64,000 bases of DNA from an uncultured Eubacteriales bacterium (GTDB taxonomy: Bacteria; Acidobacteriota; Aminicenantia; Aminicenantales; Saccharicenantaceae). The translations under genes were made by a program, and so were the position numbers. Where the stretch lies: positions 1,513 to 65,512 of the forward strand of contig CAYREO010000016.1 of NCBI GenBank assembly GCA_964423315.1. Reading direction: 5' to 3'. Shown here piece after piece: positions 1 through 64,000 of the stretch (positions within the stretch are counted from its first letter, which is position 1; each line of letters starts with the position of its first letter). The notes below the pieces were generated by a model that made no database searches, was not told the origin of the DNA, and saw only the letters and a list, made by a program, of their open reading frames with translations.

Positions 1-1
1 G

Positions 2-1783
2 ACCCAGGGAGCATACAGCCTTGAGAAGACCATGTACTCCGACACGGACTTCTGGGTCGTCATCAACGGCCAGACCCGGGTCCTGTATCAGGGTACGCTC
101 CCCTGGTGGGAAGACACCAACCAGAGAAAGCATCTCAAAGCCAACGGCAACCTGTTCGCCGAGAAGGTTCTAAACGGTGACCACGAGGTCAAGTTCGGCG
201 GCGAGTATCACGACGCCGCCTATATCCCCCAGAATATCTACCCCAACCATCGCCTGGTCTACATCCGCCGGCCCGGCGACCCCCCAAGCACGGCCAGAGG
301 CTTTACGCCCGTCAAGTATGACGATCAGTTCGACACCTTCATGGCCTACACGGCCAACGTCGGCAACACCCGTTCCCGTCGCATCAATTTCTATTTGCAG
401 GACACGGCGACCTACGGCCGGTTCACGCTCAACCTCGGGCTCCGTTACGACAAGATCTGGTACCAGTTCCTCGACACCGTAGGGGCGGGTTACCGCCACC
501 GCGTGGTGGGCGCCGCCCAAGGCGTCGCCGATGTCATCCCCTCTTGGGAGCCCTATCTCGGAGACCTTTCCATCCCGGGGTACAAGATCGATGCCCAGCC
601 CTCGGTACTCTCGCCGCGCGTGTCCCTGAACTACGACGTGGCCGGTGACGGCAAGACCGTCGTCAAGCTGACCACGGCCCTGTACGGCCCCAAGCTCGAA
701 GGCAGCCAGGGTCATCAATTCTGGCCCCTGAGCTTCCGGTCGATCACGGTACCCTTTTGGGACCTCAACGGCAATTACATCCCCGACCTCGGTGAGTTCG
801 ACGCTCTGACGCCCTTCGAGATCGACGCCCTCAAGAACGATCCGCCGCCCGGAGCGACCTACGTCGGATATTACGGCTACGGCGGGTTCGACAAGAACGA
901 CCCCACGGCCACCTCCACTAAAAACAAGTACGCCGACAACTACAAGAACCCGAAGACGTTCGAAGTGACCCTGGCTTTGGAGCGGGAGATGTTCCAGGAC
1001 TTCGCGGTGTCGGTGTCCGGCATCTTCAAGCGCTCCTTCGACGACGAGCGCACGCTGACCTACTATCCCGACGGCTCCGTCGATAACCCCAGCAACTACG
1101 AGATCCTGGCCTACGACCCAGAGACGGACCAGAACGTCTACTTCAACACCCTTGGGGGCGGCGTCGGGTCGGTCTTCACGAACTACGACAAGACCCACCA
1201 CCGATATCTCGGGCTCAAGCTGGAAGCCACCAAGCGGCTCTCGAAGAAGTGGATGATGGCGGCCTCTCTCGTACTCCAGGATTGGCGGCGCCGCGATTAT
1301 CTCGACGAGCAGCTCGTCCCTGCGGGTGAAAAGCCCACTAATTGGGACTACTTCTATAATGGCCCCTTTGCGTTAGGCGCCCTGAACGAGGGCTACTTCA
1401 TCAACTCCCGCTGGATTTTCAAAATCAACGGGCTCTATCAGTTGCCGCTGGGCATCAACGCCTCCTGGAACTTCCGCATCCGCGAGGGCTACCCCGTTGA
1501 CCGTGGCTATCCCGTGAAGCAATTCCAAGGGGTTTGGGTGTATGACCCGACGACCAAGTTCGGCGACGATCGGCTGCCCGCGAATTCCCTCCTGAACATC
1601 GGCTTGGAAAAGGTCTTCAACTTGTCCGATGACATCCGGGCCACCCTGATGCTGAACGCCTTCAACATACTCAACAAATTGAACGTCGAAAAAAGAGAAT
1701 GGCGGCCCGGCGACCGGCAGGGAAGCATCATCAACGTCAGCAACCCCGGCCTCATCCAGTTCGGCGCTCGCGTCAACTTCTAG
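2..1783 (+). CDS. TonB-dependent outer-membrane receptor, C-terminal beta-barrel portion (5'-truncated by the window edge)
   Basis: Open frame from position 2 with no stop before the first Met at 32. Beta-barrel-like alternating pattern. Ends in aromatic terminal motif ...FGARVNF, typical of TonB-dependent receptors. The YRHRV and NxxLxN strands resemble the family. Confidence 0.75.
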   Translation, partial: TQGAYSLEKTMYSDTDFWVVINGQTRVLYQGTLPWWEDTNQRKHLKANGNLFAEKVLNGDHEVKFGGEYHDAAYIPQNIYPNHRLVYIRRPGDPPSTARGFTPVKYDDQFDTFMAYTANVGNTRSRRINFYLQDTATYGRFTLNLGLRYDKIWYQFLDTVGAGYRHRVVGAAQGVADVIPSWEPYLGDLSIPGYKIDAQPSVLSPRVSLNYDVAGDGKTVVKLTTALYGPKLEGSQGHQFWPLSFRSITVPFWDLNGNYIPDLGEFDALTPFEIDALKNDPPPGATYVGYYGYGGFDKNDPTATSTKNKYADNYKNPKTFEVTLALEREMFQDFAVSVSGIFKRSFDDERTLTYYPDGSVDNPSNYEILAYDPETDQNVYFNTLGGGVGSVFTNYDKTHHRYLGLKLEATKRLSKKWMMAASLVLQDWRRRDYLDEQLVPAGEKPTNWDYFYNGPFALGALNEGYFINSRWIFKINGLYQLPLGINASWNFRIREGYPVDRGYPVKQFQGVWVYDPTTKFGDDRLPANSLLNIGLEKVFNLSDDIRATLMLNAFNILNKLNVEKREWRPGDRQGSIINVSNPGLIQFGARVNF

Positions 1784-1808
1784 TCTACCCGCTCACGCAC
1801 GAGTTCAA

Positions 1809-1840
1809 GCCGCCCCCCCTCCGGGGGGCGGCTTTTTTTT
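1809..1840 (+). terminator. Rho-independent terminator after the TonB receptor gene
   Basis: Read directly: GCCGCCCCCC-CTCC-GGGGGGCGGC, a perfect 10-bp GC stem, followed by TTTTTTTT. It lies 26 bp after the stop at 1783. Confidence 0.85.
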
Positions 1841-2048
1841 AGTTCATCTCCCAATCTCTGGGGCATGGAGTCAAGGGACCTTCTTCCCTCTCTTCAAAAC
1901 TCGTTAGAACATCGCCTCTTCCGAGGAGTGATCTCACGAACGGGGAGAGCCTCTTCTCCCCGACTTGCACGCTGATATGCAGAAGGGCCGGCCGCGAGGG
2001 AGTCCCGATCCGGTAAAGACTCACGTGATCCGATGCTGTAAGGAGTCG

Positions 2049-4175
2049 CTAACGAGCCCACTCCTCAGCCAGACGGGCAGCTTCCGGACGCAGGGGATTA
2101 TCAGCAGAGGCCCTCGCAAGGAAGTCTTTCATCAAGGACAGGGCGGCCGCGCGCTGCCCTGACTCGTTCTTCATAAGGGCGAAATTATAGAGCACATTGG
2201 CCGGGAATCCGGAAAAGTCCATCGACTTCCGGAAGAAGGCTTCGGCTCTCTCAAATCGCCCCAGACGGGCAAAGGTCACGGCCAATGTGTGAGCAGTTCG
2301 CACTTCGTCGATCTTAGCGGGATCGATTCCTTCGAGGAGGCGGAGGGCCTCCTCCGGGTGTCCGATCTTCAATAAAAGAAGACCCGCGCGGGTCCGGCCC
2401 ATCCCTCTGTCGTCCCCGTCGATCTCGATGAACTTTCGATAATTGGCCAGCGCGTCTTCCTCCCGGCCCAGATTCTGATAAGCTATCCCGATCGCTTCGT
2501 AAAGGCGGGCCGGATCGGGGTAATCGCCTGCCCGTTCAACCGTCAGTAGCTCGGCAAGGCCCCGCTCAAGGTCGCCTTGCTGGATATGGAGAAGCCCCAG
2601 GCGGTACCGGAGGCGGTGGTCGCGGGGATTGACATCCATCCCTTTCAGGAGCACGGCGACGGCCTCCTCCTTGGCTCCTATTCGATTATGGAGCTCGCTG
2701 AGCAGGAGATACGCCGTCAGATTCTGAGGATGGAGGGCGATGGCCCGCTCGAAACATCGTGTCGCTTCTCCAACCCGGCCGTCGGCCGTGGCCCTTTTTC
2801 CCCGGACGATCTCAGCGGCTGAGCCGACGACGTCCTTGGGATCGGGCAGGTCCTCGGCCTTGGCAGAGGGGCGGGCGTTCGAGAGGTACCCCAGGGAAGC
2901 CAGTTTCGACCATTCCTCGTTGGTGACCGTCCGCCTCGAGCTGCGGTCAGCGGAGGCCAACGCCTCGGCCTGCCGGGAAAGGGCCTCTTTCATGTCTTCA
3001 GCCCTAGCCGGGTCCCTGGCGATCAGGTTTTCCCGCTCGAAGGGGTCCTTCTCCGTATCATATAGCTCGGCCCGGGGCAAATCGAGGAATTTATAACGCC
3101 CTGTGATCAGACCGACGACCGGTGCGGCCCCCATGTCCTCCAATGCATAGAGACTTTCCAGATAAAAATCCCGCTTAGCAAGTCGACCGCCACGGATCGC
3201 AGGGAGCAGAGAAAGGCCATCACCGGGGCCCGGCGGGGCGAACCCCAGCAGATCAAGGACGGTCGGCATGAGATCGACGAGCGAGGCCCGTTCCTGGGAG
3301 CGGAGCGCAGCCGGCAGGACTCCGGGGAAGGACATGATAAGCGGGACTCGGATGTTCTCTTCATAGCAGAAGATGGAATGCCCGAGCTCCCCGTGTTCGC
3401 CGAATGCTTCGCCGTGATCCGCGGTCAGAATGACCATGGTCCGGTCGGTCAGGCCTTCGGCCTTGAGCACATCGAGGATCCGGCCGATAGCGGAATCGAC
3501 AAAGGCGATTTCCCCGTCGTATGGGTCATCGAACCGGGATCGGTAGGGCTCGGGAGGATCGTATTCCATGTGAGGGTCCCAGAAGTGTATCCATGAGAAG
3601 AATCTCCCCTTCTCTCGGCCACGGAACCAATCCAGGAAATCCGCAAGGACCTCGTCCGCGTTCCGTTCGGCGTACCAGCTCCCTGGCAGCGCCTCGTTGA
3701 CCTCGTCGCTGTAATGGTCGAATCCCTGGTCGAGGCCGAACCGGGCGTCGAGGACGAACGCGGACACGAATGCCGATGTCCTGAATCCTCGTTCCTTGAG
3801 AAGGGCCGCCAGGGTCGGCACGTTCCCTGGGAGGGAATAGAGGCCGTTGTTGCGAACGCCGTGGCTGGGCGGATACAGGCCGCTCATGATCGATGCGTGC
3901 GAGGGAAGGGTGAGTGGGACGGGGGTGACGGTATTCTCGAAAAGGACGCCCCGGGCGGCCAATCCGTCCATATTCGGAGTCCCTGCTTTCGAATAACCGT
4001 AGGCCCCCACACGGTCGGCTCTCAGGGTGTCGACCGTGATGAGAAGGACGTTCGAGTCCGCGGGCGGCGCTCCGAGGCGCGCACCGCCCCCTCCGCCTCT
4101 GATTAGCCAGAGGGCCAACGCCGCCACCGCTGCGCAGGCCAGAAGGAGTCCGATGGCCCTGATCGTCTTGCTCAC
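2049..4175 (-). CDS. Alkaline-phosphatase-superfamily sulfatase-like hydrolase/transferase with C-terminal TPR repeats; N-terminal signal/TM anchor
   Basis: N-terminus MSKTIRAIGLLLACAAVAALALW is hydrophobic. LLITVDTLRADRVGAYG metal-binding/nucleophile block has Thr at the nucleophile position, not the Cys/Ser of FGE-dependent sulfatases. LTADHGEAFGEHGELGHS is sulfatase-family like. The C-terminal half has TPR-like repeats (AIALHPQNLTAYLLLSELH, YRLGLLHIQQGDLE, YEAIGIAYQNLGREEDA). Confidence 0.8.
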   Translation of the reverse strand: MSKTIRAIGLLLACAAVAALALWLIRGGGGGARLGAPPADSNVLLITVDTLRADRVGAYGYSKAGTPNMDGLAARGVLFENTVTPVPLTLPSHASIMSGLYPPSHGVRNNGLYSLPGNVPTLAALLKERGFRTSAFVSAFVLDARFGLDQGFDHYSDEVNEALPGSWYAERNADEVLADFLDWFRGREKGRFFSWIHFWDPHMEYDPPEPYRSRFDDPYDGEIAFVDSAIGRILDVLKAEGLTDRTMVILTADHGEAFGEHGELGHSIFCYEENIRVPLIMSFPGVLPAALRSQERASLVDLMPTVLDLLGFAPPGPGDGLSLLPAIRGGRLAKRDFYLESLYALEDMGAAPVVGLITGRYKFLDLPRAELYDTEKDPFERENLIARDPARAEDMKEALSRQAEALASADRSSRRTVTNEEWSKLASLGYLSNARPSAKAEDLPDPKDVVGSAAEIVRGKRATADGRVGEATRCFERAIALHPQNLTAYLLLSELHNRIGAKEEAVAVLLKGMDVNPRDHRLRYRLGLLHIQQGDLERGLAELLTVERAGDYPDPARLYEAIGIAYQNLGREEDALANYRKFIEIDGDDRGMGRTRAGLLLLKIGHPEEALRLLEGIDPAKIDEVRTAHTLAVTFARLGRFERAEAFFRKSMDFSGFPANVLYNFALMKNESGQRAAALSLMKDFLARASADNPLRPEAARLAEEWAR

Positions 4176-4220
4176 GTCTCTCTGCAGGCTGCTCTCCGAA
4201 GCCTCCCCGGGGGCTGCCGG

Positions 4221-4925
4221 CTACGGCCGTCCCTTCGACAGGGCCTCGATGATGGCCTTGGCCGTGCCGGCGTTGGGGGAGTCGGGGGCCAGCTCCAAGA
4301 ACCGAATGAGGGCCTGGACCGCCTCGGGGTTTTTTCCGAGGGCCGTATAGGCCAACCCGAGCTGATAAAAACCGTCGCCGAATTCCGAGTCGATGTCGAT
4401 GGCCTTCCGGAAATACGGGAGGGACTCCTCAGCTTTGCCGTTGTTATAGAACAGAATCCCCGTATTATAAGCCGTGACGATGTCCTTGATCCCATCGAGG
4501 GGGATCTTTCGATACCACTCCAAAGCCTCCTCCATACGGCCCCAGTTGTTGTAGGTTCCGGCGATCCTGTTGATGATGTCCTCGCTTTCCGGCATCTCCC
4601 GGTAAACCCGCATGAACATCTCCAGCGCGGCCTCATAGTTCTCCATGCTGAACTCGCAATTGCCGAGGCTCGTATAAATGATGAACACATCGGGGTATTT
4701 CTCCAGAAGGCCCTCGAAGAACTGCCGGGCCTCAAGGAATTTCCCCTCATCGAACAGAGCGTTGCCCTTCCCAAATTCCTCCACGATGCCGGCCGAGACC
4801 TTGATGCCTTTAATCGGCCGCATCGTGGTCTCCAGAAGCGGGATTTTGGCCCCGGACTCGGCGACGACACGCGCGGTGATCTTCTTCGTCTCGTATCCTG
4901 GCTTATCGAATTCGATGTTCCACAT
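4221..4925 (-). CDS. TPR repeat protein
   Basis: Repeated 34-residue TPR-like units (GNALFDEGKFLEARQFFEGLLEKYPD, YTSLGNCEFSMENYEAALEMF, YNTGILFYNNGKAEESLPYFRKAIDID, YQLGLAYTALGKNPEAVQAL). It sits 45 bp upstream of the sulfatase-like gene on the same strand. Confidence 0.7.
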   Translation of the reverse strand: MWNIEFDKPGYETKKITARVVAESGAKIPLLETTMRPIKGIKVSAGIVEEFGKGNALFDEGKFLEARQFFEGLLEKYPDVFIIYTSLGNCEFSMENYEAALEMFMRVYREMPESEDIINRIAGTYNNWGRMEEALEWYRKIPLDGIKDIVTAYNTGILFYNNGKAEESLPYFRKAIDIDSEFGDGFYQLGLAYTALGKNPEAVQALIRFLELAPDSPNAGTAKAIIEALSKGRP

Positions 4926-4952
4926 CCCAGACCGAAGATATTAGGCCTTCCA

Positions 4953-5171
4953 CTACCTTTCTTTGCCGGTTTTGGGCGAGTTCGAGTGGTACTGCCCGGC
5001 CATGACAGAATAGAGCCGAACGGCAACACCGGAAATGGGTTCCCCCGTCTCTTCATCGGTCACCACGCCCCGGACACGCGCCCGGCCCTGGGTCTGTCCG
5101 GCTAGCTCGGAAGCTGCTGGGAGGAGCAATAAAAAGGTTAGCCAAAAAACAGTTATCAGTTGTTTTCTCAT
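4953..5171 (-). CDS. Small ORF encoding a signal peptide plus a carboxypeptidase-regulatory-like (CarbopepD_reg) N-terminal fragment; possible gene remnant
   Basis: MRKQLITVFWLTFLLLLPAASELAGQTQGRARVRGVVTDEETGEPISGVAVRLY is a signal peptide followed by a motif typical of CarbopepD_reg domains. It is in the same frame as the downstream TPR gene but separated from it by two stops (TAG and TAA). Confidence 0.3.
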   Translation of the reverse strand: MRKQLITVFWLTFLLLLPAASELAGQTQGRARVRGVVTDEETGEPISGVAVRLYSVMAGQYHSNSPKTGKER

Positions 5172-5188
5172 TGTCACTTCCCGTCTAC

Positions 5189-5217
5189 ATTTTACGCGAA
5201 ATTCACTATGTTTTCAA
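5189..5217 (-). promoter_or_regulatory. σ70-like promoter for the minus-strand small-ORF/TPR/sulfatase-like operon
   Basis: On the minus strand: TTGAAA-N17-TAAAAT, about 11 nt upstream of the ATG at 5171. Confidence 0.4.
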
Positions 5218-5237
5218 CCTGATAGAATATAAATGAC

Positions 5238-5266
5238 TTGACACGATATCCGATATTATATATATC
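5238..5266 (+). promoter_or_regulatory. σ70-like promoter of the GntR regulator gene (predicts a leaderless mRNA), overlapping a palindromic AT-rich motif
   Basis: TTGACA (5238-5243), N17, TATATC (5261-5266). The ATG at 5273 is only 7 nt downstream, so the mRNA would be leaderless. The spacer carries CGATATCCGATATTATATATATCGG (5244-5268), a near-palindrome. Confidence 0.4.
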
Positions 5267-5272
5267 GGAGAC

Positions 5273-5977
5273 ATGAGGAAACCGACAAATCTCGTCTACG
5301 ACTACCTGCGGGAACAAATGAAAAAAGGTGATCTCAAGGCCGGCGACTCCATCAACATGGACCAAACGGCCAAAAGCCTGGGGATCAGCAAGACCCCCCT
5401 CCGAGAGGCCCTCATCAAGCTCGAGGCCGAGGGCTTCGTCAAGATTATCCCATGGAGCGGGGTCGTCGTCAACACCTTATCTCTCAAGGATTTCGAGGAG
5501 TGCTACGAAGTGATCGGGGCCCTGGAAGCCGCCACGCTTCTCAAGGCTGCTCCGCGAATCACCAAGAAACACGTCGAAGCCATGCAGAAGCTCAACGATG
5601 AGATGAAGCGCTCGATCGACGCCCATGATTTCGATGCCTATTACCGCAAGAACCTCCGTTTCCACGAAACATATATCCAGCTGTCGGGCAACACCCTCAT
5701 GGTCCACTCCATTGACATCCTGAAAAAGAGGCTATACGAATTCACCAGGCCCAACGAGTTCATCCGGGAGTGGGAGGATGTTTCGATTGGCGAGCATCAG
5801 ACGCTTATCGATCATCTGAGGAAGGGCGATTTCGCCGCCGGTGCCGATTTTCTACGCAACACCATTTGGTCCTTCGAAAAGCAAAAGGAATTCATCATCC
5901 AATACTACGGATTCAGCCGCCACAGCCATCCTCCCCAGGAGCCCGCCTCGAGCGCACCCCGGCCCAGCGATGACTGA
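5273..5977 (+). CDS. GntR-family transcriptional regulator (FadR/FCD subfamily)
   Basis: N-terminal winged-HTH MDQTAKSLGISKTPLREALIKLEAEGFV matches the GntR signature. The C-terminal all-helical region (FCD-like) has His residues (RFHETY, HLRKGDF). Confidence 0.85.
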   Translation: MRKPTNLVYDYLREQMKKGDLKAGDSINMDQTAKSLGISKTPLREALIKLEAEGFVKIIPWSGVVVNTLSLKDFEECYEVIGALEAATLLKAAPRITKKHVEAMQKLNDEMKRSIDAHDFDAYYRKNLRFHETYIQLSGNTLMVHSIDILKKRLYEFTRPNEFIREWEDVSIGEHQTLIDHLRKGDFAAGADFLRNTIWSFEKQKEFIIQYYGFSRHSHPPQEPASSAPRPSDD

Positions 5978-6010
5978 ACCCGTCCTGCTCCGGCCACAGT
6001 CCCGGCACCC

Positions 6011-7045
6011 ATGATCTTCAAGGTCACCGATTACATCGAGCCTGATCTTCTCTGGGAGGCGGAGGAGTGCCGCAAGCTTGGCCTGACCTTCGAGGCCTTC
6101 CAGCTCAAGGAGGCCGGCCCGGAAGAGATCATCGCCAAAGTCGGCGACGCCGATATCCTGCTTGTCAACATGGCGCGGATCAGCGCCGAGGTCGTCGCCG
6201 GCCTGACCGCAGCCAAGGTCATCATCCGCCACGGCATCGGGTACGACAACGTCGACGTGGCCGCCCTGACGCGCGCCGGCATAGTCTTCGCCAACGAAGC
6301 AACAGCCTCCAGCGAGGACGTCGCCGAGCACGCCGTCATGCTGATGTTCCAAACCTACAAAAAGAGCCGCATCCAAGAGCGTCTCCTTCATGAATGGATC
6401 GCCTCAAGGCGCTGGAGCTCGCAGCGGCTCCAACCACTCCACCGCATCAAGGGCAAGACCATTGGGCTTCTGGGCTGCGGGAACATCGGTAGCCGGGTCC
6501 TCGCCAAGATCTCGGGGCTGGGAGTAGAGGTCCTCGTCTGCGACCCTTATCTGAAGCCACAGAGATGGGCGGCACTGAACATGTCGCACACGCCTTTCCA
6601 AGAAGTCCTTGAGCGCTCCGACATCCTGTCTCTGCACTTGCCGGTCACGCCTGAGACTCACCACCTCCTCGACAGCCGGGCGTTCGCCCTGATGAAAAGG
6701 GGGGCTGTCGTCGTCAATACGTCCCGGGGAGCCATCATTAAGACCGATGACCTCGTGGCGGCTCTCAAGGAGGGCCGGATTGCCGGTGCCGGGCTTGACG
6801 TTTTTGAGCAAGAACCCCCCGACCGCCGGCTCGAGCTTCTGTCCATGGAGACAGTTGTCCTAACTCCACATGTCGCATGGTACAGTGAGGAGGGAGGCTG
6901 GGACATCCGGCGCATGATCATGGACGACATCAAGGCGGTCCTTGCCGCAACTCCCCCCCGCTATGTAATCAACAAAGAGGTTTTCGGCGCGAATAACCTT
7001 CGCTTCTCGGCATTCTCCCGTAAAAACCCGAAGAGGCTCGGGTGA
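6011..7045 (+). CDS. D-isomer-specific 2-hydroxyacid dehydrogenase (NAD-binding; PGDH/GyaR-like)
   Basis: Rossmann motif GLLGCGNIGSRV. Catalytic-domain blocks VVNTSRGAIIKTDDLVAALKEGRIAGAGLDVFEQEP and TPHVAWYSEE are classic for the 2-Hacid_dh family. Confidence 0.85.
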   Translation: MIFKVTDYIEPDLLWEAEECRKLGLTFEAFQLKEAGPEEIIAKVGDADILLVNMARISAEVVAGLTAAKVIIRHGIGYDNVDVAALTRAGIVFANEATASSEDVAEHAVMLMFQTYKKSRIQERLLHEWIASRRWSSQRLQPLHRIKGKTIGLLGCGNIGSRVLAKISGLGVEVLVCDPYLKPQRWAALNMSHTPFQEVLERSDILSLHLPVTPETHHLLDSRAFALMKRGAVVVNTSRGAIIKTDDLVAALKEGRIAGAGLDVFEQEPPDRRLELLSMETVVLTPHVAWYSEEGGWDIRRMIMDDIKAVLAATPPRYVINKEVFGANNLRFSAFSRKNPKRLG

Positions 7046-7138
7046 GCCCACCAAAAGATCCCTTCTCAGTCTGTTTTTGAGATTCGTCCGGGCTGTATAA
7101 CAAACTCATAAATTGTTGGTAATAATTCAAAAACATTC

Positions 7139-7167
7139 TTGACAACTCCCTATCAGGCGGATATGAT
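7139..7167 (+). promoter_or_regulatory. σ70-like promoter upstream of lipoprotein paralog A / KdgK / Eda operon, with ATATGATATATCGTAT motif
   Basis: TTGACA (7139-7144), N17, TATGAT (7162-7167). The motif ATATGATATATCGTAT lies at 7161-7176. RBS AAGGAGA precedes the ATG at 7249. Confidence 0.45.
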
Positions 7168-7248
7168 ATATCGTATAAGAAATATGTCCATTGCCTGCTA
7201 TGCTCGATTGACATCCACAGCGGGCGGAATTCATAAGGAGACTCTTCC

Positions 7249-8805
7249 ATGATTTCATCGAGGATTCGTTTACTCATTCTGCTTTTGGCCGCTTGGATCA
7301 TCACCGCCTGCGCCCCAGAGGACGGGGTCGACAAGTCCGGGCCGGTAACCGTCGGTCCCCGCGGCATTCTTCACAAAGGGATCACCACTGTCGTCGAGGA
7401 ACCCTCCGTCCTCAGCGCCTCGGAGGCCGAGCGCAAAACGACCGCCGAATCTCTGGACAAGGCAGGTCTTCTCTATTCCGCGAAGGTTGCCGTCGACAAG
7501 GACGAGAAAATGCTTGTGCCGCCGCCTTCCGTCGCGCGTTTCGCAGGCCGAGATTTTACGGTTGCCGCAACCCCTCCCGAGATCGAGTTTGGGATCGTCC
7601 CCGTCCGCCCGTTCTTCTTCGCCGATCCCCCCCCTGGGAACACGGTCGGGCCCTGGTCCAATTGGTCCCAGGCCAACTACTACCCTCCCTTGGGTAAATT
7701 TTATTCCTCGGTGGGCGACCACGCCTCCTATGACGCGCATATCTATATCGTGGAATATGATCCGGCAGTCAAAGCCATCCGCGTCCTCCCTGAGGTCAAC
7801 CAGGTCCTGGGGCGAACAAAATCCCAGTTCTCGGAGGGTAAGATCCACGGATGGCTCGATTTCTACGACGGTCCGAACCTTTGGTACTGCACCTACTGGG
7901 CCAAATACCCGGAACCGACAGAGGAGGACTACGCAACCGGTTATGAAGGCGGCCACATCATGAGCCTCAACGTCGAGACCGGGGATATCGTCGATTACGG
8001 TGTGCCCATGGTCCGTGCTTCCTGGCCCTACCACCGAGTCGATACCCGGAGGGGGATGCTCTATGCCGTCGGCATGTTCGGCGAGTTTTTGGCTTGGGAC
8101 ATCCGAGAACAGAAAACGAAATGGGCAGGTTACCTACCGGAGGGGATGAAATGGTGGGTCCGGGCGATCATGATCGACGAGGAGACCGGCCTGGTCTATA
8201 CGACGAACATGGCCGATGCCGATGCGGGACTCAAGCACCTCATTTGCTACGATCCCCATAAGAACCGTTTCACCCAGCTCGAAGCTGGGATGCCTAAGAA
8301 CAGCCTCACGGGAACGGTCGACCAGATGAGGGCCCAAACCCCACACCGCGGACCTGACGGTCTGATCTATGGAGTCACCCAGTCAGGGGAGCTTTTCACC
8401 TTTGACCCGGTCACCGGTGTCGTCAGCGGCCGCGGTATCAACTGGCCCGGCCAGGAGCGCTATACATGTTCGATGGACCGCAGCCCGGGAGGACGTTACA
8501 TCTATTACCTCCCCGGCGCCCACGGTCTCGGCTTCCAAGACGGCTCTCCCCTTATCCAATTCGATACTCAAACGGGACGCAAGAAGGTGCTGGCCTTTCT
8601 TTTCCCCTACTATTACGAGAAATACGGATATACGCCGGGAGGAACGTTCTCCATCCGTCTGGATGACAAGGGAGAGCGTCTTTTCATCCTCTGGAACGGG
8701 GGCTTCGTCGATATTGAGGCCCAGCTGAAGAAGGACCGTCCGGACGTGTTCGGGCAGTGCGCAGTCATGCTCGTTCATATCCCGGAGAGCGAACGCATCG
8801 AGTGA
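7249..8805 (+). CDS. Secreted lipoprotein, member A of a 3-copy paralogous family of unknown function (β-propeller-like)
   Basis: Lipoprotein signal MISSRIRLLILLLAAWIITAC. Shares conserved blocks with 32952..34382 and 59630..61051: KIHGW..DGPNLW, RKKVLAFLFPYYYEKYGY, and C-terminal VMLVHIPESER. Confidence 0.7.
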   Translation: MISSRIRLLILLLAAWIITACAPEDGVDKSGPVTVGPRGILHKGITTVVEEPSVLSASEAERKTTAESLDKAGLLYSAKVAVDKDEKMLVPPPSVARFAGRDFTVAATPPEIEFGIVPVRPFFFADPPPGNTVGPWSNWSQANYYPPLGKFYSSVGDHASYDAHIYIVEYDPAVKAIRVLPEVNQVLGRTKSQFSEGKIHGWLDFYDGPNLWYCTYWAKYPEPTEEDYATGYEGGHIMSLNVETGDIVDYGVPMVRASWPYHRVDTRRGMLYAVGMFGEFLAWDIREQKTKWAGYLPEGMKWWVRAIMIDEETGLVYTTNMADADAGLKHLICYDPHKNRFTQLEAGMPKNSLTGTVDQMRAQTPHRGPDGLIYGVTQSGELFTFDPVTGVVSGRGINWPGQERYTCSMDRSPGGRYIYYLPGAHGLGFQDGSPLIQFDTQTGRKKVLAFLFPYYYEKYGYTPGGTFSIRLDDKGERLFILWNGGFVDIEAQLKKDRPDVFGQCAVMLVHIPESERIE

Positions 8806-8826
8806 TGGGGCCCCGGGAGCCCCACG

Positions 8827-9870
8827 ATGAAAGATCCGTCCATGAAGACCGTGGCCACCTTCGGGGAGATCATGCTCAGGTTGTCCCCTCCTTTTGGGGA
8901 AAAAATCCTCCAATCATCGGTCCTGTCCGCCCGCTTCGGCGGCGGCGAGGCCAATGTCGCTGTGTCCCTAGCCCGCTTCGGGCACCCTGTGCGGTATCTG
9001 ACGGTCCTGCCCCCGGGGCCTCTCGGGGATGCCGCCATAGGGGAATTGAGAAGGTGGGGGGTCGGAACGGAGCACATCGTAAGGGGGAAAGGACGTCTGG
9101 GGATCTATTTCGCCGAGACAGGGGCCGCGCAACGGCCCTCACTGGTCCTCTACGACCGCGCTTACTCAGCCCTCTCGCTGGCCGGTTCGGGCGACATCGA
9201 TTGGGGCCGGGCGCTGAATGGCGCTGAGTGGCTCCATGTTACCGGTATCACGCCGGCCGTCAGCGGCCGGGCGGCCGACCTGACCTTGGAGGCCGTGCAG
9301 GCCGCCAAAGCCGCAGGGCTTACCGTATCCGTTGATCTCAATTACCGCGCCAAGCTCTGGAAATACGGCAAGGCCGCTCCCGAGGTCATGACCGGGATTA
9401 TGGAGCACGCCGATGTCGGCGTGGCCAATGAGGAGGACTGCCAGAAGGCCCTCGGGCTCGAAGCGTCGGGGATTCCCGGAGGAGGAACGCTTGAGCTCGG
9501 GACTTACGAAGAATTGACCCGGCGCGTTATGGATCGTTTCCCGCGTTTGTCCCGGATGGCAATCACCCTGAGAACCAGCCACAGCGCGGACCACAACGGA
9601 TGGAGCGCCGTGATGCGGACCCGGAACGCCTTCCTCGTCGGGCCCCGTTATGAGATCCGTGACATCGTCGACCGTATTGGCGGGGGGGACGCTTTCGCCG
9701 CCGGACTTATCCACGGGCTTGACGTCTCTGAGGACGACACAGAGGCCCTGGCCTTCGCTGTCGCCGCCTCCTGTCTCAAGCATTCCCTGACTGGCGATTT
9801 CAATCTCTCGGACGAGAAGGACGTCCTCAATCTCATGAGGGGAGATAGCTCGGGGCGGGTCCGCCGCTAG
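8827..9870 (+). CDS. kdgK: 2-dehydro-3-deoxygluconokinase (PfkB family)
   Basis: N-terminus VATFGEIMLRLSPP is characteristic of KdgK. PfkB C-terminal motif DRIGGGDAFAAGLIHGL (anion hole/ATP site). Confidence 0.75.
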   Translation: MKDPSMKTVATFGEIMLRLSPPFGEKILQSSVLSARFGGGEANVAVSLARFGHPVRYLTVLPPGPLGDAAIGELRRWGVGTEHIVRGKGRLGIYFAETGAAQRPSLVLYDRAYSALSLAGSGDIDWGRALNGAEWLHVTGITPAVSGRAADLTLEAVQAAKAAGLTVSVDLNYRAKLWKYGKAAPEVMTGIMEHADVGVANEEDCQKALGLEASGIPGGGTLELGTYEELTRRVMDRFPRLSRMAITLRTSHSADHNGWSAVMRTRNAFLVGPRYEIRDIVDRIGGGDAFAAGLIHGLDVSEDDTEALAFAVAASCLKHSLTGDFNLSDEKDVLNLMRGDSSGRVRR

Positions 9871-9886
9871 AGGCTAAGGAACAAGC

Positions 9887-10525
9887 ATGGACAAGGACCG
9901 CGTGCTGGATATCATCCTATCCACCAAGGTCATCGCTGTCATCCGCATGCCAAATGCCGATGCGGCGGGACCGGTCATCACAGCCCTCCGGGGAGGCGGG
10001 ATCAAGGCCATTGAAGTAACCATAACAACGCCCCGGTCCCTCGAGCTCATCGCCTCTTTGGTCAAGAGCGGGGTGACAGACGCAGTCGTCGGCGCGGGCA
10101 CCGTTCTCGATGAGGCCACGGCCGTGGCCGCCATTCACGCCGGAGCGGAGTTCTTGGTCTCCCCGGTCACCCGGCCGGCGATAATCGAGGCCTGCCGGCG
10201 GTACGATCGCGTGGTCGCACCCGGGGCCTTCACTCCGACCGAGGTCATCACCGCCTGGGAGGCCGGTGCGGACATCGTCAAGATCTTCCCGGCGACGTCC
10301 GTCGGCCCAGGCTACTTCAAGGATCTCAAGGGGCCTCTCCCCCGGGTCCGCCTCATGCCGACCGGCGGCGTTACCTTGGAGAACGCCGGAGATTTCATTC
10401 GAGCCGGCGCCTGCTGCGTCGGGGTCGGGACGGCCCTTCTGGATAGGAAGGCCATCGCGGAAAAAGATTGGCAGGCCCTGTCGCACAGGGCCCGAACCCT
10501 TATCGAAAGCGTGGCTAAGATATGA
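9887..10525 (+). CDS. eda: 2-dehydro-3-deoxy-phosphogluconate (KDPG) / KHG aldolase
   Basis: Blocks VIAVIRMPNADAAGPVITALRGGGIKAIEVT, LVGAGTVLD, EFLVSPV, PGAFTPTEV and GADIVKIFPA match the Eda family. Its stop overlaps the next gene's ATG (ATGA). Confidence 0.9.
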   Translation: MDKDRVLDIILSTKVIAVIRMPNADAAGPVITALRGGGIKAIEVTITTPRSLELIASLVKSGVTDAVVGAGTVLDEATAVAAIHAGAEFLVSPVTRPAIIEACRRYDRVVAPGAFTPTEVITAWEAGADIVKIFPATSVGPGYFKDLKGPLPRVRLMPTGGVTLENAGDFIRAGACCVGVGTALLDRKAIAEKDWQALSHRARTLIESVAKI

Positions 10526-11805
10526 AGACACGAACACAAACCATACTCGAAAACGCCCGGGCCTGCGAACCGGAGTGCATGAACTGGCAGGCGCCCGTCG
10601 TCTGGGACCACGGCAGGGGGGCCGAACTCTGGGACGTCGAAGGGCGGGCCTACATCGATTGGACCTCCGGCGTCCTGGTGGCCAATGTCGGCCACGCCCA
10701 TCCCCACCTTGCCGAGGCCATCAGCCGGCAGGCCGGCCGCCTCCTTAACACCTACGACTTCCCGACACCGGAGCGCCTGGCCCTATCCCAGAAGCTCATC
10801 AACCTGACCCCGGCCCACCTGGACAAAGTCTTTTTCCTGAGCACGGGATCGGAGGCGACGGACGCCGCCATGCGCATCGTCAAGCGCCACACAGACAAAT
10901 TCGAGATCCTGGCGTTCTGGGGAGGCTTCCACGGACGCAGCTATGGCCCGATGAGCGTTTGCGGGAACATGAGGATAAAACGGGCCTTCGGGCCCATGGT
11001 CCCGGGGGCAATCTTCGCTCCTTATCCTTATTGCTATCGGTGCCCCTTCGAGAAATCCTTTCCTGAGTGCGACCTTTTCTGCCTGGGCTTCCTGGACAGG
11101 ATCCTGGAGGTGGAATCCACGGGGAGCTTGGGAGGATTGATCGTCGAGCCCTATCAGGGCGCGGCCGGCTTCATCTTCCCGCCACCCGGCTATCTGAAGC
11201 GCTTGGAGAAATGGGCCAAGGAAAGAGAGATCCTCATCATCCTCGACGAGATCCAGTCGTCCTTTGGAAGGACTGGGAAGCTCTGGGCCCTCGAGCACGA
11301 GTCCCTTGAACCCGACGTCCTCTGCTTGGGTAAGGGGATCGGGAGCGGGGTTCCCATCGCCGCCCTCTTGGCGCGCTCCCAAATCATGGGATCCGTAGGC
11401 ACCGGGGAGATGTCATCGACCGCCGGGGGGAATCCCTTGAGCTGCGCCGGGGCCCTGGCCGTCTTAGAGATCATAGAGACAGAGGACCTCGTGACGAAAG
11501 CCGCGGTCAATGGGGCTTATCTAGGCGAGCGTCTCCGGCGGCTGGCCAAAAAGCACCGGACGATTGGCGACGTTCGTGGTATGGGGTTCGTCTATGGATT
11601 GGAATTCGTTCTCGATCGCAAGACCAAGGAACCGGCCCCTGACTTGACCCGGGACATCGTGCTCAAGTGCGTTGCCTCAGGTCTGATGTGCGGGAAGCTC
11701 GGCCTTCACGGCAATGTCATGAGGGTCGCCCCTCCCCTGGTCATCACGCCCGAACAAATCGAGCGTTCGGTAGACATCCTCGACGGCGTGCTGGCCCGGC
11801 TATAG
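10522..11805 (+). CDS. Class-III (omega-type) PLP-dependent aminotransferase
   Basis: DEIQSSFGRTGKLWALEHE matches the class-III consensus DE[VI]QTGFGRTG. Also GKGIGSGVPIAA and the N-terminal YIDWTSGVLVANVGHAHPHL. Translationally coupled to eda. Confidence 0.85.
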   Translation: MKTRTQTILENARACEPECMNWQAPVVWDHGRGAELWDVEGRAYIDWTSGVLVANVGHAHPHLAEAISRQAGRLLNTYDFPTPERLALSQKLINLTPAHLDKVFFLSTGSEATDAAMRIVKRHTDKFEILAFWGGFHGRSYGPMSVCGNMRIKRAFGPMVPGAIFAPYPYCYRCPFEKSFPECDLFCLGFLDRILEVESTGSLGGLIVEPYQGAAGFIFPPPGYLKRLEKWAKEREILIILDEIQSSFGRTGKLWALEHESLEPDVLCLGKGIGSGVPIAALLARSQIMGSVGTGEMSSTAGGNPLSCAGALAVLEIIETEDLVTKAAVNGAYLGERLRRLAKKHRTIGDVRGMGFVYGLEFVLDRKTKEPAPDLTRDIVLKCVASGLMCGKLGLHGNVMRVAPPLVITPEQIERSVDILDGVLARL

Positions 11806-11819
11806 GTCCGCAGCCCCCG

Positions 11820-12608
11820 TCAAAGGGGAATCCGTTCGGCGAAGAACTCCTTGAGGATCTCCCGGAGGGGGTCGGTCCCGGCCGGCGCGAATCCCAATGG
11901 ATTGTGGCGCCGCCAACCCTCGGCATAGGCGAATCGCCCGGACATCCGGCCGACCTCTCTCGTCATTTCCTCCATGGCCGAGAGATAAGAACCGAGCTTC
12001 TGGCTCCGGTCGAGCCAGTCCTGCTGGCTGGCGTGACGGGAGAGCATCGCAGTTTTCCTGTCCATGACCCCCCCGATGTCGATAAAATAATCAGGAAGGA
12101 CAGGACGGTCCATCATGTCTCTCAGGCCATAGGGAAGAGCATGGTAAAGGACGATCTCGTCGAGGAACGGCCCTTGGGGCGGATCGGTGACGAAGTTCAC
12201 CATCCCTCGGACGAAAGCGGCGGTGACCGTGACGCGGGCTGCGTTCATGTGGTCTTCCATGTAATCCTCGAGAGATAGCGTCAGGACCATTCGGGGCCTG
12301 ACCTCCCGGATCCGAGCGGCCATCCTCCGAACGAGGCCCGGCGAATAGAAAACATCCAGGTCGTCGACGAGGCTTTCGTGGTAAACCGCTCCCAGGATCG
12401 AAGCCGATTCCTGGGCCTCCTGGCGGCGGATGCGGACGATGGACTCCCGGTCATGGACCTTGGTCCCGCAGCTCCCGTTGGCGATGTTCATGATGTGAAT
12501 CTCGCATCCCCGGTCATGGAGCCGACAGAGTGTCCCGCCCATCATGAATTCGATATCGTCCGGGTGGCAACCGACAGCAAAGACTCTCAATGCATCTCCA
12601 CATCGCAA
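11820..12608 (-). CDS. PIG-L/LmbE-family N-acetylglucosaminyl deacetylase
   Basis: [17 protein letters not shown] (HPDDxE zinc motif) with LmbE-like fold signatures. Overlaps the upstream NagB-like gene by 22 bp. Confidence 0.8.
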
Positions 12609-13516
12609 GAGCCGATGCCAGGCCGGAAATAATTGAACTGGACTTCGGGATGATCGGCCAGGAGAGACATAGGAACGGAGGAATCCGGGAGCCGCTTGGA
12701 GATCATGAACGCCGTCAGTCGGATGCCGAAGGGATTATCGTGGTTCCCGTAATGCCAGATCGAGACCTTGTCGGATTTCCAGGTCTCGACCGGCCCGACC
12801 GTGACCGCCCGGGTCGGGATCTTGCTGACAACTCCTCCGCCGGATGTCCGGGCATTCTGAATGAGGGTGACAGGGTGGAGGTCAACAACCCGCGCCTTTA
12901 ACTTGCGGTATTCCGCGGGAGACGGCGGCTCTTCGAGGAAGCAGCCATCTCTCTTCACGGGGTCGTTGAAGGCCCAGTGCTTGATCTCGCCCTGCCCTCC
13001 TTGCATGATCGCGCATCGGGCCTGGTCGAAGCTCTTTGAATATTCTTCCAGGCTCTCGATGCCGGGGAAGTGGAGGTTCTCGGGAGGAGGGGCCAGCTTC
13101 GGATCGATCCGGTCGAAGCAAAGCTCCATGTCGGCCCGGGCGAAACTCAGGGGGTGGCTGCGTCCGACCTCCCGGTCGCCGATGACCCACTCGTCCATAC
13201 CCCAGAAGTGCGCGTGACGAAGATCGAGCCCCAGGGCGTTGACGAGCATCGCCACCAGAGGCAGCTGCTCGGTCGGCCCGATGGGGCCACAGACCCCCGC
13301 CGGATGCGAGGGAGTCGCTTGGCGCCATGCCTCGATATATTCGAGGGCTTCGGCCATATAGAAAGCCTCCCGAGTGTCATAAATCCGGATCGTAAAGCCC
13401 GGCCGGGACAGCTGCTCGATGTCCCGCACGGTCAGTCGCATGGCGTCCTCGAGGATCTTGTCGTCCAAAGTCGTATAATCCCACCAGCCCGGCGCCAAAG
13501 CGCTCATTTGTCTCAT
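12587..13516 (-). CDS. Glucosamine/galactosamine-6-phosphate deaminase-like (NagB/6-phosphogluconolactonase superfamily) protein
   Basis: HFWGMDEWV resembles the NagB active-site block (nmDEYvG). [13 protein letters not shown] and [10 protein letters not shown] blocks also match. Start chosen at MRQMS (ATG at 13516), preceded by GGAGAA RBS. Confidence 0.5.
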
Positions 13517-13611
13517 GATGTTCTCCTTTCCTCGGTCATTTCCGGTTCCTGAGAGGGGCCCCGCTCGCTTTACGGCCACTCTCAAAACAGCTAAGATGGG
13601 ATGGTTGTCCC

Positions 13612-14274
13612 ATGCACTATACTAATAAGACCAGCTCGCTCCATGTCCGCTACGGAGCCGACCCGCCTTCGATCTCCGATCCGGGGGCGTGGCGCGCCCC
13701 ATCCGATGCCGTCATCGAGCGCTATCCCTGGGCACCAGACGGCTACACGCCCCGCGTTGAGGTTCGCATCTATCGGTCCGAGAATTTCCTGTCGCTTCAT
13801 TTCAAAGCGTACGAACGGGTCATCCGGGCCCGCTGCACCTCGTTCCAAGATCCGGTCTATGAAGACAGCTGCGTGGAGTTCTTTTTCGATCCCTTCCCGG
13901 ACAGGGGGATCGGCTATGTCAATATCGAGGCCAACGCTCTCGGCACCATGCTCATCGGGCTCGGCCCTGAACGGTCGGGGCGCCGGCCTTTGTCGCGAGA
14001 TGAGATCGCCGGTTTCGAGGTCGCGTCCTCGGTGTCGGCCCCCCTGGAGGGCGAACACGGGAGCGACGCCTGGTGGGTTTCCTACCGGATCCCCGCCGCG
14101 TTCTTCGAGCGCCTTTACGGCGAGAGGATTCGGTCCGGGATCACCGGCCGCGGCAATTTCTATAAGTGCGGGGACGCCGCCAGCCCTCCCCACTATGGGT
14201 GTTGGGCACCGATTCGCCATCCCTATCCCGATTTCCATTTGCCCCGCTTCTTCGGCCTCCTCACTTTCGAGTGA
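13612..14274 (+). CDS. CBM9-like (carbohydrate-binding family 9 / DOMON-like) domain protein, no obvious signal peptide
   Basis: [11 protein letters not shown] and [27 protein letters not shown] resemble the CBM9_1 consensus (LYvaf.v.D, D.vE.FidP). Paralogous to 53041..53811 and to the N-terminus of 57504..59633. Confidence 0.55.
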
Positions 14275-14424
14275 CCTGTTCTCCGTCTTTTCCCCCCGGG
14301 TCCCGGAGGTCCCGGAACATCTGCGTCAGCTCCCTCAGACCCCGGACGACGATCAGCACCGACAGGGCGGTGAAAGCGACCAGACTAAAGACGACGAGAC
14401 CTGTCCAGCCGGCGACCCATGCGG

Positions 14425-15891
14425 TCATAACGATACCCCCTTCAGGCGGGGTCGGACGGCCTCGTGGAGGATCGATCCCAAGACCATGCCCGCTAGGGCT
14501 AGGACGAAACTCCCCCAACCCAACAAGGACGCGTTGGGCGAGCCGGGTATGAAATAGACGAGAGGCGGGACAGCTCCCAAAGTGAACGCCGCGTAAGCCC
14601 CGCCGGACCGAGCCTTCTTCCAGTACAGCCCCAGGGCCACGGCAACGAGGGTGCCGGGCACAAAGAGCATGATGGTCATATTGAGATAGAAATAAAGATA
14701 GCCCTCGATCCTGTGGAACAGGGACCACCAAATCAGGAAAAGCATCAGGGCCGTCAGGCAGACCCGGCTGACGACGAGCTGGGACTTTGAACTCATCTCG
14801 CGGCCGGTGAATTGCCGGACGACGCTGCCGATCAGATCCTGTGAAATGACCGAGCTCCAGGAGAGGAGATAGCTGGCATAGGTCGACATCGAAGCCGCCA
14901 GAAGGGCGCCCAGGAGCAGGCCCAGCCATCCGTGGGGCGTAATCCGGGCCAACATGGTCGGCAGGGCGGTCAACGGGTCCTCGACTGGGCCGAGGACGGC
15001 CAGGGCCACAACACCCCAGAAGATCGGCAGAACGGCCCGCGACAAGAACATAAAACTCGACCAGGTGAAGATCTTCCGTCCCGTTCGGCTGTCCTTGGCG
15101 CTGAATATGCGCATGGCAACGACCTGCCAGCTGGTCAGCACGGCCGTCCAGAGAAGGATCTGCCAGACGATGAATCCAAGCCCGAACTCCCCTTTGAGAA
15201 GCGAGGGCGTGAATGGATTCAGGCCCTTGGGTCCGAGTGTGGACTCCACGGCGTCAATGATCCGGGGCAACCCGATCTTGAAGAGGCCGAACAGGGTGAT
15301 GGCGATCATGCTCAGGCTGAGCAGGACGTACTGGATATAATTGGTGACGATGACCGAGACCATGCCTCCGACAAGGGTGTAGATGAGGACCACGGTCAGG
15401 AGGACGGTCATCGTCAGGAGCAGATGGTCCTCCGAGATCCCGGTGACGATGTTGATGAACCGGGCCTCGACCCCCGGGAAGACTCCGAAATTCAGGACGC
15501 CGCCGATGGCCATCAAGAGCCCGGCGTAGAACCGCACTCCGCGTCCGAACTTACGGTCGAAGAACTCCGGAAGCGTCCGGATCTTCATGTCGAGCAGAGG
15601 CTTCAGGATGAATCCTGTCCGGCCGATGAACAAGAAGACGGCGAACGGGGCCAGGCCGACGATCAGGGCCGCGAAACCGGCGTTGTAGCCCAGCTCCGCA
15701 AAGTACATATAGGTGATCATCCCGATCTCGGTGCACATCAGCGAGAGCAGACCGAGATGGAAGCCCATCGACCGGCCGGCCACGAGGTAGTCGTCGATGC
15801 CCTTGACGTACTTCTTGACGACGAAACCGGCGTAGAAGACGCCTCCGACATAGAGGACGACGAACAGTCCGTCAAGAAGACTGAGGTTCAT
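14425..15891 (-). CDS. Sodium:solute symporter family (SSF) transporter
   Basis: About 13 TM segments. SSF blocks DYLVAGRSMG, GYNAGFAALIVGLAPF, MLARITPHGWLGLLLGALLAASMSTYASYLLSWSSV. Start set at MNLSLLDG (ATG 15891), which overlaps the DegT stop (ATGA). Confidence 0.8.
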   Translation of the reverse strand: MNLSLLDGLFVVLYVGGVFYAGFVVKKYVKGIDDYLVAGRSMGFHLGLLSLMCTEIGMITYMYFAELGYNAGFAALIVGLAPFAVFLFIGRTGFILKPLLDMKIRTLPEFFDRKFGRGVRFYAGLLMAIGGVLNFGVFPGVEARFINIVTGISEDHLLLTMTVLLTVVLIYTLVGGMVSVIVTNYIQYVLLSLSMIAITLFGLFKIGLPRIIDAVESTLGPKGLNPFTPSLLKGEFGLGFIVWQILLWTAVLTSWQVVAMRIFSAKDSRTGRKIFTWSSFMFLSRAVLPIFWGVVALAVLGPVEDPLTALPTMLARITPHGWLGLLLGALLAASMSTYASYLLSWSSVISQDLIGSVVRQFTGREMSSKSQLVVSRVCLTALMLFLIWWSLFHRIEGYLYFYLNMTIMLFVPGTLVAVALGLYWKKARSGGAYAAFTLGAVPPLVYFIPGSPNASLLGWGSFVLALAGMVLGSILHEAVRPRLKGVSL

Positions 15892-17162
15892 GTCCTGCGG
15901 GCGAAAGCCCCCCCCACCTTCCGAAAGGCCTCGATCATCATCCGGACATGCTTCTCCTCGTAAACTGGATGGGTGAAGAAGGAGATCGTCCGGTCCGTCA
16001 GCCAGTGGGCCGTCGGGCAAGAGACCGTCGAGTAGTCGATCATCCGGGCCGAAGGGTCCCGGAAGGGGTAATTAGCCCTGCCGAAGCCCATAGGCTTCAA
16101 ATACGCGGCCTCCTTGTACATCTCGGGCCAGAGGACGGTATAGGCGGGGACGCCCTCGGCATTGATGGCCGCCACGAACTCCTTGGTCGAGACCGAAAGG
16201 CGGTCCGTGTCGAGGACAAAGGGGCACCACCAGAAGGCGTTCTTTCTCTCTTCGGAGTCCGGCGGGATGTGCAGGACCAGCGGGTGGTCCTTGAGAGCTT
16301 CGATCAGCTGCCGGCCGTTGCGACGGCGGTTGGGCAGGTTCCACGAGTCGAAGCGGGCCAGCTCGGCCAGCCCAATCGCCGATTGGACCTCCGTCATCCG
16401 GTAGTTGAAGCCGACCTGGGAATGGATGTACATCAGCTTGGATTCCAGATCGAGGAGGTTCATCCGTTTCTTGACATCATAGCCATGGTCCCGGAACGAC
16501 CGGCAGCGCCAGGCCAGATCCTCGTCGTCGGTGATGATGGCCCCGCCTTCCCCTCCGGTCGTGAAATGCTTGCTCTGACAGAAGCTGAAGCACCCCACAT
16601 CACCGATCGTCCCCACCTTCTTCCCTTTGTACTCCCCGCCGGGGGCCTGGGCGCAGTCTTCGATGACGAACAGGCCGCGGCGGCGGGCGATGTCCATGAT
16701 GGGGTCCATATCGGCCACGATCCCGTAAAGATGAACGACGATGATGGCCCGGGTCCGGTCGGTTATGCGCTCCTCCACGGACTTCGGCGAGATGACATGG
16801 TCGTAACCCGTGTCGGCGAACACCGGCAGGGCCCCGGCCTGGAGGATGCAGAAGCTCGAGGCGATGAACGAGTAGGACGGGCAGATGACCTCATCCCCGG
16901 GTCCGATGCCCAGAGAGGCGACCGCCGTGTGGAGGGCCGCGGTCCCGTTCGACGTGGAGATGCCGAACTTGGCCCCGTTGTATTCCGCCCAGGCCTTCTC
17001 GAATTCCATGCCCAAGGGCCCCGTCCAGTAGTTCACGCGCCCGGAGCGGAGGACCTCCTGGGTTTTCCGGATGCCATCCTCGGACAGGCTGGGCCACATG
17101 GGGAACGGCTCGCGGGCGATCCGCTCGCCGCCGTTGAGGGCCAATTCAATTTTCATGCTCAC
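15888..17162 (-). CDS. DegT/DnrJ/EryC1/StrS-family PLP-dependent sugar aminotransferase
   Basis: FSFCQSKHFTTGGEGGAIITDD (Lys-PLP block), YNGAKFGISTSNGTAALHTAV and RAIIVVHLYG are diagnostic of the DegT family. Confidence 0.9.
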   Translation of the reverse strand: MSMKIELALNGGERIAREPFPMWPSLSEDGIRKTQEVLRSGRVNYWTGPLGMEFEKAWAEYNGAKFGISTSNGTAALHTAVASLGIGPGDEVICPSYSFIASSFCILQAGALPVFADTGYDHVISPKSVEERITDRTRAIIVVHLYGIVADMDPIMDIARRRGLFVIEDCAQAPGGEYKGKKVGTIGDVGCFSFCQSKHFTTGGEGGAIITDDEDLAWRCRSFRDHGYDVKKRMNLLDLESKLMYIHSQVGFNYRMTEVQSAIGLAELARFDSWNLPNRRRNGRQLIEALKDHPLVLHIPPDSEERKNAFWWCPFVLDTDRLSVSTKEFVAAINAEGVPAYTVLWPEMYKEAAYLKPMGFGRANYPFRDPSARMIDYSTVSCPTAHWLTDRTISFFTHPVYEEKHVRMMIEAFRKVGGAFARRT

Positions 17163-18247
17163 GCTCCTTCAGGGATAGGGATTTTCGCGCCACCCGTCCG
17201 GGCCGAGGCATACGCGGCCAAGACGAGACGCAGATTGTGGACGGCCTCGCGGCCGTCTCTGCGGTCACCGCCAAGGATGGACCGGGCGTGGCCAGCGATG
17301 ATATGGCGGTAAATGTTGTCGACCTCGTCCAGCCGGACGATCGTCGCGGCGTGACCGTCATCCAGCTCGAGGTCCAGGGCGACAGGCTCCCCGGCGTGCC
17401 CGGAGAGTTGGAAGAGGGTCCCCCGCGCCCGGAGGGTTCCCTTTTCGCCGTAGATCTCATAACCGAGGTTCCTCAAAGTACCGGCCAGCCCTCCGCGCGG
17501 CTCGGCAAAGGAGACCCGGATGGTGCCCTCAAGGCTGCGCGTCTCGAAGCGGATCGACGCGCCGTCCTCGACGCGGGTGGCCAGGGTCTTCGGCGTAAAG
17601 GCCGCCCGCACCGCTCGGATCGTTTCGCCGATCAGGAATTCCGCCATGTACAGGCAATGGCTGCCAACATCGCCGATGGGACCGCCGAGTTCTTCGGGAC
17701 GATCGCATCTCCAAGTGCGAGCTTCCTCGGGCGTTGCACCGTATAGGAACTCCATGTGCAGGCAGATATCATTGATCCTTCCCAGAGCTCCGCTTGCGAC
17801 CATCTCCCGGGCCCTGCGGTTGTAGGCGTTGGCCGTCATCATGTGATCGACGGCCAGGGAAAGCGACCTTTTTTCGGCGACTGAGACGAGCTCTTCGGCG
17901 TCCTCCAGCGAGGTCGCCGCCGGCTTCTCGACGAGGACGTGTTTGCCCGCCTCCATGGCCCGCATTCCCAACGAATAGTGCGAGGAGTTCGGAGTGGCGA
18001 TGAATACGGCGTCGACGGCCGGGTCCTCGAAGATCTCCTCGGCCGTATCCCGCCAAGGGATCCCCCACCTTTCGGCTGCTTGTCTCCGCCCTGGATCAAC
18101 ATCCGTGACGGCCGCGAGCTCGGCCTCGGGAAGGAGGGGGAAGCGAGCCGTGTCCAATGCAAATCCCTCCCGGGCCAGCCGGTTCTCGGCGATCCCCCCG
18201 AATCCGATGAGGGCGTAACGGATCTTTTCCATAGACTTTCCCTTCAC
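17159..18247 (-). CDS. Gfo/Idh/MocA-family NAD(P)-dependent oxidoreductase
   Basis: N-terminal Rossmann IRYALIGFGGIAENR and VDAVFIATPNSSHYSLGMRAMEAGKHVLVEKP consensus. Confidence 0.85.
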   Translation of the reverse strand: MKGKSMEKIRYALIGFGGIAENRLAREGFALDTARFPLLPEAELAAVTDVDPGRRQAAERWGIPWRDTAEEIFEDPAVDAVFIATPNSSHYSLGMRAMEAGKHVLVEKPAATSLEDAEELVSVAEKRSLSLAVDHMMTANAYNRRAREMVASGALGRINDICLHMEFLYGATPEEARTWRCDRPEELGGPIGDVGSHCLYMAEFLIGETIRAVRAAFTPKTLATRVEDGASIRFETRSLEGTIRVSFAEPRGGLAGTLRNLGYEIYGEKGTLRARGTLFQLSGHAGEPVALDLELDDGHAATIVRLDEVDNIYRHIIAGHARSILGGDRRDGREAVHNLRLVLAAYASARTGGAKIPIPEGA

Positions 18248-19461
18248 CCGCCCTCCCTCCTGACAGAAGTGAGGCCGTCCTCGGCGCCTATCCAGATCCG
18301 CGACCGCTCATCCCACCGCGCATCGGCCTTCTCCCAGGGAAGTTCGGCGACAGGAAGCTCCTCGGCATCCTTGAGAACGGCGTCCCAGCCGCCGACCCCG
18401 CTCGTGGCGTCCAGGGCGGTCAGGTTCTGGCGCCCTGCGCAGGACGCAAGGCGGGCGGCGTCCTCCGGGTCGAGCCCGCGAAGCATGGCGGCCAGGAACC
18501 CGCCGATGCTGGTATCCCCCGCCCCGGTCGCGGAGAGGATGGTCTCGATGGCAAAGGGCGGCGCCCAGATCTCCCGATGGTCCCAGGAGCCGGCTCGGGC
18601 CGGCGTCCGGGCCTCGAGAGTGCCCGACGAGGACAGCCCACCCGTTCTAAGATAGAGGCCGCGGGCGCCGCACTTCAGAAGGACGGCCCCGCATCCCATA
18701 GCCAGAAAGTCCCGGGCGATCGAGCGGTGGTCGGCAAATGACAGGGAATCGGTGAAGCTCGGGTGGTCGCGCTTGCGTCGAAGCGTCCTCTCCGGATCAA
18801 GGAAATACAGAGCCTCTTCAAGGCTGGGGGTGAAGATGTCGACATAGGGCAGAACCGAAGCGAGGACGTCACGCCACGGCACGCGCCCCGATTCGCTGTC
18901 GGGATCGGGCAGGGATGTGTCGAGCGACGTCACAACGCCCAGACCGCGCACCCTCCGGAAGACGGCCGCCAGCTCCCGCCCGGCGCCACGGAACAGGGCC
19001 CGCATCAGAGGCGGATATCCGAAATGGAACGCCCGGCAGCCCGCCACAAGCCCGTAGTCTAGGCTTTCCGAGGAGAAAGTGTCGTTGCAGCCCGGGTAAT
19101 GGAGGATCATCCGATCGATGCCCGGAAAAGCCAGGATAATGGAATAGGAGCTTCCCATCCGGGACGTAACCTTGACCCCTCCCGTTTCCCCGTACTTTTG
19201 GAGCAACCGGACGGTAATCTCCCCGAAGCCGTCGTCACCGACCTGGGACATGAACAGGACCTTCATCCCCAGCTTTTTGAGGACGATCCCGGTGTTGGAG
19301 ACGGCCCCCCCCGTGCTGAAGGCGGCCGGTCCGACGTTCAGAAGCTTGCCCGGGGCCAGCAAAATGGAAAGGTCCTGAGATCCCTTGGGGGGAATCTCCG
19401 GGGTGAGATCGAGACAGAGGAGCCCGGCCGCCGCCACATCCCAACGAAAGTCTTCGGTCAT
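18244..19461 (-). CDS. PfkB-family carbohydrate kinase
   Basis: PfkB motifs GGAVSNTGIVLKKLG and ATGAGDTSIGGFLAAML. Start set at MTEDFRWDV (ATG 19461), giving an 8-bp overlap with the upstream gene. Confidence 0.7.
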   Translation of the reverse strand: MTEDFRWDVAAAGLLCLDLTPEIPPKGSQDLSILLAPGKLLNVGPAAFSTGGAVSNTGIVLKKLGMKVLFMSQVGDDGFGEITVRLLQKYGETGGVKVTSRMGSSYSIILAFPGIDRMILHYPGCNDTFSSESLDYGLVAGCRAFHFGYPPLMRALFRGAGRELAAVFRRVRGLGVVTSLDTSLPDPDSESGRVPWRDVLASVLPYVDIFTPSLEEALYFLDPERTLRRKRDHPSFTDSLSFADHRSIARDFLAMGCGAVLLKCGARGLYLRTGGLSSSGTLEARTPARAGSWDHREIWAPPFAIETILSATGAGDTSIGGFLAAMLRGLDPEDAARLASCAGRQNLTALDATSGVGGWDAVLKDAEELPVAELPWEKADARWDERSRIWIGAEDGLTSVRREGG

Positions 19462-19465
19462 CGAT

Positions 19466-20689
19466 CTAATCTCCCGCGGTCTTCCGAACGGACCGGCCGG
19501 CCTCGAGCCGGCGGAAATGGACCCGGACCGCGGCCATGATCTTCGCATCGACGGGGTCTCGTTCGGAAAGCGCGCAGACGTCCTCAAGGATATGTTCGAT
19601 CCCTAGGGGAAGCACGGAGTTAAGGAACTCCTCATCTCCCTCGTACAGCCGGCCGTCTGCGTCCGGTACATCGAAGAAACACGCCGCCGCCGCTCCTTCG
19701 GCCGTCTGGAGCGGCTCGACGCCCTGGGCCAGCTGGAAACGCATAGCACCGATCAGCCGGTCATCCCGGGCCAGCTTCCGGCGTATATCCCTGCCAACGC
19801 GGTGGATCGTATCGCCCAGGTGGATGTTCCCGAAACGCTTGAGAAGATCCTCGATATGGGCCTCCATTGCCGTCCCATCGAACTCGCCCGGATAAGCGCG
19901 GACCAGCGCCTGTCCAGACTCCCGCATCGCCTGCCGAACTCTCCGGCGTAAATCGGAGTCCCTCATGGCTTGCCAGGTAAAGACATGCCCCCGTCTCTCG
20001 ACCGCCGACATATAGGCGGTCATCGCGTGCCCCAGGTTGTGAACGAAAGACTTCCTCTCCACGTAGGCCCGCATGTTGTCCCGGGGCTCGAGGCCGGGGA
20101 CGTGCGGAACGCCGGCCTTAAACCCCTTGCGATCGACGATGAGGGAGTTGTAGGCCTCGGCGTAAATGAGGAGCGGGTCCTGGCGCCTTTGCTCGTCCGG
20201 CATGATGGGCACCATCTTGCCGATGCTGGTCTCCACGAGGCCGGGCATCGCTTCGGGCGGGAAATCGGGGGGCAGGGCCGTTGTCAGCCGGGAGCGGAGG
20301 AATCCGGCCCCGTCGAGAATATTCTCGCAAATGATTATATCGACGGGAGGCCGCCCCGCATGATGCCGCCTCAGGATCCCGCGAGCGAGCTGAGGGACGA
20401 GCGCTTCAAGGGCCCCCTTGCCCACGGCAGTCCCGATGACATCCGCCAAAACGATCTCCCCCGCTATCGCCTCAGGGTCCAGGGCGCTGACAGCCCGAAC
20501 ATTCTGGATGATGAGCCGCTCGCTTTTCTCATCCCGGATCTCGACCGTGTATTCCCGCTTTTCGTTGAGGGCCGAAACCAGGACGGGGTCGATATCGACG
20601 AAGATGACTTCGTAACCGGCGCGAGCGAAAAGCTGCCCGATGAACGAACGCCCGATGTTTCCGGCCCCGAATTGTACGAGTTTCTTCAT
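19466..20689 (-). CDS. Mannitol dehydrogenase family protein (mannitol-1-phosphate 5-dehydrogenase-like)
   Basis: N-terminus MKKLVQFGAGNIGRSFIGQLF matches the MtlD Rossmann motif (MKALHFGAGNIGRGFIG). Confidence 0.75.
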   Translation of the reverse strand: MKKLVQFGAGNIGRSFIGQLFARAGYEVIFVDIDPVLVSALNEKREYTVEIRDEKSERLIIQNVRAVSALDPEAIAGEIVLADVIGTAVGKGALEALVPQLARGILRRHHAGRPPVDIIICENILDGAGFLRSRLTTALPPDFPPEAMPGLVETSIGKMVPIMPDEQRRQDPLLIYAEAYNSLIVDRKGFKAGVPHVPGLEPRDNMRAYVERKSFVHNLGHAMTAYMSAVERRGHVFTWQAMRDSDLRRRVRQAMRESGQALVRAYPGEFDGTAMEAHIEDLLKRFGNIHLGDTIHRVGRDIRRKLARDDRLIGAMRFQLAQGVEPLQTAEGAAAACFFDVPDADGRLYEGDEEFLNSVLPLGIEHILEDVCALSERDPVDAKIMAAVRVHFRRLEAGRSVRKTAGD

Positions 20690-21918
20690 CGTTGGCCCGT
20701 TTCGTCTCCTTCCAGGAGGCCCTTCTCGTCCTCAGCGCTCCAGGAGCCAACAGAGAAGAGCTGCCGGCGAACTCCCGGATAGATCAGGCCTTTGCCAAAG
20801 AACTCCTGGGCCCGCACGGACAGTATGAGGTCCCGCGCCGCGTCCAGCCCCCCGACCCTTCGGATGTAGGGCTCGGCGGAGAACTGTCCCTCCGCCAGGA
20901 GGGTCATGACAGCGCGGACATCGGACGGATCGCCCCCTGAAGACCCGACCATGGAAATGCCGTCGTAATGGACGCGCCGGGTGTCCACCCGGATTTCGCT
21001 GGCCCCCGCCGGCGTCCCGCCGAAAAAGTGGGCAACGCCGCCCTTGGACAGATAGTCCAGGCTCTTCTCCTGGACGGCGGCGATACCCAGGGCGACGATG
21101 CAGTCATCGACTCCCCTGCCGCCCGAGAGGGCTCGGATGGCTCCCTCGAGGTCTGAGGGAACGGTCAGGACGAGCTCGACGCCTCGCTCGCGGCTTCGCG
21201 GGACGAGGATGTCAGCTGCGGCCCGGCGGCGGTCCTCGATGGGCTCGGAGAGGATGACCGCCCGGGGTCCGTAGGTCATGGCCATGTCGGCCAGCAGGAT
21301 GCCCATCGAACCGGCGCCCAGAATGAGCGTGACGCCCCCGCGAAGCGGGCCGAGGCTGGCCCGGCGGGGTCCGAGAGGCCCTTCCTTGGTGATGTGGGCG
21401 ATGCGGTTGAGCGCCGAGTGGACGCAGGACAAGGGCTCGCTGAAGGCGGCAGCGAAGAACGGGACCTCGGCGGGCTCATAAGGGATGAGGCAATCCGCTT
21501 GGATGACCTCTTCCGTGATGAGAACGTATTCGGCAAACAGCCCGCCGAGGGTGTAGCCGATGGCGACCTTCTCGACCTGATCGACCTGTTCATACCGTTC
21601 ACGGTGGTTGATCGGGGAGATATCGACGGCGGGCTGGACGGCGAACGATGCGTCCTCACGAAAGCGGCTGCGGAGGTCCTCTCCTACCAGGACGGTGGTG
21701 ACGCACCCTTCATGCCCGATAACGACCGGCCAGCGCTCGACGTCCCATCCGTAGAGAAGGGGATGCTCTCGCCCGTTCTCGATCAGCTTGCCGTCGGACG
21801 AGCAGGCAAAGACAGCGTCCACGCGGGCCAATATCTGGCCGGGCCCAGGGCGAGGTACAGGCACGCGCTGGAGGGCCAGGTTCTCGAATCCCCGTCCCGA
21901 AAGGACCAGCGCGTCCAT
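20686..21918 (-). CDS. Zinc-dependent alcohol/polyol dehydrogenase (MDR family, sorbitol-DH-like)
   Basis: MDALVLSGRGFENLALQRVPVPRPGPGQILARV is the typical MDR N-terminus. LILGAGSMGILLADMA is the Rossmann motif. Start uncertain; alternatives are ATG at 21972 or 22053. Confidence 0.75.
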   Translation of the reverse strand: MDALVLSGRGFENLALQRVPVPRPGPGQILARVDAVFACSSDGKLIENGREHPLLYGWDVERWPVVIGHEGCVTTVLVGEDLRSRFREDASFAVQPAVDISPINHRERYEQVDQVEKVAIGYTLGGLFAEYVLITEEVIQADCLIPYEPAEVPFFAAAFSEPLSCVHSALNRIAHITKEGPLGPRRASLGPLRGGVTLILGAGSMGILLADMAMTYGPRAVILSEPIEDRRRAAADILVPRSRERGVELVLTVPSDLEGAIRALSGGRGVDDCIVALGIAAVQEKSLDYLSKGGVAHFFGGTPAGASEIRVDTRRVHYDGISMVGSSGGDPSDVRAVMTLLAEGQFSAEPYIRRVGGLDAARDLILSVRAQEFFGKGLIYPGVRRQLFSVGSWSAEDEKGLLEGDETGQR

Positions 21919-22004
21919 GTCTGCGGGGATCCGAGGGCCGGGGGAGCCCCATGTTCTCACAGGCCTGATCATGGCTCTCTTTGTGCCCCTCCTTCCTTTG
22001 GAAT

Positions 22005-23246
22005 TCAAAGAGCCTCTATAGCCGCCGCCGTCGCCCCGCCACCTCCGAAGCAAATGGCAACGATGCCAAAACGGCGGCGATGGGCCTTTAGGACGTGAAC
22101 GAGCGTGACTAGGAGCCGGGCGCCGGCTGATCCGAGAGGATGGCCCAACGCGATGGCCCCGCCATGGACGTTGATCTCCGCCCCCGGGAAATTCTCTTCG
22201 AAAACGGGGAGCTGGATCCCGAAGGCCTCATTGATCTCCATGATGGTGAAATCGTCGGCGGCCGGGCCTCGAGACGACAAAGCAGAGGTCAGGAGGCGGA
22301 CAGCTTCGACGGGCGAATCGATGAAATCGGCCGCGGGCCGGTCAATTCTGCTGAACCCCAGAATTCTGGCCATGGGCACGAGACCGGAGGCGGCAGCGAC
22401 CCCTGGGCCGGCCAGAACGACGGCTGCTGCGTTGTCGGCGGGGGCCGAGGAATTGTAGGCCGAGGCGATGTCCTGCTCGCTCTCCGCCCGCATCCGCTCG
22501 AGCTCCTCGTCGGCCGCGAGTTCGTCCCGGATGACGTCCCCGACCGGAGCCAGTTCGGCATCGAACAGGCCTTCTTCCCTGGCCCTGCGGGCCCGCTCGT
22601 GACTCTCGGCGGCTTTCCGGTTGACGGCCTCGATCGTGATCCCGCGGCGGCGGGCGAAGGCCAGGGCGTACTCCCGCATGAACTTTCTCTCGACCGGCCA
22701 AAAAAGGCCGTCGTAGGCCACGGCATCGACGATCGCCGAGAGGGAGAGCTGATCCTCGGCGTTCTCCGCGAACTGCCAGCGGTAGGCCCCCGCTTTCTTC
22801 ATCCGGAGATAGCCCCCCTGCTGATATCCTTTCCCTTGGCGGAAGAACCTCGGGTCGAGGAGATAGGGAGCGTTGGAGCGCGATTCCATTCCTCCGGCCA
22901 CGGCCAGCCGGGCCCTTCCCAAAAGCAGCGCGTCGGCGGAGATCATGACAGCCTCCAAGGAAGAACCGCAGACGTTCTCGATCGTGCGGGAGGGGACCGA
23001 CGGCGAAATGCCGGCGGCCAGGGCCGCTTGTTTGGACGGCGCCTCACCCAGCCCAGAAGGCACGACGCAGCCCATCGTGACCAATTCGACACGGTCGGGG
23101 GAAAGGCCGGCTTTCCTCAGGGCGGCCTCAATGGCTCTCCCACCCAGTTCGGGAGCAGAAGAGGAGGCCAGACAGCCCCGGAACCGGCCAATAGGGGTCC
23201 TGGCCGCGGCCAAGATGTGGACCTCGCTGTCGCAGAGGGCGATCAC
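22005..23246 (-). CDS. Thiolase-family protein (acetyl-CoA C-acyltransferase-like)
   Basis: ILAAARTPIGRFRG N-terminal thiolase block. NVHGGAIALGHPLGSAGARLLVTLV and ICFGGGGATAAAIE are C-terminal thiolase signatures. Confidence 0.85.
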   Translation of the reverse strand: MIALCDSEVHILAAARTPIGRFRGCLASSSAPELGGRAIEAALRKAGLSPDRVELVTMGCVVPSGLGEAPSKQAALAAGISPSVPSRTIENVCGSSLEAVMISADALLLGRARLAVAGGMESRSNAPYLLDPRFFRQGKGYQQGGYLRMKKAGAYRWQFAENAEDQLSLSAIVDAVAYDGLFWPVERKFMREYALAFARRRGITIEAVNRKAAESHERARRAREEGLFDAELAPVGDVIRDELAADEELERMRAESEQDIASAYNSSAPADNAAAVVLAGPGVAAASGLVPMARILGFSRIDRPAADFIDSPVEAVRLLTSALSSRGPAADDFTIMEINEAFGIQLPVFEENFPGAEINVHGGAIALGHPLGSAGARLLVTLVHVLKAHRRRFGIVAICFGGGGATAAAIEAL

Positions 23247-25534
23247 GCCGGGCCTCCCAGGAGGCGTCGGACGGCTTGACTGATGCGCTCGGGGGACGGG
23301 ATATTCTCGTTCTCAAGGGGGGCCGCCATGGGCGGGGGAACGGAATGGGCCGAAACGATCTCGACCGGAGCTTTGAGGAACGGAAAAGCGTTGCGCTGGA
23401 CCTCAAAGGCGACGTGCTGGGCGAAGCTGCATGTCAGGGGGGATTGGACGACCACCACGCAGCGCCCTGTCTTCTTCACGGAGTCAACTACAGTCGCGGA
23501 ATCCATCGGGATCAGGCTCCGCAGGTCGATGACCTCGGCCTCGACCCCATCGCGGGCCTTGAGCGTTTCGGCGGCGGCCAGGGTGTTTTTCAGAAGGTTC
23601 AGATAGCTGACCAGAGTCACGTCCCCTCCGGCCCGAAGGACGGCCGCGCTACCGAATGGGAGAGTTACGTCTTCGTCCGGTTCCGGGACCTGACCGAGGT
23701 CAGCGTAGAGCATCTGATGCTCGATGAAGACCACGGGGTTGTCGTCGCGAATGGCGGTTTTCAAGAGGCCCTTGGCGTCCCGAGGGGCGAAGGGCGCAAC
23801 GACCTTGAGCCCAGGAAAATGGGCCATGATGGCCTCGAGGCTTTGGGAATGTTGTCCGGCATAGCCTTTCCCACCGCCTACGGTCGTCCGGAGAACAAGC
23901 GGGATACGGGCTTTACCTCCGAACATGTAGCGGGTCTTGGCGACTTGATTGGCCAGCTGGTCCAATGCCAGGGGGATGAAATCGATGTACATGATCTCGA
24001 TGACGGGGCGGAGGCCGGTCATGGCCGCCCCGCAGGCCGTTCCGACGATGGCGGCTTCCGAGATAGGAGCATTGAAGACCCGGCGGCGACCGAAGGTATC
24101 CAGGAGGTCCATGGTCACGCCGAAAGCGCCTCCGTAATCCGCCACATCCTCGCCGTAGAGAACGACCCGCCGGTCGCGCTCCATCTCCTCGGCCAGGGCC
24201 TCCCAGATCGCATGGCGGAAAAGGATCCGCCCACCGGACATCCGTTTGATGCGCCGGACAGGTTTGAGGAGTTGGGTAGTCCTCCAACAAGGTTCGGGGG
24301 TGGCAGGAGGTTCGTCAACCCATAGCCCTTCAGCGATCTCCTCGACCCTCGGTTCCGGAGAGAGTGCGGCCCGGACAGCCGCTTCCCTCGTCCTACGCTT
24401 CATTTCGAGCCGGGCGAGCTCGGCCTGTTCCCGGCTGAGCACACCGGCCGCATCGAGCTGCGCCTCGAAACGGGCGATGGGATCCCAATCCTTCCAGGCT
24501 TTCTCCTCCTCGGCAGACCGATAGCTCGTCCGTTTATCGCTCAGAGAATGGCCCAGGTACCGGTAGGTCATGCATTCCAGCAGAACGGGCCCTTCGCCTC
24601 GGCGGCACTTGACGGCCGCCCGGGCGACCGCGTCCCGCACAGCAAGGACGTCCATGCCGTTGACGACCTCTGCGTTCATGTTCCGATGATCATACGCGGC
24701 CCCGCGCCTGGCGAGGTGCCGGATTCCGGTGACTTCCAGGCATTGCTGCCCGGTCATGCCGTACTGATTGTTCTCGATCAGGAAGATAACCGGCAGGCCC
24801 TTTTCGAATTGCGCTTGAGCAGCGAAATTCATCGCTTCGTGGGCTATGCCGTTGTTGGTTGCCCCGTCGCCGACGAAGGTGATCACGATGCGGTCGGTCC
24901 CCAGAAGATGCTGGGCCAGCGCCGCCCCCGTCCCAATGGCGAAGCTCCCGCCGACAATCGCGTTCGCCCCCAGATGATGGGCCTCGAAGTCGGCGATGTG
25001 CATTCCGCCGCCCCGGCCCCGGCAATATCCGTCCTCCTTGCCGAACAGCTCGCAGATCGTCCGGTAGAGGTGACGGTCCAAGGCGCGTTCTTGAAGATCC
25101 CCCTCGCTCTCGTCCAGCCTGGCCGGAGAGGGGCCGGCGAAGGCCTCCAGCTCCGAGCGCGACATTCTGAATATCCGGACGGCCCCCTTGGCGATGGAGT
25201 GACCGTGCCCTCGATGGGTGGAGGTGATGTAATCATCGGCCCGGATCGCCGAGATGGCCCCGGCGGCCGTCGCTTCCTGGCCGATCGACAGATGGGTCGC
25301 GCCGATGAACGGGAAGCCTTCAATGGGAGCGAAAGTCCCCTGTTTCATCTCAACGATCATCTCTTCGAGGGCCCGGTTCATGATCATGAGACGATGAAGA
25401 CGTAGCGCCTCGGCAGAATCGATGGACCGGGCCTTCAGTTCCGCTTCGAGGTTGAGGCGATAAGCATAAAGAGGGATAGGCGGGATCTCGATTTGGCCGG
25501 CGTTGAAATCGGGGAGAATGTCACAGTCTTTCAT
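23243..25534 (-). CDS. TPP-dependent 2-oxoacid/acetoin dehydrogenase E1 component, fused alpha+beta subunits
   Basis: Alpha-like N-half with YITSTHRGHGHSIAKG (TPP-binding YRGHG) and GDGATNNG. Beta-like C-half with LYGEDVADYGGAFGVTMDL and RPVIEIMYIDF. Single ORF of 763 aa. Confidence 0.75.
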   Translation of the reverse strand: MKDCDILPDFNAGQIEIPPIPLYAYRLNLEAELKARSIDSAEALRLHRLMIMNRALEEMIVEMKQGTFAPIEGFPFIGATHLSIGQEATAAGAISAIRADDYITSTHRGHGHSIAKGAVRIFRMSRSELEAFAGPSPARLDESEGDLQERALDRHLYRTICELFGKEDGYCRGRGGGMHIADFEAHHLGANAIVGGSFAIGTGAALAQHLLGTDRIVITFVGDGATNNGIAHEAMNFAAQAQFEKGLPVIFLIENNQYGMTGQQCLEVTGIRHLARRGAAYDHRNMNAEVVNGMDVLAVRDAVARAAVKCRRGEGPVLLECMTYRYLGHSLSDKRTSYRSAEEEKAWKDWDPIARFEAQLDAAGVLSREQAELARLEMKRRTREAAVRAALSPEPRVEEIAEGLWVDEPPATPEPCWRTTQLLKPVRRIKRMSGGRILFRHAIWEALAEEMERDRRVVLYGEDVADYGGAFGVTMDLLDTFGRRRVFNAPISEAAIVGTACGAAMTGLRPVIEIMYIDFIPLALDQLANQVAKTRYMFGGKARIPLVLRTTVGGGKGYAGQHSQSLEAIMAHFPGLKVVAPFAPRDAKGLLKTAIRDDNPVVFIEHQMLYADLGQVPEPDEDVTLPFGSAAVLRAGGDVTLVSYLNLLKNTLAAAETLKARDGVEAEVIDLRSLIPMDSATVVDSVKKTGRCVVVVQSPLTCSFAQHVAFEVQRNAFPFLKAPVEIVSAHSVPPPMAAPLENENIPSPERISQAVRRLLGGPA

Positions 25535-25575
25535 ATTAGAGGGTCCGTCCCTTCAGCGTCAGGCAAAATTGGCAC

Positions 25576-25604
25576 TTGCATTTTAGGAGCATATATCATA
25601 TATC
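25576..25604 (+). promoter_or_regulatory. σ70-like promoter upstream of 25714 gene with ATATATCATATATCATAT motif
   Basis: TTGCAT (25576-25581), N17, TATATC (25599-25604). The direct repeat ATATCAT ATATCAT AT lies at 25591-25608. Confidence 0.4.
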
Positions 25605-25713
25605 ATATCTGGTAGGACGAATCAAGGCTAAAATAGCCCGGTCCGACGACGCGGCTGGACGCAAAATCCTGGCTATTGATAGGAACACATCAAAAAAATC
25701 AGAAGGAGATGCC

Positions 25714-27204
25714 ATGAGAAAGAACAGATATGTAATCGCTACGCTAGCCATTCTCCTGTCGTCGGCGGCGGCCCCTGCCTCTAACGAAAAGGGGGAGATC
25801 CTTGCGGCCATGAAAAAAGCGACCCGCTTCATGGTCGATCATGCGGGCGAGCGTGGAGGGTATTTCTGGCATTACAGTTCGGATCTCACCGAACGTTGGG
25901 GAGAGATACCGGTCCGGGCCTCTCAAGTCTGGGTGCAGCCGCCCGGGACTCCGGCCGTGGGGTTGCTCTTGATGGACGCCTACGAAGCGACCGGGGACCC
26001 CGAGTACTTGCGGGACGCCGAGGAGGTCGGCCGGATGCTTGCCTTCGGCCAGCTCCCGTTCGGAGGGTGGCATTATTTCATCGACTTCGATCCCCCGGGC
26101 ATCCCGTATTACTATGAAACCGTCGCCTCCCAATGCTGGGGCTACGAAGAGTTCTATCACTACCACTACAATGGCACGTTCGACGATGAGGTCCATACGG
26201 CGCCGACCCGCCTTCTGATGCGCCTTTATCTGGCCACGCTCGATCCGCGCTACAAAACCGCTCTTGACAAGGCGTTGCAGTTCGTTCTGGACGCCCAGTT
26301 TCCAAACGGTTCCTGGCCGCAACGTTTTCCCCTCCAGCACGACTACAGCTCGTTATACACCTTCAACGATGATGTCATCAGCGGTAACATCGATCTTCTT
26401 TGGGAAGCCTTTGAGAACTTGGGAAACCCGGCTTACAAGGCAGCGGCTCTCAGAGGAATGGATTTTATCATTCTCTCCCAGATGCCTCCGCCTCAAGCCG
26501 GCTGGGGTCTTCAGTACGGGCCGGACATGAAGCCGGCCAAGGGACGCAATTTTGAGCCGGCCGGGATCACCCCTTCCGAAACGATCAACAACATCCGGTC
26601 TCTGCAGAAATATTACAAAATCACCGGGGACCGAAAATATCTCCGGGGTATCCCGGACGCCCTGCGCTGGCTCGAGGACTCGGTCATCAATAGTGACCCC
26701 GATCGGCGGCACGAAGGGATGGCCTACACCCACGCCTCGTTCTACGAGTTGGGAACGAACCGGCCGCTCTACGTCCACCGGAAGGCCACGAGGGCCGAGC
26801 TCGATCCCGAAGACCCGAGCAAGGGTTACTGGGTGGATTACGAGTTCGGGAACTTCCCCGGACATTACGGGATGATCGGTTTTTTCGACATTCCGTCAAT
26901 CCGCGCAGAATACGACCGGGTCAGCCGGCTCAGCCCCGAAGAAGCGCGGATCGAATACGAGGCGGGCAAAAACGCTCTGCCGGCCCCCCCCTCCCCGGAG
27001 GAGATCCGCAAGATCATCTCTGCCATGGACGGTCGCGGCGCCTGGGTCGAGACGACCTTCGTCCGATATTATCCGGACTTCCGGGACCGCGAGAAAGGCC
27101 GGACCATCCCGGGGATACAGACCAGGACTTACCTGAACAACATGCAGAAGCTGATCGCCCGGTTGCCGGCGGCCCAAGGGCCGCCTCCAGCCGGGAAAAA
27201 GTGA
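25714..27204 (+). CDS. Secreted α/α-toroid-like protein with QW-type repeats (prenyltransferase/squalene-cyclase-like repeat; possibly a PL10-type polysaccharide lyase fold)
   Basis: Start at MRKNRYVIATLAILLSSAAAPAS (signal peptide) with AGGAGA RBS. Repeated Q..[GN]G[SG]W blocks: GQLPFGGWHY, AQFPNGSWPQRF, PPPQAGWGLQYGP, ERGGYFWHY. Confidence 0.45.
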   Translation: MRKNRYVIATLAILLSSAAAPASNEKGEILAAMKKATRFMVDHAGERGGYFWHYSSDLTERWGEIPVRASQVWVQPPGTPAVGLLLMDAYEATGDPEYLRDAEEVGRMLAFGQLPFGGWHYFIDFDPPGIPYYYETVASQCWGYEEFYHYHYNGTFDDEVHTAPTRLLMRLYLATLDPRYKTALDKALQFVLDAQFPNGSWPQRFPLQHDYSSLYTFNDDVISGNIDLLWEAFENLGNPAYKAAALRGMDFIILSQMPPPQAGWGLQYGPDMKPAKGRNFEPAGITPSETINNIRSLQKYYKITGDRKYLRGIPDALRWLEDSVINSDPDRRHEGMAYTHASFYELGTNRPLYVHRKATRAELDPEDPSKGYWVDYEFGNFPGHYGMIGFFDIPSIRAEYDRVSRLSPEEARIEYEAGKNALPAPPSPEEIRKIISAMDGRGAWVETTFVRYYPDFRDREKGRTIPGIQTRTYLNNMQKLIARLPAAQGPPPAGKK

Positions 27205-27230
27205 GTCCGGGCCGCGGGGCCCGGATGCGA

Positions 27231-30200
27231 TCATCGGCTGTCGGCCGACCCGGCCTTTGCCGGGCCGCTCGGCTCGATTTCGTAGACATGGACGTCATAC
27301 TGGTGCCAGACATCCTTGATCACATCCCGTTCGACCCGCATCTCCCCAGGTACATCGAATAGCTTCCTGACCTTCATCCCCCCGAGACCGTTCAAAGCAA
27401 TCTCAGCTTCCGTCCCCGCATCCCCAACGAGCGCCGCAAGGAGGTAGAGCTTGCCTTCCCAAGTTTTGAGCCGTGTTTCGATCCGCCCCGAAACGGGCTC
27501 GACCCGGACCGGGATGTCCGAATCCCGGGCGGCCAGTATGGGCCACATGAAGTCCATCTCCTGGAACCAGCCGCGAAGCCTCTGGAGCTGATGCTTTTGG
27601 GTACAGACCCAATGATAAAGGCCGTTGGCCCCGTAGATCACGGCCAGATAGGATTCCGCCCGGAATCCGCGCCAGTCGTCCCCCCTCAAAGAGAGGTATC
27701 CCGGGTACTGCTCGGGAACGACTTCGTCGGCGTGAAAGCTGACATAGTAGTTGACCTCGGCCAGACGGAACCGGCCGGGATTGAGCACGGTCTCCGTCTT
27801 CGTCAGGAAAGGCGCGTTCCTCCAGGCCGATCCCGGGCGCCCCATGATCTTCACATAGCAGTATCCGACCGGCGGCCGGGGCCCGATGTCCCAGTCTGGA
27901 CCTTTACGGTCGTAAAGAAAGCTTGAATCATGATGACCCCAGATGACCAGCCTAGGAGAAGTCAAACCAGCGACGATCTCCTCGACCCGCCTCCGGTACC
28001 GAACGAGGTCATCCGTGAGCCTCCAGTAATAGAACTGCTTCCCATAGCAGCCGAGAAATCCGGGATGTACGAGCAGGCCTTCGGCCTCGGCGGCGAAGCG
28101 GTCGAGGATATCCGGATCTCCCGGATGAGGGGATCCCGGGCCGATGATGATCGAATAGGCGTTCAAGGCCCAGGCCTTGTCCCTGTCCTCCAACGAGGCG
28201 GCACCCTGATGATACTGGCCACGGTAGACGTTGGCCCCGAGACGGATGGCATCGTCCCATTCCATGACGTTGACCGAGGGCACGATAGGGAAGAAGCGGA
28301 CATTGCCGTTGAGGACCAAAAAGCCGTTCTCATCCAGTTCGACCTTCTGGATGGGAGGTAGAGGCCGTCTCTCGATCGGGCGGATGCGCCCGAACGGGAT
28401 CCGGGCCCGGCCGAGCTCCCGGCCCGTACGGTCACGGTAGGAGGCCACCATCTCGTAATCCTGGACCGGCAGAGGGTTGACACGCAGGTCAGAGATATCG
28501 AGAGGGATCTCAGTCAGGCTCTCCGAAATCGCTCTATCAAGGACCATTAGGACCTTGTCTTGGGTTCGGTCGCGCAGCTCCACACGGACCTTGCCTCCCG
28601 CGCCGAGCGGGCGCAGCCTAGCATGGATCTCTAGCCGGGCTTGTTCCTCCGGGAAATAGTGGTCCTGGTCGAGGACCGCTTCGATGGCCGGCGGGACGAT
28701 TAACGGATAATAACGGTCCAAAAGGGATCGTCCGCCCTCCTCGATGACCAGTTGGAAGCTGGACATCCTGCCCAGGCCGGCGTCATATTCCAGAGGGACC
28801 GCACAGCATTCTCCGGCTTCTATGTCGACCTGCCGCCTCACGGCCGGACCGTCGCTCATTCCCGCCCGTAAGGACAGGGAGCGCGGCCGGACGTCCTCAT
28901 TGACGAGAACGACCTCGGCCTGGTTCAGGCCAGCATAGATCTGGGGATGGGAGATGAAGTCCTGGGACTGGTCCGTCTCTTCGAAATAGCGCCTCCCGAA
29001 CCTGACGGATTTCACCCGGATCGAGGGGGGGCGGGCCAACTCGATGCGCCCCATCTCTCTACTGTTGGGCGCGCGGCCCGACCATAGGGTCTCCCGGCGA
29101 CCCGCCTTCCAGGCGATAGTGAAGCCAAATTCGTCCTGTCCTGGCCCTTCGAGGCCGAGCGCGGCGAACGGAACGCTGATCCTCCAGCCGGTGCCGGCTT
29201 CTTCTATCCGGACCCCCTTCTCGGCGGCCGGCGCGAAAAGTCCTTCCGAAGTGTAGCCCTGTTTTTCAACCACTGTCCCCAGGCTTCCCGATCCGTCCGC
29301 CGATATGCGGAGGACACTGAAAAGGAAACGCTCGTGATTCAGGAAATCGCTGCGGACCCTCGGATGAAGGTAGACGCGCATGTCGGTCTTCCCACGCTGG
29401 GGGATCCACAGAAAGAGATGGGTCGCATCGTTCTCCGCGCGGATCCCCTTCCGCGCGGCAAGCCGGGTCCCATCACCCCAGCTCGCGCTCAGGACCCGCG
29501 GGGGAATGGCCACTCCCCGCCGGATCAGCTCGGCCTCCGGTGTCGCCCACTCGAAAGCGCGTATGTCGTCGACCCACAACGTCGTGGTCGGCTCGCTCCC
29601 GAGGACGGTGATCCGGACCTCGATCTCCTCAACGGGCTTCAAGGGCAGGAATCCGAAACGAAAATCGGCCCAATCGTGATCGCTGACTCCCAGCGAGAAC
29701 GTCGGGGAGACCTCCTGCATGGTGCCGTCCGTGAAGAACACGAACACCGTCAGGTTGGCCAGGTTGTCGGGGCCCCAGTAGCCGGGTGGCGAGTTCCCGA
29801 CGGAGTTGTCGAGCTTGGATTTTGCGGACAGGACGATCGGGCGGAGAGATCGCTGGTTGATGCGGATCCTTTGCGAGATTCCCGATCCTTCCGTATAAAC
29901 CACGCTGGCGCGAAGGGATCGGCGCCCCGACGCGGACTCGCCGGTCTCGATCTCGGGGGGGCGGTAGGAGGCCCCGACCCAGCTGACCCACTGGTCCTCC
30001 GAGGGAACACCCCACTCCGGAAAAGGCGTGATCGCCGAAACTTCCTCGAAACCCGGGTTCCTGACCAGATTGACTCCTTCAATGTCCTGAAACAGCTCGA
30101 CATCGTCCACCCAGGCCGCCGCTTCCGGGGAACCCGCCGGCAGAAGGAAGGAGATCTCCGCTCCCCACTTCCAATCCGCCGAACGCAGGGACTCCCTGAC

Positions 30201-30698
30201 GATGGTCCAATCGGCGGCGGCCGGCAAGGTCAGTTCCTTAACTAGCGAGGGGCGATCACGGACCGCCCCGAGACGTATAACGGCGCGGAAAGGGCGGTCT
30301 CCCGTTATGCCCGCCGTCTTATACGCAAAAGTGATCTCGATGTCCTCACCCGGCACAATGGGAAGTCCGAACGGCATGCGGCCGTCCTTGACCGTCCAAA
30401 AGTCGGCCTGAAGGACTGCTTTGACCTCCTCCTCCCCTCCTGTCAAATGCACGCTCCGCTTCCCCGAGAATTGGTCTTCCTCCGTGACCCGGGCCCCAGT
30501 TGAGAGGGTCCAATAGGGAAGATAACCGCGGCCGTCGGGATGAATGACGGAGGAGTAGGACGGGAACTGCTCGATGTCATTGACCATGACGCTCTCGGCC
30601 CCGCCGTTGGGAAGGAGCGAAGGGCGATCAGCCCCAAGCGCTCCTCCGAACAGGGCTAGGGCCGCCACAATGGCCGCGACAGCGGACGCGGCCCTCAC
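27231..30698 (-). CDS. Large (1155 aa) secreted protein of unknown function
   Basis: Signal peptide MRAASAVAAIVAALALFGGALGA. No recognisable catalytic motif. Translationally coupled (4-bp overlap) to the upstream transglutaminase-like gene. Confidence 0.6.
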   Translation of the reverse strand: MRAASAVAAIVAALALFGGALGADRPSLLPNGGAESVMVNDIEQFPSYSSVIHPDGRGYLPYWTLSTGARVTEEDQFSGKRSVHLTGGEEEVKAVLQADFWTVKDGRMPFGLPIVPGEDIEITFAYKTAGITGDRPFRAVIRLGAVRDRPSLVKELTLPAAADWTIVRESLRSADWKWGAEISFLLPAGSPEAAAWVDDVELFQDIEGVNLVRNPGFEEVSAITPFPEWGVPSEDQWVSWVGASYRPPEIETGESASGRRSLRASVVYTEGSGISQRIRINQRSLRPIVLSAKSKLDNSVGNSPPGYWGPDNLANLTVFVFFTDGTMQEVSPTFSLGVSDHDWADFRFGFLPLKPVEEIEVRITVLGSEPTTTLWVDDIRAFEWATPEAELIRRGVAIPPRVLSASWGDGTRLAARKGIRAENDATHLFLWIPQRGKTDMRVYLHPRVRSDFLNHERFLFSVLRISADGSGSLGTVVEKQGYTSEGLFAPAAEKGVRIEEAGTGWRISVPFAALGLEGPGQDEFGFTIAWKAGRRETLWSGRAPNSREMGRIELARPPSIRVKSVRFGRRYFEETDQSQDFISHPQIYAGLNQAEVVLVNEDVRPRSLSLRAGMSDGPAVRRQVDIEAGECCAVPLEYDAGLGRMSSFQLVIEEGGRSLLDRYYPLIVPPAIEAVLDQDHYFPEEQARLEIHARLRPLGAGGKVRVELRDRTQDKVLMVLDRAISESLTEIPLDISDLRVNPLPVQDYEMVASYRDRTGRELGRARIPFGRIRPIERRPLPPIQKVELDENGFLVLNGNVRFFPIVPSVNVMEWDDAIRLGANVYRGQYHQGAASLEDRDKAWALNAYSIIIGPGSPHPGDPDILDRFAAEAEGLLVHPGFLGCYGKQFYYWRLTDDLVRYRRRVEEIVAGLTSPRLVIWGHHDSSFLYDRKGPDWDIGPRPPVGYCYVKIMGRPGSAWRNAPFLTKTETVLNPGRFRLAEVNYYVSFHADEVVPEQYPGYLSLRGDDWRGFRAESYLAVIYGANGLYHWVCTQKHQLQRLRGWFQEMDFMWPILAARDSDIPVRVEPVSGRIETRLKTWEGKLYLLAALVGDAGTEAEIALNGLGGMKVRKLFDVPGEMRVERDVIKDVWHQYDVHVYEIEPSGPAKAGSADSR

Positions 30699-32719
30699 TT
30701 CGCCTCCCCCTGGAAGGCCAAAGCTATGCGGCTGACGATGCCCTCCCTGCCGAATCGACTCACGGGCCGGGCCTCAAGGATGTTATCTCCCGGGGCCAGA
30801 CTCCAGGTGAAGGATGCCGCAGACGGTGTCCATTCCCCTCCATTGATGCGGACCTCGAAGGTCTTGAAGTTGGGCGTCACCGTATCGAGGTGGACATCGA
30901 GAAGGTTGGGCCGGTCGGTCGCCGTCAAGTGGATCTCCGCTTGATTGAGGGTCCAGGCGAAGTCCCGGGCGTGGGAGCTGTGGAACGTGTATTCCTCGTA
31001 GGCTGGCAGCGCCGAGTCTTTCCACCAGAGGTACCCGTCGTAATGGTATTGGATGAACCCATGTTCCAGTTCCCCAGGCATCCAGCTGGTCAGAAAATTG
31101 TTTCGCATCGGCATCCCGAAGCGGGATTTCCATTGCCGGGGACCGAGGACCCCTTGTTCGACGTCCTCGGCGCCCGGAAAGCGATCATGGGTACCGACAG
31201 GGACGATCCAGATCTCCTCCGTTCGCGAGGCTCGGGCCAACTCATGGATCTCCAGGGAATCCAGGGGTCTTCCCTCGTGCTTCTGGAAGGCCGCCCGCAG
31301 CGAGTTGGAGGTATTTCCTACATCGATGACGACCCATTTCTCGTGGTCGTTGGACCAGACCTCGGCCGTGAAATGATGGTCGAGGATGATGCCCCTCGCC
31401 TGAAGGCCGACGGCCAGGCAGGTCTGGACGAAGGTGTTGGCGTAGATCGTGCACATCCCGGACGCTTTGTACTGGGGGACCAGTTCGAGCGAGATAAGCG
31501 CGTCCCAAGGGGTATGGAGGGCGGCCTCTCCTTGCGGGCTCCATCCGTCCCGCCAAATGCCCTTGAGCCAAAAGGCCAGCGTCCGGTATTCCTGGAACTC
31601 CGTGGAACAGCCACCTACGACCTCGTTCAGCCGGAACCGTTCCCGGAGGACCTCGAGCCGGCTTTCGCCGGCATCTTGGAACGTATAGGGATAGTACCCG
31701 CGGACGATCCTTCGGTTCTCGCGATCGTCGGCGGCGAGCTTTCCTGGCTGGTGGACGAGGTCGATGTCCGCCGACAGGGACAGGGACCTGAGGACGGGCG
31801 TGCGGCCGTGGTGGGATGTCCGCAACTCCGCCTTCCATTGGACGTAACGCCACTCACTCAAGGTCTCCGAGGACACGCGAGCCGGATCGGTCCAAGCTCC
31901 CCAAGTGGCCGGGTCATAGGAGGGCGTCCGGCCGCCGCGGACCGCCGGGACGATCGACGTCCCGGCCGGCGTCGTGGCGTCCAACCTGAGAGCCAGCCGC
32001 CGCAGCCGGATCGCGGGTTTGACGGCCGTTGCCGCGATCAAGGAGGCCGCATCGATGAAGTCCGAGAGGATCTCGCCCTTTTCCGGATATCGTCCCAGCC
32101 GGAGACGGATGAGGTATTCGCCGTCGATGAACCCTTCGGTCCCCAGCCTGTCCCGATCCCAGGTCCGTCCCCCGTCGAGACTGCGGGCGCTGCGGTTGGG
32201 ATACCGCGAGGCCTCCAGGCTGAAATAGAAGTCGTACTCCGTCGTGTTGCGCAGGACGAAGCTGTTCAAACCGGGGCGAAGCCATTCGACGGGCACGTCG
32301 CAGCGGATCCAGCCGCCCGTCAACATGCGATCGTGATCGATGTCCAGGCGGAGCGGCCGGCCGTTGACCTCGACCCAGAGGAAGGCCCCTTTTTCCTTGA
32401 AGTCCTTGAGATCGTACCGGTTCCAATGGATGAGGAGGACGGCCGACTCGGCCTCGATTCGGTCGAGCTGGAACTCCTTGAGGATGCGGATGTCCCCCTT
32501 CAACATTTCATGCATGCGACCCGTGGTCACACCGGTTTCATCGGTGATCAGCTCGGTCTTGAGGAGACGGATCTCCCCGGGGACCGAGGTGGCGTCGATC
32601 CGCCAATCATAGAGGGTCGCATCCCAGTCCTCGGAGGTCGCAAAGGTCTTTCGGTAAGAAGCCCCGAAAGCCAGCGTCGCGGTAAGGAAAACAATAACAA
32701 AAAATACGGTTCTTTTCAT
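30695..32719 (-). CDS. Secreted transglutaminase-like cysteine-protease-fold protein with BNR/Asp-box motif (paralog 1)
   Basis: Start at MKRTVFFVIVFLTATLAFGAS (ATG 32719, AAGGAG RBS). BNR motif SLDGGRTWD. TGase core Cys-His-Asp: GMCTIYANTF ... HHFTAEVW ... KWVVIDVGN. Confidence 0.75.
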   Translation of the reverse strand: MKRTVFFVIVFLTATLAFGASYRKTFATSEDWDATLYDWRIDATSVPGEIRLLKTELITDETGVTTGRMHEMLKGDIRILKEFQLDRIEAESAVLLIHWNRYDLKDFKEKGAFLWVEVNGRPLRLDIDHDRMLTGGWIRCDVPVEWLRPGLNSFVLRNTTEYDFYFSLEASRYPNRSARSLDGGRTWDRDRLGTEGFIDGEYLIRLRLGRYPEKGEILSDFIDAASLIAATAVKPAIRLRRLALRLDATTPAGTSIVPAVRGGRTPSYDPATWGAWTDPARVSSETLSEWRYVQWKAELRTSHHGRTPVLRSLSLSADIDLVHQPGKLAADDRENRRIVRGYYPYTFQDAGESRLEVLRERFRLNEVVGGCSTEFQEYRTLAFWLKGIWRDGWSPQGEAALHTPWDALISLELVPQYKASGMCTIYANTFVQTCLAVGLQARGIILDHHFTAEVWSNDHEKWVVIDVGNTSNSLRAAFQKHEGRPLDSLEIHELARASRTEEIWIVPVGTHDRFPGAEDVEQGVLGPRQWKSRFGMPMRNNFLTSWMPGELEHGFIQYHYDGYLWWKDSALPAYEEYTFHSSHARDFAWTLNQAEIHLTATDRPNLLDVHLDTVTPNFKTFEVRINGGEWTPSAASFTWSLAPGDNILEARPVSRFGREGIVSRIALAFQGEAK

Positions 32720-32817
32720 GACAGACTCCTTCATTTGGGCGGAAAGGAGGATTGGAGACAAGCCTGTCTCCCTGGATTGGCCCTATCGAAAAGCTTGCTC
32801 AGCCCCATTAGGATATG

Positions 32818-32847
32818 ATAATATCCGATATCATATATTTTAATCAA
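32818..32847 (-). promoter_or_regulatory. σ70-like promoter for TGase-like paralog 1 operon (minus strand), overlapping an inverted repeat
   Basis: On the minus strand: TTGATT-N18-TATTAT. The inverted repeat ATATGATA-ATATCCGATAT-CATATAT (32813-32838) spans the spacer/-10 region. Confidence 0.4.
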
Positions 32848-32951
32848 GGCCTCGACAAAGAATGTTGACCAGCCCGACTATGAGCTCGGCCCCGGATGAT
32901 CTCGCCGGAGGGCCTATTCTATCATGACATAATCCACGGAAGGAGAGAACG

Positions 32952-34382
32952 ATGAGATTCCGCCGACTGCTAGGATGCCTGGCCTTGGCCGCCTTGGCGG
33001 CCGCATGGCCGGCATCCGGACAGGAAAAGTCCATTCTGGAGAAGGAAAATGAGCGGATGGCCCTCAACCGTAAATACGACCGGTACAATCTGAGGGCCAA
33101 GAGGGAGTTCACCGTCGAGCGTTCCGAAGCTTTCCTCAGAATCCCCAAGACGGAGTCCCCGAAAGGTGATTTCCTGAAGGCCCAGACGCCGCCGACGGTA
33201 AAGCTCATGATCCTCCCCGATCTCGAGCCCGAGTATTTCCTAGACATCAAGGACCCCGGGGACGCCTACATGTTTTCCTGGGCCAACTGGGCGTATGTCG
33301 TCCGCAGCGGTGACGGCCGTTTTTACCTCTCGGCCAGCAACCACCGGGGATTCGGGTGCCAAATCAACATCTACGAGTATGTCCCCGACCGCGACCTCCT
33401 GCACCGGGTCGTCGACGTGACCAAGCTCCTCGGCTGGACGCCTCAGAGCTACACCGACGGCAAGATCCACGGCAAGATGGGCCTTATGCCGGACGGGACG
33501 CTCTGGGCCGCCACCCACTACGGACCGCACCCGGACGATCGGTGGTTCGCCAACGGCTACCGAGGAAGCTGGCTGCTCAGCTACAATATCTTCACCCGCG
33601 AAGCCCGGAACTGGGGCATCCCCCTCGTCGGCAGCAACCTCGACAGCTTCCAGCTGGACGCCCGTCGGGGCCGCCTGGTCGGCACCGGTTCATTCAGTCA
33701 TATGGTCCTCTGCTACGACGTGATCAACAAGCAGGCCCGTTTCGCGGGCTACCCTCCCGGCGGATGGAAATGGGGATCCCGGACGCTTCTGCTGGACCAG
33801 GCCACCGGGAAATTTTGGTCGGTCGATTACGACGACGATAACGCCTTCTTCAGCTTCGATCCGGAGTTCAACAGCTTCCAGAAGTTCGACGTTCGCCCGC
33901 CGGTGAGCCCCCTGGACAACAAGCGGGGCATCCCCCGAGGACACACCGACCGCCCGGCGATGGACGGCTGGTACTACTGGGCGACCTGGAACGGCATTCT
34001 GTTCCGGTTCAAGCCGGAAACCCCCGAAGGGCCGCTGGTCGAAACCCTGACGCCGACATGGGACGAGGGGCGCGACGCCCTTCAGTTGGCCATGGAGCCC
34101 ACGGGTCGCTATATCTACTATTATCCGAAGGAGAACTCCCCCATCGTCCAATACGACGTCAAGACGGGCCGGCGCAAGGTCATCGCCTGGCTGCAGGATT
34201 ATTTTTTCGAGAAGTACGGCTATCTGATGGGCCAGGTCTACGGAATGGAGATTTCCGCTGATGGGTCGACCCTCGTCGTGGGGGTCAACGGGGCTTTCGA
34301 GGGACGGGACCAGGCCTTCGGCCACCCGGGTCTCCTGGTCGTCGAGATCCCGGCCTCCGAGAGGAAGGTGGAGGAAAAATGA
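32952..34382 (+). CDS. Secreted protein, member B of the 3-copy paralogous family (β-propeller-like, unknown function)
   Basis: Signal peptide MRFRRLLGCLALAALAAAWPASG. Shares blocks KIHGKMGLMPDGTLWAATHYGP, RRKVIAWLQDYFFEKYGY and LLVVEIPASER with paralogs A and C. Its stop overlaps the start of the next gene. Confidence 0.75.
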   Translation: MRFRRLLGCLALAALAAAWPASGQEKSILEKENERMALNRKYDRYNLRAKREFTVERSEAFLRIPKTESPKGDFLKAQTPPTVKLMILPDLEPEYFLDIKDPGDAYMFSWANWAYVVRSGDGRFYLSASNHRGFGCQINIYEYVPDRDLLHRVVDVTKLLGWTPQSYTDGKIHGKMGLMPDGTLWAATHYGPHPDDRWFANGYRGSWLLSYNIFTREARNWGIPLVGSNLDSFQLDARRGRLVGTGSFSHMVLCYDVINKQARFAGYPPGGWKWGSRTLLLDQATGKFWSVDYDDDNAFFSFDPEFNSFQKFDVRPPVSPLDNKRGIPRGHTDRPAMDGWYYWATWNGILFRFKPETPEGPLVETLTPTWDEGRDALQLAMEPTGRYIYYYPKENSPIVQYDVKTGRRKVIAWLQDYFFEKYGYLMGQVYGMEISADGSTLVVGVNGAFEGRDQAFGHPGLLVVEIPASERKVEEK

Positions 34383-36496
34383 GAAAGCTCGCCCTGCTTC
34401 TGGCCGTGACGGCCGTTCTGGGCCACGGCGCTCCGCCGGTCAAAGCGGCCAAGAACCTTGTATCGGTCTGGGAAAAAGGGGCCGCCGCGATCTACGAGAC
34501 CGGATTCGCGTCCGGCGTGATGAGGCTCGCCGACGGCGTCGGCCTGTTCAACATGGATCTCATAGAGAACGATGCCCCCGGCTCGGGGATCAGCGAGAAG
34601 GGAGCCAACACGGACATCATCTGGGAAGGATCCAGGGCCCGCAAGGTGCTTCGCCTCGAAGACCCGAGGGCCGTCCGGGCATGGATCGTGGTCTATGTCA
34701 TGAAGAAAGGCCCCCACCCGCTGACCTTCGCCGTCAACGGCCGCGAAAGCCGGATTCTGTCCTGGGACGATCAAGCCAATCACGAATGGTATAGATGGGC
34801 GGAGTTTCCAGTCTCATGGCTGGTCAAAGGGAACAACAATATCGACCTTTACTGCCCCGAGGCCTCATCGCCCGAAGAAGGATGGGAGATCCAGCTGGCG
34901 CGGGCCGACGAGTTCATCGACGGCGGGGGCGATCCCCGCCTGGCCGGCGAAACATCCTTCAAGTCCGCCGACGGCGGGCGCACTTGGAGGAAAAGCCCTT
35001 TCGGGCCAGACGAGAAGACCCGGGCCGAGTATACGGTGCGGCTGAGCCTGGACCGATACATCCCGTCGGGATGGCTGGCCTCCCCCGTCATCGACCTGTG
35101 GAAGGGTGGCGGCGATGAGGTCATCGTCCCGCTTCGGCGCCTCGAGCGTATGCGTCTGAGGGTCGCAGCCGACGCCCCTCGCGGAACTCAGGTCCGATAC
35201 TTCCTTCGAAAGGGAGACGAGCCCGGCCCCCAAGCCGACGGCTGGACGCCTTATGAGCCCGTCGGGGCGGGGCCGGTTTTGGACATGGCTCTGGAGGGGC
35301 ACGAGCTCAACCGCCGGTACATCCAGTTCAAGGCCGAGCTGTCGACGGCGGACCCGCTCATCACTCCACTCGTCAAGTCGGCCCGGGTGGAAGCGGAACT
35401 GACCCAGAACGTCCCCGATCCGGGGAACCTCTTCGTCGTGAGCGCCGATAATCCTCCCATCCAGTACTCCTCGCTCGACTGGGAATGGGAGAAAGACGAC
35501 CGGCCAGAGTTCGCGGCCCTCCGCCTCCAAGAGAACCTCGATGAAGTCGTCCAGGGGAGCCGGACGCCCTTCGAGGCCATGGTCAGACTCGGCGCCTACG
35601 TCGCCAAACGATGGCGCAACAGCAGCCCGTTGCCAGACTACCCCGGTTGGGGCGCATTGTCCATCTTCGATCGGATATCGAGGGCGGGGGGCGGGGGCAT
35701 GTGCATCCAACTCAACCTGGCCTTAGGCGGCGCCTGCATGGCCTATGGCTGGCAGGCCCGCCATGTCAACGTCATCGGGCACGAGGTCATCGAGGTCTGG
35801 AACGACGATCTCGGCAAGTGGGTCTTTTTCGACGCCGATTATCTCCAGCACTACAACGCGGACGCCCGGACAGGGGAGCCCATGAGCCTACTCGAGCTGC
35901 ATCGGATGTTCCTCGACTATTATTTCCCGGACCGGCCGATCGACTGGATGGCCGACCGCATGAGTTGGATGGCCCCCGAAGACGGCCGCCCCTTCCCTGT
36001 TCTGAGGGGCTCCTCCGTATACCTTCCCGACGCGGTCATGAGCGGCTTCATCAACGCCGCATTCCTGAGGATCATTCCCCGCAACAACTGGTATGAGAAA
36101 CCCACACCGCGGCCCCTCAACCACGGCCTCTCCCAGTGGCCGTGGGACGGGTATGTCAATTGGTACGATGACAGGACCCCTCCCAAGCGGCAGTACTCCC
36201 GGTTCACCGACCGGCCCCGGGACCTGTGGCCGGACCTCAATCGGGTCCGCATCGACGCAACGAGCGGGGCCGGCAACGACGTCCTCTTCCTCCACTTCGA
36301 GACCTACACTCCGAACTTTAGCCACTTCGAGGTCGACGTCGACGGCGCGGGGTGGGTCCGGACGGGAAGCCGCTGGACCTGGCACCTGCAGGCGGGCCGG
36401 AACACGCTCAGGGCCCGGGCGGTCAGTCGGATGGGGGTCGGAGGCAAGCCGGCGGTCCTTACCATCAACCATGTCAACCAGCCGTTCAGCCGCTAA
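34379..36496 (+). CDS. Secreted transglutaminase-like cysteine-protease-fold protein with BNR/Asp-box motif (paralog 2)
   Basis: Signal peptide MRKLALLLAVTAVLGHGAPPVKA. BNR motif SADGGRTWRKS. TGase core GGGMCIQLN ... GHEVIEVW ... KWVFFDADY. C-terminal TYTPNFSHFEV parallels TVTPNFKTFEV of paralog 1. Confidence 0.75.
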   Translation: MRKLALLLAVTAVLGHGAPPVKAAKNLVSVWEKGAAAIYETGFASGVMRLADGVGLFNMDLIENDAPGSGISEKGANTDIIWEGSRARKVLRLEDPRAVRAWIVVYVMKKGPHPLTFAVNGRESRILSWDDQANHEWYRWAEFPVSWLVKGNNNIDLYCPEASSPEEGWEIQLARADEFIDGGGDPRLAGETSFKSADGGRTWRKSPFGPDEKTRAEYTVRLSLDRYIPSGWLASPVIDLWKGGGDEVIVPLRRLERMRLRVAADAPRGTQVRYFLRKGDEPGPQADGWTPYEPVGAGPVLDMALEGHELNRRYIQFKAELSTADPLITPLVKSARVEAELTQNVPDPGNLFVVSADNPPIQYSSLDWEWEKDDRPEFAALRLQENLDEVVQGSRTPFEAMVRLGAYVAKRWRNSSPLPDYPGWGALSIFDRISRAGGGGMCIQLNLALGGACMAYGWQARHVNVIGHEVIEVWNDDLGKWVFFDADYLQHYNADARTGEPMSLLELHRMFLDYYFPDRPIDWMADRMSWMAPEDGRPFPVLRGSSVYLPDAVMSGFINAAFLRIIPRNNWYEKPTPRPLNHGLSQWPWDGYVNWYDDRTPPKRQYSRFTDRPRDLWPDLNRVRIDATSGAGNDVLFLHFETYTPNFSHFEVDVDGAGWVRTGSRWTWHLQAGRNTLRARAVSRMGVGGKPAVLTINHVNQPFSR

Positions 36497-36565
36497 ACGC
36501 GAATTTCCGGAAACCCGGTGGGACGAATGGGTCGGGTCCTTGGCCCGGAGGGCCAGGCTCGCTCC

Positions 36566-39091
36566 TCACCTCAGATCGAGGAAATAGTCCCCGTTCTTGA
36601 GGTCCCAGGAGGGCGAGAAAAAGCCCATCGCCCTGGCGGCGGACCACCCGTACCCGGCCAGCTCCCGCCCGGCGACCACGAAGTCCGGGGTGCTCATCCT
36701 CTTGTCGATCGGCTGGATCCGGACGATGTCTTTTTCCATCCTCATCGTCGTCCCCGCGTAGATGGCCATCAGCCTCGAGGGGTTGAGAGGATTGGGATAG
36801 ACCATGGCCACACCCAGGTCCTTCTCCTCCAACGGCTGACCGTCGAAAATTACCGTGTCGCCCTCGATCCTCAGGGGGAGCTCGGCGGAGACCCGGGCCG
36901 TCATCGAGTTCCTCTCGGGAGACCCGAAGAGGATGAGGTTGAAATCCCGAAGCGTGGCGTCCTCGACATCTCGGTCGGCGACGATGCGGATGAAGCCGTT
37001 GGCCCAACGCCAGAACCTCCGGGCGTATATGCGGGCGTTGTTCAGAAGGGCCTCAGTCTCCTCGGGGCTTCCCTGGGTGCCGTAGACGAGAACGGCGGGC
37101 TTATAGAAAGCGTTCCGCAGAGGGCCCGACAGGTCCGGGGTCTTGCGCAACCCCGGCCCCGGATCGGGACCCAGGACGACTTTGCGGTTCGGTGGGATGG
37201 TCACCCGGCTCTCCCGGCCGTTCCAGTCCACAGAGACCTCCGAGCCCCGGATTAGGGCTTCCGGTAGATGGAGCTCCAAGCGCGAGACATTCTTGGTCTT
37301 CAAGAGGATGCTCCCTCCGCGGACCTCGGCTCGGATGGGCGTCAGATCGAAGGCCCGCTCCTGCTCGAGGACCCGGACCCAATAAAACGTATCGTTGACG
37401 CCGATGTCGATCATCCGGACGTCGAACTCTTCCGGGAATTCCAATCGCCGCTGCTTCTCCAGGAAGCCGATGACCTCGGGATGATCGATGCAGACCGCCC
37501 ATAGGCGTCCCTCCCCCTCGTCGATCCTGGGCTCGAACCAGAAATGGGGCCTTCCCGGGACTTCCAAATACCGGAACGGGATGCCGAGATCCCGCACCCG
37601 GGCCTGAAAGAGGCGAGGATTGATGGGATAGACGACGTTGTCGCTGCCCCCATGGATCATGTAGAGGGGTATGAGCCGCGCGTTCTCGGCGTAACCCAGG
37701 AGGTGCCGATCAAGGGACATCCGGGCCATCATCCCCCGGATGCCTGGCGCCGCATAAATGTGGCTTCGGCCGAGGTGGGGCGACGATAGGACCATCGGGG
37801 ACGCATAGGACGCTTCGGGCGCCGACGCCGCGAACTTCGAGGGGAACATCAGGGCGTGATAGAGGCTTCCGTGGCCCCCCATCGAGGCCCCGGTCAGGCA
37901 GACCCGGTCGAGATCGATCCTGTGCCGGTCAGCGACCTCATCCAGCACCTCATGAAGGTCGATCTGCCCCCAGGCGTGGTACTCGAGACCCCACGGCCGG
38001 CGGTCGGTCGTGGCCACTACGAAGGCCCAGTCCTTGTTGTCGTGGGCCTCGGCCATGATGAGGCCTTCGTCCCCCGAACCATGGAGGGAGAACAGTATCC
38101 CATAGGATTTCAGGGGATCGTAGTGGCGCGGATAGCGGATGGCGTAGTACTGGACCGAACCGTCGATCCGCGACAGGAATGTCACCTTGTGCGGCTGCCG
38201 CCGGTCCTTGGCCCGCAGGGACGCTTTGAAGAGCGTCAGGGTCCGTGGGCCGTCCTTGACGAGGATGGTCAGCTCGTGGCCGTCCGCTTCGGCGGGCAGC
38301 GCTTCGGCCTGAGACAACGGCAGGGGGACCTTCATGACCGATAACGGCGCCAGGGGCGGGACGGCTGATTCCGTCCTCCGGAACAAGCCGTCGCCCTCAA
38401 TGACCACCTTGAGACCCTTCTGCCACTTGTCTGTCGTGTTGACGATCGGGACGCCCATGTGCGATGACAACCGTTCGTCCCTCAGGATATCCGGCCGGGT
38501 GAGATCATCCAGGATCTGGACCGGCGACTCCGCCTTCCGTACAGAGCAGCTGAAGCTGGGATCCCCGGATCCGCGGAACTTGAGGAGGAGGCGGTTTTTG
38601 CCCGGGCGGAGGATTACCGGCACGCCGTTGTACCCGAAACCGTAGAATTCCCCGTCCATGCGCACTCCGTTGACCCAGAACGTCGGGACGCTCCTGGTGA
38701 AGACGAGGACGGCGGTCCTGTCCTTGACCTCCAGTTCGGCATGCGCATAGCCGACATTCATATAGCCTTCCGAGCGGCTGTCAGATCCATAGCGTTGGTG
38801 GAGAAAGGCCCAGTTCGTGTTCGGGTACTCAACCTTGACGTTCGGCCCGTCGGCCTTGAGTTCGAACCATCGGAGGACCCCCCCGTCCGGCTGGGGGGCG
38901 TAGAACACGTGGCCGGCGGACGGAACGATGGTCTCCTCCCCTCCGTGGGGAATCAGGAAATCGAGGTCCATCTCTTGGAGCCCGTCGAGGAACGGACCCA
39001 GGACCTGCCAACTTGTCACGGGGATCTCCGCCGCGGCAAGGCCGGCGGAAACCGCCAGACACAGGGCGAGAGCGATCGTCCATTTTTTCAT
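36566..39091 (-). CDS. Secreted α/β-hydrolase (S9 prolyl-oligopeptidase/esterase-like) with extra N- and C-terminal domains (tandem paralog 1)
   Basis: Start at MKKWTIALALCLAVSAGLAAA (ATG 39091, GGAGGG RBS). Nucleophile elbow LTGASMGGHG. Candidate Asp in HGGSDNVV and His in PGRPHFWF. Confidence 0.7.
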   Translation of the reverse strand: MKKWTIALALCLAVSAGLAAAEIPVTSWQVLGPFLDGLQEMDLDFLIPHGGEETIVPSAGHVFYAPQPDGGVLRWFELKADGPNVKVEYPNTNWAFLHQRYGSDSRSEGYMNVGYAHAELEVKDRTAVLVFTRSVPTFWVNGVRMDGEFYGFGYNGVPVILRPGKNRLLLKFRGSGDPSFSCSVRKAESPVQILDDLTRPDILRDERLSSHMGVPIVNTTDKWQKGLKVVIEGDGLFRRTESAVPPLAPLSVMKVPLPLSQAEALPAEADGHELTILVKDGPRTLTLFKASLRAKDRRQPHKVTFLSRIDGSVQYYAIRYPRHYDPLKSYGILFSLHGSGDEGLIMAEAHDNKDWAFVVATTDRRPWGLEYHAWGQIDLHEVLDEVADRHRIDLDRVCLTGASMGGHGSLYHALMFPSKFAASAPEASYASPMVLSSPHLGRSHIYAAPGIRGMMARMSLDRHLLGYAENARLIPLYMIHGGSDNVVYPINPRLFQARVRDLGIPFRYLEVPGRPHFWFEPRIDEGEGRLWAVCIDHPEVIGFLEKQRRLEFPEEFDVRMIDIGVNDTFYWVRVLEQERAFDLTPIRAEVRGGSILLKTKNVSRLELHLPEALIRGSEVSVDWNGRESRVTIPPNRKVVLGPDPGPGLRKTPDLSGPLRNAFYKPAVLVYGTQGSPEETEALLNNARIYARRFWRWANGFIRIVADRDVEDATLRDFNLILFGSPERNSMTARVSAELPLRIEGDTVIFDGQPLEEKDLGVAMVYPNPLNPSRLMAIYAGTTMRMEKDIVRIQPIDKRMSTPDFVVAGRELAGYGWSAARAMGFFSPSWDLKNGDYFLDLR

Positions 39092-39128
39092 GATGCCCTC
39101 CTGCTTATGGGATGCTCGTCGAAGGCCC

Positions 39129-41669
39129 TCAGTCCTCGGGCTCATCCTCATCGAGGAAATAATCCCGATTCCCAAGATCCCAGGACGGAGAGAAGAAGCC
39201 CGCTGCCCGGACGCCCGCCCACCCCCACCTGTGGATTTCTTTGCCGGCGACCAGGAAGTCTGGCAGTGAAAAATTCCTGAAGATTGGGAGGACCTTAACA
39301 GCAGCCTTCTCCATCTCGAGGCTCGTCCCCGCATAGACCGCCGCCAGCCTCTCCGGGTTGAGCGGGTTGGGATAGACCATCGCGATCATGAGGTCCGTTC
39401 CGGACAAGACCCGTCCGCCGAAAACGACCCTGTCCCCTTCGACCCGGATGGGAAGGCCCGCTGCGATGCGGGCCGTCACCGAGTTCCTCGCTGACGACCC
39501 GAAGAGGATCACGTTGAAATCGCGGATCACGGCCTCGTCAACCTCCTTGTCGGGGATGATGCGGGTGAATCCGTTGGCCCAGCGCCAGAACCGCTTGGCG
39601 AAATAGCGGGCATTGTCGAGGAGGGCTTCGGTCTCGCCGGGGGTTCCGGCCGTCCCGTAGACCAGCACGAACGGCCGGAAGAAAACGTTCTTGAGGGGCC
39701 CGTGAAGCGCGGAGGTCTTCTTGAGCGGGCCAGGCGATCCGTCACCGACGACGAGTCGCCGCGACGCAGGAATGCGGAACGGCTGCGTTCGTCCGTTCCA
39801 ATCGACGGTCACGGTGTCGGCGGCGATCAGTTCCGTCGGCAGATGGATCTCCATCTGTCGGATGTTGGTCGATGTGATCTCAAGACGGCCGTCGCCGAGG
39901 GAGGCTTCGACGCGGCTCGGGAAGAAAGACCTGAACTGCTCCTTAACGGTGATCCAATAATACGTGTCGTTGACCGAGAGATCGATGAGCCGAAAACGGA
40001 TCTCCCGGGGGAGCTTGACTCGCCTATTTTTCTCGAGGAAGGCCATGATCTCAGGGTGGTCGATACAGACACCCCAGAGCGGACCTTGGCCTTCCTCGGT
40101 TCTCGGCTCGAACCAGAAATGGGGCTTGCCCGGGAACTCGCGATAAACGACGGGATAGCCCAGGTCCCTAAGGCCGGAGACCATCAAACGGGCATGGATG
40201 GGGGGCACAACGTCATCGGCCCCTCCGTGTGTCACCATAAGGGGGAGATGAAGGGCATTTTCCAAGAAGTATGGGAGATGGGTGTCAAGGTAGAGCCGGT
40301 CGATAAGAGCCTTGACTCCTGGGTGACCGAAAACGACCCCCTTTTGCAAATGGAAGGGTGAGTAGATCTGCCGGGAGGAGTAGCCGGCCTCCGGGGCCAC
40401 GGCCGCGAAAAGATGGGGAAAAATCAACCCGTTGTACCAGGCCCCCTGGCCGCCCATGGAAGCGCCCGTCAGGATGACGCGGTCGGGATCAACGACGTAG
40501 CGGGCCTTCATCCGGGCGATGGATTCAAAGAGATCGATCCGCCCCAGGTCGTGCCAGGCGAACCCCCTTGGCCGCCGGTTGGTCGGTGCCGCCACGAAGG
40601 CCCAGTCCTTAGGATCGTGGGCCTCAGCCATGATCTGTCCCTCGTCCCCTCCCCCGTGAAGCGACATGATGAGCCCATAGCTTCGTCCCGGGTCGAACCG
40701 CCGGGGAAGGCGAACGGCGTAGTACTGGGCCGACCCGTCCGCCTCCGAAACAAAGGTCTCGCGGAAGGGCTGGTCAAGGGTTTGGACTCTCAAGGAGACA
40801 TCCCGATTTGCGAGGACCCGGTCTCCCTGAAGAATTTTGACCTTAAGGGTATGCTTCTTAGCCGCCTCGGGCACATCGGCCTTTTGCGAGAACGGGACGG
40901 GCACCTTCATGACCGAGAGCGGAGCCATAGGCGGCACAGAACAGATGCTCTCGGAGAACACGCCGTCGGAGGCGACGACGGCTTTAAGCCCCCGAAGCCA
41001 GTCATCAGTGGTATTGGCGAGGGGCAGTCCCATCACGCCATCTTTGAGGGGGTATCCGCGGACCAAGTCGGGGGTCGTCAGATCCTCCAGGATATGAATG
41101 TCGGAATCCACAGGGCGGATGACGCATGAGAAGGACGCGTCACCTTGGGAGTGATACTTGAGAAGCAACCGGTTCCTGCCGGCCCGGAAAGTGACTGGTG
41201 TGGCGTTGTGGACGTGGGTATAGAATTCTCCGTCCTGGCGGACACCGTTGACCCAGAACGTATGGGCAGATTTCACAAGGATTATGGCTCTGGTCTTCTT
41301 TTCGAATATCAGCTCGGCATAGGCGTAGCCGCTGTTGGTCAGTTCAGCCGCATCCCGCCCGAAGAGCTTCTCAAGGAACGGCCAATCCGTCGCCGGATAC
41401 CGGACTTGAACATCGGGACCCGTCGCCGGGAGATCGAACCATCGCAGAACCCCGCCGTTGGATTGGACAGAAGAGAAGATCTGATCCGGTGAAGGAACGA
41501 TGGCTTCCTCTCCTCCATGGTCAAGGAGGTAATCAACGTCGAAGTCCCTGGGCCCAGAAAGGAAAGGCCCGATCGCCTGCCACTGTTTGACGATGATGTC
41601 CTCGGCTAAAGCCAGGCCGGCGGAGAACAAGCACGAAACCGCGATGATCAAGACCCGGTGATTAAACAC
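39129..41669 (-). CDS. Secreted α/β-hydrolase (S9/esterase-like), tandem paralog 2
   Basis: GTG start with AGGAGA RBS; signal peptide (M)FNHRVLIIAVSCLFSAGLALA. LTGASMGGQG elbow, HGGADDVV, PGKPHFWF. Collinear similarity with paralog 1 throughout (for example SFSCSVRKAESPVQILDDL vs SFSCVIRPVDSDIHILEDL). Confidence 0.7.
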   Translation of the reverse strand: MFNHRVLIIAVSCLFSAGLALAEDIIVKQWQAIGPFLSGPRDFDVDYLLDHGGEEAIVPSPDQIFSSVQSNGGVLRWFDLPATGPDVQVRYPATDWPFLEKLFGRDAAELTNSGYAYAELIFEKKTRAIILVKSAHTFWVNGVRQDGEFYTHVHNATPVTFRAGRNRLLLKYHSQGDASFSCVIRPVDSDIHILEDLTTPDLVRGYPLKDGVMGLPLANTTDDWLRGLKAVVASDGVFSESICSVPPMAPLSVMKVPVPFSQKADVPEAAKKHTLKVKILQGDRVLANRDVSLRVQTLDQPFRETFVSEADGSAQYYAVRLPRRFDPGRSYGLIMSLHGGGDEGQIMAEAHDPKDWAFVAAPTNRRPRGFAWHDLGRIDLFESIARMKARYVVDPDRVILTGASMGGQGAWYNGLIFPHLFAAVAPEAGYSSRQIYSPFHLQKGVVFGHPGVKALIDRLYLDTHLPYFLENALHLPLMVTHGGADDVVPPIHARLMVSGLRDLGYPVVYREFPGKPHFWFEPRTEEGQGPLWGVCIDHPEIMAFLEKNRRVKLPREIRFRLIDLSVNDTYYWITVKEQFRSFFPSRVEASLGDGRLEITSTNIRQMEIHLPTELIAADTVTVDWNGRTQPFRIPASRRLVVGDGSPGPLKKTSALHGPLKNVFFRPFVLVYGTAGTPGETEALLDNARYFAKRFWRWANGFTRIIPDKEVDEAVIRDFNVILFGSSARNSVTARIAAGLPIRVEGDRVVFGGRVLSGTDLMIAMVYPNPLNPERLAAVYAGTSLEMEKAAVKVLPIFRNFSLPDFLVAGKEIHRWGWAGVRAAGFFSPSWDLGNRDYFLDEDEPED

Positions 41670-41712
41670 GCGTTTATCTCCTGAAAAGTTGGGTAAAAGT
41701 CAAGGCACCAAA

Positions 41713-41740
41713 AATATATCATATATCTTATAATCGTCAA
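41713..41740 (-). promoter_or_regulatory. σ70-like promoter for the tandem hydrolase genes (minus strand) overlapping ATATGATATAT motif
   Basis: On the minus strand: TTGACG-N16-TATATT. The plus-strand sequence AAATATATCATATATCTTATAAT at 41711-41733 contains the heptamer ATATCAT. Confidence 0.35.
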
Positions 41741-41925
41741 ACTAATTTTGTGAGGCAGGCCAAACAACCAGGAGATCCCGACCGACCTAGTTCCATCAAT
41801 TTCGGGTATCAACAACGGCGACTTTGTGATAAGCTTTTCCTTTAGAACAATGGCCTTGACTCTCATCGAATAATCTGTAAAGATAGAGGTCATTAATAAT
41901 ATACGATATCTGGTATACATCAAAG

Positions 41926-43185
41926 ATGAGGAAGGGTTATCTCTCGGGAGCATCGTCCGCCACCCACCCTTCTCTGTTATCCACCCTCTCATCCAATCTG
42001 CCTGCGGCGGCAGATCTCCTTATCGACCTCATCGCCATCCCTTCGACCCGGGGCCGTGAGAGCGAGGTCGGACGTGTCCTGCAGCAAAGATTGACAGGAC
42101 TGGGAAAGATCGAACTCGTTCCTATCCCCTCCTCCCTGATGAAAGACCCTGACTTTTCCTTCCGGGAATCGGCCCCTTCTTATGAAGGCACGTTCAATCT
42201 CCGAGTAACCTTGGGCGGAGGAGATGGCCGGTCGTTAGCACTGAACACCCATATGGACGTCGTACCGCCCTCCGAGGGTCAGGAATCTCCCTTTGCCGCC
42301 GTAGAGGCCGAGGGCAGGATCTATGGCCGGGGAGCGGTCGACGCCAAGGGGCAGATCGTCGTCCTCTGGCTCCTCCTCAAGACTCTCCACGATCTCCGGC
42401 TCAATCCCCTAGGGCGAGTAACCATGGACTTCGTCATCGAGGAGGAATGCGGCGGCAACGGCACTCTTGCCGTCATCCGGAACGGCATCGAGGCCGATGC
42501 GGCGATCGTTCTGGAGCCAACGGATCTCCAAGTGGTCCACCTGGTCCGCGGCGCCGTCTGGTTCACGGTCGAGGCCCACGGAAAAGCCGGCCACAGCGGC
42601 AGCCCGGGATCGACATCGAGCGCCCTGAAAAAGGCCATCCGGGCGATGCAGGCCCTGGAGGCCGTGCGGGAGAAGCTCTTGGCCGTTTCTCGAGAGGAAC
42701 TCCCTTCGCTCTCTGAACACCCGAATCCCATGCCCTGCAATTTCGGCATCCTTCATTCGGGGGAATGGCCAGCGACGGCGCCCTCGAAGGCCCTGCTGAA
42801 AGGCGTTTTCGGTTTTCTCCCGCCGTTCCGGCGAGAAGAGATCCAGAACGAATTGAGGGGCGCCCTGAAGGATCTGACGGCCGAGATCCGTTTCGACATG
42901 CTGAACAACGATCCCTCCGTCCTATCTGAGGACCACCCGTTAGTACAAGGCCTCCTGGCCGCGGCCCGGCTTGCTGGGATCGTCGCCCGGCCAGCGTTCA
43001 TGAATGCCTCGTGCGATGCCTGGCGCTATTCGGTCCAGCAGGGCATCCCGACCGTCGTATTCGGCCCCGGCTCGCTCGCGCATGCTCATTCCGCGGACGA
43101 GCATATCGTCATGGCCGATATCATGAAGGCCGCCGAGGCCCTGATGAACTTCATTGACCTGTGGTGCGGATGGACCCATGACTGA
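41926..43185 (+). CDS. M20-family metallopeptidase / deacylase (ArgE/DapE/CPG2-like)
   Basis: LNTHMDVVPP (metal-binding His-x-Asp), GRGAVDAKGQ (Asp/Lys block), VIEEECGGNG (Glu-Glu metal ligands) and SADEHI at the C-terminus. Confidence 0.8.
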   Translation: MRKGYLSGASSATHPSLLSTLSSNLPAAADLLIDLIAIPSTRGRESEVGRVLQQRLTGLGKIELVPIPSSLMKDPDFSFRESAPSYEGTFNLRVTLGGGDGRSLALNTHMDVVPPSEGQESPFAAVEAEGRIYGRGAVDAKGQIVVLWLLLKTLHDLRLNPLGRVTMDFVIEEECGGNGTLAVIRNGIEADAAIVLEPTDLQVVHLVRGAVWFTVEAHGKAGHSGSPGSTSSALKKAIRAMQALEAVREKLLAVSREELPSLSEHPNPMPCNFGILHSGEWPATAPSKALLKGVFGFLPPFRREEIQNELRGALKDLTAEIRFDMLNNDPSVLSEDHPLVQGLLAAARLAGIVARPAFMNASCDAWRYSVQQGIPTVVFGPGSLAHAHSADEHIVMADIMKAAEALMNFIDLWCGWTHD

Positions 43186-44230
43186 AACAATGCAAGCTTT
43201 AGTGAAAACGGCCCGCGGACCCGGTCTCGTCGAACTACGGGAGGTTCCCGTCCCCCACGTCGGGGACACCGATGTCCTCATTGAGGTCAAGGCCGCCGGG
43301 ATCTGCGGCACGGACCTCCACATCTTCCACGACCGGTTCCCCTACTGGCCCCCCGTCATCTTGGGCCATGAATTCGCCGGGGTCATTGCCGAGTGCGGCC
43401 GAGACGTCGAGGGCTGGGAGCCAGGCGACCGGGTCGTCGGGGAGCCCCACACCCTGGCCTGCGGGCGCTGCCGGCTCTGCCGAACGGGATATCGACAGCT
43501 CTGCCCCGACAAGCGGTCGCCGGGATGGGGCATAGACGGCTGTTTCGCCCGCTACATGCGATTCCCGGAGCCGGCCCTGCTCCATGCCATCCCCGAAGCT
43601 CTCTCTTTTGAGGAAGCGGCCTTGGTCGAGCCGGCCGCCAACGCCGTCCATCATGTCCTTGAGAGGGGCCGTGTGGACACGGCCGACACCGTCGTCGTCA
43701 TCGGGCCCGGCCCGGTCGGGCTCCTGTGCGCCATGGCGGCTAAGGCGGGCGGCGCGGGGACCGTAGTCGTGGTCGGGACTGAGGTCGACGAGGCGATTCG
43801 CCTCGCGGCGGCCCGGCGCCTGGCGGCCGTCGATCTGGTTCTGAACGCCAACCGCGACAATGTCCCCCAAACGGTCGGCGAGCTGACCGGGGGCCGGGGG
43901 GCCGATCTCGTGGTCGAAGCAAGCGGCTCCGCGCCAGGGATCGCTTCGGCCTTCGCTCTTGTGCGCAAGCTCGGCCGGATCACGGCCATTGGCTTCACGG
44001 GACGGGAGACCGTGCCGTTCCCCTACGACGCGGGGCTCTATAAGGCCGCCACCCTGGTCTTTAATATGTCCACCTCCTACACTTCCTGGGATAAAGCCAT
44101 TCACCTGATGGCGGCGAGGAAGATAGAGGCGGTCTCTTTGATCACTCACAAGGGCGGCCTCGAGAGATGGGAAGAGTTCTTCCGGGCGCTGGAAGAGAAA
44201 GACGGCCTCAAGGGCCTGTTCCTCCCATAG
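43178..44230 (+). CDS. Zinc-dependent alcohol/polyol dehydrogenase (MDR family; sorbitol/threonine-DH-like)
   Basis: MQALVKTARGPGLVELREVPVP. Catalytic Zn site GICGTDLHI. Structural Zn Cys cluster CGRCRLCRTGYRQLC. Rossmann VVIGPGPVGLL. Start overlaps the M20 stop (ATGACTGA). Confidence 0.8.
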   Translation: MTETMQALVKTARGPGLVELREVPVPHVGDTDVLIEVKAAGICGTDLHIFHDRFPYWPPVILGHEFAGVIAECGRDVEGWEPGDRVVGEPHTLACGRCRLCRTGYRQLCPDKRSPGWGIDGCFARYMRFPEPALLHAIPEALSFEEAALVEPAANAVHHVLERGRVDTADTVVVIGPGPVGLLCAMAAKAGGAGTVVVVGTEVDEAIRLAAARRLAAVDLVLNANRDNVPQTVGELTGGRGADLVVEASGSAPGIASAFALVRKLGRITAIGFTGRETVPFPYDAGLYKAATLVFNMSTSYTSWDKAIHLMAARKIEAVSLITHKGGLERWEEFFRALEEKDGLKGLFLP

Positions 44231-44265
44231 AACAACCCTGACAACGACCGGGAGAGGAGCGCAAT

Positions 44266-45609
44266 ATGACCGAAAGGACAAGCGGAGCCCTCAGGCGGGC
44301 GATCCAATGGCTGATCGGCCCCGCCATCGTCATGACCGCCGGGATCATGGGAGCCGGGTCCACCGTTTCCCTGCTGAGCTCCGGCACCTACTTTCAGTAC
44401 AGCCTTCTCTGGGCCGTCGTCCTGTCCCTGCCGGCGATCATTACCGCTCAGGACACGGCGAGCCGGATCGGGGCGACTGCCGATGTCGGGATGATGCAGC
44501 TGATCGACCGGGAGACCGTCAAAGGCCTCAAGTGGGTCATCATCATTCCCGTCCTGCTCATCGCCGTCAGCGCCAACATGGGGCAGCTGGGCGCCATGGC
44601 CTCGGCGTTGACGAATTTCATCAACCTCGCCGGCGGGCGGACGATCATTTCCGCCTCTCCCTCGACGCTCGTCAACATGCTCCTCTTCCTGCCCCTCATG
44701 ATCCTGGTCATCCTGGCCAACGCCACGGGCGGCTACAAGAGGATTGAGAAGCTCCTATTCTACCTGCTCTTCGTCGTCATCATCTCCTTCTTCATCGTCG
44801 CCGTCCAGGCCTTCGCCCATGCCAAGGAGATCCTGCTTATCCTCAAGGGCCTCGTTCCCCAGCTGCCGGCCGACCTCGCCGGAAGGGCGTCGGACGGAAC
44901 GCCAGTGGTCCGGAGCTCGCTGGTCTTCGCCGCGGCGATCATCGGAGGGGGACTGGCGTCAACGGCCATTCTGTCCTACCCCTACTTCATGAGGGAAGGC
45001 GGCTACGACCGGTCCAACATCAAGGCCGCTTTCAGGAAGCACCTCATCACCTACGGGCTCCTGTTCGGCATCTACTCGCTCATCCTCATGGTCGCCGGCG
45101 GCTATGCCCTCTACGGCCGGCCGGGCTTCGCGGGTTTTCAGGGTGCGCAGGAGATGGGCATGGCCCTGCGCGGCGTGCTCGGTCCGCTCGGGACCGTTTT
45201 CTTCTCGCTGGGGTTGTTCATCTGCGGCTTCAATACTCTGACCGTCGTTTCCCAGCTCTGCTCCTACTTCGTCCTCGACGCCTTCAACAAGAACTGGCGT
45301 TTCTCGAAGGACAACAAACTGTTCCTGGTGCCGTTCTTGACATTCATCATCGTCCCGGCCCTCATCAGCTCGTTCTGGCAGTATCCCAACATGCTCAAGG
45401 TCGTCATCGCCATGGTCATTAACACCATTGTTACGCCGCTGACCATGATCCTCTTGATCTATCTGGCCAACAAGAAGTCCCTGATGAGGGAGTTCAAGGC
45501 GTCCCCCCTACGGAACGTATTCCTGATCTATACGATGGCCCTGGCCTTGTTCGCCAGCTTCATCGCCGTCAAGGGGCTCTGGAGCCAGTTCGGCAACATC
45601 TTTTTCTAA
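44266..45609 (+). CDS. Polytopic membrane transporter, distant Nramp/MntH-like
   Basis: About 11 TM helices. N-terminal block LIGPAIVMTAGIMGAGSTVS resembles the Nramp GPGFLMSIAYIDPGN region. Otherwise divergent. Confidence 0.45.
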   Translation: MTERTSGALRRAIQWLIGPAIVMTAGIMGAGSTVSLLSSGTYFQYSLLWAVVLSLPAIITAQDTASRIGATADVGMMQLIDRETVKGLKWVIIIPVLLIAVSANMGQLGAMASALTNFINLAGGRTIISASPSTLVNMLLFLPLMILVILANATGGYKRIEKLLFYLLFVVIISFFIVAVQAFAHAKEILLILKGLVPQLPADLAGRASDGTPVVRSSLVFAAAIIGGGLASTAILSYPYFMREGGYDRSNIKAAFRKHLITYGLLFGIYSLILMVAGGYALYGRPGFAGFQGAQEMGMALRGVLGPLGTVFFSLGLFICGFNTLTVVSQLCSYFVLDAFNKNWRFSKDNKLFLVPFLTFIIVPALISSFWQYPNMLKVVIAMVINTIVTPLTMILLIYLANKKSLMREFKASPLRNVFLIYTMALALFASFIAVKGLWSQFGNIFF

Positions 45610-45648
45610 GCTTGGGCCGGGCGATGGCCCGGGAGCAAGGAGGTCATT

Positions 45649-46677
45649 ATGTCTATTCGTTTCGGCGTCATCGGGACTGGGATCATGGGTAAGGCCGTGG
45701 CCCGAGTGCTTCACCTCTTGCCCGAGGCAGAGGTCGTCGCCCTGGCCGACCCGTCCAGGGAACGCCTCGAGGAGAGCGGACGTGAGTTCAAGGTCGACGC
45801 TCTCTATGAAGATTACAAGAGGATGTTGGACAAAGGCGCCCTGGACGCCGTGGCGGTCGCCACTCCGGACGACTTTCACACCGCGCCCGTCATCGACTCC
45901 CTGAGCGCCGGCTGTCACGTGTTCGTCGAAAAGCCGCTGACGACGAACCAGCAGGACGCCGAGAGGATCTACACGGTCGTCCGCAAGACGGGCAAGAAGC
46001 TCCAGATCGATTTCAATCACCGGTGGCTCTCCCCTTACCATAAGGTTAAGGAGATGGTCCTCGGTGGTCAGATCGGTGAACCGCTCATGGCCTTCGCCCG
46101 AAAGAACAACCCGCTGCATGTCCCGACGGAGATGATCGGGCCCTGGTCCAGCCGGACAACACCGGCCTGGTTCCTCTCGTCACACGACATCGATCTCGTC
46201 ACCTGGTGGTTCGACGCCGATCCCGTCGAGGCCTATGCCAAAGGCATGAAAAAGGTCCTCGTGGAGCGGGGCTTCGACACTTACGACGGGATCCATTCGC
46301 TCGTGACCTACGAGGGCGGCCGGTTCGCCACCTTTGAAGCCGTCTGGATCTATCCCAACACCAGCCCGTACATGCCGGACTCCTTCATGGAGCTGGTGGG
46401 CTCAAAGGGGACCCTACAGCTCGACCGTCAGGCCGAGGCCATCGACGCCATCATCGAGGAAAAATTCGTCTGTCCCCGGACGTTCTTGAATTATAAGGTG
46501 TTCGAATCCTGGCAGGGTGCGTTCCCCGCGGCCATCAAAAGCTTTTGCCGCGCCATTCTCGAAGACACGGAGCCTCACGTCAGCGTTCGAGACGGGGTCC
46601 GGAGCAGTGCGGTCCTCGAAGCCATCCACAAATCGCTGAAATCGGGAAGACCGGAGCCCATCAAGCTCAACATATGA
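45649..46677 (+). CDS. Gfo/Idh/MocA-family oxidoreductase
   Basis: IRFGVIGTGIMGKAVARV Rossmann motif. LDAVAVATPDDFHTAPVIDSLSAGCHVFVEKP consensus. Confidence 0.85.
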   Translation: MSIRFGVIGTGIMGKAVARVLHLLPEAEVVALADPSRERLEESGREFKVDALYEDYKRMLDKGALDAVAVATPDDFHTAPVIDSLSAGCHVFVEKPLTTNQQDAERIYTVVRKTGKKLQIDFNHRWLSPYHKVKEMVLGGQIGEPLMAFARKNNPLHVPTEMIGPWSSRTTPAWFLSSHDIDLVTWWFDADPVEAYAKGMKKVLVERGFDTYDGIHSLVTYEGGRFATFEAVWIYPNTSPYMPDSFMELVGSKGTLQLDRQAEAIDAIIEEKFVCPRTFLNYKVFESWQGAFPAAIKSFCRAILEDTEPHVSVRDGVRSSAVLEAIHKSLKSGRPEPIKLNI

Positions 46678-46708
46678 GCCCGCCGCTTCGGGGAAAAGGA
46701 GGTTCGTC

Positions 46709-48478
46709 ATGAAGAAAGGCCTAATCGCCTTGGGAAGCCTGGCTGCCTTGTTGCTGGTGGGGGGCGCCTGTGCGCCGAAGCCGGCCCTGGGCCTGGCGGA
46801 GACCGGGATCGCTCCCCCGGTCCCTGCTGTCCCTTATTATCACATCCGGGCCGCAGTGCGGCTGGAGGACCCGGGGCCGTTCGAGGTCAAGAACGTCGCC
46901 GTCAACGGCCGCCCGTCCCACCATTACGAGATCCGGGAGCTCGGCGGACGCCCCCTGGCCGAGGCCGAGCCCTATCTCTTCACCTGGCCCCTGTTCGCCG
47001 CTGAGCAGATCAAGAAGTTCCCGTTCCGCGACCCTTGGATCTTTGTTCGCCTGGATTGGCGCAACGGGGAGGTCTACGAACTGGAAGTCGAGATCCAGCG
47101 CGAGGGGGCCAGTTCGCCTATGACCCTGAGGGCCATGGCCCGCGCCCCGGAAAAAGGCGGATACTGGGACGAGCGCTGGAAATATTATAAGAGCATCGTC
47201 GTCAGTGAGGCGTTCGGCCTGGACCGGACCGACGAGCCCGTCGAGTTCTCGATGATCGTCTATCCCGACCAGATCACGGACCTCGCCAGGGAGCTGAGGC
47301 TGGTCCGGCTGGACGAGGACGGACGGGCGACCCTGATCCCGTCGCAGGTCTACGGCCAGCGCTCCCACCTGAGCGAGGATCCCGAAAGAGTCGGAGCGGA
47401 CGGCCTTGTTCGGCCGGCATACTGGCTTCCCTCGGTCTACGCCAAGGTCGTCGCTCCCATAAGCGTCAAAGCCAACCGCAGCGCTGTGCTGCTCGCCTTC
47501 TATGGGAATCCCGATGCGGAGGCCCAGGAGGCCGATGGGGCCCTGCGCGTTTCCGGCGAGGGGCTGGGCCTGACCGTGGAGAACGGAATCTACTCCGTCA
47601 AGCTCCACCCCCAATCGGGGATGCTGGACGAGATCCGGATCCACGCCCACCCCGAGGTCACCCTCCTTCACAAGCTCGAGACTAACGGGGCCATCCACTG
47701 GAATCCCGATGCGTACTCCCCTCCGCGGCCGTGGATGCACGCTTCGGATTGGGACCCTCCCGAGACAGCCTCAAAGATCATGGGGCCCGTGATGTTCGCG
47801 TTGCATCGCAAGGGAATGATGCCGGGGATGCCCGAGATCGCCCTCAGCATCACCTATAAGTTCTTCGCCCACAGCCCTTATTTCCTTATGACCAGCAATA
47901 TGGAAATCCTCGAGGATGTCCCCCTGCAGGCCCTCAGGAACGCGGAGATCGTCCTCGACCATAAGCTGATCGACAGCGCGGCCTGGCTGGATCCGGCGGC
48001 CGCCCGGCCTCATGAGATCACTCTGGACAGCGTCCCCCTGCTCACCGAAACCCACATGCCTCTCGACACCCGGTGGATGGCATTCTACCACGCCGGCACG
48101 CGGATCGCCTTCGGCGGCATCCCCTTGGAAGCCGGTGAAGCAGGCATGGACATCGAGCCCCTGACCTACAATCCCAACCTCTATTTCATCCGGGGCCCCT
48201 GGGTCTATTGGACAAGAGTGATCGCCGCCCCTTATCTCACCCACAACATCCAGCAGATCGTCCCTGTGCCCGCCGGCAACTCCTATTGGGAGAAATGGGC
48301 CTATCTGCCGTTCGTCATCTCCGCCGGGCCGGACCGCTTCCGGGCGCTTTCGGATCTCGAGGAACGCCTGGCCAAGCCCCTGCGGATCTCCGTTGTGGAC
48401 GAAAAGGACCCTAGGGTCCGGATCCCCGACGAGATATATACGGATCCGACCAAGACCGGATGGGAGGAAAGAAAGTAG
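46709..48478 (+). CDS. Lipoprotein of unknown function (589 aa)
   Basis: Lipoprotein signal MKKGLIALGSLAALLLVGGAC. GGAGG RBS. No recognisable domain. Confidence 0.55.
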   Translation: MKKGLIALGSLAALLLVGGACAPKPALGLAETGIAPPVPAVPYYHIRAAVRLEDPGPFEVKNVAVNGRPSHHYEIRELGGRPLAEAEPYLFTWPLFAAEQIKKFPFRDPWIFVRLDWRNGEVYELEVEIQREGASSPMTLRAMARAPEKGGYWDERWKYYKSIVVSEAFGLDRTDEPVEFSMIVYPDQITDLARELRLVRLDEDGRATLIPSQVYGQRSHLSEDPERVGADGLVRPAYWLPSVYAKVVAPISVKANRSAVLLAFYGNPDAEAQEADGALRVSGEGLGLTVENGIYSVKLHPQSGMLDEIRIHAHPEVTLLHKLETNGAIHWNPDAYSPPRPWMHASDWDPPETASKIMGPVMFALHRKGMMPGMPEIALSITYKFFAHSPYFLMTSNMEILEDVPLQALRNAEIVLDHKLIDSAAWLDPAAARPHEITLDSVPLLTETHMPLDTRWMAFYHAGTRIAFGGIPLEAGEAGMDIEPLTYNPNLYFIRGPWVYWTRVIAAPYLTHNIQQIVPVPAGNSYWEKWAYLPFVISAGPDRFRALSDLEERLAKPLRISVVDEKDPRVRIPDEIYTDPTKTGWEERK

Positions 48479-48502
48479 CAGTTCCCGGACGGCGGGCCCG
48501 AC

Positions 48503-50599
48503 TCAGAGGGCCTCGGGTGGTCTTTTTCGGGCCGTGATCTCCGCGACGAGATTCTTGACCTGCTCCTGGTCCGGGTCGAGCCGAAGCGAGGCCCGAAGCG
48601 CCTGGAGAGCCATCTCCGTCTTCCCCAGCTTGTCCAAGGTATAACCCAAGGCGTTCAGCAATCCGACATCGCTGTCGTAGATCCGGTTCCCGGCGAGGAG
48701 CGCCTCCGACGCTTCGGCGTACATCGCTTTGCCAAGATAGGCCTTTCCGCGCAAAAGGTGGTACTCGAAGGCCATGTCCTGGCGGCCGTTCAGCGGCTCG
48801 ACCGCGGCCAGCGCTCGGTCGTACTCCCCGGTTTTCAATAAGAATCGGGCATAGGGGACCGCGCTTTCGGGATCGCCGGCCCCGGCCTCAAAGGCTTTTC
48901 GGTACAGAGATCCGGCCCGATCGACGTCCCCCAGCACTTCGTATTGGGAAGCGAGGGCGACAAGGAGGAGATAGCCCGAGTTCTGAGCCAGCGTTCGGGA
49001 GATCACCCGGGGGCGCGCCAAGGCGCTCTTGGGAGAGACCGTGAAGGGCACGACACGCAGGTCGATGGCTTGGCCGTCGGGGCCGATAAGTTTGACGGCC
49101 ATCTCATAATAATCCGGGGGGACGTCCGAGGCCAAAAAAGTGGTCTCGAAGATGAGGACGTCCTCGAAAACCCGCTCGTTAAGCGAGTGCCTCACGGACC
49201 GGGTGTAGGCCTCCTTTTCTCGCAGCCCCCTGATCCCGATCTCCACAGCGCCCTGTTCCCAGAGATCACGCCCGATCCCTGTCACCCCTGTCAGGACGAC
49301 GATCGTGTCGCGGGCGGCGAAGAGGTCTGCAGGATCGGGAAAGATCCTCTGGGAGCGGACCTTGAAAGCCGTGATCACGTCCCGGGCATCCTGCTCGAAG
49401 CGGTAGCCGAGAAGCGGACCGGTGATCCGCGGAGGACCTGCGGCCGGGATCGAGATATCCCGCTCGAGCACCGCGAACTCCTTGCCCACCGAGTTCTTGT
49501 AGAGGATGGTCAAACGGAAATCCCCCTCGGCCGCGGGGAAGGCATCCTGGAGACAAACTCCGCTGCCGGTCACGCCCTTGACCTCCTCCTCGGGGAAATA
49601 CAGCGGGAACTCCTTGGAGTACTGATGGACGAGGGTGTCCCCGCGCCTCAGGCTGACGTCCAGTTCGAAGTTGGTGAAATACTGGTCGTTAGCTTGGAAA
49701 TAGTCGACGGAGATGCTGGCCGGTTTGACCATGAAGTGGACGAACGGCTGCCCCAGCGTCGGATCATGAAAAATGACGACCTTGGCCTCGCATTCCACGA
49801 AGTTCGTCAGATACTCCATGCTAACGACGCCCTTGTAGTTCAGGAAATGGGTCGCGTAGCTCGTTCGAATGTCTTTTTTCGGGGCTAAGGCGATGTTGGC
49901 GAGGATCATGCTGGCCTGCATGGACGGCTGGAAGGTGTACGGTACGGTCCCCGGAATGAGAGACAGTGTCAAGGGCGCCAGGTCCGGCGCTTCCGCATGG
50001 ATCCGCGCGTAGACCTCCCGGACCTCCGTGAGGTCTCTGGGCGATGGGTCCTCGAGCAGGGCCGCCGGGCCGTCCGATACCGGGTCGTAGAGGCGGAATG
50101 GGCCCGCTTGGCCTTTCCGGAAGAAGATCAGCCCGAAATGGGTGGGAAGGCTTTTTGCGGGGTCGCCGTAGTAATACCAGACCTCGCAATCGAGGAGGCC
50201 GCTGGTGCCGAAGAAATCTTCCTTGGAATGAGGGGGCCCGAGGATGATATAGATCCGGCCCTGGTCGGTCGTCCATCCGGGGCGGGATGTCCCCCGGGCC
50301 AGATGGGCGTTGGCATAGTTGAAGCGCCTGATATGCTCGTCCTTGAATTCATTCTGCGGAGTTCCGGGAGTCGGGTCCCGCTGATTCCAAAAGGAGATGA
50401 TGAAGATCTCGCGGTCCCGGTCGTCGGCCAGCTGACGGAAGACCTTTTCCTCCTCGGGAAGAATGATGTAGGCCACCAGATCGAGCCATTCCCGGTGCTG
50501 GACCGACAACTCCCTCGCCGTATTCGGCACCTGCCCATAGAGAGAAACGACCGCCACGAAAACGGTAACGAGTCGTGTGCAGGATCCGCTCATCCTCAT
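48503..50599 (-). CDS. GWxTD-domain protein with C-terminal TPR repeats
   Basis: RPGWTTDQGRIYIILGPP matches the GWxTD domain signature. The C-terminal third has TPR-like repeats (YRKAFEAGAGDPESAVPYARFLLKTGEYDRA, LLRGKAYLGKAMYAEASEAL). Confidence 0.6.
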   Translation of the reverse strand: MRMSGSCTRLVTVFVAVVSLYGQVPNTARELSVQHREWLDLVAYIILPEEEKVFRQLADDRDREIFIISFWNQRDPTPGTPQNEFKDEHIRRFNYANAHLARGTSRPGWTTDQGRIYIILGPPHSKEDFFGTSGLLDCEVWYYYGDPAKSLPTHFGLIFFRKGQAGPFRLYDPVSDGPAALLEDPSPRDLTEVREVYARIHAEAPDLAPLTLSLIPGTVPYTFQPSMQASMILANIALAPKKDIRTSYATHFLNYKGVVSMEYLTNFVECEAKVVIFHDPTLGQPFVHFMVKPASISVDYFQANDQYFTNFELDVSLRRGDTLVHQYSKEFPLYFPEEEVKGVTGSGVCLQDAFPAAEGDFRLTILYKNSVGKEFAVLERDISIPAAGPPRITGPLLGYRFEQDARDVITAFKVRSQRIFPDPADLFAARDTIVVLTGVTGIGRDLWEQGAVEIGIRGLREKEAYTRSVRHSLNERVFEDVLIFETTFLASDVPPDYYEMAVKLIGPDGQAIDLRVVPFTVSPKSALARPRVISRTLAQNSGYLLLVALASQYEVLGDVDRAGSLYRKAFEAGAGDPESAVPYARFLLKTGEYDRALAAVEPLNGRQDMAFEYHLLRGKAYLGKAMYAEASEALLAGNRIYDSDVGLLNALGYTLDKLGKTEMALQALRASLRLDPDQEQVKNLVAEITARKRPPEAL

Positions 50600-51960
50600 G
50601 ATCCACCTTCCCCTCCGGCTTTTTGGCAGTCGAGCATCCTCCGAAAAGTTTCGATGATCTTACGGGCTGCCCCCTCCTCGAGAAGGCTGCTCACTCCGGG
50701 GCGGCTCTCATACCCTCCCCGTGCCAATGCCTCTTCCGTCGGGATGTAGCCGAAGTACCCGTTGGCCAAGGCCACGGGGAGGATCATATCGTATCCTCCG
50801 ATCCTCATGATCTCCAGGCCGATCTCTACAAACGGCTCTCCCGGAACGGCGGCGAACGCGATCTCCCCCATGGCAAAAGCTTGGAGAGGGAGGCGATAAA
50901 CGCCGGGGCCTGTCTCAAGGAAAAGCAGCAGGCTCTCGGCAAACAGCCTTTCCAAATGGGGGTCTCCCCGGTTCAAGTCCTCTGAGGTCAGGTTGGCCGG
51001 GGCGGTCCCGGTTCTCGCCCCCTCCCGCCGCTCGACGAGCGCCCGGGCTTTCTCGATCAGGGATGCCTCAACCCGGCGGGGCCGAAGTTCGAGCAAGGCC
51101 AGGCTGGCATCAAGGCGGTCCACGCGGGCGGGCTTCATAGCCGACCGGAGACCGGCCACGACAACGGCATAGGCCTCGCCAAGGCGCCGAGCCTCCTCGT
51201 AGGACGACTGGCCCCTGGCGTCCTCGAAGTTGAAGTGATTGATGTTGCCCTGGGGGGCGATGAACGGGAAGACGGGGACATCCCGGCCCCACAAGGAGAC
51301 AATCTCCCGCTCCATGAAACCGGGCCAGTCGGCGGAGACGAAGTTCTCTCCTATGGTGTCAGTATGGTTCGACGCATTGACGAACAGGGCGGCGTCGGCG
51401 CCCGTCCCGTCACGGATGGCCACGACCCGGACCTGGGGGTCGACAGGGCCCTCGGGGCGGACCCGAGACGGGTGCCGCTTCGGAGGGTTCGTGACGACGG
51501 AGCCGTCCTCGAGGAACCATCGGCGGTTGAAGGATAGCCCCACGGCCTGCGCCCGCCCGACGGCGACCTCGACAGGCAAGTCGGGGAGGAGGGAGGCCGC
51601 CGCCCCGATGAGCTTTTCCTTCAAGGAACTGAGATATACGGTCTCCCGTGGAAGCCCGAAGAGACCGACCACGTCAGGCCCTGTATGAATATGAGAGGTA
51701 TGGATCATGATGGATGGGCCGGGGTATCCCGTCCGGCTCGAGATTTTGTTCCGGATTTCCTCGACGTCTTCCGACAGAAGCGCGAGGGTATCGACCTGGA
51801 CGAAAACCAGAACACTCCCATCTCTTTCAAACACCGCAATACGGGCGAACAGGGGGTCCATCACCCGCTCCGCCGATCGGAAGTTGAAATATCCGGCCAA
51901 CGATACGGGCACATCCGGGGTGATATCAACTTTGGCGAAACCCGCTCTCAGTCGACCCAT
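50596..51960 (-). CDS. Neutral/alkaline ceramidase-like N-terminal-domain hydrolase (no signal peptide)
   Basis: N-terminus GRLRAGFAKVDITPDVPVSLAGYFNFRSAERVMDPLFARIAVFE parallels the neutral ceramidase N-domain (GvakvDITgP...GY...rLyARAfv). HTSHIHTGPD is a metal-site-like block. Stop overlaps the start of the next gene. Confidence 0.6.
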   Translation of the reverse strand: MGRLRAGFAKVDITPDVPVSLAGYFNFRSAERVMDPLFARIAVFERDGSVLVFVQVDTLALLSEDVEEIRNKISSRTGYPGPSIMIHTSHIHTGPDVVGLFGLPRETVYLSSLKEKLIGAAASLLPDLPVEVAVGRAQAVGLSFNRRWFLEDGSVVTNPPKRHPSRVRPEGPVDPQVRVVAIRDGTGADAALFVNASNHTDTIGENFVSADWPGFMEREIVSLWGRDVPVFPFIAPQGNINHFNFEDARGQSSYEEARRLGEAYAVVVAGLRSAMKPARVDRLDASLALLELRPRRVEASLIEKARALVERREGARTGTAPANLTSEDLNRGDPHLERLFAESLLLFLETGPGVYRLPLQAFAMGEIAFAAVPGEPFVEIGLEIMRIGGYDMILPVALANGYFGYIPTEEALARGGYESRPGVSSLLEEGAARKIIETFRRMLDCQKAGGEGGS

Positions 51961-52074
51961 GACGCATTCCCTCGATGCTCAACGGCTCCGACAATGAGGC
52001 CTGCTCTTCATAATCTATTGTAGACGTCCCTCATCCCCGGGTCCAGTCTAAGTACAACAATTGTTTTTCTCTAT

Positions 52075-52096
52075 AAAATATGATATATGATATCAA
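52075..52096 (+). promoter_or_regulatory. AT-rich direct-repeat motif AAATATGATATATGATATCAAG immediately upstream of PfkB operon start (candidate -10/operator)
   Basis: Two TATGAT hexamers (52079-52084 and 52086-52091) lie 12-19 nt upstream of the ATG at 52103. Same heptamer ATATGAT as in the other divergent intergenic regions. Confidence 0.35.
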
Positions 52097-52102
52097 GCGC
52101 TA

Positions 52103-53044
52103 ATGCAAAGTCGCATCATAGTCATCGGCGAATCCCTTCTCGATATCCTCTTCCGCGACGGACAGCCTTTGAGCGCGACGCCCGGCGGCTCCATGCTCAA
52201 TGTATCCCTAAGCTTGGGTCGTCTCGGCCTCCGCGTGACATTCGTCACTGAGCTCGGCGAGGACCAGCCCGGGGACATCATCCGGCGAGCCCTTGCGGAC
52301 AACGGCGTGGACACCAGTTTCGTGGGGACGCTTGTCCCGGGAAAGACGCCTGTGGCCCTGGCTTTTCTCGATGACAAGGGCGACGCATTTTATGACTTCT
52401 ACAAGCTATATCCTCCCGACCGGTTGAGCGGTCCCCTCCCCCGCCCGGCCCCCGGCGATATCCTGCTCTTCGGGTCCTTTTTTGCCGTTGACCCGGCCAT
52501 CCGGCCCGCCCTCATGCCATGGCTCCGATCGTTCCACGGGTTAGGGCTCAACGTCTATGATCCCAACATAAGGACCCGGAGCCTGGATTCGTCTTCCCGA
52601 CTCAAGGCCCTTTTCGAGGAGAACGCCGGGTTGTCCGATATCGTCAAGGGATCGGATGAGGATTTTATGACAGTTTACGGGACAGCCGACCCTGAACGCC
52701 TCTTCCCTCCCCTCAGGGAGAGAGGGTGCTTCGCCTTGATCGTTACACGCGGTCCGGATGACGTCCTCCTTGTGGGCGAGGGACTGAAGCTGTCAGTGCC
52801 CGTTCCGCCCCTGCGTCCCGTAAGCACCATCGGCGCCGGGGATGCCTTCAACGCCGGCCTTCTTTTCGGCTTGACCCGCCTCGGGATCGACCGCGAAAGG
52901 CTGCCCAGTCTGACCTCGCAGCTGTGGGCCGAGATCCTGGGGGCAGCGGTCGCTTTTTCCGCCGAGGTTTGCCTCAGCCGCGAAAATGCCATCGGCAGGG
53001 AATTCGCCGCGAAGATTGCCCAAGAGAGGGGAGCTGAGCAATGA
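52103..53044 (+). CDS. PfkB-family sugar kinase (fructokinase/ribokinase-like)
   Basis: IVIGESLLDIL ... PGGSMLNVSLSLGRLG N-terminal sugar-binding block. TIGAGDAFNAGLLFGL C-terminal PfkB signature. Confidence 0.8.
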   Translation: MQSRIIVIGESLLDILFRDGQPLSATPGGSMLNVSLSLGRLGLRVTFVTELGEDQPGDIIRRALADNGVDTSFVGTLVPGKTPVALAFLDDKGDAFYDFYKLYPPDRLSGPLPRPAPGDILLFGSFFAVDPAIRPALMPWLRSFHGLGLNVYDPNIRTRSLDSSSRLKALFEENAGLSDIVKGSDEDFMTVYGTADPERLFPPLRERGCFALIVTRGPDDVLLVGEGLKLSVPVPPLRPVSTIGAGDAFNAGLLFGLTRLGIDRERLPSLTSQLWAEILGAAVAFSAEVCLSRENAIGREFAAKIAQERGAEQ

Positions 53045-53811
53045 AAGTGTTCATCATGATCTCGCTGTTCCTGGTTTGTCTCGCGCCGGCTCCGGCCCGG
53101 GAGGAGAGCGGACCGGTCATTGTCCGAAAGGCCGCCGGACCGATCTTCATCGACGGGAACCTGGACGAACCGGATTGGCAGCGGGCCCGCCGCGTCGGGA
53201 CTTTCCTGGTTCATCCCACCCGGGAGCCCGAATCCGAGGATCTCACGGAAGCCTGGGTCCTTTGGGACGAGGTCAATCTCTACATAGCTTTTCGTTGCCA
53301 GGATCGGCACATCTCGGCCGAGCGGACGCAAAGGAACTCCGACGTCTCCCAGGACGACTGCGTGGAGGCCTTCCTATCGCCCTTTCCCGCAAGGCCCCGC
53401 GTCTATACCAACATCGAGATCAATGTTCTCGGCACCTATCTTTCCCGCATGATCCAGGACGAGCCGATCGAGGCGGTCCGCGGCGCGCCGGGGGTTGCCG
53501 ATCCGGAAAGCCTCAGGCCCCACTGGCACCCTCCGGGCCTCCAGATCGGTCGCTCCCACTCGGGCACGATCAACGACGACGCAGATACGGACGCCTGGTG
53601 GATCATCGAGTTCAGCCTTCCCTTCCGGGCCCTTCGCTATCTCGGGTTGACGGAACCTCCGAGGCCCGGGGATGAGTGGCGGTTCAATCTATTCCGGCTC
53701 GGGGGCCGGACCGACTCTTTCCGGCGCAACCTGTTCTATATCCCCGAAGGGAAGAGCAATCACTCCCCCGAGCACTTCGGCCGGCTCGTTTTTTCGGAGA
53801 CCACGTGGTGA
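53041..53811 (+). CDS. Secreted CBM9-like (DOMON-like carbohydrate-binding) domain protein
   Basis: Signal peptide MKVFIMISLFLVCLAPAPA. IFIDGNLDEPDWQRARRVGTF and WVLWDEVNLYIAFRCQD, DDCVEAFLSPFP resemble CBM9_1. ATGA overlap with the PfkB stop. Confidence 0.6.
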   Translation: MKVFIMISLFLVCLAPAPAREESGPVIVRKAAGPIFIDGNLDEPDWQRARRVGTFLVHPTREPESEDLTEAWVLWDEVNLYIAFRCQDRHISAERTQRNSDVSQDDCVEAFLSPFPARPRVYTNIEINVLGTYLSRMIQDEPIEAVRGAPGVADPESLRPHWHPPGLQIGRSHSGTINDDADTDAWWIIEFSLPFRALRYLGLTEPPRPGDEWRFNLFRLGGRTDSFRRNLFYIPEGKSNHSPEHFGRLVFSETTW

Positions 53812-53846
53812 GCCCGGCACGATCATCCCATTTGTTGGAGGTCACC

Positions 53847-56800
53847 TTGAAGAAAGCCATCGCAGTCGCAGGACTGATCCTCGCCTTGGCGGCGCTCGGA
53901 AAGACGGCCGAGGACCGTTGGGCCCTCGGTCAGACCCTGCACCTGTCCTTCGACACCGAGGCGGACATCCTGTCCGACTTCCTGTCGGAAGCCCACATGT
54001 TCCGCACCGCCCTTCCCGGCCAAGTCCTTCCCAACCCTCTACAAACCAGGCAGCTCGAGATCGTCCCAGGAAGGTTCGGAGGTGCCCTACGGGTCAAGGA
54101 CGGCTGGTCCAAGACCAAAGGAACGTCGAACGAATCGGGGGCCGACCTCGATCTGATCGTGGCTACCATCTGGGGGGACTGGCGGACCAAGCCCCATTAT
54201 TGGGGACTCGGAAAGTTCCGCGGGGACAGGGGCACGCTCGCTTTTTGGATCAAGGCCGACAAGCTCGTCGGCGAACCGCTTTATCCCCTCTTTATCCAGA
54301 CGGGCATCCACTGGGGGAGGAACGAGCGCGACGTCTTCAGGGTCGACGGCGATGCCGAGGGCCGGCTCACGACCTCCATCCGCGACATCTTCTATCAATA
54401 CCACGAAGTGAAGTCGGAAACGCCCGTTTGGCGCAACGGGGAGTGGCAGCATGTGGCCGTCGCCTACGATAGCGCCTTCGGCCTGAAGCTCTATCACAAC
54501 GGCCGGCTGGTGGCCTCGAACTGGGGCCAGGACGCCTGGTGGAAAGCGCCGCTTCCGGGCCTTTTCAGCCCCTTCCACCCGGAATCCCTTTACGACGAGA
54601 TCTACGCCTTCGAACGGGTCCTGACCGAAGACGAGATCCTCAGGCTCTTTGAGTCCAACCGGACTCCCGAAGCCCCCGAACCGCCACGGGTCCTTGATGC
54701 GCAGGCCCGCCGGCGACGGCTGGCCTCCTACGGACCCGTGGAGACCCTCGATCTCCCAACCTTCTCCGCGGGCGAGAGCACTCTGACCATGCACCAGACC
54801 AGGGTTGCCGAGTGCGCCGACGAAAAGATCCCGGCTTGGTGGGTCATGGACGGCCGCTACGAGCTGGCCTGGCCTCACCCCTACCTTCTCTTCACATTCA
54901 TCCTTGGCGATGTCGACTTTCACGGCACCAAGGTCGACATCGAGCTTGAGGAGGGGGAAACCGCCAATTTCATCTCCTTGGAGGGGAATCTGGATGGCGT
55001 CGAAGTCACGCCCGGGAAGACCGGGGCGGGAGGGCCGAGTCCCAAGCTCGTCGATCTCAACGGCTACACGTCCCACTTCTTCTCCCAGCGTCTGGACCTG
55101 GGAGGGTCGCGGCACCTCCACCTGCCCATGCTCAAGGGCTACGGGACCCCTCCCGGCCTGGTCGATCGGGGCACGCTCCGTTTCCCGTTGACGGGCGAAA
55201 TCCGCCTGCATGAGCTCCAGCTCTGGAACGCGGCGGTCACGGACACGGCTCCTCCGCCCGACTTCACCTGGGTCTGCCCTCTGGAGGACCGGCCCCGGGG
55301 ATTCGACATCCGCTATCTGGATGCCCTCTTCAAGCTGATGGGGCCCGACGACCGGACGATCCTCGTCGGCCGCGCCGGTCCGGGACTGTCCGATAGGCCT
55401 ATGCTGGACATCGAAGCCCTGAAGGCCATCCACCTTTTCAGCCCCGATCTCAACCCGGACTTGGCCGTCGATCGAGTCCGCCTGACCCTTTGGATCGTCC
55501 CCGAGGGCCCGTCCGATGTGCTCTGGGTCAGCCTGAGGGACCCGGCTAATCCCCATCGGCTGTGGGCTCACAGCGTCGTCCGGGTCCGGTTCTCCGAGCC
55601 CGGCAAGCCCCAGAGGATCGATCTCGATATCGACCCCGTGGACCTGATGCTGGCCAGCGAGGATCGGCTGTGGGTCGAACTGCGGTTCGCCGGGCGGCAG
55701 AGGATCGTGACCCGGGCCGACCAGGCCCCGAGGATGGGCGTCGTCCTCAGCAAGGACCGAAGCCGATCGCTGGCCGAGTACTCACGTCACGTGATGATCC
55801 CCGCCCGGATGCAGTACATCAAGGAATACAACTACCAACCGTGGCATTTCACGGGCGAGCAGCGGAACCGTCCGGAGATCGCCTTCAACGGAGGTTCGGT
55901 CCCTTCGGCGTTCAGCTTCATCTCGGGGCAAGTCCCCGGCCTCAACTACTGGTCGAACTTCGGGGGGCCTTACGACATGTGGTACCCGCCCGACGCCGTC
56001 TTGCGGCACGACCCCGACAACGAGATCGCCCGGATCTACCGGGCCATCACCGGCGAACGGGCCCAGACCTACGGAGGCTATAACATCCGGGGCTTCACTC
56101 CGGTCGAGAAGGTGCCGCTCGTCCCCGGTTCCCCGGCCCACGCGCCCGCTTGGGCCGTCTGGGAACGGGAGATGTATTCTCGGCAACTGAAGACGATCCA
56201 TTGGATCGCCGGCAGGCAACGCGCGGATGGCATGTTCTGGGGGGGCTCGAACGACGATGTCTTCATCCCGCTCGGATACTCCGCCGTCCCGCTCATGGGC
56301 GACGAGGTGTCCCGTCGGTCGTTCCTCCGCCTCTACGATGGACTCGAGGAGTTCGGCGTCTTCAAGGACGGATACTGCGACATCTGGCCGATCGATTACC
56401 TCCACATCACGGACTTCCTGACCAGCCGCGGGCTGATGGTCCCCTACGCGCTCGGCGATCCCCATGTCCTCGAGCGGGAGATGATCACGGCCCGCGTCTA
56501 CCAGGGCATCATGGATCGGAACAACGAAGATCGGGCCGAGGCGGGCCTGCCCCCCTACGAGCGCGATTCCGACGCCTTCCAGAAGGAGCCCAAGCTGTGG
56601 GGGGAAAGCCTGGTCCGCGATTACGAGACGACCCAAGTGGAGTGGTATTGGGGGCGAACGCCGGAGGCTGAGCCCCACATCCTCGGGGACCGCGAGGAGC
56701 TCGCCCGGCGGATGATGGCCATCGCCGTCCGCTACGACAAGATCGAGGAGTTCGAATGGACGGAGGCCCTGCGCCACACGGACCGCCAGGGCGGAGCGCC

Positions 56801-57500
56801 CGGACGCAACGAGCTTGTCACCGCCGCGCTGGGAGGCCGGCTCCAGGGGCGCATCGAGCCCCATCCGCATTCCATGGTCGTGAGCTGGGACAATCCGGAC
56901 CCCGACCTCGCGCGCCTTGTGTCCTACGGCGACGCCCGGTCCGTGCGTGCCAACCTGTTCAACTTCAAGGCCGATCCTCTTAAGGTCTCCATGCGCCTTT
57001 GGCGGATCCGCGACGGTTCGTACCGCCTCCGTATGGGGACCGACCGGGACGACGACGGGTTTATCGACCGTGGCGCCCCGATCCTGCGCGACGAACGCCT
57101 GCGGTTGGGACGGTTCGCGGAGGTCCCCCTCGTCGTGCCGCCGCTCTCCAACGTCGTCGTTGAGATCGAACTCGTCAGAGGGACGACGCCTTCGGGCACC
57201 CGTCCCGACCTGGCCGTCGACCCGCTGAGAGGCATCCGCGAAGAGAACGGCACTCTCCTGGTCACGGTCCACAACATCGGGAGCGCACCCGCCCGCCGCA
57301 TCGCCGTGGACGTCCTGGACGGTGACCGGCTCGTCGAGCGCCGCATCATCCCGGAGATCGCCGCACCCCTCGACCTCGCGCCCAAGAAATTTGATATCCG
57401 ATTCGATCTCCGGGGGCACTCTTGGACGAAGGTCGTTGTCGATCCCCGCGGGGCCATCCCGGAGCTCTTCAAGGGCAATAATGAAGCCGCACGGAAGTAA
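53847..57500 (+). CDS. Giant (about 1217 aa) secreted protein with concanavalin-A-like lectin/LamG domain; remainder unknown
   Basis: Proposed TTG start at 53847 (GGAGGT RBS) giving signal peptide (M)KKAIAVAGLILALAALGKTA. LamG-like block GTLAFWIKADKL ... GEWQHVAVAYDSAFGLKLYHNGRLVAS. The ORF-track frame is open from 53676, but that extension overlaps the upstream gene. Confidence 0.55.
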   Translation: MKKAIAVAGLILALAALGKTAEDRWALGQTLHLSFDTEADILSDFLSEAHMFRTALPGQVLPNPLQTRQLEIVPGRFGGALRVKDGWSKTKGTSNESGADLDLIVATIWGDWRTKPHYWGLGKFRGDRGTLAFWIKADKLVGEPLYPLFIQTGIHWGRNERDVFRVDGDAEGRLTTSIRDIFYQYHEVKSETPVWRNGEWQHVAVAYDSAFGLKLYHNGRLVASNWGQDAWWKAPLPGLFSPFHPESLYDEIYAFERVLTEDEILRLFESNRTPEAPEPPRVLDAQARRRRLASYGPVETLDLPTFSAGESTLTMHQTRVAECADEKIPAWWVMDGRYELAWPHPYLLFTFILGDVDFHGTKVDIELEEGETANFISLEGNLDGVEVTPGKTGAGGPSPKLVDLNGYTSHFFSQRLDLGGSRHLHLPMLKGYGTPPGLVDRGTLRFPLTGEIRLHELQLWNAAVTDTAPPPDFTWVCPLEDRPRGFDIRYLDALFKLMGPDDRTILVGRAGPGLSDRPMLDIEALKAIHLFSPDLNPDLAVDRVRLTLWIVPEGPSDVLWVSLRDPANPHRLWAHSVVRVRFSEPGKPQRIDLDIDPVDLMLASEDRLWVELRFAGRQRIVTRADQAPRMGVVLSKDRSRSLAEYSRHVMIPARMQYIKEYNYQPWHFTGEQRNRPEIAFNGGSVPSAFSFISGQVPGLNYWSNFGGPYDMWYPPDAVLRHDPDNEIARIYRAITGERAQTYGGYNIRGFTPVEKVPLVPGSPAHAPAWAVWEREMYSRQLKTIHWIAGRQRADGMFWGGSNDDVFIPLGYSAVPLMGDEVSRRSFLRLYDGLEEFGVFKDGYCDIWPIDYLHITDFLTSRGLMVPYALGDPHVLEREMITARVYQGIMDRNNEDRAEAGLPPYERDSDAFQKEPKLWGESLVRDYETTQVEWYWGRTPEAEPHILGDREELARRMMAIAVRYDKIEEFEWTEALRHTDRQGGAPGRNELVTAALGGRLQGRIEPHPHSMVVSWDNPDPDLARLVSYGDARSVRANLFNFKADPLKVSMRLWRIRDGSYRLRMGTDRDDDGFIDRGAPILRDERLRLGRFAEVPLVVPPLSNVVVEIELVRGTTPSGTRPDLAVDPLRGIREENGTLLVTVHNIGSAPARRIAVDVLDGDRLVERRIIPEIAAPLDLAPKKFDIRFDLRGHSWTKVVVDPRGAIPELFKGNNEAARK

Positions 57501-57503
57501 ATC

Positions 57504-59633
57504 ATGAAAAGAACGCTTCACGCCTTGATATTCGCCGTTCTCCTCGCCGCCGCCCTGTCGCTCACGGCGACGGTCCAGGGCCCGCAATGGCTGAAGATCG
57601 AGAACGCCTTGCCGCCGTCACCGGAGGGATTCCGCGGCTTCCACTGGTGCGTACGACAGAACGAGGGTCCCTGGAAGCTCGAAGGCGGCTCCATCCACAC
57701 CCTGTTCACTCGGCCGGACGAGGATTATGCCGTCTTCGGCGAGACCGCCGCAGCCATCACCTACACCACCCGGAACTCGGTCCTCTACGGGGTCCGCATC
57801 GATATGCGGGGCCGCGACGCGGTCGCCCGCGCGGCGGCCATCGCACAAAAGGAATACCCTCCAGCTGGCCCGGTCATCCGCGTGAACGAACACGAGAGCC
57901 GCTGGCAAACGCCCCACACGTCCGTATGGGTCGCCCTGCCCGGGCGCAGAGACGGCTACGGCCAGATCTTCCTTTGGGGCCGAGACCGCGTTTTCCCTGA
58001 CGACTCCAAAAGGCCGGATTTCTTGAATCCTCCGATGGCCCTGAACCACACCTTGAAAAAGTACAAACCACGCCAGTACGTCATCTACCGGACGTCGGGC
58101 CCTATCGTCATCGACGGGGACATCCACGAAAAGGCCTGGCAGGACGCGCCATGGACGGAGCCCTTCGAAGACGCTCAGTCACCTTATTGCCCGTTGCCTT
58201 GGAAGATGACCCGGGCCAAGATCCTCTATGACGAAGACGCCCTCTACTTCGCCATCCAGCTCCAGGAAGAGAACGTCTGGGGACACCTGACCCAGCGGGA
58301 CAGCATCGTCTATTTCGACAATGACATTGAGATCTTTGTCGACCCCACCGCCGACGGCGTCAACTACTTCGAGTACGAGATGACCTGCCTGAACACGATG
58401 TTCGACATGTGGCACGAGAACGACAACCACCGGGGCGCGCTGGCTGACGGGACCTACGATTCGCCGGGACTTCGCAGCGCGGTCCGGGTCCAGGGCACGC
58501 TCAACTACCATCACGACACCGACGACGGCTGGACGGCTGAGGTCATGATCCCCTTTGTCGACATGAAGGCCGCCAACCCGGGCATGTCGCTGCCAGTCAG
58601 GCGGGGAGACATGTGGCGGATGAACTTCAGCCGGGTCCAGTACCTGCATATCTACACCCAACTTTTCCCCTACCTCCTCCCTTACAGTCCCTGCGAGGAC
58701 TGGGTCTGGAACACGACCCACAGCGGAGACCTTCACATCCCGGAGATGTGGGCCAAGGTCTTGTTCTCGGACCGGACCTCCGGACCCGTCCTGGACGACG
58801 AATTGGAGGATTCCTTCCCCATCCTCGCCCCACCGACTCCTACCACGAAAAAGACAGAGATGGTCCGCTTCCCGGCCGGGGCCTTCACCCTGGGGCCGGA
58901 CCCGACCGATCCCAAGCACAGCCCGGCCCATCGGGTCGATATCCCGGAGTTCTGGATGGACCGCTACGAGGTCACCGTCGCCGAATACACGGCCTTCCTT
59001 AACGGCGGCGGGCGCGATCAACATTACCATGACCGGATGATGATCCCCGAGTTGTGCGGTATCCTGAAGACCGGGGCCGGTAAATATCGCGTCGTCCCGG
59101 GACGCGAGCATTACCCTGTGGTCTTCGTATCCCAGGAGGATGCTATGGCCTACGCGGCCAGTTTCGGGAAAACCTTGCCGACAGAAGCCATGTGGGAAAG
59201 GGCGGCCCGAGGGTCGGAGGGTCGCCTCTACCCCTGGGGTGATGAACCTCCGACTCCCCGGAAAGCGAACTACGATTTCCATTACGGAGGGACCCTTCCT
59301 GTGGGAAGCTTGCCGGAGGGAGCGACTCCTGAGGGCCTCTTCGACATGTGCGGGAACGTCAAGGAGTGGACAACGTCACGGCTCGATCCTTACCCGGGAG
59401 GGGCGGAATACGAGCGCTGGTTCAATCAACCGTTCTTCAGGCCGCCCTTCGGCGAGAGGCCCTCGCCGTGGATCAACCGTGGGGGCGCCTGGACCAAGCA
59501 GGCCAAGTGCATCGCGGCCGGGTACCGCGATACCCAGGCCGCTCATAACACCGGATTCCGATGTGTCGCCATGAGTGACCCCGAGGCCCGTAAGGACAGG
59601 GCCAAGGGCCGAACATCGGAGGACTTTTCATGA
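57504..59633 (+). CDS. Secreted fusion protein: N-terminal CBM9-like domain + C-terminal formylglycine-generating-enzyme (FGE/SUMF1, DUF323) family domain
   Basis: Signal peptide MKRTLHALIFAVLLAAALSLTA. CBM9-like blocks IVIDGDIHEKAWQDAPW, ILYDEDALYFAIQ, DNDIEIFVDP. FGE-family blocks YEVTVAEYTAFL, LPTEAMWERAARG, RLYPWGDE, GNVKEWT, NRGGAWT ... NTGFRCVA. Confidence 0.75.
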   Translation: MKRTLHALIFAVLLAAALSLTATVQGPQWLKIENALPPSPEGFRGFHWCVRQNEGPWKLEGGSIHTLFTRPDEDYAVFGETAAAITYTTRNSVLYGVRIDMRGRDAVARAAAIAQKEYPPAGPVIRVNEHESRWQTPHTSVWVALPGRRDGYGQIFLWGRDRVFPDDSKRPDFLNPPMALNHTLKKYKPRQYVIYRTSGPIVIDGDIHEKAWQDAPWTEPFEDAQSPYCPLPWKMTRAKILYDEDALYFAIQLQEENVWGHLTQRDSIVYFDNDIEIFVDPTADGVNYFEYEMTCLNTMFDMWHENDNHRGALADGTYDSPGLRSAVRVQGTLNYHHDTDDGWTAEVMIPFVDMKAANPGMSLPVRRGDMWRMNFSRVQYLHIYTQLFPYLLPYSPCEDWVWNTTHSGDLHIPEMWAKVLFSDRTSGPVLDDELEDSFPILAPPTPTTKKTEMVRFPAGAFTLGPDPTDPKHSPAHRVDIPEFWMDRYEVTVAEYTAFLNGGGRDQHYHDRMMIPELCGILKTGAGKYRVVPGREHYPVVFVSQEDAMAYAASFGKTLPTEAMWERAARGSEGRLYPWGDEPPTPRKANYDFHYGGTLPVGSLPEGATPEGLFDMCGNVKEWTTSRLDPYPGGAEYERWFNQPFFRPPFGERPSPWINRGGAWTKQAKCIAAGYRDTQAAHNTGFRCVAMSDPEARKDRAKGRTSEDFS

Positions 59634-61051
59634 ACCGCACGAACCGTATGATGCCAATATTGCTGGCGGCGGCCCTTCTAGGACCTCTCCTCCTGGGGCA
59701 AAGTTGGGAGCCGGTTTCGGAAGCCCAGCGCCGGAAATGGAACGAAACCTACGACAAACTCGGGCTTTACGCCTCGACGGGCATGGTCAAGGCATCCGAC
59801 AGGTCTTTTCTGCGTGTCCCGAAGGAGATCGACCCGGCCTGGATGGCGGGAGTAAGCATCGCCTCCCGGCCTCCGGTCATCGCCTTCGCGCCCCTGCGCG
59901 GCCTCGACCCGATGTATTTCCCCGAGGACAACAAGAGCCTCTGGTCGAACTGGGCAGACGTCACCCGGGCCCCCAATGGGAGGTTCTACCTCGCCGCGGG
60001 CGATCACCGCGGCCGGGACGCTCGGATGTTCCTCTGGGAGTACGACCCCGTGACCGACGACATCCGGCGGGTCCTCGACTTTGCCGAATTGTGCGGGTGG
60101 AACCTGCGCGGCGTCGGAGACTCCAAGATCCACGGCGATATGGGGGCTATGCCCGACGGCACCCTCTGGATCCTGACCTATTGGGACCCCGACCCGAAGC
60201 CCACGCCGGAGGACGAAGCCAAGTGGCCTGGAAGCCACCTCGTCGTCTACGACACGTTCACCGGCCGGGCTCGGGACCTGGGGGTCGTCATGCCCAAGGC
60301 CGGCTGGCCGTATTATTCCCTCGATCCGCAGCGGGGCCGACTGTTCGCCGTCGGCTTCCGGGGGGAAGTTCTTTGCTACGACGTCATCAAGGGCGCTCCG
60401 ACGTTCCTCGGGTACCCCCCGGATGGGCTCAAGTGGGGCCTGCGCTGCACCATGCTGGATCCCGACACAGGTCTTTTCTGGACGTCCGAAGCGGTCCCCC
60501 CCCACGCCTTCATGAGCTTCGATCCCCGGACGAACATCTTCACTCGGTATCCCGAGACGACCCCGGGGGAACTCGGCGCGCAAGCCGGTTCGAACTCGCC
60601 CGTCAGGGCCCACGCTCACAAACGGTCCGAGGGCGGCTTCATCTGGATGAACAGCCACCTAGGCACGCTTTACAAGTTCTGGCCGGACACCCGGCGGACC
60701 GAGGTCATCGGCAGGCTGTGGGGGGACGAGACCTACGCCCCGCGCATCGAGATGAGCGAAGACGGACGCTACATCTACGCGATGCCCAACCTGCTGCAGA
60801 ACCATTCCTATCATCAGCCGGTCGTCCAGTTCGACACCCGGAGCCACCGCCGGAAGGTCATCGCCTTCCTCGACGACTTCCTTCACGAAACGTACGGCTA
60901 CTTCAACGGAGGGGCCCACGGCCTGGCCTTGTCGGCTGACGGCGGCACGCTCGTCTTCAATCTCAACGGCGCCTTCAAGCCCCGTATTCAACCATTTTAC
61001 GGCAACCCCGCCATCCTTGTGGTGAGGATACCAGAAAGAGAAAGGGACTGA
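59630..61051 (+). CDS. Secreted protein, member C of the 3-copy paralogous family (β-propeller-like, unknown function)
   Basis: Signal peptide MNRTNRMMPILLAAALLGPLLLG. Blocks KIHGDMGAMPDGTLWILTYWDP, RRKVIAFLDDFLHETYGY, ILVVRIPERER. ATGA overlap with the upstream FGE-fusion gene. Confidence 0.75.
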   Translation: MNRTNRMMPILLAAALLGPLLLGQSWEPVSEAQRRKWNETYDKLGLYASTGMVKASDRSFLRVPKEIDPAWMAGVSIASRPPVIAFAPLRGLDPMYFPEDNKSLWSNWADVTRAPNGRFYLAAGDHRGRDARMFLWEYDPVTDDIRRVLDFAELCGWNLRGVGDSKIHGDMGAMPDGTLWILTYWDPDPKPTPEDEAKWPGSHLVVYDTFTGRARDLGVVMPKAGWPYYSLDPQRGRLFAVGFRGEVLCYDVIKGAPTFLGYPPDGLKWGLRCTMLDPDTGLFWTSEAVPPHAFMSFDPRTNIFTRYPETTPGELGAQAGSNSPVRAHAHKRSEGGFIWMNSHLGTLYKFWPDTRRTEVIGRLWGDETYAPRIEMSEDGRYIYAMPNLLQNHSYHQPVVQFDTRSHRRKVIAFLDDFLHETYGYFNGGAHGLALSADGGTLVFNLNGAFKPRIQPFYGNPAILVVRIPERERD

Positions 61052-61075
61052 GCCCTTGGCGCAGACGCCCGGGCG

Positions 61076-63352
61076 TTGGGGACGCAGGACATGAGAGAGA
61101 GGTCCCAGGGGCCGAAAAAGGATGATCCGTTTGACCCTTTGGAGTCCCTGGATAAGTTCAATATCGTCTGGGACTCTCCCAGCCCCGATGCCTGGGGAAC
61201 GATGCCCACGGGCAACGGCGACATCGGACTGAATGTCTGGGTCGAGACCGGCGGCGACCTTCTTCTCTATATCGGAAAAACTGATGCATGGGACGACAAC
61301 GGCCGTCTCCTGAAGGTCGGACGAATCCGCATCCGCCTGTCCCCAGGCGGCCTGGCACGCACTCCGTTCTTCCGCCAGACTTTGCGCCTTCGTGACGCAA
61401 CGATCGAGGTTGTCACTCGGGGAGAACGGGGCGATGAGGCCACGGCCCTGGTCTGGGCCGACGCCCATCATCCCGTTATCCACGTTCTTATCGACAGCTC
61501 GGAGCCCGCAGAAGCCGCCGCCTCGATCGAGCTGTGGCGAACCTCCCCCACCGAGCTTCCGACGATCGAGGTCAGTGATGTCCATTACGATCACGATCTC
61601 CCCGACCACAAACACTTCCCGACCATCGTCGAGCCCGACACTCTGGTCCCGGAACGACCAGGCCGCATCGGTTGGTATCACCACAACGTCAAATCGGTCG
61701 GACCGGCGCTTTCGGCCCGTCTTCAGGACATGGAGGGGTTCGCTCAGCCCGATCCGCTCCTAGGCAGGACTTTCGGGGCCTTGATCCTGGCAGATAAAGG
61801 AAACCCGGCCGGGGATGCCGTCCTCGTCTCGCCCTCTTCCTGGACCCATCATTTCCGGATTTGTGTCCTGACCCGGCACCCGGCATCGCCCGCCTCCTGG
61901 CTGGAGGATGCGGAGTCGAAGATCGCCGATGTCGAAAGGACCCCTCTCGACGAGCGCCGGAGCTCCCATCGGCTGTGGTGGGAGGAGTTCTGGAGACGAA
62001 GCTGGATCGACGTCTGCGCCCCGAGCGGCAATGACGGCGCTTTCGTCCTCAGCCGGGCCTACGCCTTGCAGCGCTTCATCAACGCCTGCGGAGGCCGCGG
62101 GTCCTACCCCATCAAGTTCAATGGCTCGATTTTCACGGTCCCCTGCCCGGGACGCCCGGGAGACGCTGACTACCGCCTTTGGGGACCGGGCTACTGGTGG
62201 CAAAACACAAGACTGCCCTACATGGGCATGTGCACCTCAGGCGACTTTGATCTTCTCCCCTCCCTGACCGGCATGTACATCGGAGAAGCGTTGGAAATGG
62301 CCCGCTATCGGACCCGGCGCTACTTCGGTCACGAGGGGGCATATTTCAATGAGTGCATGTACTTCTGGGGGGCGGCCTTCAACGAGTCCTACGGCTGGAC
62401 GCCCCGCGAGAAACGTAAGGTCGTCGAGAATGAGAGCCGGTGGCACCGCTGGGAATGGCAGGGAGGAATCGAGCTCCTGTCGATGATGATCGACCAATTC
62501 GAGCACACGCTCGAGGTGGATTTTTTAATGGGAACCGTCCTTCCGTTCGCCCGGGATATCCTGACCTTCTACGATCTCCATTACCCGGTGGACGACCGCG
62601 GTAAGATCGTCATGGCCCCGGCCCAAGCTCTCGAAACCTGGTGGGAGTGCCGCAACCCGATGCCCGAGATCGCCGGCTTAATGTCGGTCACCGAGCGGTT
62701 GCTGGAACTGGCCGGAGCCTCGGCATGCGAAGAAGACGTCCGGCTGTGGCGGCGGCTCCACGATAAGATGCCCGCGCTCCCAACGCGGGAGGAAGCCGGG
62801 ATCAGGATGCTCGCCCCCGCCGAGAGCTTCGCCGATAAGCAGAACCTCGAGAACCCAGAACTCTATGCCGTCTTTCCTTATCGACGGATCGCCATAGGTC
62901 GAGCCGGGCTCGAGCTGGCCTTAGCTGCCCTCGAGCACCGGTGGGACAGGGGGAATTTCGGATGGTGCCAGGACGAGATCTTCATGGCCTTTCTAGGCCT
63001 GGCCGACGAAGCCAAGGTGAACATCCTGGCCCGGGCGAGCAACAAGCACGACGGCTCTCGATTCCCGGCTTTCTGGGGGCCCAATTTCGACTGGATCCCC
63101 GATCAGGACCACGGCGGCGTCCTGATCAAAGCGCTTCAGGCGATGCTGATCCAAACCGACGGCAAACGGATCTTCCTACTGCCGGCTTGGCCAGCGGATT
63201 GGGATGTCGATTTCCGGGTCCACGCCCCGTACCGTACCGTGCTCCAAGGACGCGTGAGGGCCGGGCGTATCGTGGAGCTCTCCGTCACCCCTCCCGAGCG
63301 GCAACGGGATGTCGTGGTCGGCCCAGTGCCTCCGGCCGTCACCGGCTCTTGA
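61076..63352 (+). CDS. Putative glycoside-hydrolase-like protein (GH95/α-L-fucosidase-like N-terminal β-sandwich plus (α/α)6-type C-terminal region); product uncertain
   Basis: N-terminal WDSPSPDAWGTMPTGNGDIGLNVWVET ... LLLYIGKTDAWDDNG parallels GH95 W..PA..W.EALPIGNGRLGAMVFGG ... ERIQLNEDTLWSG. No signal peptide seen. Confidence 0.4.
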   Translation: MGTQDMRERSQGPKKDDPFDPLESLDKFNIVWDSPSPDAWGTMPTGNGDIGLNVWVETGGDLLLYIGKTDAWDDNGRLLKVGRIRIRLSPGGLARTPFFRQTLRLRDATIEVVTRGERGDEATALVWADAHHPVIHVLIDSSEPAEAAASIELWRTSPTELPTIEVSDVHYDHDLPDHKHFPTIVEPDTLVPERPGRIGWYHHNVKSVGPALSARLQDMEGFAQPDPLLGRTFGALILADKGNPAGDAVLVSPSSWTHHFRICVLTRHPASPASWLEDAESKIADVERTPLDERRSSHRLWWEEFWRRSWIDVCAPSGNDGAFVLSRAYALQRFINACGGRGSYPIKFNGSIFTVPCPGRPGDADYRLWGPGYWWQNTRLPYMGMCTSGDFDLLPSLTGMYIGEALEMARYRTRRYFGHEGAYFNECMYFWGAAFNESYGWTPREKRKVVENESRWHRWEWQGGIELLSMMIDQFEHTLEVDFLMGTVLPFARDILTFYDLHYPVDDRGKIVMAPAQALETWWECRNPMPEIAGLMSVTERLLELAGASACEEDVRLWRRLHDKMPALPTREEAGIRMLAPAESFADKQNLENPELYAVFPYRRIAIGRAGLELALAALEHRWDRGNFGWCQDEIFMAFLGLADEAKVNILARASNKHDGSRFPAFWGPNFDWIPDQDHGGVLIKALQAMLIQTDGKRIFLLPAWPADWDVDFRVHAPYRTVLQGRVRAGRIVELSVTPPERQRDVVVGPVPPAVTGS

Positions 63353-64000
63353 CGTAGATCTCCCAGGCGATCGTCAGCGCGAACCATAGAAGTCCAAGCC
63401 CGACCGACCATTTCCAGAGTCCGGGCCAGGACTTGAGCCCGACCCACGGCCCCCGGACGTCGCGCAGGGTGAAAATCGTTAGATCCGCAAGCTTGTCCGG
63501 AGCCGGCGGCGGCTCCCAACGGCTGAGAACGAGGATGGCGGCGATCGAAAAGAGAAAGGAAAAGAAGCCGACGTAGGCGAAATTCAAAGTCGTTCCAACG
63601 TCTAAGACAACGGCCAGGACGATCCCCCCGACCATCCCGAAGAACGCGGCCCGGGGCGCGGCCCGGCGGGAGAAAATCCCCACCAGGTAGAGCGCCAGGA
63701 CCACGCCCAGAACATCCCCGTAGAAGCTCTGGAGGAAACCATGGCCAGTCTCGCTCTTGAACACAAACGGGACGATGGCCAGAGTGATGACCAGGACGGC
63801 GGCCGCAGAAAGCCGCGCGACACGCTTTAGATCCTTCTCCGTCGCTCCGGGCTTGATGAACCTCCGGTAGACGTCCTCAGTGAACAGGGCGCTCGAGGCG
63901 GTAAACATGCCGTCGATCGTCGAAAGCAGGGCAGCCATTAGCCCAGCAATGAGAAGACCCTTAGCCCCGGCCGGAAAATAGTCGAGGATGATTCTGGAGA
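63339..64000 (-). CDS. Sodium:solute symporter family transporter, C-terminal part (gene runs off window end)
   Basis: AALLSTIDGMFTASSALFTEDVYRRF is an SSF signature, followed by several TM helices to the stop at 63339. The frame is open to position 64000. Confidence 0.7.
   Translation of the reverse strand, partial: SRIILDYFPAGAKGLLIAGLMAALLSTIDGMFTASSALFTEDVYRRFIKPGATEKDLKRVARLSAAAVLVITLAIVPFVFKSETGHGFLQSFYGDVLGVVLALYLVGIFSRRAAPRAAFFGMVGGIVLAVVLDVGTTLNFAYVGFFSFLFSIAAILVLSRWEPPPAPDKLADLTIFTLRDVRGPWVGLKSWPGLWKWSVGLGLLWFALTIAWEIYVKSR

Follow-up and report, generated by a model that had tools for sequence, protein, structure and literature searches.

A predicted operon for the breakdown of a sugar-like compound pairs an acetoin-dehydrogenase-like E1 enzyme with a thiolase

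Why should a thiolase and a fused thiamine-diphosphate-dependent E1 enzyme be encoded in one row with sugar enzymes and a transporter? The question is raised by eight minus-strand genes at positions 14425-25534 of the window (the whole 64-kb stretch of DNA analysed here), which encode, from first to last, E1αβ, a thiolase, a Zn-dependent alcohol dehydrogenase (Zn-ADH), an MtlD-like oxidoreductase, a PfkB kinase, a Gfo/Idh/MocA oxidoreductase, a DegT aminotransferase and an SSF symporter. The ORFs lie on the minus strand exactly as in the initial annotation, their GC content at the third position is 0.75 to 0.86, and all eight domain identities assigned there were borne out by Pfam. Neighbouring genes are joined by 4-bp overlaps or by gaps of at most 32 nt. 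As read from the sequence, 4-bp overlaps connect E1 to the thiolase (GTGA), Zn-ADH to MtlD (ATGA) and DegT to SSF (ATGA, 15888-15891). GTGA overlaps are also found at the PfkB/Gfo and Gfo/DegT junctions, with alternative ATG starts 11 nt and 2 nt downstream, respectively. For Zn-ADH, a TTGA overlap with the thiolase gene competes with the more likely start at ATG 21972, past a 32-nt spacer containing GGAAGGAGG. MtlD and PfkB (ATG 19461) are separated by 4 nt without overlap. Thus, of the 4-8 bp overlaps proposed for all consecutive genes, the tight packing, the 4-bp overlaps and the exact position of the DegT/SSF overlap stand, but some junctions lack an overlap and none in the operon of the window has 8 bp.

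The packing suggests that the eight genes may be transcribed together, and terminator-like sites inside the operon occur at chance level (10 found, 8.4 expected). Upstream of E1αβ, a promoter/operator-like block (25574..25627, minus strand; CCTTGATT-N9-AGATATGATATATGATATATGCT ... GCAAGT) alone is well conserved when this intergenic region is compared with that of the related locus L169; the remainder has diverged. The block was not called in a scan for the σ70 consensus, and no family in Rfam matches it. All eight genes recur in unchanged order in L169, which encodes an E1 with 80% identity to that of the window; the overlaps there measure 4, 4, 8, 4 and 4 bp, the one of 8 bp at the MtlD/PfkB junction. 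This shared order indicates that the arrangement in the window is not due to chance. The eight genes are a real operon of the sugar-breakdown type: the gene order supports the catabolic-looking operon that had been proposed and shows it to be co-conserved, and the genes did not turn out to be unrelated housekeeping orthologs that lack co-conservation.

The operon is a composite of two modules. Module A (E1αβ, thiolase, in part Zn-ADH, and the MtlD-like enzyme, frequently joined by a long PfkB) is found again in Aminicenantes, KSB1 and other MAGs. The core with all four genes is present in L003 (Aminicenantales), L085, L087, L088 (KSB1) and L092, and E1αβ is also joined to the thiolase in L170 and L179. 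A reduced E1αβ-MtlD pair is found in Spirochaetota (L005-L008, L091), where the thiolase is absent, and in Armatimonadota (L010). Module B (PfkB-Gfo-DegT-SSF) accompanies the core only in the lineage of the window (the window, L169 and L176), and in L176 it forms a separate operon that starts with the PfkB gene. Since Aminicenantes, KSB1 and others possess the E1, thiolase and MtlD-like core, with or without Zn-ADH, in the absence of any aminotransferase, the function of the core is not specific to amino sugars, and in the lineage of the window an amino compound can be no more than one feedstock. The proposal of an amino-sugar or aminocyclitol pathway built on DegT and Gfo therefore fits only the accessory module and is not supported for the operon as a whole: the pair lies outside the conserved core, is limited to one lineage and is encoded separately in L176.

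The fused E1α-E1β enzyme (23243..25534, minus strand; 763 aa; Pfam E1_dh, Transket_pyr and Transketolase_C) resembles the E1 component of acetoin dehydrogenases. Alignment to human E1α revealed that the TPP motif GDG...NN and the catalytic His of YRYLGHS are retained, as is the His of GQHSQ. The β part passes the E1β subfamily cut-off (346.7 vs 321). We rejected a canonical pyruvate dehydrogenase (PDH), in agreement with the initial view: at 263 bits, the α part stays below the cut-off of 393.85 for the PDH E1α equivalog, and the enzyme has some 40 inserted residues (119-158) that occur only in a clade at 49% identity or more. The motif TSTHRGHGH is common to the window E1 and acoABCL-type operons and invariant in the E2-linked relatives; it is also present in the E1α of L172. 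The E1α/β of L172 shares 49-72% identity with the corresponding subunits from aco-type operons in Bacilli. The identity is 49% with L074 and L083, in which E1α-E1β-E2-E3 adjoins a σ54 activator, and 70-84% with the SorC-linked L039 and L046. Moreover, one plasmid-encoded homolog is annotated as acetoin:DCPIP oxidoreductase, and the KSB1 cluster is flanked by a GAF-σ54 activator. Judged from these relatives, the window E1 probably descends from an acetoin-dehydrogenase-type E1, and its family points to acyloin cleavage over 2-oxoacid decarboxylation; the atypical C-C cleavage step suspected at the outset is thus a fair description. Some enzymes of the wider family may just act on pyruvate, as the fused E1 of the relative L016 exceeds the PDH E1α cut-off (420.6 vs 393.85); its gene is surrounded by polyol genes, and an E2 gene follows at some distance.

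To yield an acyl-CoA, cleavage of the acetoin type normally depends on a lipoyl-E2 and an E3. The lack of such partners for E1 that had been noted extends to the whole window: tblastn across the 64 kb detected no E2, E3, lipoyl domain or LplA, and no E2 or E3 was found in any locus with an E1 of at least 56% identity. The basal members of the insertion clade retain a lipoyl-E2, in L093 together with an E3, and among the derived members some have an E2 core that lacks the lipoyl domain, some a thiolase where E2 would be, and some neither. The thiolase-linked loci fall in two sub-clades of the E1 tree, a neighbour-joining tree without support values. The missing components must either be encoded elsewhere, or the chemistry differs from the acetoin type.

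The thiolase gene (22005..23246, minus strand; 413 aa; Pfam Thiolase_N and Thiolase_C), whose start codon lies in the overlap with the E1 stop, occupies the place that E2 has in canonical operons. Its four catalytic motifs (NVCGSS, NEAF, GHPLG and CFGGG) are kept, and acetoacetyl-CoA thiolases are the nearest solved relatives. The protein passes the subfamily cut-off of TIGR01930 (274 vs 240.55) and remains far below every named equivalog cut-off (e. g. PhaA, 241 vs 740). With 53-62% identity between the window and other core clusters, it belongs to a cluster-specific group. The Zn-dependent medium-chain dehydrogenase (20686..21972, minus strand; Pfam ADH_N and ADH_zinc_N) is long (about 428 aa) and divergent, 52-65% identical to those of other core clusters and only weakly matched in the PDB by threonine and sorbitol dehydrogenases. 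The most constant neighbour of the E1 clade is the gene for the MtlD-like protein (19466..20689, minus strand; 407 aa; Pfam Mannitol_dh N and C), which adjoins E1αβ in Aminicenantes, KSB1, Spirochaetota and Armatimonadota; the protein reaches 261 with the best MtlD equivalog (cut-off 356) and 218 bits with the MtlD structure 3h2z. Orthologs of the long PfkB-family kinase (18244..19461, minus strand; about 405 aa; Pfam PfkB) with 40-43% identity are encoded divergently beside E1αβ in L002, L092 and L154.

Our tentative proposal, which we favour with less than even confidence, is that the products of the operon import a sugar-like compound and degrade it. Dehydrogenases would make an α-hydroxyketone, which E1 would cleave in the manner of acetoin; of the two products, an aldehyde and an acyl unit, the latter would enter CoA-thioester metabolism. 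In the lineage of the window, SSF would import a sugar or cyclitol with an amino or keto substituent, and the other enzymes of module B would remove or relocate the amino or keto group and then phosphorylate the product. The MtlD-like enzyme, together with Zn-ADH where present, might oxidise the hydroxyls of a polyol or ketose (phosphate) to an α-hydroxyketone (acyloin) or a vicinal diketone. The thiamine diphosphate of E1 would attack the carbonyl and the adjacent C-C bond would be broken; an aldehyde (an aldose phosphate or a small aldehyde) would be released, and the other side would become an acyl-level C2 unit that could yield acetyl-CoA or acetoacetyl-CoA, to be handled by the thiolase. 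An aldehyde and an acyl-CoA as products fit the E1 neighbours in L095, which are an aldehyde:ferredoxin oxidoreductase/Fe-ADH fusion, an E2 catalytic domain, a SorC regulator and a PTA/acetate-kinase fusion. Sugar-type regulation and neighbours also speak for the proposal, as genes for DeoR and SorC regulators, a Lyx_isomer cupin, DUF4432, PGI, RpiA and PMI lie beside E1, and so do SSF and ABC sugar-binding protein genes. Against our proposal, the only obvious role of a canonical thiolase after a C2 acyl unit is condensation, every enzyme of the operon is below the NCBIfam equivalog cut-offs, and the association of E1 with polyol genes could be indirect, e. g. by a redox or end-product link. 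As none of the eight proteins reaches an equivalog cut-off and we found no description of this operon or of the core function in the literature, the operon is an uncharacterised variant. Its core pairs an acetoin-dehydrogenase-like E1 with a thiolase in place of the usual partner proteins, and this pairing is seen in many uncultured bacterial phyla.

A linked set of genes at 8827..13585 stands outside the operon. According to Pfam and NCBIfam, it encodes a PfkB similar to KDG kinase (8827-9870), a KDPG aldolase (9887-10525) and a class III aminotransferase (10522-11805), all on the plus strand, as well as a PIG-L deacetylase (11820-12608) and a 332-aa protein (12587-13585) on the minus strand. 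In L176, this set is interleaved with the modules: one strand carries thiolase-MtlD-KdgK-Eda-class III aminotransferase, and the opposite strand PfkB-Gfo-DegT-SSF-x-PIG-L.

The thiolase would have its normal role in only one scheme, in which E1αβ is a true 2-oxoacid dehydrogenase E1 with remote E2 and E3: KDG, KDPG or a similar 2-keto-3-deoxy acid would be converted to a 2-deoxy-aldonyl-CoA, one dehydrogenase would oxidise the 3-hydroxyl, and the thiolase, a canonical short-chain enzyme with all catalytic motifs, would split the 3-ketoacyl-CoA to acetyl-CoA and a glyceryl-CoA-type product. The genes for KDG kinase, KDPG aldolase and class III aminotransferase close to the operon in the window, and directly behind thiolase-MtlD on the same strand in L176, speak for this scheme, as do the gene for a PL10-type pectate lyase, a conserved divergent neighbour of the operon, and the complete E2 of the basal E1 relatives. 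An analogous end-game, with glyceryl-CoA and a C4 unit and then a thiolase, is known from the breakdown of deoxyribonate (PMC6365646). However, E2 and E3 are absent near every thiolase-linked E1, the E1 motif is shared with acetoin-type rather than 2-oxoacid-type operons, the MtlD-like enzyme is akin to dehydrogenases of sugar phosphates and not of hydroxyacyl-CoA, and the Spirochaetota have the E1-MtlD pair without thiolase. We thus consider this scheme unlikely.

Zn-ADH, PfkB and Gfo have an inositol flavour in their top NCBIfam matches: IolM (scyllo-inosose 3-dehydrogenase) for Zn-ADH, the IolC N-domain for PfkB, and levoglucosan dehydrogenase (5.8e-24) followed by IolG (7e-24) for Gfo (17159..18247, minus strand; Pfam GFO_IDH_MocA), which in the PDB is closest to the dehydrogenase 3q2i and then to 1,5-anhydrofructose reductase and is paired with DegT also in L169, L176 and L178. 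Made specific, the initial aminocyclitol idea would be a cyclitol or aminocyclitol route with scyllo-inosose formed from inositol by an IolG-like Gfo and from scyllo-inosamine by DegT; an IolM-like Zn-ADH would oxidise further, the ring would be opened either by the TPP enzyme, with a cyclic acyloin or diketone as substrate and a function like that of IolD, or by thiolysis, in which the thiolase would replace the hydrolase IolN, and the MtlD-like enzyme would be a keto-uronate/gluconate reductase feeding the adjacent KdgK and Eda. DegT (15888..17156, minus strand; Pfam DegT_DnrJ_EryC1, 303 bits), which has the Lys of the SKH motif and reaches no equivalog cut-off, is roughly equidistant from perosamine synthase and (2-deoxy-)scyllo-inosose aminotransferases among solved structures, with NtdA further off. 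SSF (14425..15891, minus strand; 488 aa; Pfam SSF), encoded by the last gene, weakly matches SGLT-type sugar transporters. Yet the inositol-type matches are all far below their cut-offs (68.7 vs 450 for Zn-ADH, 49.5 vs 300 for PfkB; 84 vs 355), neither IolE, IolB, IolD, IolN or IolO nor altronate/mannonate dehydratase was recognised among the window proteins scanned, and most lineages have the core without Gfo or DegT. Across PVC phyla, DegT orthologs with 67-86% identity are found, and close ones (67-71%) also occur in housekeeping contexts in other PVC bacteria. This route is therefore improbable.

The combination of PfkB, a Zn-dependent MDR and a hexitol-phosphate dehydrogenase is known from sorbose-1-phosphate reductase and hexitol-phosphate dehydrogenase. 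An ordinary polyol operon of this logic, with MtlD-like enzyme and Zn-ADH turning hexitols (mannitol, sorbitol) or ketose 1-phosphates into fructose or fructose 6-phosphate, PfkB as kinase, E1αβ acting on pyruvate (as PDH E1 with remote E2/E3, decarboxylase or acetoin former), the thiolase starting a butyrate- or PHB-type electron sink and no new C-C cleavage of sugars, would suit the L016 enzyme and the affinity of the thiolase to acetoacetyl-CoA thiolases, but is doubtful given the sub-threshold E1α with its clade-specific insertion, the lack of hbd/crt/bcd or PHB genes in the annotated cluster flanks and the strict, translationally coupled E1-thiolase adjacency across phyla and in both tree sub-clades, a pattern that a mere end-product link would not usually give.

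The SSF genes annotated by Pfam beside the core in L003 and L085 gave no match to the window SSF in the BLAST map. In the window as well as in L169, a convergent CBM9 gene lies beyond the SSF gene.

The eight minus-strand genes at 14425-25534 form a real and conserved operon, and we infer its function from the encoded proteins and their relatives. All eight open reading frames were located where the initial annotation had placed them, they show the third-position GC bias typical of real genes (the window has a GC content of 62%), and the domain assignments made there were all upheld by Pfam: a single protein of 763 amino acids with the domains E1_dh, Transket_pyr and Transketolase_C, i.e. a fused E1α-E1β thiamine diphosphate (TPP) enzyme (E1, 23243-25534), a thiolase, a medium-chain zinc dehydrogenase (Zn-ADH), a short, MtlD-type member of the mannitol dehydrogenase family, a PfkB kinase, a Gfo/Idh/MocA oxidoreductase, a DegT aminotransferase, and an SSF symporter. 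The overlaps claimed for consecutive genes hold for the E1/thiolase, Zn-ADH/MtlD and DegT/SSF junctions (4 bp, GTGA or ATGA), but MtlD and PfkB are separated by a gap of 4 nt. As read from the sequence, the start codon at the PfkB/Gfo and Gfo/DegT junctions is either part of a 4-bp overlap or an ATG that lies further on, by 11 nt for PfkB/Gfo and by 2 nt for Gfo/DegT. The thiolase/Zn-ADH junction offers a TTGA overlap or an ATG beyond a 32-nt spacer bearing a strong ribosome-binding site, and the latter is the more likely start of Zn-ADH. With a common strand, overlapping or nearly abutting codons and a gene order that is kept in relatives, this is a translationally coupled operon. It is bordered by a convergent CBM9 gene on one side and a divergent gene for a PL10-like pectate lyase on the other. 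Terminator-like sites inside the operon occurred at chance level, and the promoter and terminator scan gave chance-level results that are uninformative for this organism. Upstream of the E1 start, by about 40 to 90 nt, lies a conserved block on the minus strand (25574-25627; CCTTGATT-N9-AGATATGATATATGATATATGCT ... GCAAGT) that contains a short GATATAT tandem repeat. The block is common to the window and the related locus L169, the remaining intergenic region having diverged between them, and it is a candidate promoter or operator. An Rfam search of 13500-27500 at E ≤ 0.1 gave no matches.

Gene contexts in relatives were drawn from exact look-ups and from scans of genomes and metagenomes and were mapped by BLAST; this sample of loci is partial and biased to the two scan motifs, TSTHRGHGH and G(Y)AGQHSQ, conserved stretches of the E1 clade that were chosen as search patterns. 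The E1 homologs fall into at least 120 clusters, and all 120 listed are 57-100% identical to the window protein and about 755-765 amino acids long. The conservation of gene order, which the initial annotation had named as a check, was found in L169: this locus (E1 80% identical) has the identical eight genes in identical order, again followed by a CBM9 gene. The four-gene core E1αβ-thiolase-ZnADH-MtlD is present in L003 (a metagenome-assembled genome, MAG, of the Aminicenantales), L085, L087, L088 (KSB1 MAG), and L092, E1αβ-thiolase is retained in L170 and L179, and E1αβ-MtlD in Spirochaetota (L005-L008, L091) and Armatimonadota (L010). A long PfkB gene divergently adjoins E1 in L002, L092, and L154. 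The core, taken as the fused acetoin-type E1, the thiolase and the MtlD-like protein with or without Zn-ADH and PfkB, is strongly conserved. It turns up in Aminicenantes, KSB1, Armatimonadota, Spirochaetota, and relatives of the window organism, several lineages that are little known and for the most part uncultured. A small open reading frame lies between E1 and thiolase in two lineages (L002, 12375-12863; L179, 12346-13008; the copies are 77% identical). It looks inserted, contains a nuclease-like EIDLLA motif and is not a missing lipoyl carrier; in L002 it adjoins a PemK/RHH toxin-antitoxin pair. The 930-residue homolog P0063 was considered as a Rosetta-stone fusion; its C-terminal extension is unrelated and contains no partner enzyme. 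Genes of the URO-D family (uroporphyrinogen-decarboxylase/methyltransferase-like) lie within a few kilobases of E1 in three unrelated loci (L002, 552-1688; L014, 3373-4581; L092, 3208-4353).

None of the eight operon proteins attains any NCBIfam equivalog cut-off. For the E1, both equivalog cut-offs of the pyruvate and branched-chain 2-oxoacid dehydrogenases are missed, by the E1α part with TIGR03182 (263 versus 393.85) and by E1β with NF008854 (351.7 versus 454), and the only model passed is the E1β subfamily model NF006667 (346.7 versus 321). The related E1 of L016 does exceed the E1α cut-off. Aligned with human E1α, the window protein retains the TPP motif and the catalytic histidine of YRYxGHS. 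A tyrosine of YRxHG has given way to histidine and a phenylalanine of GFCHL to alanine, and there are some 40 additional residues; the histidine of GQHSQ is invariant. The motif TSTHRGHGH is invariant also in E2-linked relatives, and it is present in the split E1α of L172 from Brevibacillus laterosporus. Searches of other Bacilli with the E1α/β proteins of L172 gave 49% identity to their counterparts in L074 and L083, whose E1α-E1β-E2-E3 genes lie beside a σ54 activator as in the acoABCL-acoR arrangement, and 70-84% identity to the counterparts in L039 and L046, which have a SorC-type regulator. The annotation of one fused homolog from a plasmid reads acetoin:DCPIP oxidoreductase/acoB; E1 relatives are contained in 796 plasmid records. 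NCBIfam is without a curated AcoA model, and membership of the AcoA/AcoB lineage was judged by motif, identity and annotation. Since the motif is shared and the L172 identities and the plasmid annotation point the same way, the E1 can be assigned to an acetoin-dehydrogenase-like lineage, the enzymes of which cleave α-hydroxyketones.

The lack of E2 and E3 partners noted initially was confirmed: when the 64-kb window was searched by tblastn for E2, its catalytic domain, the lipoyl domain, E3, and LplA, nothing was found, and in loci whose E1 shares 56% identity or more with that of the window the same queries found nothing but the E2 catalytic domain in L010. The insertion of about 40 residues sets apart a clade whose members share at least 49% identity with the window E1. 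In a rough neighbour-joining tree of this clade, basal members have a lipoyl-E2 (L093, which also has an E3, and L097; L111 with lipoyl and catalytic domain), and among the derived ones there is an E2 catalytic domain that lacks the lipoyl part (L010, L095, L096), a thiolase, or MtlD only. The lone E2 catalytic domains, devoid of lipoyl and E3-binding domains, directly follow E1 or E1-MtlD (L010, 12279-13016; L095, 12192-13055; L096), and no lipoyl domain was detectable elsewhere in these three loci. The neighbours of the clade are of the sugar type: DeoR/SorC regulators, Lyx_isomer cupin, DUF4432, PGI, RpiA, PMI, SSF, and ABC sugar-binding proteins. The most telling locus is L095 (7016-16236), where two unusual fusions, one of aldehyde:ferredoxin oxidoreductase and iron-dependent alcohol dehydrogenase (958 amino acids) and one of phosphotransacetylase and acetate kinase (718 amino acids), flank E1αβ, the E2 catalytic domain and a SorC regulator, in this order. 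This is the gene set to be expected if the E1 yields an aldehyde and acetyl-CoA.

The thiolase has the Pfam N- and C-terminal domains, passes the subfamily model TIGR01930 (274 versus 240.55) and, in translation, contains all four catalytic motifs (NVCGSS, NEAF, GHPLG, and CFGGG). It is a member of the acetyl-CoA C-acyltransferase family with the Cys/Asn/His/Cys motifs and has the full set of a CoA-dependent Claisen enzyme. The acetoacetyl-CoA thiolases are nearest, and no equivalog cut-off of the named thiolases PhaA, BktB, FadA, and PcaF is reached (best PhaA, 241 versus 740). The MtlD-like protein has a clear family fold (Pfam; PDB 3h2z, 218 bits) and resembles sugar-phosphate dehydrogenases, and it passes none of the nine NCBIfam MtlD models (best 261.1 versus 356). 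The Zn-ADH is a long, very divergent medium-chain dehydrogenase/reductase (MDR) of the polyol-dehydrogenase type.

The closest known system is acoABCL. The two are alike in a TPP-dependent E1 of the same lineage, in the TSTHRGHGH motif and in relatives linked to σ54 activators; a GAF-σ54 activator also adjoins the KSB1 cluster. A butanediol dehydrogenase sits in aco clusters, and the cluster here likewise contains a Zn-MDR dehydrogenase. In contrast to AcoABCL, the α and β parts of the window E1 are fused and carry an extra N-terminal segment as well as the insertion of about 40 residues, E2 and E3 are not nearby and a thiolase is in the E2 position, and the cluster lies among sugar-type genes (MtlD-like, PfkB, SSF, DeoR/SorC) rather than forming a stand-alone acetoin operon. 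Because the comparison fails on E2 and E3, the enzyme resembles an acyloin-cleaving E1 and not an acetoin dehydrogenase complex. Full-text literature searches yielded analogies only and no description of such a cluster, and we infer that the core is an uncharacterised variant related to acoABCL-type systems.

We tentatively favour an acetoin-style cleavage of a sugar-derived acyloin by the E1. The dehydrogenases would produce the acyloin, and its cleavage by the E1 would give an aldehyde along with a C2 acyl unit that would pass into CoA-thioester metabolism; in the lineage of the window, the Gfo-DegT-SSF-PfkB module might deliver a feedstock with amino or keto substituents. This proposal is weakest on how acyl-CoA would form without a lipoyl-E2 and on the subsequent role of the thiolase. 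The splitting of a phosphorylated diketo-sugar with CoA has a precedent in the LsrK/LsrG/LsrF system of autoinducer-2, in which acetyl-CoA and a triose phosphate are formed, and which comes with a SorC-family regulator and a sugar kinase; however, LsrF has an aldolase fold and does not belong to the thiolase family, the system is without a TPP enzyme, and none of the genes here was identified as an lsr homolog. Phosphoketolase and sulfoacetaldehyde acetyltransferase form acetyl-TPP without lipoate, with phosphate and not CoA as the acceptor. They would be the mechanistic model if the E1 arrives at its acetyl-level intermediate by a non-oxidative route and hands this over to a thiol, but they belong to other TPP-enzyme families. 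Their sequences are related to the window E1, which has only weak transketolase/DXS matches, no further than the TPP fold. If the E1 indeed cleaves a sugar-derived acyloin, the operon would represent an unrecognised route from carbohydrate to acetyl-CoA in anaerobic sediments and digesters, and a natural instance of an E1 that operates without its own E2 and E3.

Three other explanations seem rather unlikely to us. A cyclitol or aminocyclitol route could follow the myo-inositol pathway of Thermotoga maritima, which runs through tagaturonate reductase to KDG kinase and KDPG aldolase and involves a mannitol-dehydrogenase-family reductase. The IolG/IolM/IolN/IolO route shares with the window the Gfo-type and Zn-MDR dehydrogenases, a PfkB-family gene and the downstream KDG kinase and KDPG aldolase, and its acyloin and diketone intermediates need cleavage (PMC5931981). 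This cleavage is hydrolytic (IolN), and the pathway uses neither a TPP enzyme nor a thiolase. Moreover, the scores of the window proteins are far below the Iol equivalog cut-offs (IolG, 84.3 versus 355; IolM, 68.7 versus 450; IolC, 49.5 versus 300), no other iol-type domains (IolE/IolD/IolB, IolN/IolO) occur among the scanned window proteins, and a counterpart of the epimerase or dehydratase was not found here. Similarly improbable is a breakdown of 2-keto-3-deoxy sugar acids in the manner of β-oxidation, with E2 and E3 encoded remotely; the likeness of the thiolase to acetoacetyl-CoA thiolases would suit it, and the lineage of the E1 would not. An ordinary polyol operon with genes for pyruvate-level end products, to which the finding would amount if the E1 merely takes pyruvate with a remote E2, is in keeping with the dehydrogenases and not with the missed E1 cut-offs, and we give it equally little weight.

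The thiolase follows E1 at the place that E2 takes in canonical operons. In the window and in L169 the stop codon of E1 overlaps the thiolase start, and the called genes likewise overlap or abut in L087 and L170. One could imagine that the lipoate machinery was replaced in situ in the thiolase-linked clade: Zn-ADH would oxidise the acyloin to a vicinal diketone, standing in for the redox role of lipoate and E3, and the thiolase would assume the role of E2, with its cysteine or CoA splitting the E1·TPP-diketone adduct into an aldehyde and acyl-CoA. Such a lipoate-free thiolytic cleavage, which would mean an energy-conserving, lipoate-independent C-C cleavage of sugar-derived diketones in many uncultured anaerobes, is very improbable.

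The acyloin cleavage that we favour can be approached experimentally, since a related class of operons is widespread in cultured bacteria. There, the genes beside aco-like E1-E2-E3 operons encode sugar transporters of the PTS or ABC type, kinases of the PfkB or FGGY family, a class II aldolase and SorC regulators (L172, Brevibacillus laterosporus NZ_CP011075.1, 611-627 kb; L174, Rhizobium sp. N324 NZ_CP013635.1, 86-106 kb; L173, Pleomorphomonas AP017627.1; L039; L046). All of these operons carry generic annotation, and a published function for such SorC/PTS/ABC/FGGY-linked operons was not found in the literature. An 'NAD(P)H-dependent oxidoreductase' beside E1α in Rhizobium was considered as a counterpart of the MtlD-like protein and turned out to be non-homologous.

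The PfkB-Gfo-DegT-SSF part of the operon is a separable module, as shown by the rearranged gene set of L176: one strand carries PfkB-Gfo-DegT-SSF-x-PIG-L and the other thiolase-MtlD-KDG kinase-KDPG aldolase-class III aminotransferase. The arrangement also shows that the window genes at 8.8-13.6 kb share the functional neighbourhood of the operon. This set (window, 8827-13585; L176, 8326-15263, where it accompanies the genes of the operon) comprises a KDG-kinase-like PfkB protein, a KDPG aldolase, a class III aminotransferase, a PIG-L (BshB1-like) deacetylase and a protein of 332 amino acids that matches no family and has an insignificant likeness to glucosamine-6-phosphate isomerase/deaminase (E = 0.49). 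The adjacent Gfo and DegT genes recall the sugar 3-dehydrogenase/aminotransferase pairs NtdC/NtdA and WbpB/WbpE, and the initial annotation had likened them to kanosamine/aminocyclitol enzymes (NtdA/NtdC, BtrS/BtrE), but the window pair stands in a catabolic context together with a kinase and a symporter. By bit score, DegT, which possesses the PLP lysine, is about as near to perosamine synthase (204) as to the scyllo-inosose aminotransferases (186-193) and more distant from NtdA (134.7). The nearest solved structures for Gfo are PDB 3q2i (labelled 'dehydrogenase'), which we take to be a WlbA-type UDP-sugar 3-dehydrogenase, and anhydrofructose reductase. The orthologs of the window DegT are mostly from PVC phyla, across which they are 67-86% identical and occur in housekeeping contexts too, with or without Gfo. 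Orthologs about 70% identical were seen in housekeeping neighbourhoods, in one case alone (L177, the 8.6-Mb genome contig ERZ21878193) and in the other followed by Gfo and a weakly ceramidase-like gene (L178, Lentisphaerae MAG GCA_001803225.1). Such neighbourhoods would suit a GnnA/GnnB-like role of the ancestral DegT/Gfo pair in cell-envelope amino sugars.

Elsewhere in the window, a second sugar-type cluster (41926-46677, plus strand) encodes an M20 peptidase, a Zn-ADH, an Nramp-family transporter and a Gfo/Idh/MocA oxidoreductase, and a further PfkB kinase is encoded at 52103-53044. Four large open reading frames with good coding statistics (1155, 688, 476, and 705 amino acids; 27231-32761, minus strand, and 32952-36496, plus strand) gave a single sub-threshold Pfam match, to a transglutaminase core in the 688-residue protein. 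Finally, a sulfatase with a C-terminal region of the N-sulfoglucosamine-sulfohydrolase type is fused to a long TPR domain (2049-4175, minus strand), and this gene is followed by those for a stand-alone TPR protein (4221-4925), a GntR/FCD regulator and a D-2-hydroxyacid dehydrogenase.

Follow-up and report, generated by a model that had tools for sequence, protein, structure and literature searches.

PNGase (Png1; PDB 2F4M, 1X3W, 3ESW), an amidase that acts on a glycoconjugate, is the closest described relative of the two proteins studied here and gave the best profile match among solved structures (E 1e-5), with a compact transglutaminase (TGase) core and an H-x3-E motif as in our sequences. 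In yeast Png1 the catalytic triad is C191/H218/D235, compared with a spacing of C-26-H-17-D in the present family, and the core structure contains a zinc-binding pair of CxxC motifs. In contrast, no CxxC is found in either of our proteins (cysteines at positions 140, 371, 423 and 434 of paralog 1 and 159, 442 and 453 of paralog 2). PNGase is cytosolic and eukaryotic whereas the paralogs are secreted and bacterial, and the fold alignment has an identity of 15% with a TM of about 0.25. A carbohydrate-binding beta-sandwich, known as the PAW domain, is present in mammalian PNGase. Nothing in PNGase corresponds to the family's jelly rolls at the N-terminus, its 120-aa extension or its Ig-like domain at the C-terminus.

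Bacterial TGase-like cores with Cys-His-Asp are also available as structures, 3ISR from Cytophaga hutchinsonii and 3KD4 (BDI_1141), both from the polysaccharide-degrading phylum Bacteroidota. The former could be superposed most closely (rmsd 3.0-3.3 A over about 120 columns), but both have other accessory domains, share 12-18% identity and are structural-genomics entries named only 'putative' protease. The animal transglutaminases (TG2, TG3, factor XIII) share the catalytic fold and the triad and are likewise multi-domain proteins, the core being surrounded by beta-sandwich and beta-barrel domains. However, they catalyse cross-linking, their Ca-regulated core is much larger and their domain order is another one (E about 1e-2), and the genomic setting of the present family argues instead for hydrolysis. 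Finally, the S-x-D-x-G-x-T-W motif is shared with Asp-box (BNR) propellers such as those of sialidases. Sialidase-type six-bladed propellers have an Asp-box per blade, whereas here a single motif is located in a jelly-roll sandwich; single Asp-boxes are known in non-propeller beta-sandwiches such as the reelin subrepeats.

Gene organisation

Within the window, the whole stretch of 64,000 nucleotides that was analysed, the two genes and their neighbours are arranged as follows.

27231..30698, minus strand: 1155-aa secreted protein, translationally coupled to paralog 1 by a GTGA overlap
30695..32719, minus strand: TGase-fold paralog 1, 674 aa, secreted; ATG at 32719 with AAGGAG just before the start
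32720..32951, no strand: divergent intergenic region, 232 bp, 49% GC
32952..34382, plus strand: 476-aa secreted partner ("propeller B" in the earlier reading), overlapping paralog 2 by ATGA
34379..36496, plus strand: TGase-fold paralog 2, 705 aa, secreted

A sequence-only reading of this DNA had described two related secreted proteins of 674 and 705 aa, and the open reading frames (the one enclosing paralog 1 extends over 30695-32761 on the minus strand), the public sequences and the direct comparison all agree with it. All four products have exact matches in a public protein collection, and paralogs 1 and 2 align with an E of 1e-49 (29% identity over 586 positions). Putative signal peptides, called by eye and from the N-terminal helix in the model, are MKRTVFFVIVFLTATLAFG-AS and MRKLALLLAVTAVLGHGAPPVKA-AK, one per paralog. 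The C-terminal motif T[VY]TPNF[KS].FEV proposed as common to both was found in the two sequences, as TVTPNFKTFEV in paralog 1 and TYTPNFSHFEV in paralog 2. No NCBIfam model matched any of the four proteins.

The two paralogs belong to two orthologous groups that diverged anciently, and their side-by-side position is a local arrangement rather than a conserved unit. Conservation of the divergent layout does not extend even to a relative with a 79%-identical ortholog of paralog 2. The coupling proposed for paralog 1 with the 1155-aa gene, and for paralog 2 with the 476-aa gene, was confirmed by 4-nt overlaps at both junctions (GTGA at 30695-30698 and ATGA at 34379-34382). The 1155-aa protein had no match in Pfam or PDB and no homolog across 87 related loci, and the link of its gene with paralog 1 is lineage-specific. 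It was also compared with the 1191-aa LamG partner found at other loci, and their equivalence was ruled out (E 0.41).

The 476-aa protein has no Pfam domain, and the PDB profile search gave only non-significant matches to seven-bladed lactonase-like propellers (E 0.18-0.62). Its family was nevertheless found repeatedly together with TGase-fold (TG) genes. Four proteins of about 770 aa fuse a related TGase core to a 476-aa homolog, the 476-aa and paralog 2-type genes are adjacent in loci L004 and L088 and nearly adjacent in L092/L093, and an operon TG-LamG/CARDB-466aa was found elsewhere. A more distant homolog of the 476-aa family is located directly upstream of the TG gene in L041. Since the family is fused elsewhere to a related core, paralog 2 and its co-translated partner probably act together. 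Two further neighbours, of 521 aa (L001) and 518 aa (L002), were considered as 476-aa homologs and ruled out (16-17% identity).

The catalytic core

The cores of the two proteins were located as follows.

31322..31459, minus strand: paralog 1 catalytic core from GMC to D (C423, H449, D466), from the alignment and motif positions
35504..35878, plus strand: paralog 2 transglutaminase-fold core, about residues 376-500 (C442, H468, D485), from Pfam, alignment, model, profile and Foldseek

The core motifs read SGMCT...HHFTAEVW...KWVVID in paralog 1 and GGMCI...GHEVIEVW...KWVFFD in paralog 2. The earlier claim of an intact Cys-His-Asp core held in an alignment of 33 sequences covering both subfamilies, where the three residues are invariant and present in both paralogs, together with the G and W of the Asp-box and the E and W that follow. 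A strict regular expression for the core matched 70 of 80 full-length relatives, 60 of them with a C-to-H spacing of 26. Pfam Transglut_core (PF01841, clan Peptidase_CA) scored 19.6 and 19.4 bits with the two window proteins, under the gathering cut-off of 23 bits. The same model matched 29 of the 33 aligned members at E<=0.1 (best E 3.4e-15), and the relatives in L073 (44.3 bits) and L056 (28.8 bits) exceeded the cut-off. No glycoside-hydrolase family, the alternative named in the earlier reading, was found in Pfam or NCBIfam for either paralog.

In the profile search against PDB, mouse PNGase (E 1e-5), TgpA (8.6e-4) and yeast PNGase (0.009) were all aligned on the Cys/His/Asp motifs, the triad matching that of PNGase position by position within the GxC...H...D core motifs and aligning with those of TgpA as well; single-sequence phmmer against PDB gave only noise. 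The AlphaFold (AF2) model of the catalytic domain had a pLDDT of 82.5. In the models of paralog 2 a helix at 442-454 is followed by strands at 460-465, 468-475 and 480-485, that is, the Cys-bearing helix on an antiparallel sheet with His and Asp that is typical of the papain/TGase fold. The top 50 Foldseek matches of this domain were all TGase/NAT/PNGase-type (transglutaminase/papain-superfamily) folds, among them NAT1 (6e-4), PNGase (9e-4) and the Cytophaga putative cysteine protease 3isr (2e-3, rmsd 3.2 A over 123 columns), with TG2/3, Rad4, LapG and TglA as further matches. Acetyltransferases and cross-linking transglutaminases are matched equally well, so that the fold by itself is compatible with hydrolysis and with transfer.

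Accessory domains

Besides the core, the following elements were recognised.

32159..32182, minus strand: paralog 1 single Asp-box SLDGGRTW, residues 180-187, conserved in the family alignment
34451..34903, plus strand: paralog 2 jelly-roll beta-sandwich 1, about residues 25-175, from the AF2 model and jelly-roll/CBM-like Foldseek matches
34946..35413, plus strand: paralog 2 beta-sandwich 2, about residues 190-345, from the alignment and AF2 model
34964-34987, plus strand: paralog 2 Asp-box SADGGRTW, residues 196-203, inside beta-sandwich 2
35879..36238, plus strand: paralog 2 extension specific to the family, about residues 501-620, in which R568-N-N, HG and WDGY..W are conserved
36245..36472, plus strand: paralog 2 Ig-like beta-sandwich at the C-terminus, about residues 623-698, containing TYTPNFSHFEV (36302-36334)

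The full-length AF2 model of paralog 2 (pLDDT 89.8, pTM 0.88) places after the signal peptide two jelly-roll beta-sandwiches, the second with the Asp-box hairpin, then the TGase core, the extension of about 120 residues and the Ig-like beta-sandwich. The extension is conserved and rich in invariant Arg, Asn, Trp and Tyr, and no Pfam family was found for this stretch in any of the 33 members scanned. The Asp-box S-x-D-G-G-R-T-W had been correctly noticed in each paralog, and an Asp-box is present in 74 of 80 full-length relatives, exactly once in 73. The "BNR-TGase architecture" derived from it did not hold, as the model and Foldseek show one Asp-box hairpin within a jelly-roll beta-sandwich and no BNR/sialidase propeller; the Pfam BNR model matched only one of the 33 members (E 0.039).

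Significant Foldseek matches of the full model were mostly jelly-roll/CBM-like carriers (GH35 beta-galactosidases, reelin, birnavirus VP2 and CBM22). These were single-domain matches with TM <= 0.16, dominated by jelly rolls and uninformative on the core. The matches to GH35 (TM about 0.1) are read as reflecting accessory beta-sandwich domains, not glycoside hydrolase catalysis. A weak CBM profile match to sandwich 1 (2w3j, E 0.011) was also obtained. From this resemblance of fold, carbohydrate binding is a candidate role for the beta-sandwich domains.

Distribution and genomic context

The family comprises 773 clusters (50% identity) at E<=1e-30 and has at least 563 loci in species-representative genomes, spread over many bacterial phyla that include Latescibacterota, Verrucomicrobiota, Bacteroidota and Planctomycetota among others. 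Tandem arrays reach four TG genes, a number seen in one Latescibacterota genome, and another has at least 12 contigs with a copy. The duplicated form had been considered unusual, but several copies per genome are routine in this very large family, and the pair in the window is a typical, ordinary representative of it. A literature search found no paper on the family and no biochemical data for any member.

The neighbourhoods are variable and mostly glycan-catabolic. In Flagellimonas the order is SusC-SusD-TG-DUF4861 with a heparinase II/III-like gene, and in a Latescibacterota genome the TG gene adjoins heparinase II/III. A Roseivirgaceae bin has it with heparinase-like, GH20b, BNR_2, Amidohydro_2, SSF, GFO_IDH_MocA and AGE genes, and a similar set (AGE/Amidohydro_2/SSF/M20/GFO) is found near the TG gene of L002. 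The window itself contains Pec_lyase, sulfatase, FGE-sulfatase/CBM9, S9 esterases, M20 and PIG-L genes. The cultured Oleiharenicola has a peptide-related setting (M81/MlrC, aminotransferase, CstA). Clustering of the open reading frames of the 87 loci gave no universal neighbour.

In the same clustering, the largest cluster apart from the TG genes was united by Por_Secre_tail-type C-termini, and another consisted of antisense open reading frames.

Possible function

The reading that we favour, although we hold it no more firmly than its negation, is that both genes code for Sec-exported, catalytically competent members of a large uncharacterised TGase-like (papain-fold) subfamily acting as amidases or peptidases on glycoconjugates. 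The beta-sandwich domains would hold the glycan or glycoconjugate while the thiolate/imidazolium pair attacks an amide (or ester) carbonyl, giving a thioester intermediate that would then be hydrolysed. In this way the enzymes might strip or cut the peptide, amino-acyl or N-linked portions of glycoproteins or complex glycans and so contribute one step to the degradation of glycans outside the cell or in the periplasm. Hydrolysis rather than cross-linking, and glycoconjugates as the substrate class, are suggested by the gene settings described above.

A different role would be that of a processing or release protease for giant secreted proteins encoded nearby, in the manner of LapG on LapA, cleaving the 1155-aa protein or the LamG/CARDB proteins of about 1200 aa to mature or shed them. 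The 4-nt overlap of paralog 1 with the 1155-aa secreted gene is consistent with it, as are the LamG/CARDB giants adjoining TG genes in six loci (L002, L003, L067, L036, L031 and L089) and a weak fold match to LapG (4u65_E, E 0.03). However, a giant neighbour is absent from most of the 87 loci, the 1155-aa protein is without a homolog near other TG genes, and no Pfam LapG/BTLCP match was found in the two paralogs or the 33 members scanned. Furthermore, arrays of four TG genes and a place right after SusC/SusD are better suited to diversified substrate-degrading enzymes, and we consider the processing role unlikely.

Still less probable is a true protein cross-linking transglutaminase stabilising a surface layer, matrix or enzyme assembly. 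The fold and triad, the Foldseek matches to TG2/TG3 (E about 1e-2) and the TgpA profile match (E 8.6e-4) would fit such an enzyme, but the gene settings are catabolic and not those of envelope biogenesis, the compact core aligns best with PNGase and, to our knowledge, those bacterial members of PF01841-like families that have been characterised, namely PNGase, LapG and the pseudomurein endoisopeptidases, act as hydrolases. A glycan-binding or scaffold role without catalysis, on a relict TGase fold like that of Rad4/XPC, would agree with beta-sandwiches being three of the five modules, with Rad4 among the fold matches and with the Flagellimonas TG gene right after SusD, a slot often held by surface glycan-binding proteins, but is highly improbable, because invariance of Cys, His and Asp across two subfamilies of only about 25-30% identity and retention of the strict motif in 70 of 80 relatives is not the pattern expected of a relict site.

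Returning to a glycoconjugate-directed cysteine amidase or peptidase, this would be an abundant activity that is missing from models of the breakdown of decorated polysaccharides and glycoproteins by uncultured sediment and soil bacteria and by some cultured Bacteroidota and Verrucomicrobiota. The family has hundreds of 50%-identity clusters, often with many copies per genome. More speculatively, and with a small likelihood in our view, the family, the 476-aa family and the LamG/CARDB giants could form an unrecognised widespread extracellular system in which complex glycans lose their peptide, amino-acyl or N-linked decorations to a PNGase-like cysteine amidase. The amidase would then represent a new enzyme class outside CAZy, present in the polysaccharide utilisation loci of Latescibacterota, Verrucomicrobiota, Bacteroidota, Planctomycetota and other phyla. 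Since two of the hosts, Flagellimonas olearia and Oleiharenicola lentus, are in culture, experiments on the question are feasible.

The divergent intergenic region

The sequence-only reading had the two paralogs transcribed from a shared AT-rich region with an inverted repeat. The low GC and the repeat stood, but paralog 1 faces the 476-aa gene and not paralog 2 itself. With 49% GC against 62% in the whole window (36% in its core), the region is within the lowest 2% of 232-bp windows. At 32813-32836 it contains a perfect palindrome, ATATGATA-N8-TATCATAT, that is unique in the window; with no second copy there, it gave no basis for delimiting a regulon. The palindrome is a putative operator and overlaps with sigma-70-like -10 elements of the minus strand.

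Gene organization

ORF calling arranged the four genes of the region as two co-oriented pairs:

27231-30698, minus strand, gene of an 1155-aa protein
30695-32719, minus strand, gene of paralog 1 (674 aa), start ATG at 32719
32952-34382, plus strand, gene of a 476-aa protein
34379-36496, plus strand, gene of paralog 2 (705 aa, TG2)

The ORF of paralog 1 reaches upstream to a TTG at 32761, and an AAGGAG Shine-Dalgarno sequence precedes the ATG at 32719. All four products have exact matches of the same lengths in a public protein collection. The two paralogs share 29% identity over 586 aligned positions (E 1e-49). Within each pair the two genes share 4 nt, GTGA at 30695-30698 between the 1155-aa gene and paralog 1, and ATGA at 34379-34382 between the 476-aa gene and paralog 2. 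The divergent spacer (32720-32951, 232 bp) has 49% GC versus 62% for the window, which places it among the lowest 2% of windows of its size. Within this region, at 32813-32836, lies a perfect palindrome, ATATGATA-N8-TATCATAT (8+8 arms, 8-nt spacer), for which no second copy was found across the window. Minus-strand sigma-70-like -10 hexamers overlap this palindrome, which, located in an AT-rich divergent promoter region, is a candidate operator. Genes, paralogy, overlaps, low-GC spacer and inverted repeat were thus all seen, and the sequence-only reading had described the region accurately.

Catalytic core

The Pfam model Transglut_core scored 19.6 and 19.4 bits on the two paralogs, just below the 23-bit cut-off, and no NCBIfam model matched either of them. 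Family-level evidence settles the presence of a transglutaminase-type catalytic domain in both. Each paralog has full-length orthologs of its own, with more than 300 hits (54-79% identity) for paralog 2 and 82 for paralog 1, mostly from Latescibacterota bins and, where named, called "transglutaminase-like domain-containing protein". In an alignment of 33 sequences covering both groups, G440, C442, H468, E472, W474, W481 and D485 (paralog 2 numbering) were invariant, and Transglut_core was found in 29 of the sequences (best E 3.4e-15). Compared with solved structures, the profile of this alignment matched mouse PNGase (2F4M, E 1e-5), TgpA (6G49, 8.6e-4) and yeast PNGase (1X3W, 0.009), in all cases through the GxC...H...D motifs. 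The triads are C423/H449/D466 in paralog 1 and C442/H468/D485 in paralog 2, with spacings of 26 and 17 in both, very close to those of yeast Png1, whose triad is C191/H218/D235. A glycoside-hydrolase identity, which had been put forward as what would overturn the transglutaminase assignment, found no match among Pfam or NCBIfam models.

Domain architecture

An AlphaFold2 model of paralog 2 built with the 33-sequence alignment (pLDDT 89.8, pTM 0.88) was divided as follows:

residues 2-16, signal-peptide helix
about 25-175, first beta-sandwich
about 190-345, second beta-sandwich, with the Asp-box hairpin S196-W203 at its start
about 376-500, helical/sheet transglutaminase core
about 501-620, extension, mostly irregular and placed with confidence
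about 623-698, Ig-like sandwich holding the TxTPNFxxFEV motif common to both paralogs

In the extension R568 is invariant, N569-N570 are near-invariant and the HG and WDGY..W motifs are conserved. Foldseek searches of the PDB with the whole model returned mostly jelly-roll or CBM-like beta-sandwich proteins, all with low TM, including GH35 beta-galactosidases, reelin, a phage baseplate protein, birnavirus VP2 and CBM22. With a separate model of residues 345-622 (pLDDT 82.5), the top 50 matches all belonged to the transglutaminase/papain superfamily: arylamine N-acetyltransferases (E 6e-4), PNGase (9e-4), a putative cysteine protease of Cytophaga (3ISR, 2e-3, rmsd about 3.2 A over 123 columns) and also the animal transglutaminases TG2/TG3, Rad4, LapG and TglA. 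Identities were 12-20%, so the catalytic domain has no close solved relative. The "BNR" element proposed earlier is a single Asp-box within a beta-sandwich, not a sialidase-type propeller; of 80 full-length relatives, 73 have exactly one Asp-box.

Distribution of the family

Searched against 1.84 billion 50%-identity representatives, the profile matched 6386 proteins at E<=1e-3, of which 773 reached E<=1e-30; among the matches listed most were full-length (650-730 aa). When one genome was scanned for each species, at least 563 encoding loci came up. Their hosts were Latescibacterota, Omnitrophota, Aminicenantes/Acidobacteriota, KSB1, Planctomycetota, Gemmatimonadaceae, Verrucomicrobiota (among them the cultured Oleiharenicola lentus), Bacteroidota (among them the cultured Flagellimonas olearia), Victivallis and one Bathyarchaeota bin. 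One Latescibacterota genome carries four tandem copies plus a paralog-1-type copy elsewhere, and another bin has copies on at least 12 contigs. With such copy numbers per genome duplication is the rule, the idea of an unusual duplicated architecture fails and the pair in the window is an ordinary instance of its family. Bacteroidota members (loci L073, 9986-10300, and L082, 9719-10100) have lipoprotein-like signal peptides, for example ...AVSFLCNCTGDQ, which suggests surface-anchored forms in SusC/SusD loci, versus the plain Sec signal peptides predicted in the window.

Genomic neighbourhoods

ORFs were called in 87 related loci and clustered together with the window proteins. No neighbour was common to all loci, and tandem copies inside the fetched flank appeared in only 6 of 76. 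Despite this, the theme is consistently glycan- and peptide-catabolic. In Flagellimonas SusC and SusD precede the family gene (TG gene), and the locus also encodes FecR, DUF4861 and a heparinase II/III-like/DUF4962 protein. In a Roseivirgaceae bin the TG gene separates a group made up of a BNR_2 sialidase-like, a GH20b-domain and a heparinase-like protein from a second group with Amidohydro_2, GFO_IDH_MocA, an SSF transporter and an AGE-family epimerase. The same AGE/Amidohydro_2/SSF/M20/GFO set surrounds a Latescibacterota paralog-1 ortholog, and a heparinase II/III gene directly adjoins another Latescibacterota TG copy. The neighbours in Oleiharenicola are an M81/MlrC peptidase, an aminotransferase, a D-Ser-dehydratase-like enzyme, a GH63-like enzyme and CstA. 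The window itself encodes Pec_lyase, sulfatase, FGE-sulfatase/CBM9, M20, PIG-L, PfkB kinases, GFO_IDH_MocA and two S9 esterase/peptidase paralogs. The latter (about 850 aa, 53% identity) are in tandem at 36566-41669 (minus strand), the listed 922-aa S9 ORF probably starting further in, at MKKWTIALAL; a close relative, L004, has three S9 copies in tandem.

The divergent arrangement of the two paralogs is not conserved. The closest relative (79% identity) lacks paralog 1 and has the order FGE-sulfatase/CBM9, 476-aa gene, TG2, three S9 genes, M20, ADH. On another metagenome contig (L006) a paralog-1 ortholog adjoins the same mannitol-DH/ADH/thiolase/E1 block as in the window, but the 1155-aa gene is absent. 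This conserved block encodes mannitol dehydrogenase, Zn-ADH, thiolase and a 763-aa protein that is a fused E1/transketolase-like enzyme, and lies at 19466-25534 (minus strand) of the window and 3454-9492 of L006.

The 1155-aa protein, predicted to be secreted and translationally coupled to paralog 1, had no match in Pfam or the PDB, and the 87 loci gave no homolog of it. We considered whether it was the LamG/CARDB giant accompanying TG genes elsewhere and rejected this, the two being unrelated by comparison. A Laminin_G_3 + CARDB protein (1274 aa) is encoded at 53676-57500, 17 kb from paralog 2; its homologs (46-58% identity) directly adjoin TG genes in at least six other loci (L002, L003, L031, L036, L067, L089).

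Proposed function

Both proteins fall within the known transglutaminase-like superfamily, under which automatic annotation already places them. They are multi-domain and predicted to be exported, with a Cys-His-Asp site strictly conserved in a transglutaminase fold, flanking beta-sandwiches of a kind often carbohydrate-binding, and genes in glycan- and peptide-catabolic neighbourhoods. Because of this genomic context and the behaviour of characterised compact transglutaminase-like enzymes (PNGase, LapG and the pseudomurein endoisopeptidases, which are hydrolases), we infer that the paralogs act as hydrolases, not cross-linkers. One rival explanation is a protease that, like LapG, would process the giant secreted proteins encoded nearby; another is a genuine cross-linking transglutaminase, at odds with that context; a third, a non-catalytic binder, is unlikely since the triad is invariant. 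As hydrolases, the paralogs would use a thioester mechanism on an amide bond within a glycan or attached to one, with a substrate cleft probably lined by the extension's conserved R-N-N and aromatic motifs.

The 476-aa partner family

The window contains three paralogs of the 476-aa protein (30-38% identity):

7249-8805, first paralog
32952-34382, the partner gene of paralog 2
59630-61051, third paralog

All are about 470-520 aa and predicted to be secreted, and none has a Pfam domain or a significant match in the PDB. In the PDB profile search the 476-aa protein gave non-significant matches to 7-bladed lactonase-like propellers (E 0.18-0.62), and its 172 database relatives are all hypothetical, lacking Pfam domains. 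Four of these (P0392, P0421, P0426, P0430), one from an Armatimonadota bin, are fusions of about 770 aa, in which an N-terminal transglutaminase-like domain of about 310 aa (GGGWC...H...D; Transglut_core E about 5e-6) precedes a full-length 476-aa homolog (about 55% identity). The fused core aligned with the family profile at an hhalign probability of 94% (E 1e-7). In another genome a tight operon joins a TG gene (54% identical to paralog 2), a LamG/CARDB protein of 1161 aa and a 466-aa homolog. Furthermore, genes of the 476-aa family are adjacent or near-adjacent to TG genes in L004, L088 and L092/93, and in L041 a TG gene has a more distant member of the 476-aa family immediately upstream. 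By Rosetta-stone and synteny arguments, fusions, operon and recurrent adjacency suggest a joint function of the 476-aa family and a transglutaminase-fold enzyme.

This link, the fixed five-module architecture, the extension domain and the association with SusC/SusD-type and lyase-containing loci have no description in Pfam, the PDB or the searched literature.

The FGE-sulfatase/CBM9 gene and the third paralog overlap by 4 nt (57504-61051), and in L004 (1241-6887) the 476aa-TG2 pair directly follows the FGE-sulfatase/CBM9 ortholog, so that these genes may form one shuffled module. Directly downstream of the third paralog, at 61076-63352, is the gene of a 758-aa DUF5703_N protein (E 4e-62).

Follow-up and report, generated by a model that had tools for sequence, protein, structure and literature searches.

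The window, by which we mean the whole stretch of DNA analyzed, is 64,000 nucleotides long and has a G+C content of 61.9%. A sequence-only reading had picked out three ORFs in it, here called A, B, and C, as collinear paralogs with export signals and a set of shared blocks, and all three ORFs were found where it had placed them (Table 1). The three-way alignment is collinear over the whole length, and the blocks appear in it as invariant columns (KIHG, DG.LW, GRYIY, R(R)KV[IL]A[FW]L...E.YGY, and an IP..ER tail). BLASTP aligns A with B at 31% identity (E 1e-67) and B with C at 38% identity (E 1e-93), far below the E of 0.01 that had been set as the limit for similarity between the copies. A search of the six-frame translation of the window with a family profile returned exactly three copies, A, B, and C.

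Table 1. Propeller genes, their neighbors, and the conserved residues of B in the window
Feature	Positions	Strand	Basis and remarks
Operon around A	5273..11805	+	Pfam matches
Paralog A	7249..8805	+	ORF, 518 aa; A-type subfamily; probable lipoprotein (IITAC, Cys21)
688-aa transglutaminase (TGase)-fold paralog, divergent from B	30695..32761	-	29% identity to the 705-aa protein
Paralog B	32952..34382	+	ORF, 476 aa; signal peptide, N-terminal extension, predicted seven-bladed beta-propeller
Near-invariant polar residues of B, putative top-face pocket	33342..34289	+	88-representative conservation; H131 (33342), K171 (33462), H173 (33468), R277 (33780), R329 (33936), Y389/Y390 (34116), Q400 (34149), N446 (34287)
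705-aa TGase-fold partner, coupled to B	34379..36496	+	Cys442/His468/Asp485, several beta-sandwich domains
1,274-aa Laminin_G_3/CARDB protein	53676..57500	+	Pfam matches; two genes upstream of C
709-aa CBM9 + FGE-sulfatase-fold protein, coupled to C	57504..59633	+	Pfam matches, ATGA overlap
Paralog C	59630..61051	+	ORF, 473 aa; signal-peptide-like N-terminus

B consists of a helix/strand extension (about residues 25-105) and a predicted seven-bladed beta-propeller (about residues 82-472). Hydrophobic N-termini are present in A, B, and C, and A carries the motif ...IITAC, in agreement with the export signals first proposed; both calls come from a crude heuristic rather than a dedicated predictor. 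By the same kind of crude heuristic, used in place of a signal-peptide predictor, 95 of the 118 B-type and 85 of the 116 A-type homologs have a hydrophobic N-terminus, and a lipobox-like motif occurs in about 50 of the 116 A-type homologs. The translational coupling that had been claimed for two of the genes also stands: an ATGA start/stop overlap with a GGAGGA ribosome-binding site joins B to the gene for the 705-aa protein downstream, and an ATGA overlap with the same ribosome-binding site joins the CBM9/FGE gene to C.

A large family with a predicted propeller fold

How widespread is this family? A profile search of 1.84 billion cluster representatives returned 1,085 clusters at E<=1e-3, 556 at E<=1e-10, and 174 at E<=1e-30, which sets a lower bound of 1,085 clusters at 50% identity for the family. 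The description of A, B, and C as a three-member family is therefore right inside the window and wrong overall. Homologs are found in Latescibacterota, Aminicenantes, KSB1, Hydrogenedentes, Lentisphaerota, Planctomycetota, Armatimonadota, and Omnitrophota, and further ones in Brocadiaceae and 'PVC group' MAGs; the named homologs all carry 'hypothetical' labels. Some genomes hold several copies, with seven loci in one Latescibacterota MAG. The genome scan, which yielded 33 loci, was made with a B-type alignment and is biased toward the B-type.

A alone has at least 270 homologs. A-type orthologs in several phyla share 59-79% identity and B-type orthologs 43-86%, and C has relatives of its own subfamily (P0511 at 84% and P0241 at 65% identity). 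The cross-phylum identities of the A-type and B-type orthologs compare with about 31% between A and B within the window, so that the genes must either have duplicated long ago or have been spread by transfer. Together with the size of the family, these identities contradict the initial view of a lineage-specific expansion: judged from sequence, A, B, and C are old paralogous subfamilies and not the product of a recent expansion in this lineage.

In a seven-bladed propeller, seven antiparallel blades of four strands each surround a central axis, and an N- and C-terminal 'velcro' strand closes the ring. The AlphaFold2 model of B, built from a 93-sequence alignment, has a mean pLDDT of 95.3 and a pTM of 0.92, and its strands make up seven blades of four strands each, provided that the N-terminal strand 82-87 closes the last blade. 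On this model, therefore, the fold of B is a seven-bladed beta-propeller, in keeping with the propeller-like body first read from the translations.

The remark that the three proteins belong to no recognized family also held in searches of Pfam, NCBIfam, and the PDB. Pfam-A and NCBIfam gave no match to A, B, or C at E<=1. Across 93 family members, Pfam at E<=1 gave sporadic sub-threshold matches, in at most five members per propeller family, and no curated HMM threshold was reached for any named propeller family checked (WD40, Kelch, PQQ, NHL, YVTN/Lactonase, SGL, PD40, Str_synth, and BNR). Profile searches of all PDB sequences (A1 and A2, E<=10) returned only 'Cake' designer propellers and noise, the 'Cake' match running through one 23-residue blade segment. 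A structural search with B produced a flat, generic list whose best matches are non-specific and include the non-enzymes YncE, Lp49, and WD40. Our literature searches found no paper on this propeller family. The A/B/C family is a new and sizeable sequence family on a very common fold.

Conserved polar residues

We scored conservation on the family profile with 88 near-full-length representatives, which are 23-44% identical to B (median 29%). In B numbering, the most conserved positions are H173 (99%), Y389 (99%), and K171 (98%), followed by R277 (94%), R329 (93%), W113 (93%), N446 (91%), H131 (90%), Q400 (89%), Y390 (89%), and W110 (85%). In the same alignment, no acidic residue is as conserved as this basic set, the best being D256 (84%) and E470 (83%) at turn and tail positions, and no Cys is among the positions conserved at 80% or more.

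In the standard propeller topology, the top face is built from the D-A and B-C loops, and long top loops with short bottom turns are the usual layout of propeller enzymes. The DSSP string of the B model has bottom turns (A-B and C-D) of mostly 4-5 residues and top loops (D-A and B-C) of up to 20. Read against these strands, H131 would follow strand B of blade 1, K171 and H173 would open strand A of blade 2, R277 would precede strand A of blade 4, R329 would open strand A of blade 5, Y389 and Y390 would end strand B of blade 6, and N446 would end strand B of blade 7. The DSSP topology thus puts the nine polar residues (H131, K171, H173, R277, R329, Y389, Y390, Q400, and N446) on the predicted top face, at the ends of D-A and B-C loops, and it is the strand topology, not coordinates, that would gather them into one pocket.

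All nine are kept in every fusion architecture checked: fusions to TGase, FG-GAP/ASPIC, S9-hydrolase, pectate-lyase-fold, and dockerin modules, and split and circularly permuted forms. The same residues recur whatever the partner, which speaks for a single chemistry or ligand common to the family and against a module that adapts to different enzymes. A fixed set of this kind would fit an enzyme or a binder alike.

Gene context of the three paralogs

The operon around A encodes, in order, a GntR/FCD regulator, a 2-hydroxyacid dehydrogenase, A, a PfkB (KDG-type) kinase, a KDPG-type aldolase, and a class III aminotransferase. The 'ED-pathway' setting first suggested for A is confirmed by the Pfam match of the PfkB kinase and by the aldolase, a homolog of PF01081 aldolases. 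This order, PF01081 aldolase included, is kept in a 77%-identical relative (L007), and dehydrogenase and aminotransferase homologs lie upstream of the A-type gene at L045. The link between A and the KDG kinase and aldolase was found in the window and in the close relative and is missing from more distant A-type loci. No TGase or LamG gene adjoins A in the window.

A-type operons elsewhere, in Aminicenantales, KSB1, and other MAGs, have a different composition: an ortholog of the 688-aa TGase-like protein, the A-type propeller, and an ortholog of the LamG/CARDB protein. The TGase-like ortholog lies directly upstream of the propeller in L006 and L043 (56-57% identity), and the LamG/CARDB ortholog directly downstream in L006, L043, L044, L045, and L004 (58-60% identity); L044 and L045 have only the propeller and LamG gene of the trio. 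Orthologs of all three are present in the window but dispersed. Similarly, a homolog of the CBM9/FGE gene that precedes C in the window precedes the B ortholog in a close relative (synteny of L008 and L009). The proposal that each copy has a different partner therefore describes the window superficially, but it is not supported by other genomes, where orthologs of the TGase-like and LamG/CARDB proteins form one operon with an A-type propeller and, in a close relative, the CBM9/FGE gene stands before B.

The comparison of neighborhoods covered about 40 loci. Neighbors at other loci include DUF4838/GH2_N, Pec_lyase, fucosidase-like, GH2, and T9SS-tailed proteins and a ceramidase-like family; part of a paper on a new 6-sulfo-GlcNAcase family deals with DUF4838 (PMC10570127). 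B-type genes have varied neighborhoods. When 99 flanking ORFs were classified with Pfam, no dominant neighbor family emerged, the maximum being 4 of the 99 for any one family. Cluster 2 of the neighbor clustering consisted of antisense ORFs of the propeller gene in GC-rich genomes and was discarded. As to whether homologs always sit beside secreted enzymes, the link to TGase-like genes recurs, but most family members stand alone and have no constant neighbor.

Transglutaminase-fold partners and fusions

B is flanked by two TGase-fold paralogs, the 688-aa protein on the minus strand and the 705-aa protein on the plus strand, which match each other with an E of 1e-49. Their Transglut_core (PF01841) scores are 19.4 and 19.6 bits, against a Pfam cutoff of 23. 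C442, H468, and D485 do not vary across an alignment of 50 sequences that includes both, and among the matches listed, about half of the homologs have a precomputed PF01841 assignment and the NCBI name is 'transglutaminase-like domain-containing'. Both products thus belong to the transglutaminase-like superfamily, with its papain-like core and Cys-His-Asp triad. The AF2 model of the 705-aa protein (pLDDT 90.1) has beta-sandwich domains around a helical and beta core. Eukaryotic peptide:N-glycanase combines a transglutaminase core with a PAW sugar-binding domain, and the 705-aa protein resembles it in joining a TGase core to glycan-binding-like beta-sandwich domains; the sequence match to PNGase has an E of 0.73, and the likeness is only a lead, by analogy.

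TGase-like genes adjoin propeller genes in L006, L008, L014, L017, L029, and L043, and one lies within 7 kb of the propeller gene in L034. The two are also fused. Four proteins of about 775 aa (P0042, P0071, P0076, and P0080) have a TGase core at the N-terminus and a B-type propeller after it. P0382 (1,096 aa) matches the 705-aa protein as a full-length homolog (residues 88-700, 27% identity, E 4e-41) and has a propeller added at the C-terminus. Most long family members are fusions to FG-GAP/FG-GAP_3 and UnbV_ASPIC regions, and the remaining fusion modules, besides Transglut_core, are a pectate-lyase-fold domain, an S9/DUF2920 alpha/beta-hydrolase, dockerin, F5/8 type C, Big_7, and fn3. Adjacency kept in other phyla and these natural fusions indicate that the propeller and its transglutaminase-like neighbor are functionally linked, as had been proposed. 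An obligatory pair can be rejected. No propeller lies within 6 kb of two TGase-like homologs that were picked independently, both on Mb-scale contigs; their neighbors are a heparinase II/III-like gene and a GH106 gene. A TGase-like gene is also missing from most B-type loci. The linkage is common and the fusions support it, but it is no strict rule.

Proposed function and alternatives

What might the propeller do? The near-invariant basic pocket, combined with the pairing and fusion with TGase-fold proteins, suggests a new enzyme or receptor that works outside the cell on acidic glycans. Of these, we tentatively put first a metal-independent, lyase-like enzyme acting on an anionic glycan, a reading that has a fair amount in its favor but may well prove wrong. 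In such an enzyme, the long D-A and B-C loops of the top face would come together in a single asymmetric pocket on the central axis. Its lining, drawn from six of the seven blades, would be two His, one Lys, two Arg, two Tyr, one Asn, and one Gln, together with Trp/Tyr platforms. The pocket would bind an anionic sugar group, either a uronate carboxylate or a sulfate ester. An anionic sugar is suggested because His, Lys, Arg, Tyr, Asn, Gln, and Trp residues occur without an acidic cluster and the neighborhoods point to sugar acids and sulfated glycans. The lack of a comparably conserved acidic cluster also counts against a lactonase that depends on a metal and against a classical glycosidase with two carboxylates.

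Chemistry in the pocket would be of the metal-independent general-base kind, most likely beta-elimination as in propeller polysaccharide lyases, whose products are 4,5-unsaturated uronates, with His or Tyr as base and acid and Arg as charge neutralizer. The protein would work outside the cell in loci that degrade glycans or glycoconjugates, often jointly with the 700-aa TGase-fold Cys-His-Asp hydrolase, with its glycan-binding-like beta-sandwich domains, and with the LamG/CARDB giant; products of A would feed the KDG kinase and KDPG aldolase route. Paralogy, fold, family size, residue conservation, gene linkage, and fusions are shown by the data; we infer the top-face location of the residues, an anionic ligand, catalysis, and the formation of a physical complex. 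Against the lyase-like reading stand the lack of sequence similarity to any enzyme family in the Pfam, NCBIfam, and PDB searches, the non-specific structural matches, the varied neighborhoods of B-type genes, the two TGase-like homologs with no propeller nearby, and the loss of the KDG kinase and aldolase link at more distant A-type loci.

The nearest working analogy for the A/B/C site may be the lyase families PL24, PL25, and PL42, which use a His as base and acid, a second His, an Arg neutralizer, and a Tyr in an anterior-face cleft that has no catalytic metal (PMC8377490). Like the A/B/C family, PL24 (LOR_107), PL25 (PLSV_3936), PL42 (FoRham1), and GH145 are secreted seven-bladed propellers, and their uronate-utilization setting resembles that of A beside a KDG-type kinase and aldolase. 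However, the conserved His residues of B are 42 residues apart, on blades 1 and 2, whereas those of PL24, PL25, and PL42 are about 20 apart and differ in blade origin; because the spacing differs, the A/B/C site is probably no copy of the lyase site. The invariant Lys-x-His motif, the Asn, and the Gln are features of the A/B/C family that these lyases do not share. PL24, PL25, PL42, and GH145 are absent from the top 50-60 structural matches of B, and neither PDB profile searches (E<=10) nor the Pfam PL models gave a match that would place the family in PL22, PL24, PL25, PL42, PL11, or GH145.

Among other known propellers, YncE (3vgz), the leptospiral protein Lp49 (3bws), and YVTN-type propellers share only 12-13% identity, with no Pfam or HMM match, and the A/B/C family is set apart from them by some 100 additional residues at the N-terminus, by long loops on the top face, and by a conserved polar set of its own. 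Matches of the YncE and Lp49 type function in DNA binding or as antigens, and these functions are no guide to that of the A/B/C family. SMP-30/gluconolactonase-type hydrolases conserve acidic and Asn metal ligands at the central tunnel; the A/B/C family has no comparably conserved acidic residues (n=88), and SGL matched one fusion protein only, below the cutoff (E 6e-4). Kelch-type copper radical oxidases use two His and two Tyr as copper ligands, with a Cys cross-linked to one Tyr. A galactose oxidase-like enzyme of this type was rejected for the A/B/C family, which has no conserved Cys and gave sporadic, sub-threshold Kelch matches.

The first alternative to a lyase-like enzyme, in line with the substrate-binding or accessory module first suggested, is a non-catalytic binding or scaffolding subunit. 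It would recognize a single, fixed epitope, either glycan or peptide, and would present this to its catalytic partners or hold them in position (the TGase-fold hydrolase and the LamG/CARDB protein, for example). We regard this as unlikely on balance, though still a serious candidate. The TGase-fold protein with which the propeller is fused, Rosetta-stone fashion, and with which its adjacency is kept has a complete Cys-His-Asp triad of its own, the propeller is fused to many different catalytic-looking modules, its top structural neighbors (YncE, Lp49, and WD40) are binders, and the Pfam, NCBIfam, and PDB searches gave no likeness to a known enzyme family. However, lectin propellers usually repeat one site per blade, and a near-invariant His/Lys/Arg/Tyr/Asn set drawn from six blades and kept at 23-44% identity is more typical of a catalytic site. 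A subunit of partner enzymes also sits poorly with the fact that most members are stand-alone genes lacking a constant neighbor and with the setting of A, a catabolic operon in which neither a TGase nor a LamG gene adjoins it; moreover, some members have their own CBM-type (F5/8 type C) modules and dockerin, as is usual for catalytic modules.

A different chemistry on an anionic group is, in our view, improbable. The propeller could be a sulfo- or phospho-ester transferase or hydrolase with a His nucleophile, for which the propeller arylsulfate sulfotransferases offer a comparison, a lyase of depsipeptides or esters in the manner of virginiamycin B lyase (Vgb), or a metal enzyme with two His and Tyr as ligands. 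The basic His/Arg/Lys/Tyr pocket would suit such chemistry, and a sulfatase gene, FGE-fold proteins, and DUF4838 occur in the window or beside homologs. Vgb is a cytoplasmic, Mg-dependent enzyme with acidic ligands, at odds with the lack of a conserved acidic cluster in the A/B/C family; Vgb (2z2n) shares just 9% identity and appears within the flat generic list of structural matches. Pfam gave no match to the arylsulfotransferase, SGL, PhoX-like, or Kelch oxidase families. The conserved positions include neither a Cys that could form a Cys-Tyr cofactor nor an acidic metal ligand.

Finally, a structural or adhesive component of the cell surface, in a layer or matrix assembled or cross-linked by the TGase-fold partner and with no role in nutrient acquisition, is very unlikely: the TGase-fold partner, the adhesion-type LamG/CARDB or FG-GAP/ASPIC modules, and the many lipoprotein-like A-type members would fit it, but the neighbors are mostly catabolic (kinase, aldolase, dehydrogenases, GH-like, lyase-like, and peptidases), such a conserved polar pocket would be needless in a purely structural part, and many paralogs per genome lie in different degradative loci.

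Implications

This is a large family, with several copies in some genomes, that has no Pfam or NCBIfam assignment and whose members are named just 'hypothetical protein'. It is not categorically new biology; what is new is the sequence family, for which a candidate site and partners are now defined. In its most ambitious form, the lyase-like reading would make the family a new extracellular carbohydrate-active class, for example a polysaccharide lyase family with a K-x-H/His/Arg/Tyr site, at work as one arm of a conserved, secreted three-part machine with a PNGase-like TGase-fold amidase and the LamG/CARDB giant, which would dismantle acidic or sulfated glycoconjugates in uncultured Latescibacterota, Aminicenantes, KSB1, Lentisphaerota, and Planctomycetota. 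We consider this full scheme doubtful.

The family is concentrated in candidate phyla for which genomes are the main source of knowledge and which are believed to break down complex polymers of algal and detrital origin. With candidate residues for mutation and partners for co-expression now defined, a direct test is possible. If the pocket is catalytic, the family would be a new enzyme class, and a recurring partnership with a TGase-fold hydrolase would be added to glycan and glycoprotein turnover in sediments. If it is not, the family would be a widespread secreted receptor module.

Results

Three genes that are dispersed in the window encode a transglutaminase-fold (TGase-like) protein, the A-type propeller A and a LamG_3/CARDB giant. 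In Aminicenantales and KSB1 MAGs, among others, their orthologs lie side by side on one strand as a single operon. This comparison draws on the propeller-bearing loci L006, L043, L044, L045 and L004 of other genomes. Two more window proteins, both without a family assignment, recur close to propeller genes elsewhere: the one encoded on the plus strand has homologs in loci L029 and L034, and homologs of the minus-strand one immediately adjoin B-type propellers in L028, L032 and L035.

Window genes considered in relation to the propellers
Feature	Position	Strand	Remark
A-type propeller (A)	7249..8805	+	one of three dispersed genes
1,155-aa ORF	27231..30698	-	adjoins 688-aa TGase-like gene
TGase-like gene	30695..32761	-	one of three dispersed genes
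S9 peptidase/esterase-like paralog, ~850-920 aa	36566..39334	-	tandem array
S9 peptidase/esterase-like paralog, ~850-920 aa	39129..41669	-	tandem array
M20 peptidase, Zn-dependent alcohol dehydrogenase, Nramp transporter, GFO/IDH/MocA oxidoreductase	41926..46677	+	cytoplasmic gene set
Protein recurring near propellers	46709..48478	+	no Pfam match
Protein recurring near propellers	50596..51960	-	N-terminus weakly ceramidase-like
LamG_3/CARDB giant	53676..57500	+	one of three dispersed genes
CBM9 + FGE-sulfatase-fold fusion, secreted	57504..59633	+	translationally coupled to C
DUF5703_N protein, 758 aa	61076..63352	+	directly 3' of C; E 4e-62

The S9 peptidase/esterase-like array lies downstream of the pair formed by propeller B and its TGase-like partner, and is conserved as three copies in a close relative (L008 7695..14773). 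In the same locus, the CBM9/FGE fusion is found directly 5' of the B ortholog (L008 1241..3307). With similarity to EgtB, SenA and PorK/GldK in NCBIfam that stays below threshold throughout, this fusion is probably not a genuine formylglycine-generating enzyme. NCBIfam gave no name to the DUF5703_N protein beside C, whose match to that domain is strong, and the 1,155-aa ORF had zero matches in Pfam or NCBIfam.

Long spurious ORFs, to be expected at 62% G+C, overlap real window genes either antisense or in an alternative frame on the same strand (e.g. 30890..32818 (+), 59575..60939 (+) and 7270..8034 (-)). At related loci they exceed the propeller gene itself in length, and one apparent family from neighbour clustering was rejected as a product of such overlaps with propeller genes.

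Outside the window, several family members that are FG-GAP/UnbV_ASPIC fusions (P0285, P0318, P0306, P0332 and P0310) carry their propeller domain in two separate parts and in circularly permuted order. The equivalent of B ~229-472 comes first, followed by the FG-GAP/ASPIC region and the equivalent of B ~100-220, and every conserved site residue is retained.

Discussion

The TGase-like, A-type propeller and LamG_3/CARDB genes appear to be an ancestral three-gene unit that is scattered in the window's genome. Homologs of the window's cytoplasmic gene set, minus Nramp, stand directly 5' of an A-type propeller in L045 (1..7911), where 2-hydroxyacid dehydrogenase and aminotransferase homologs accompany them upstream of the propeller. 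This gene sharing hints at a common amino-sugar or sugar-acid catabolic route.
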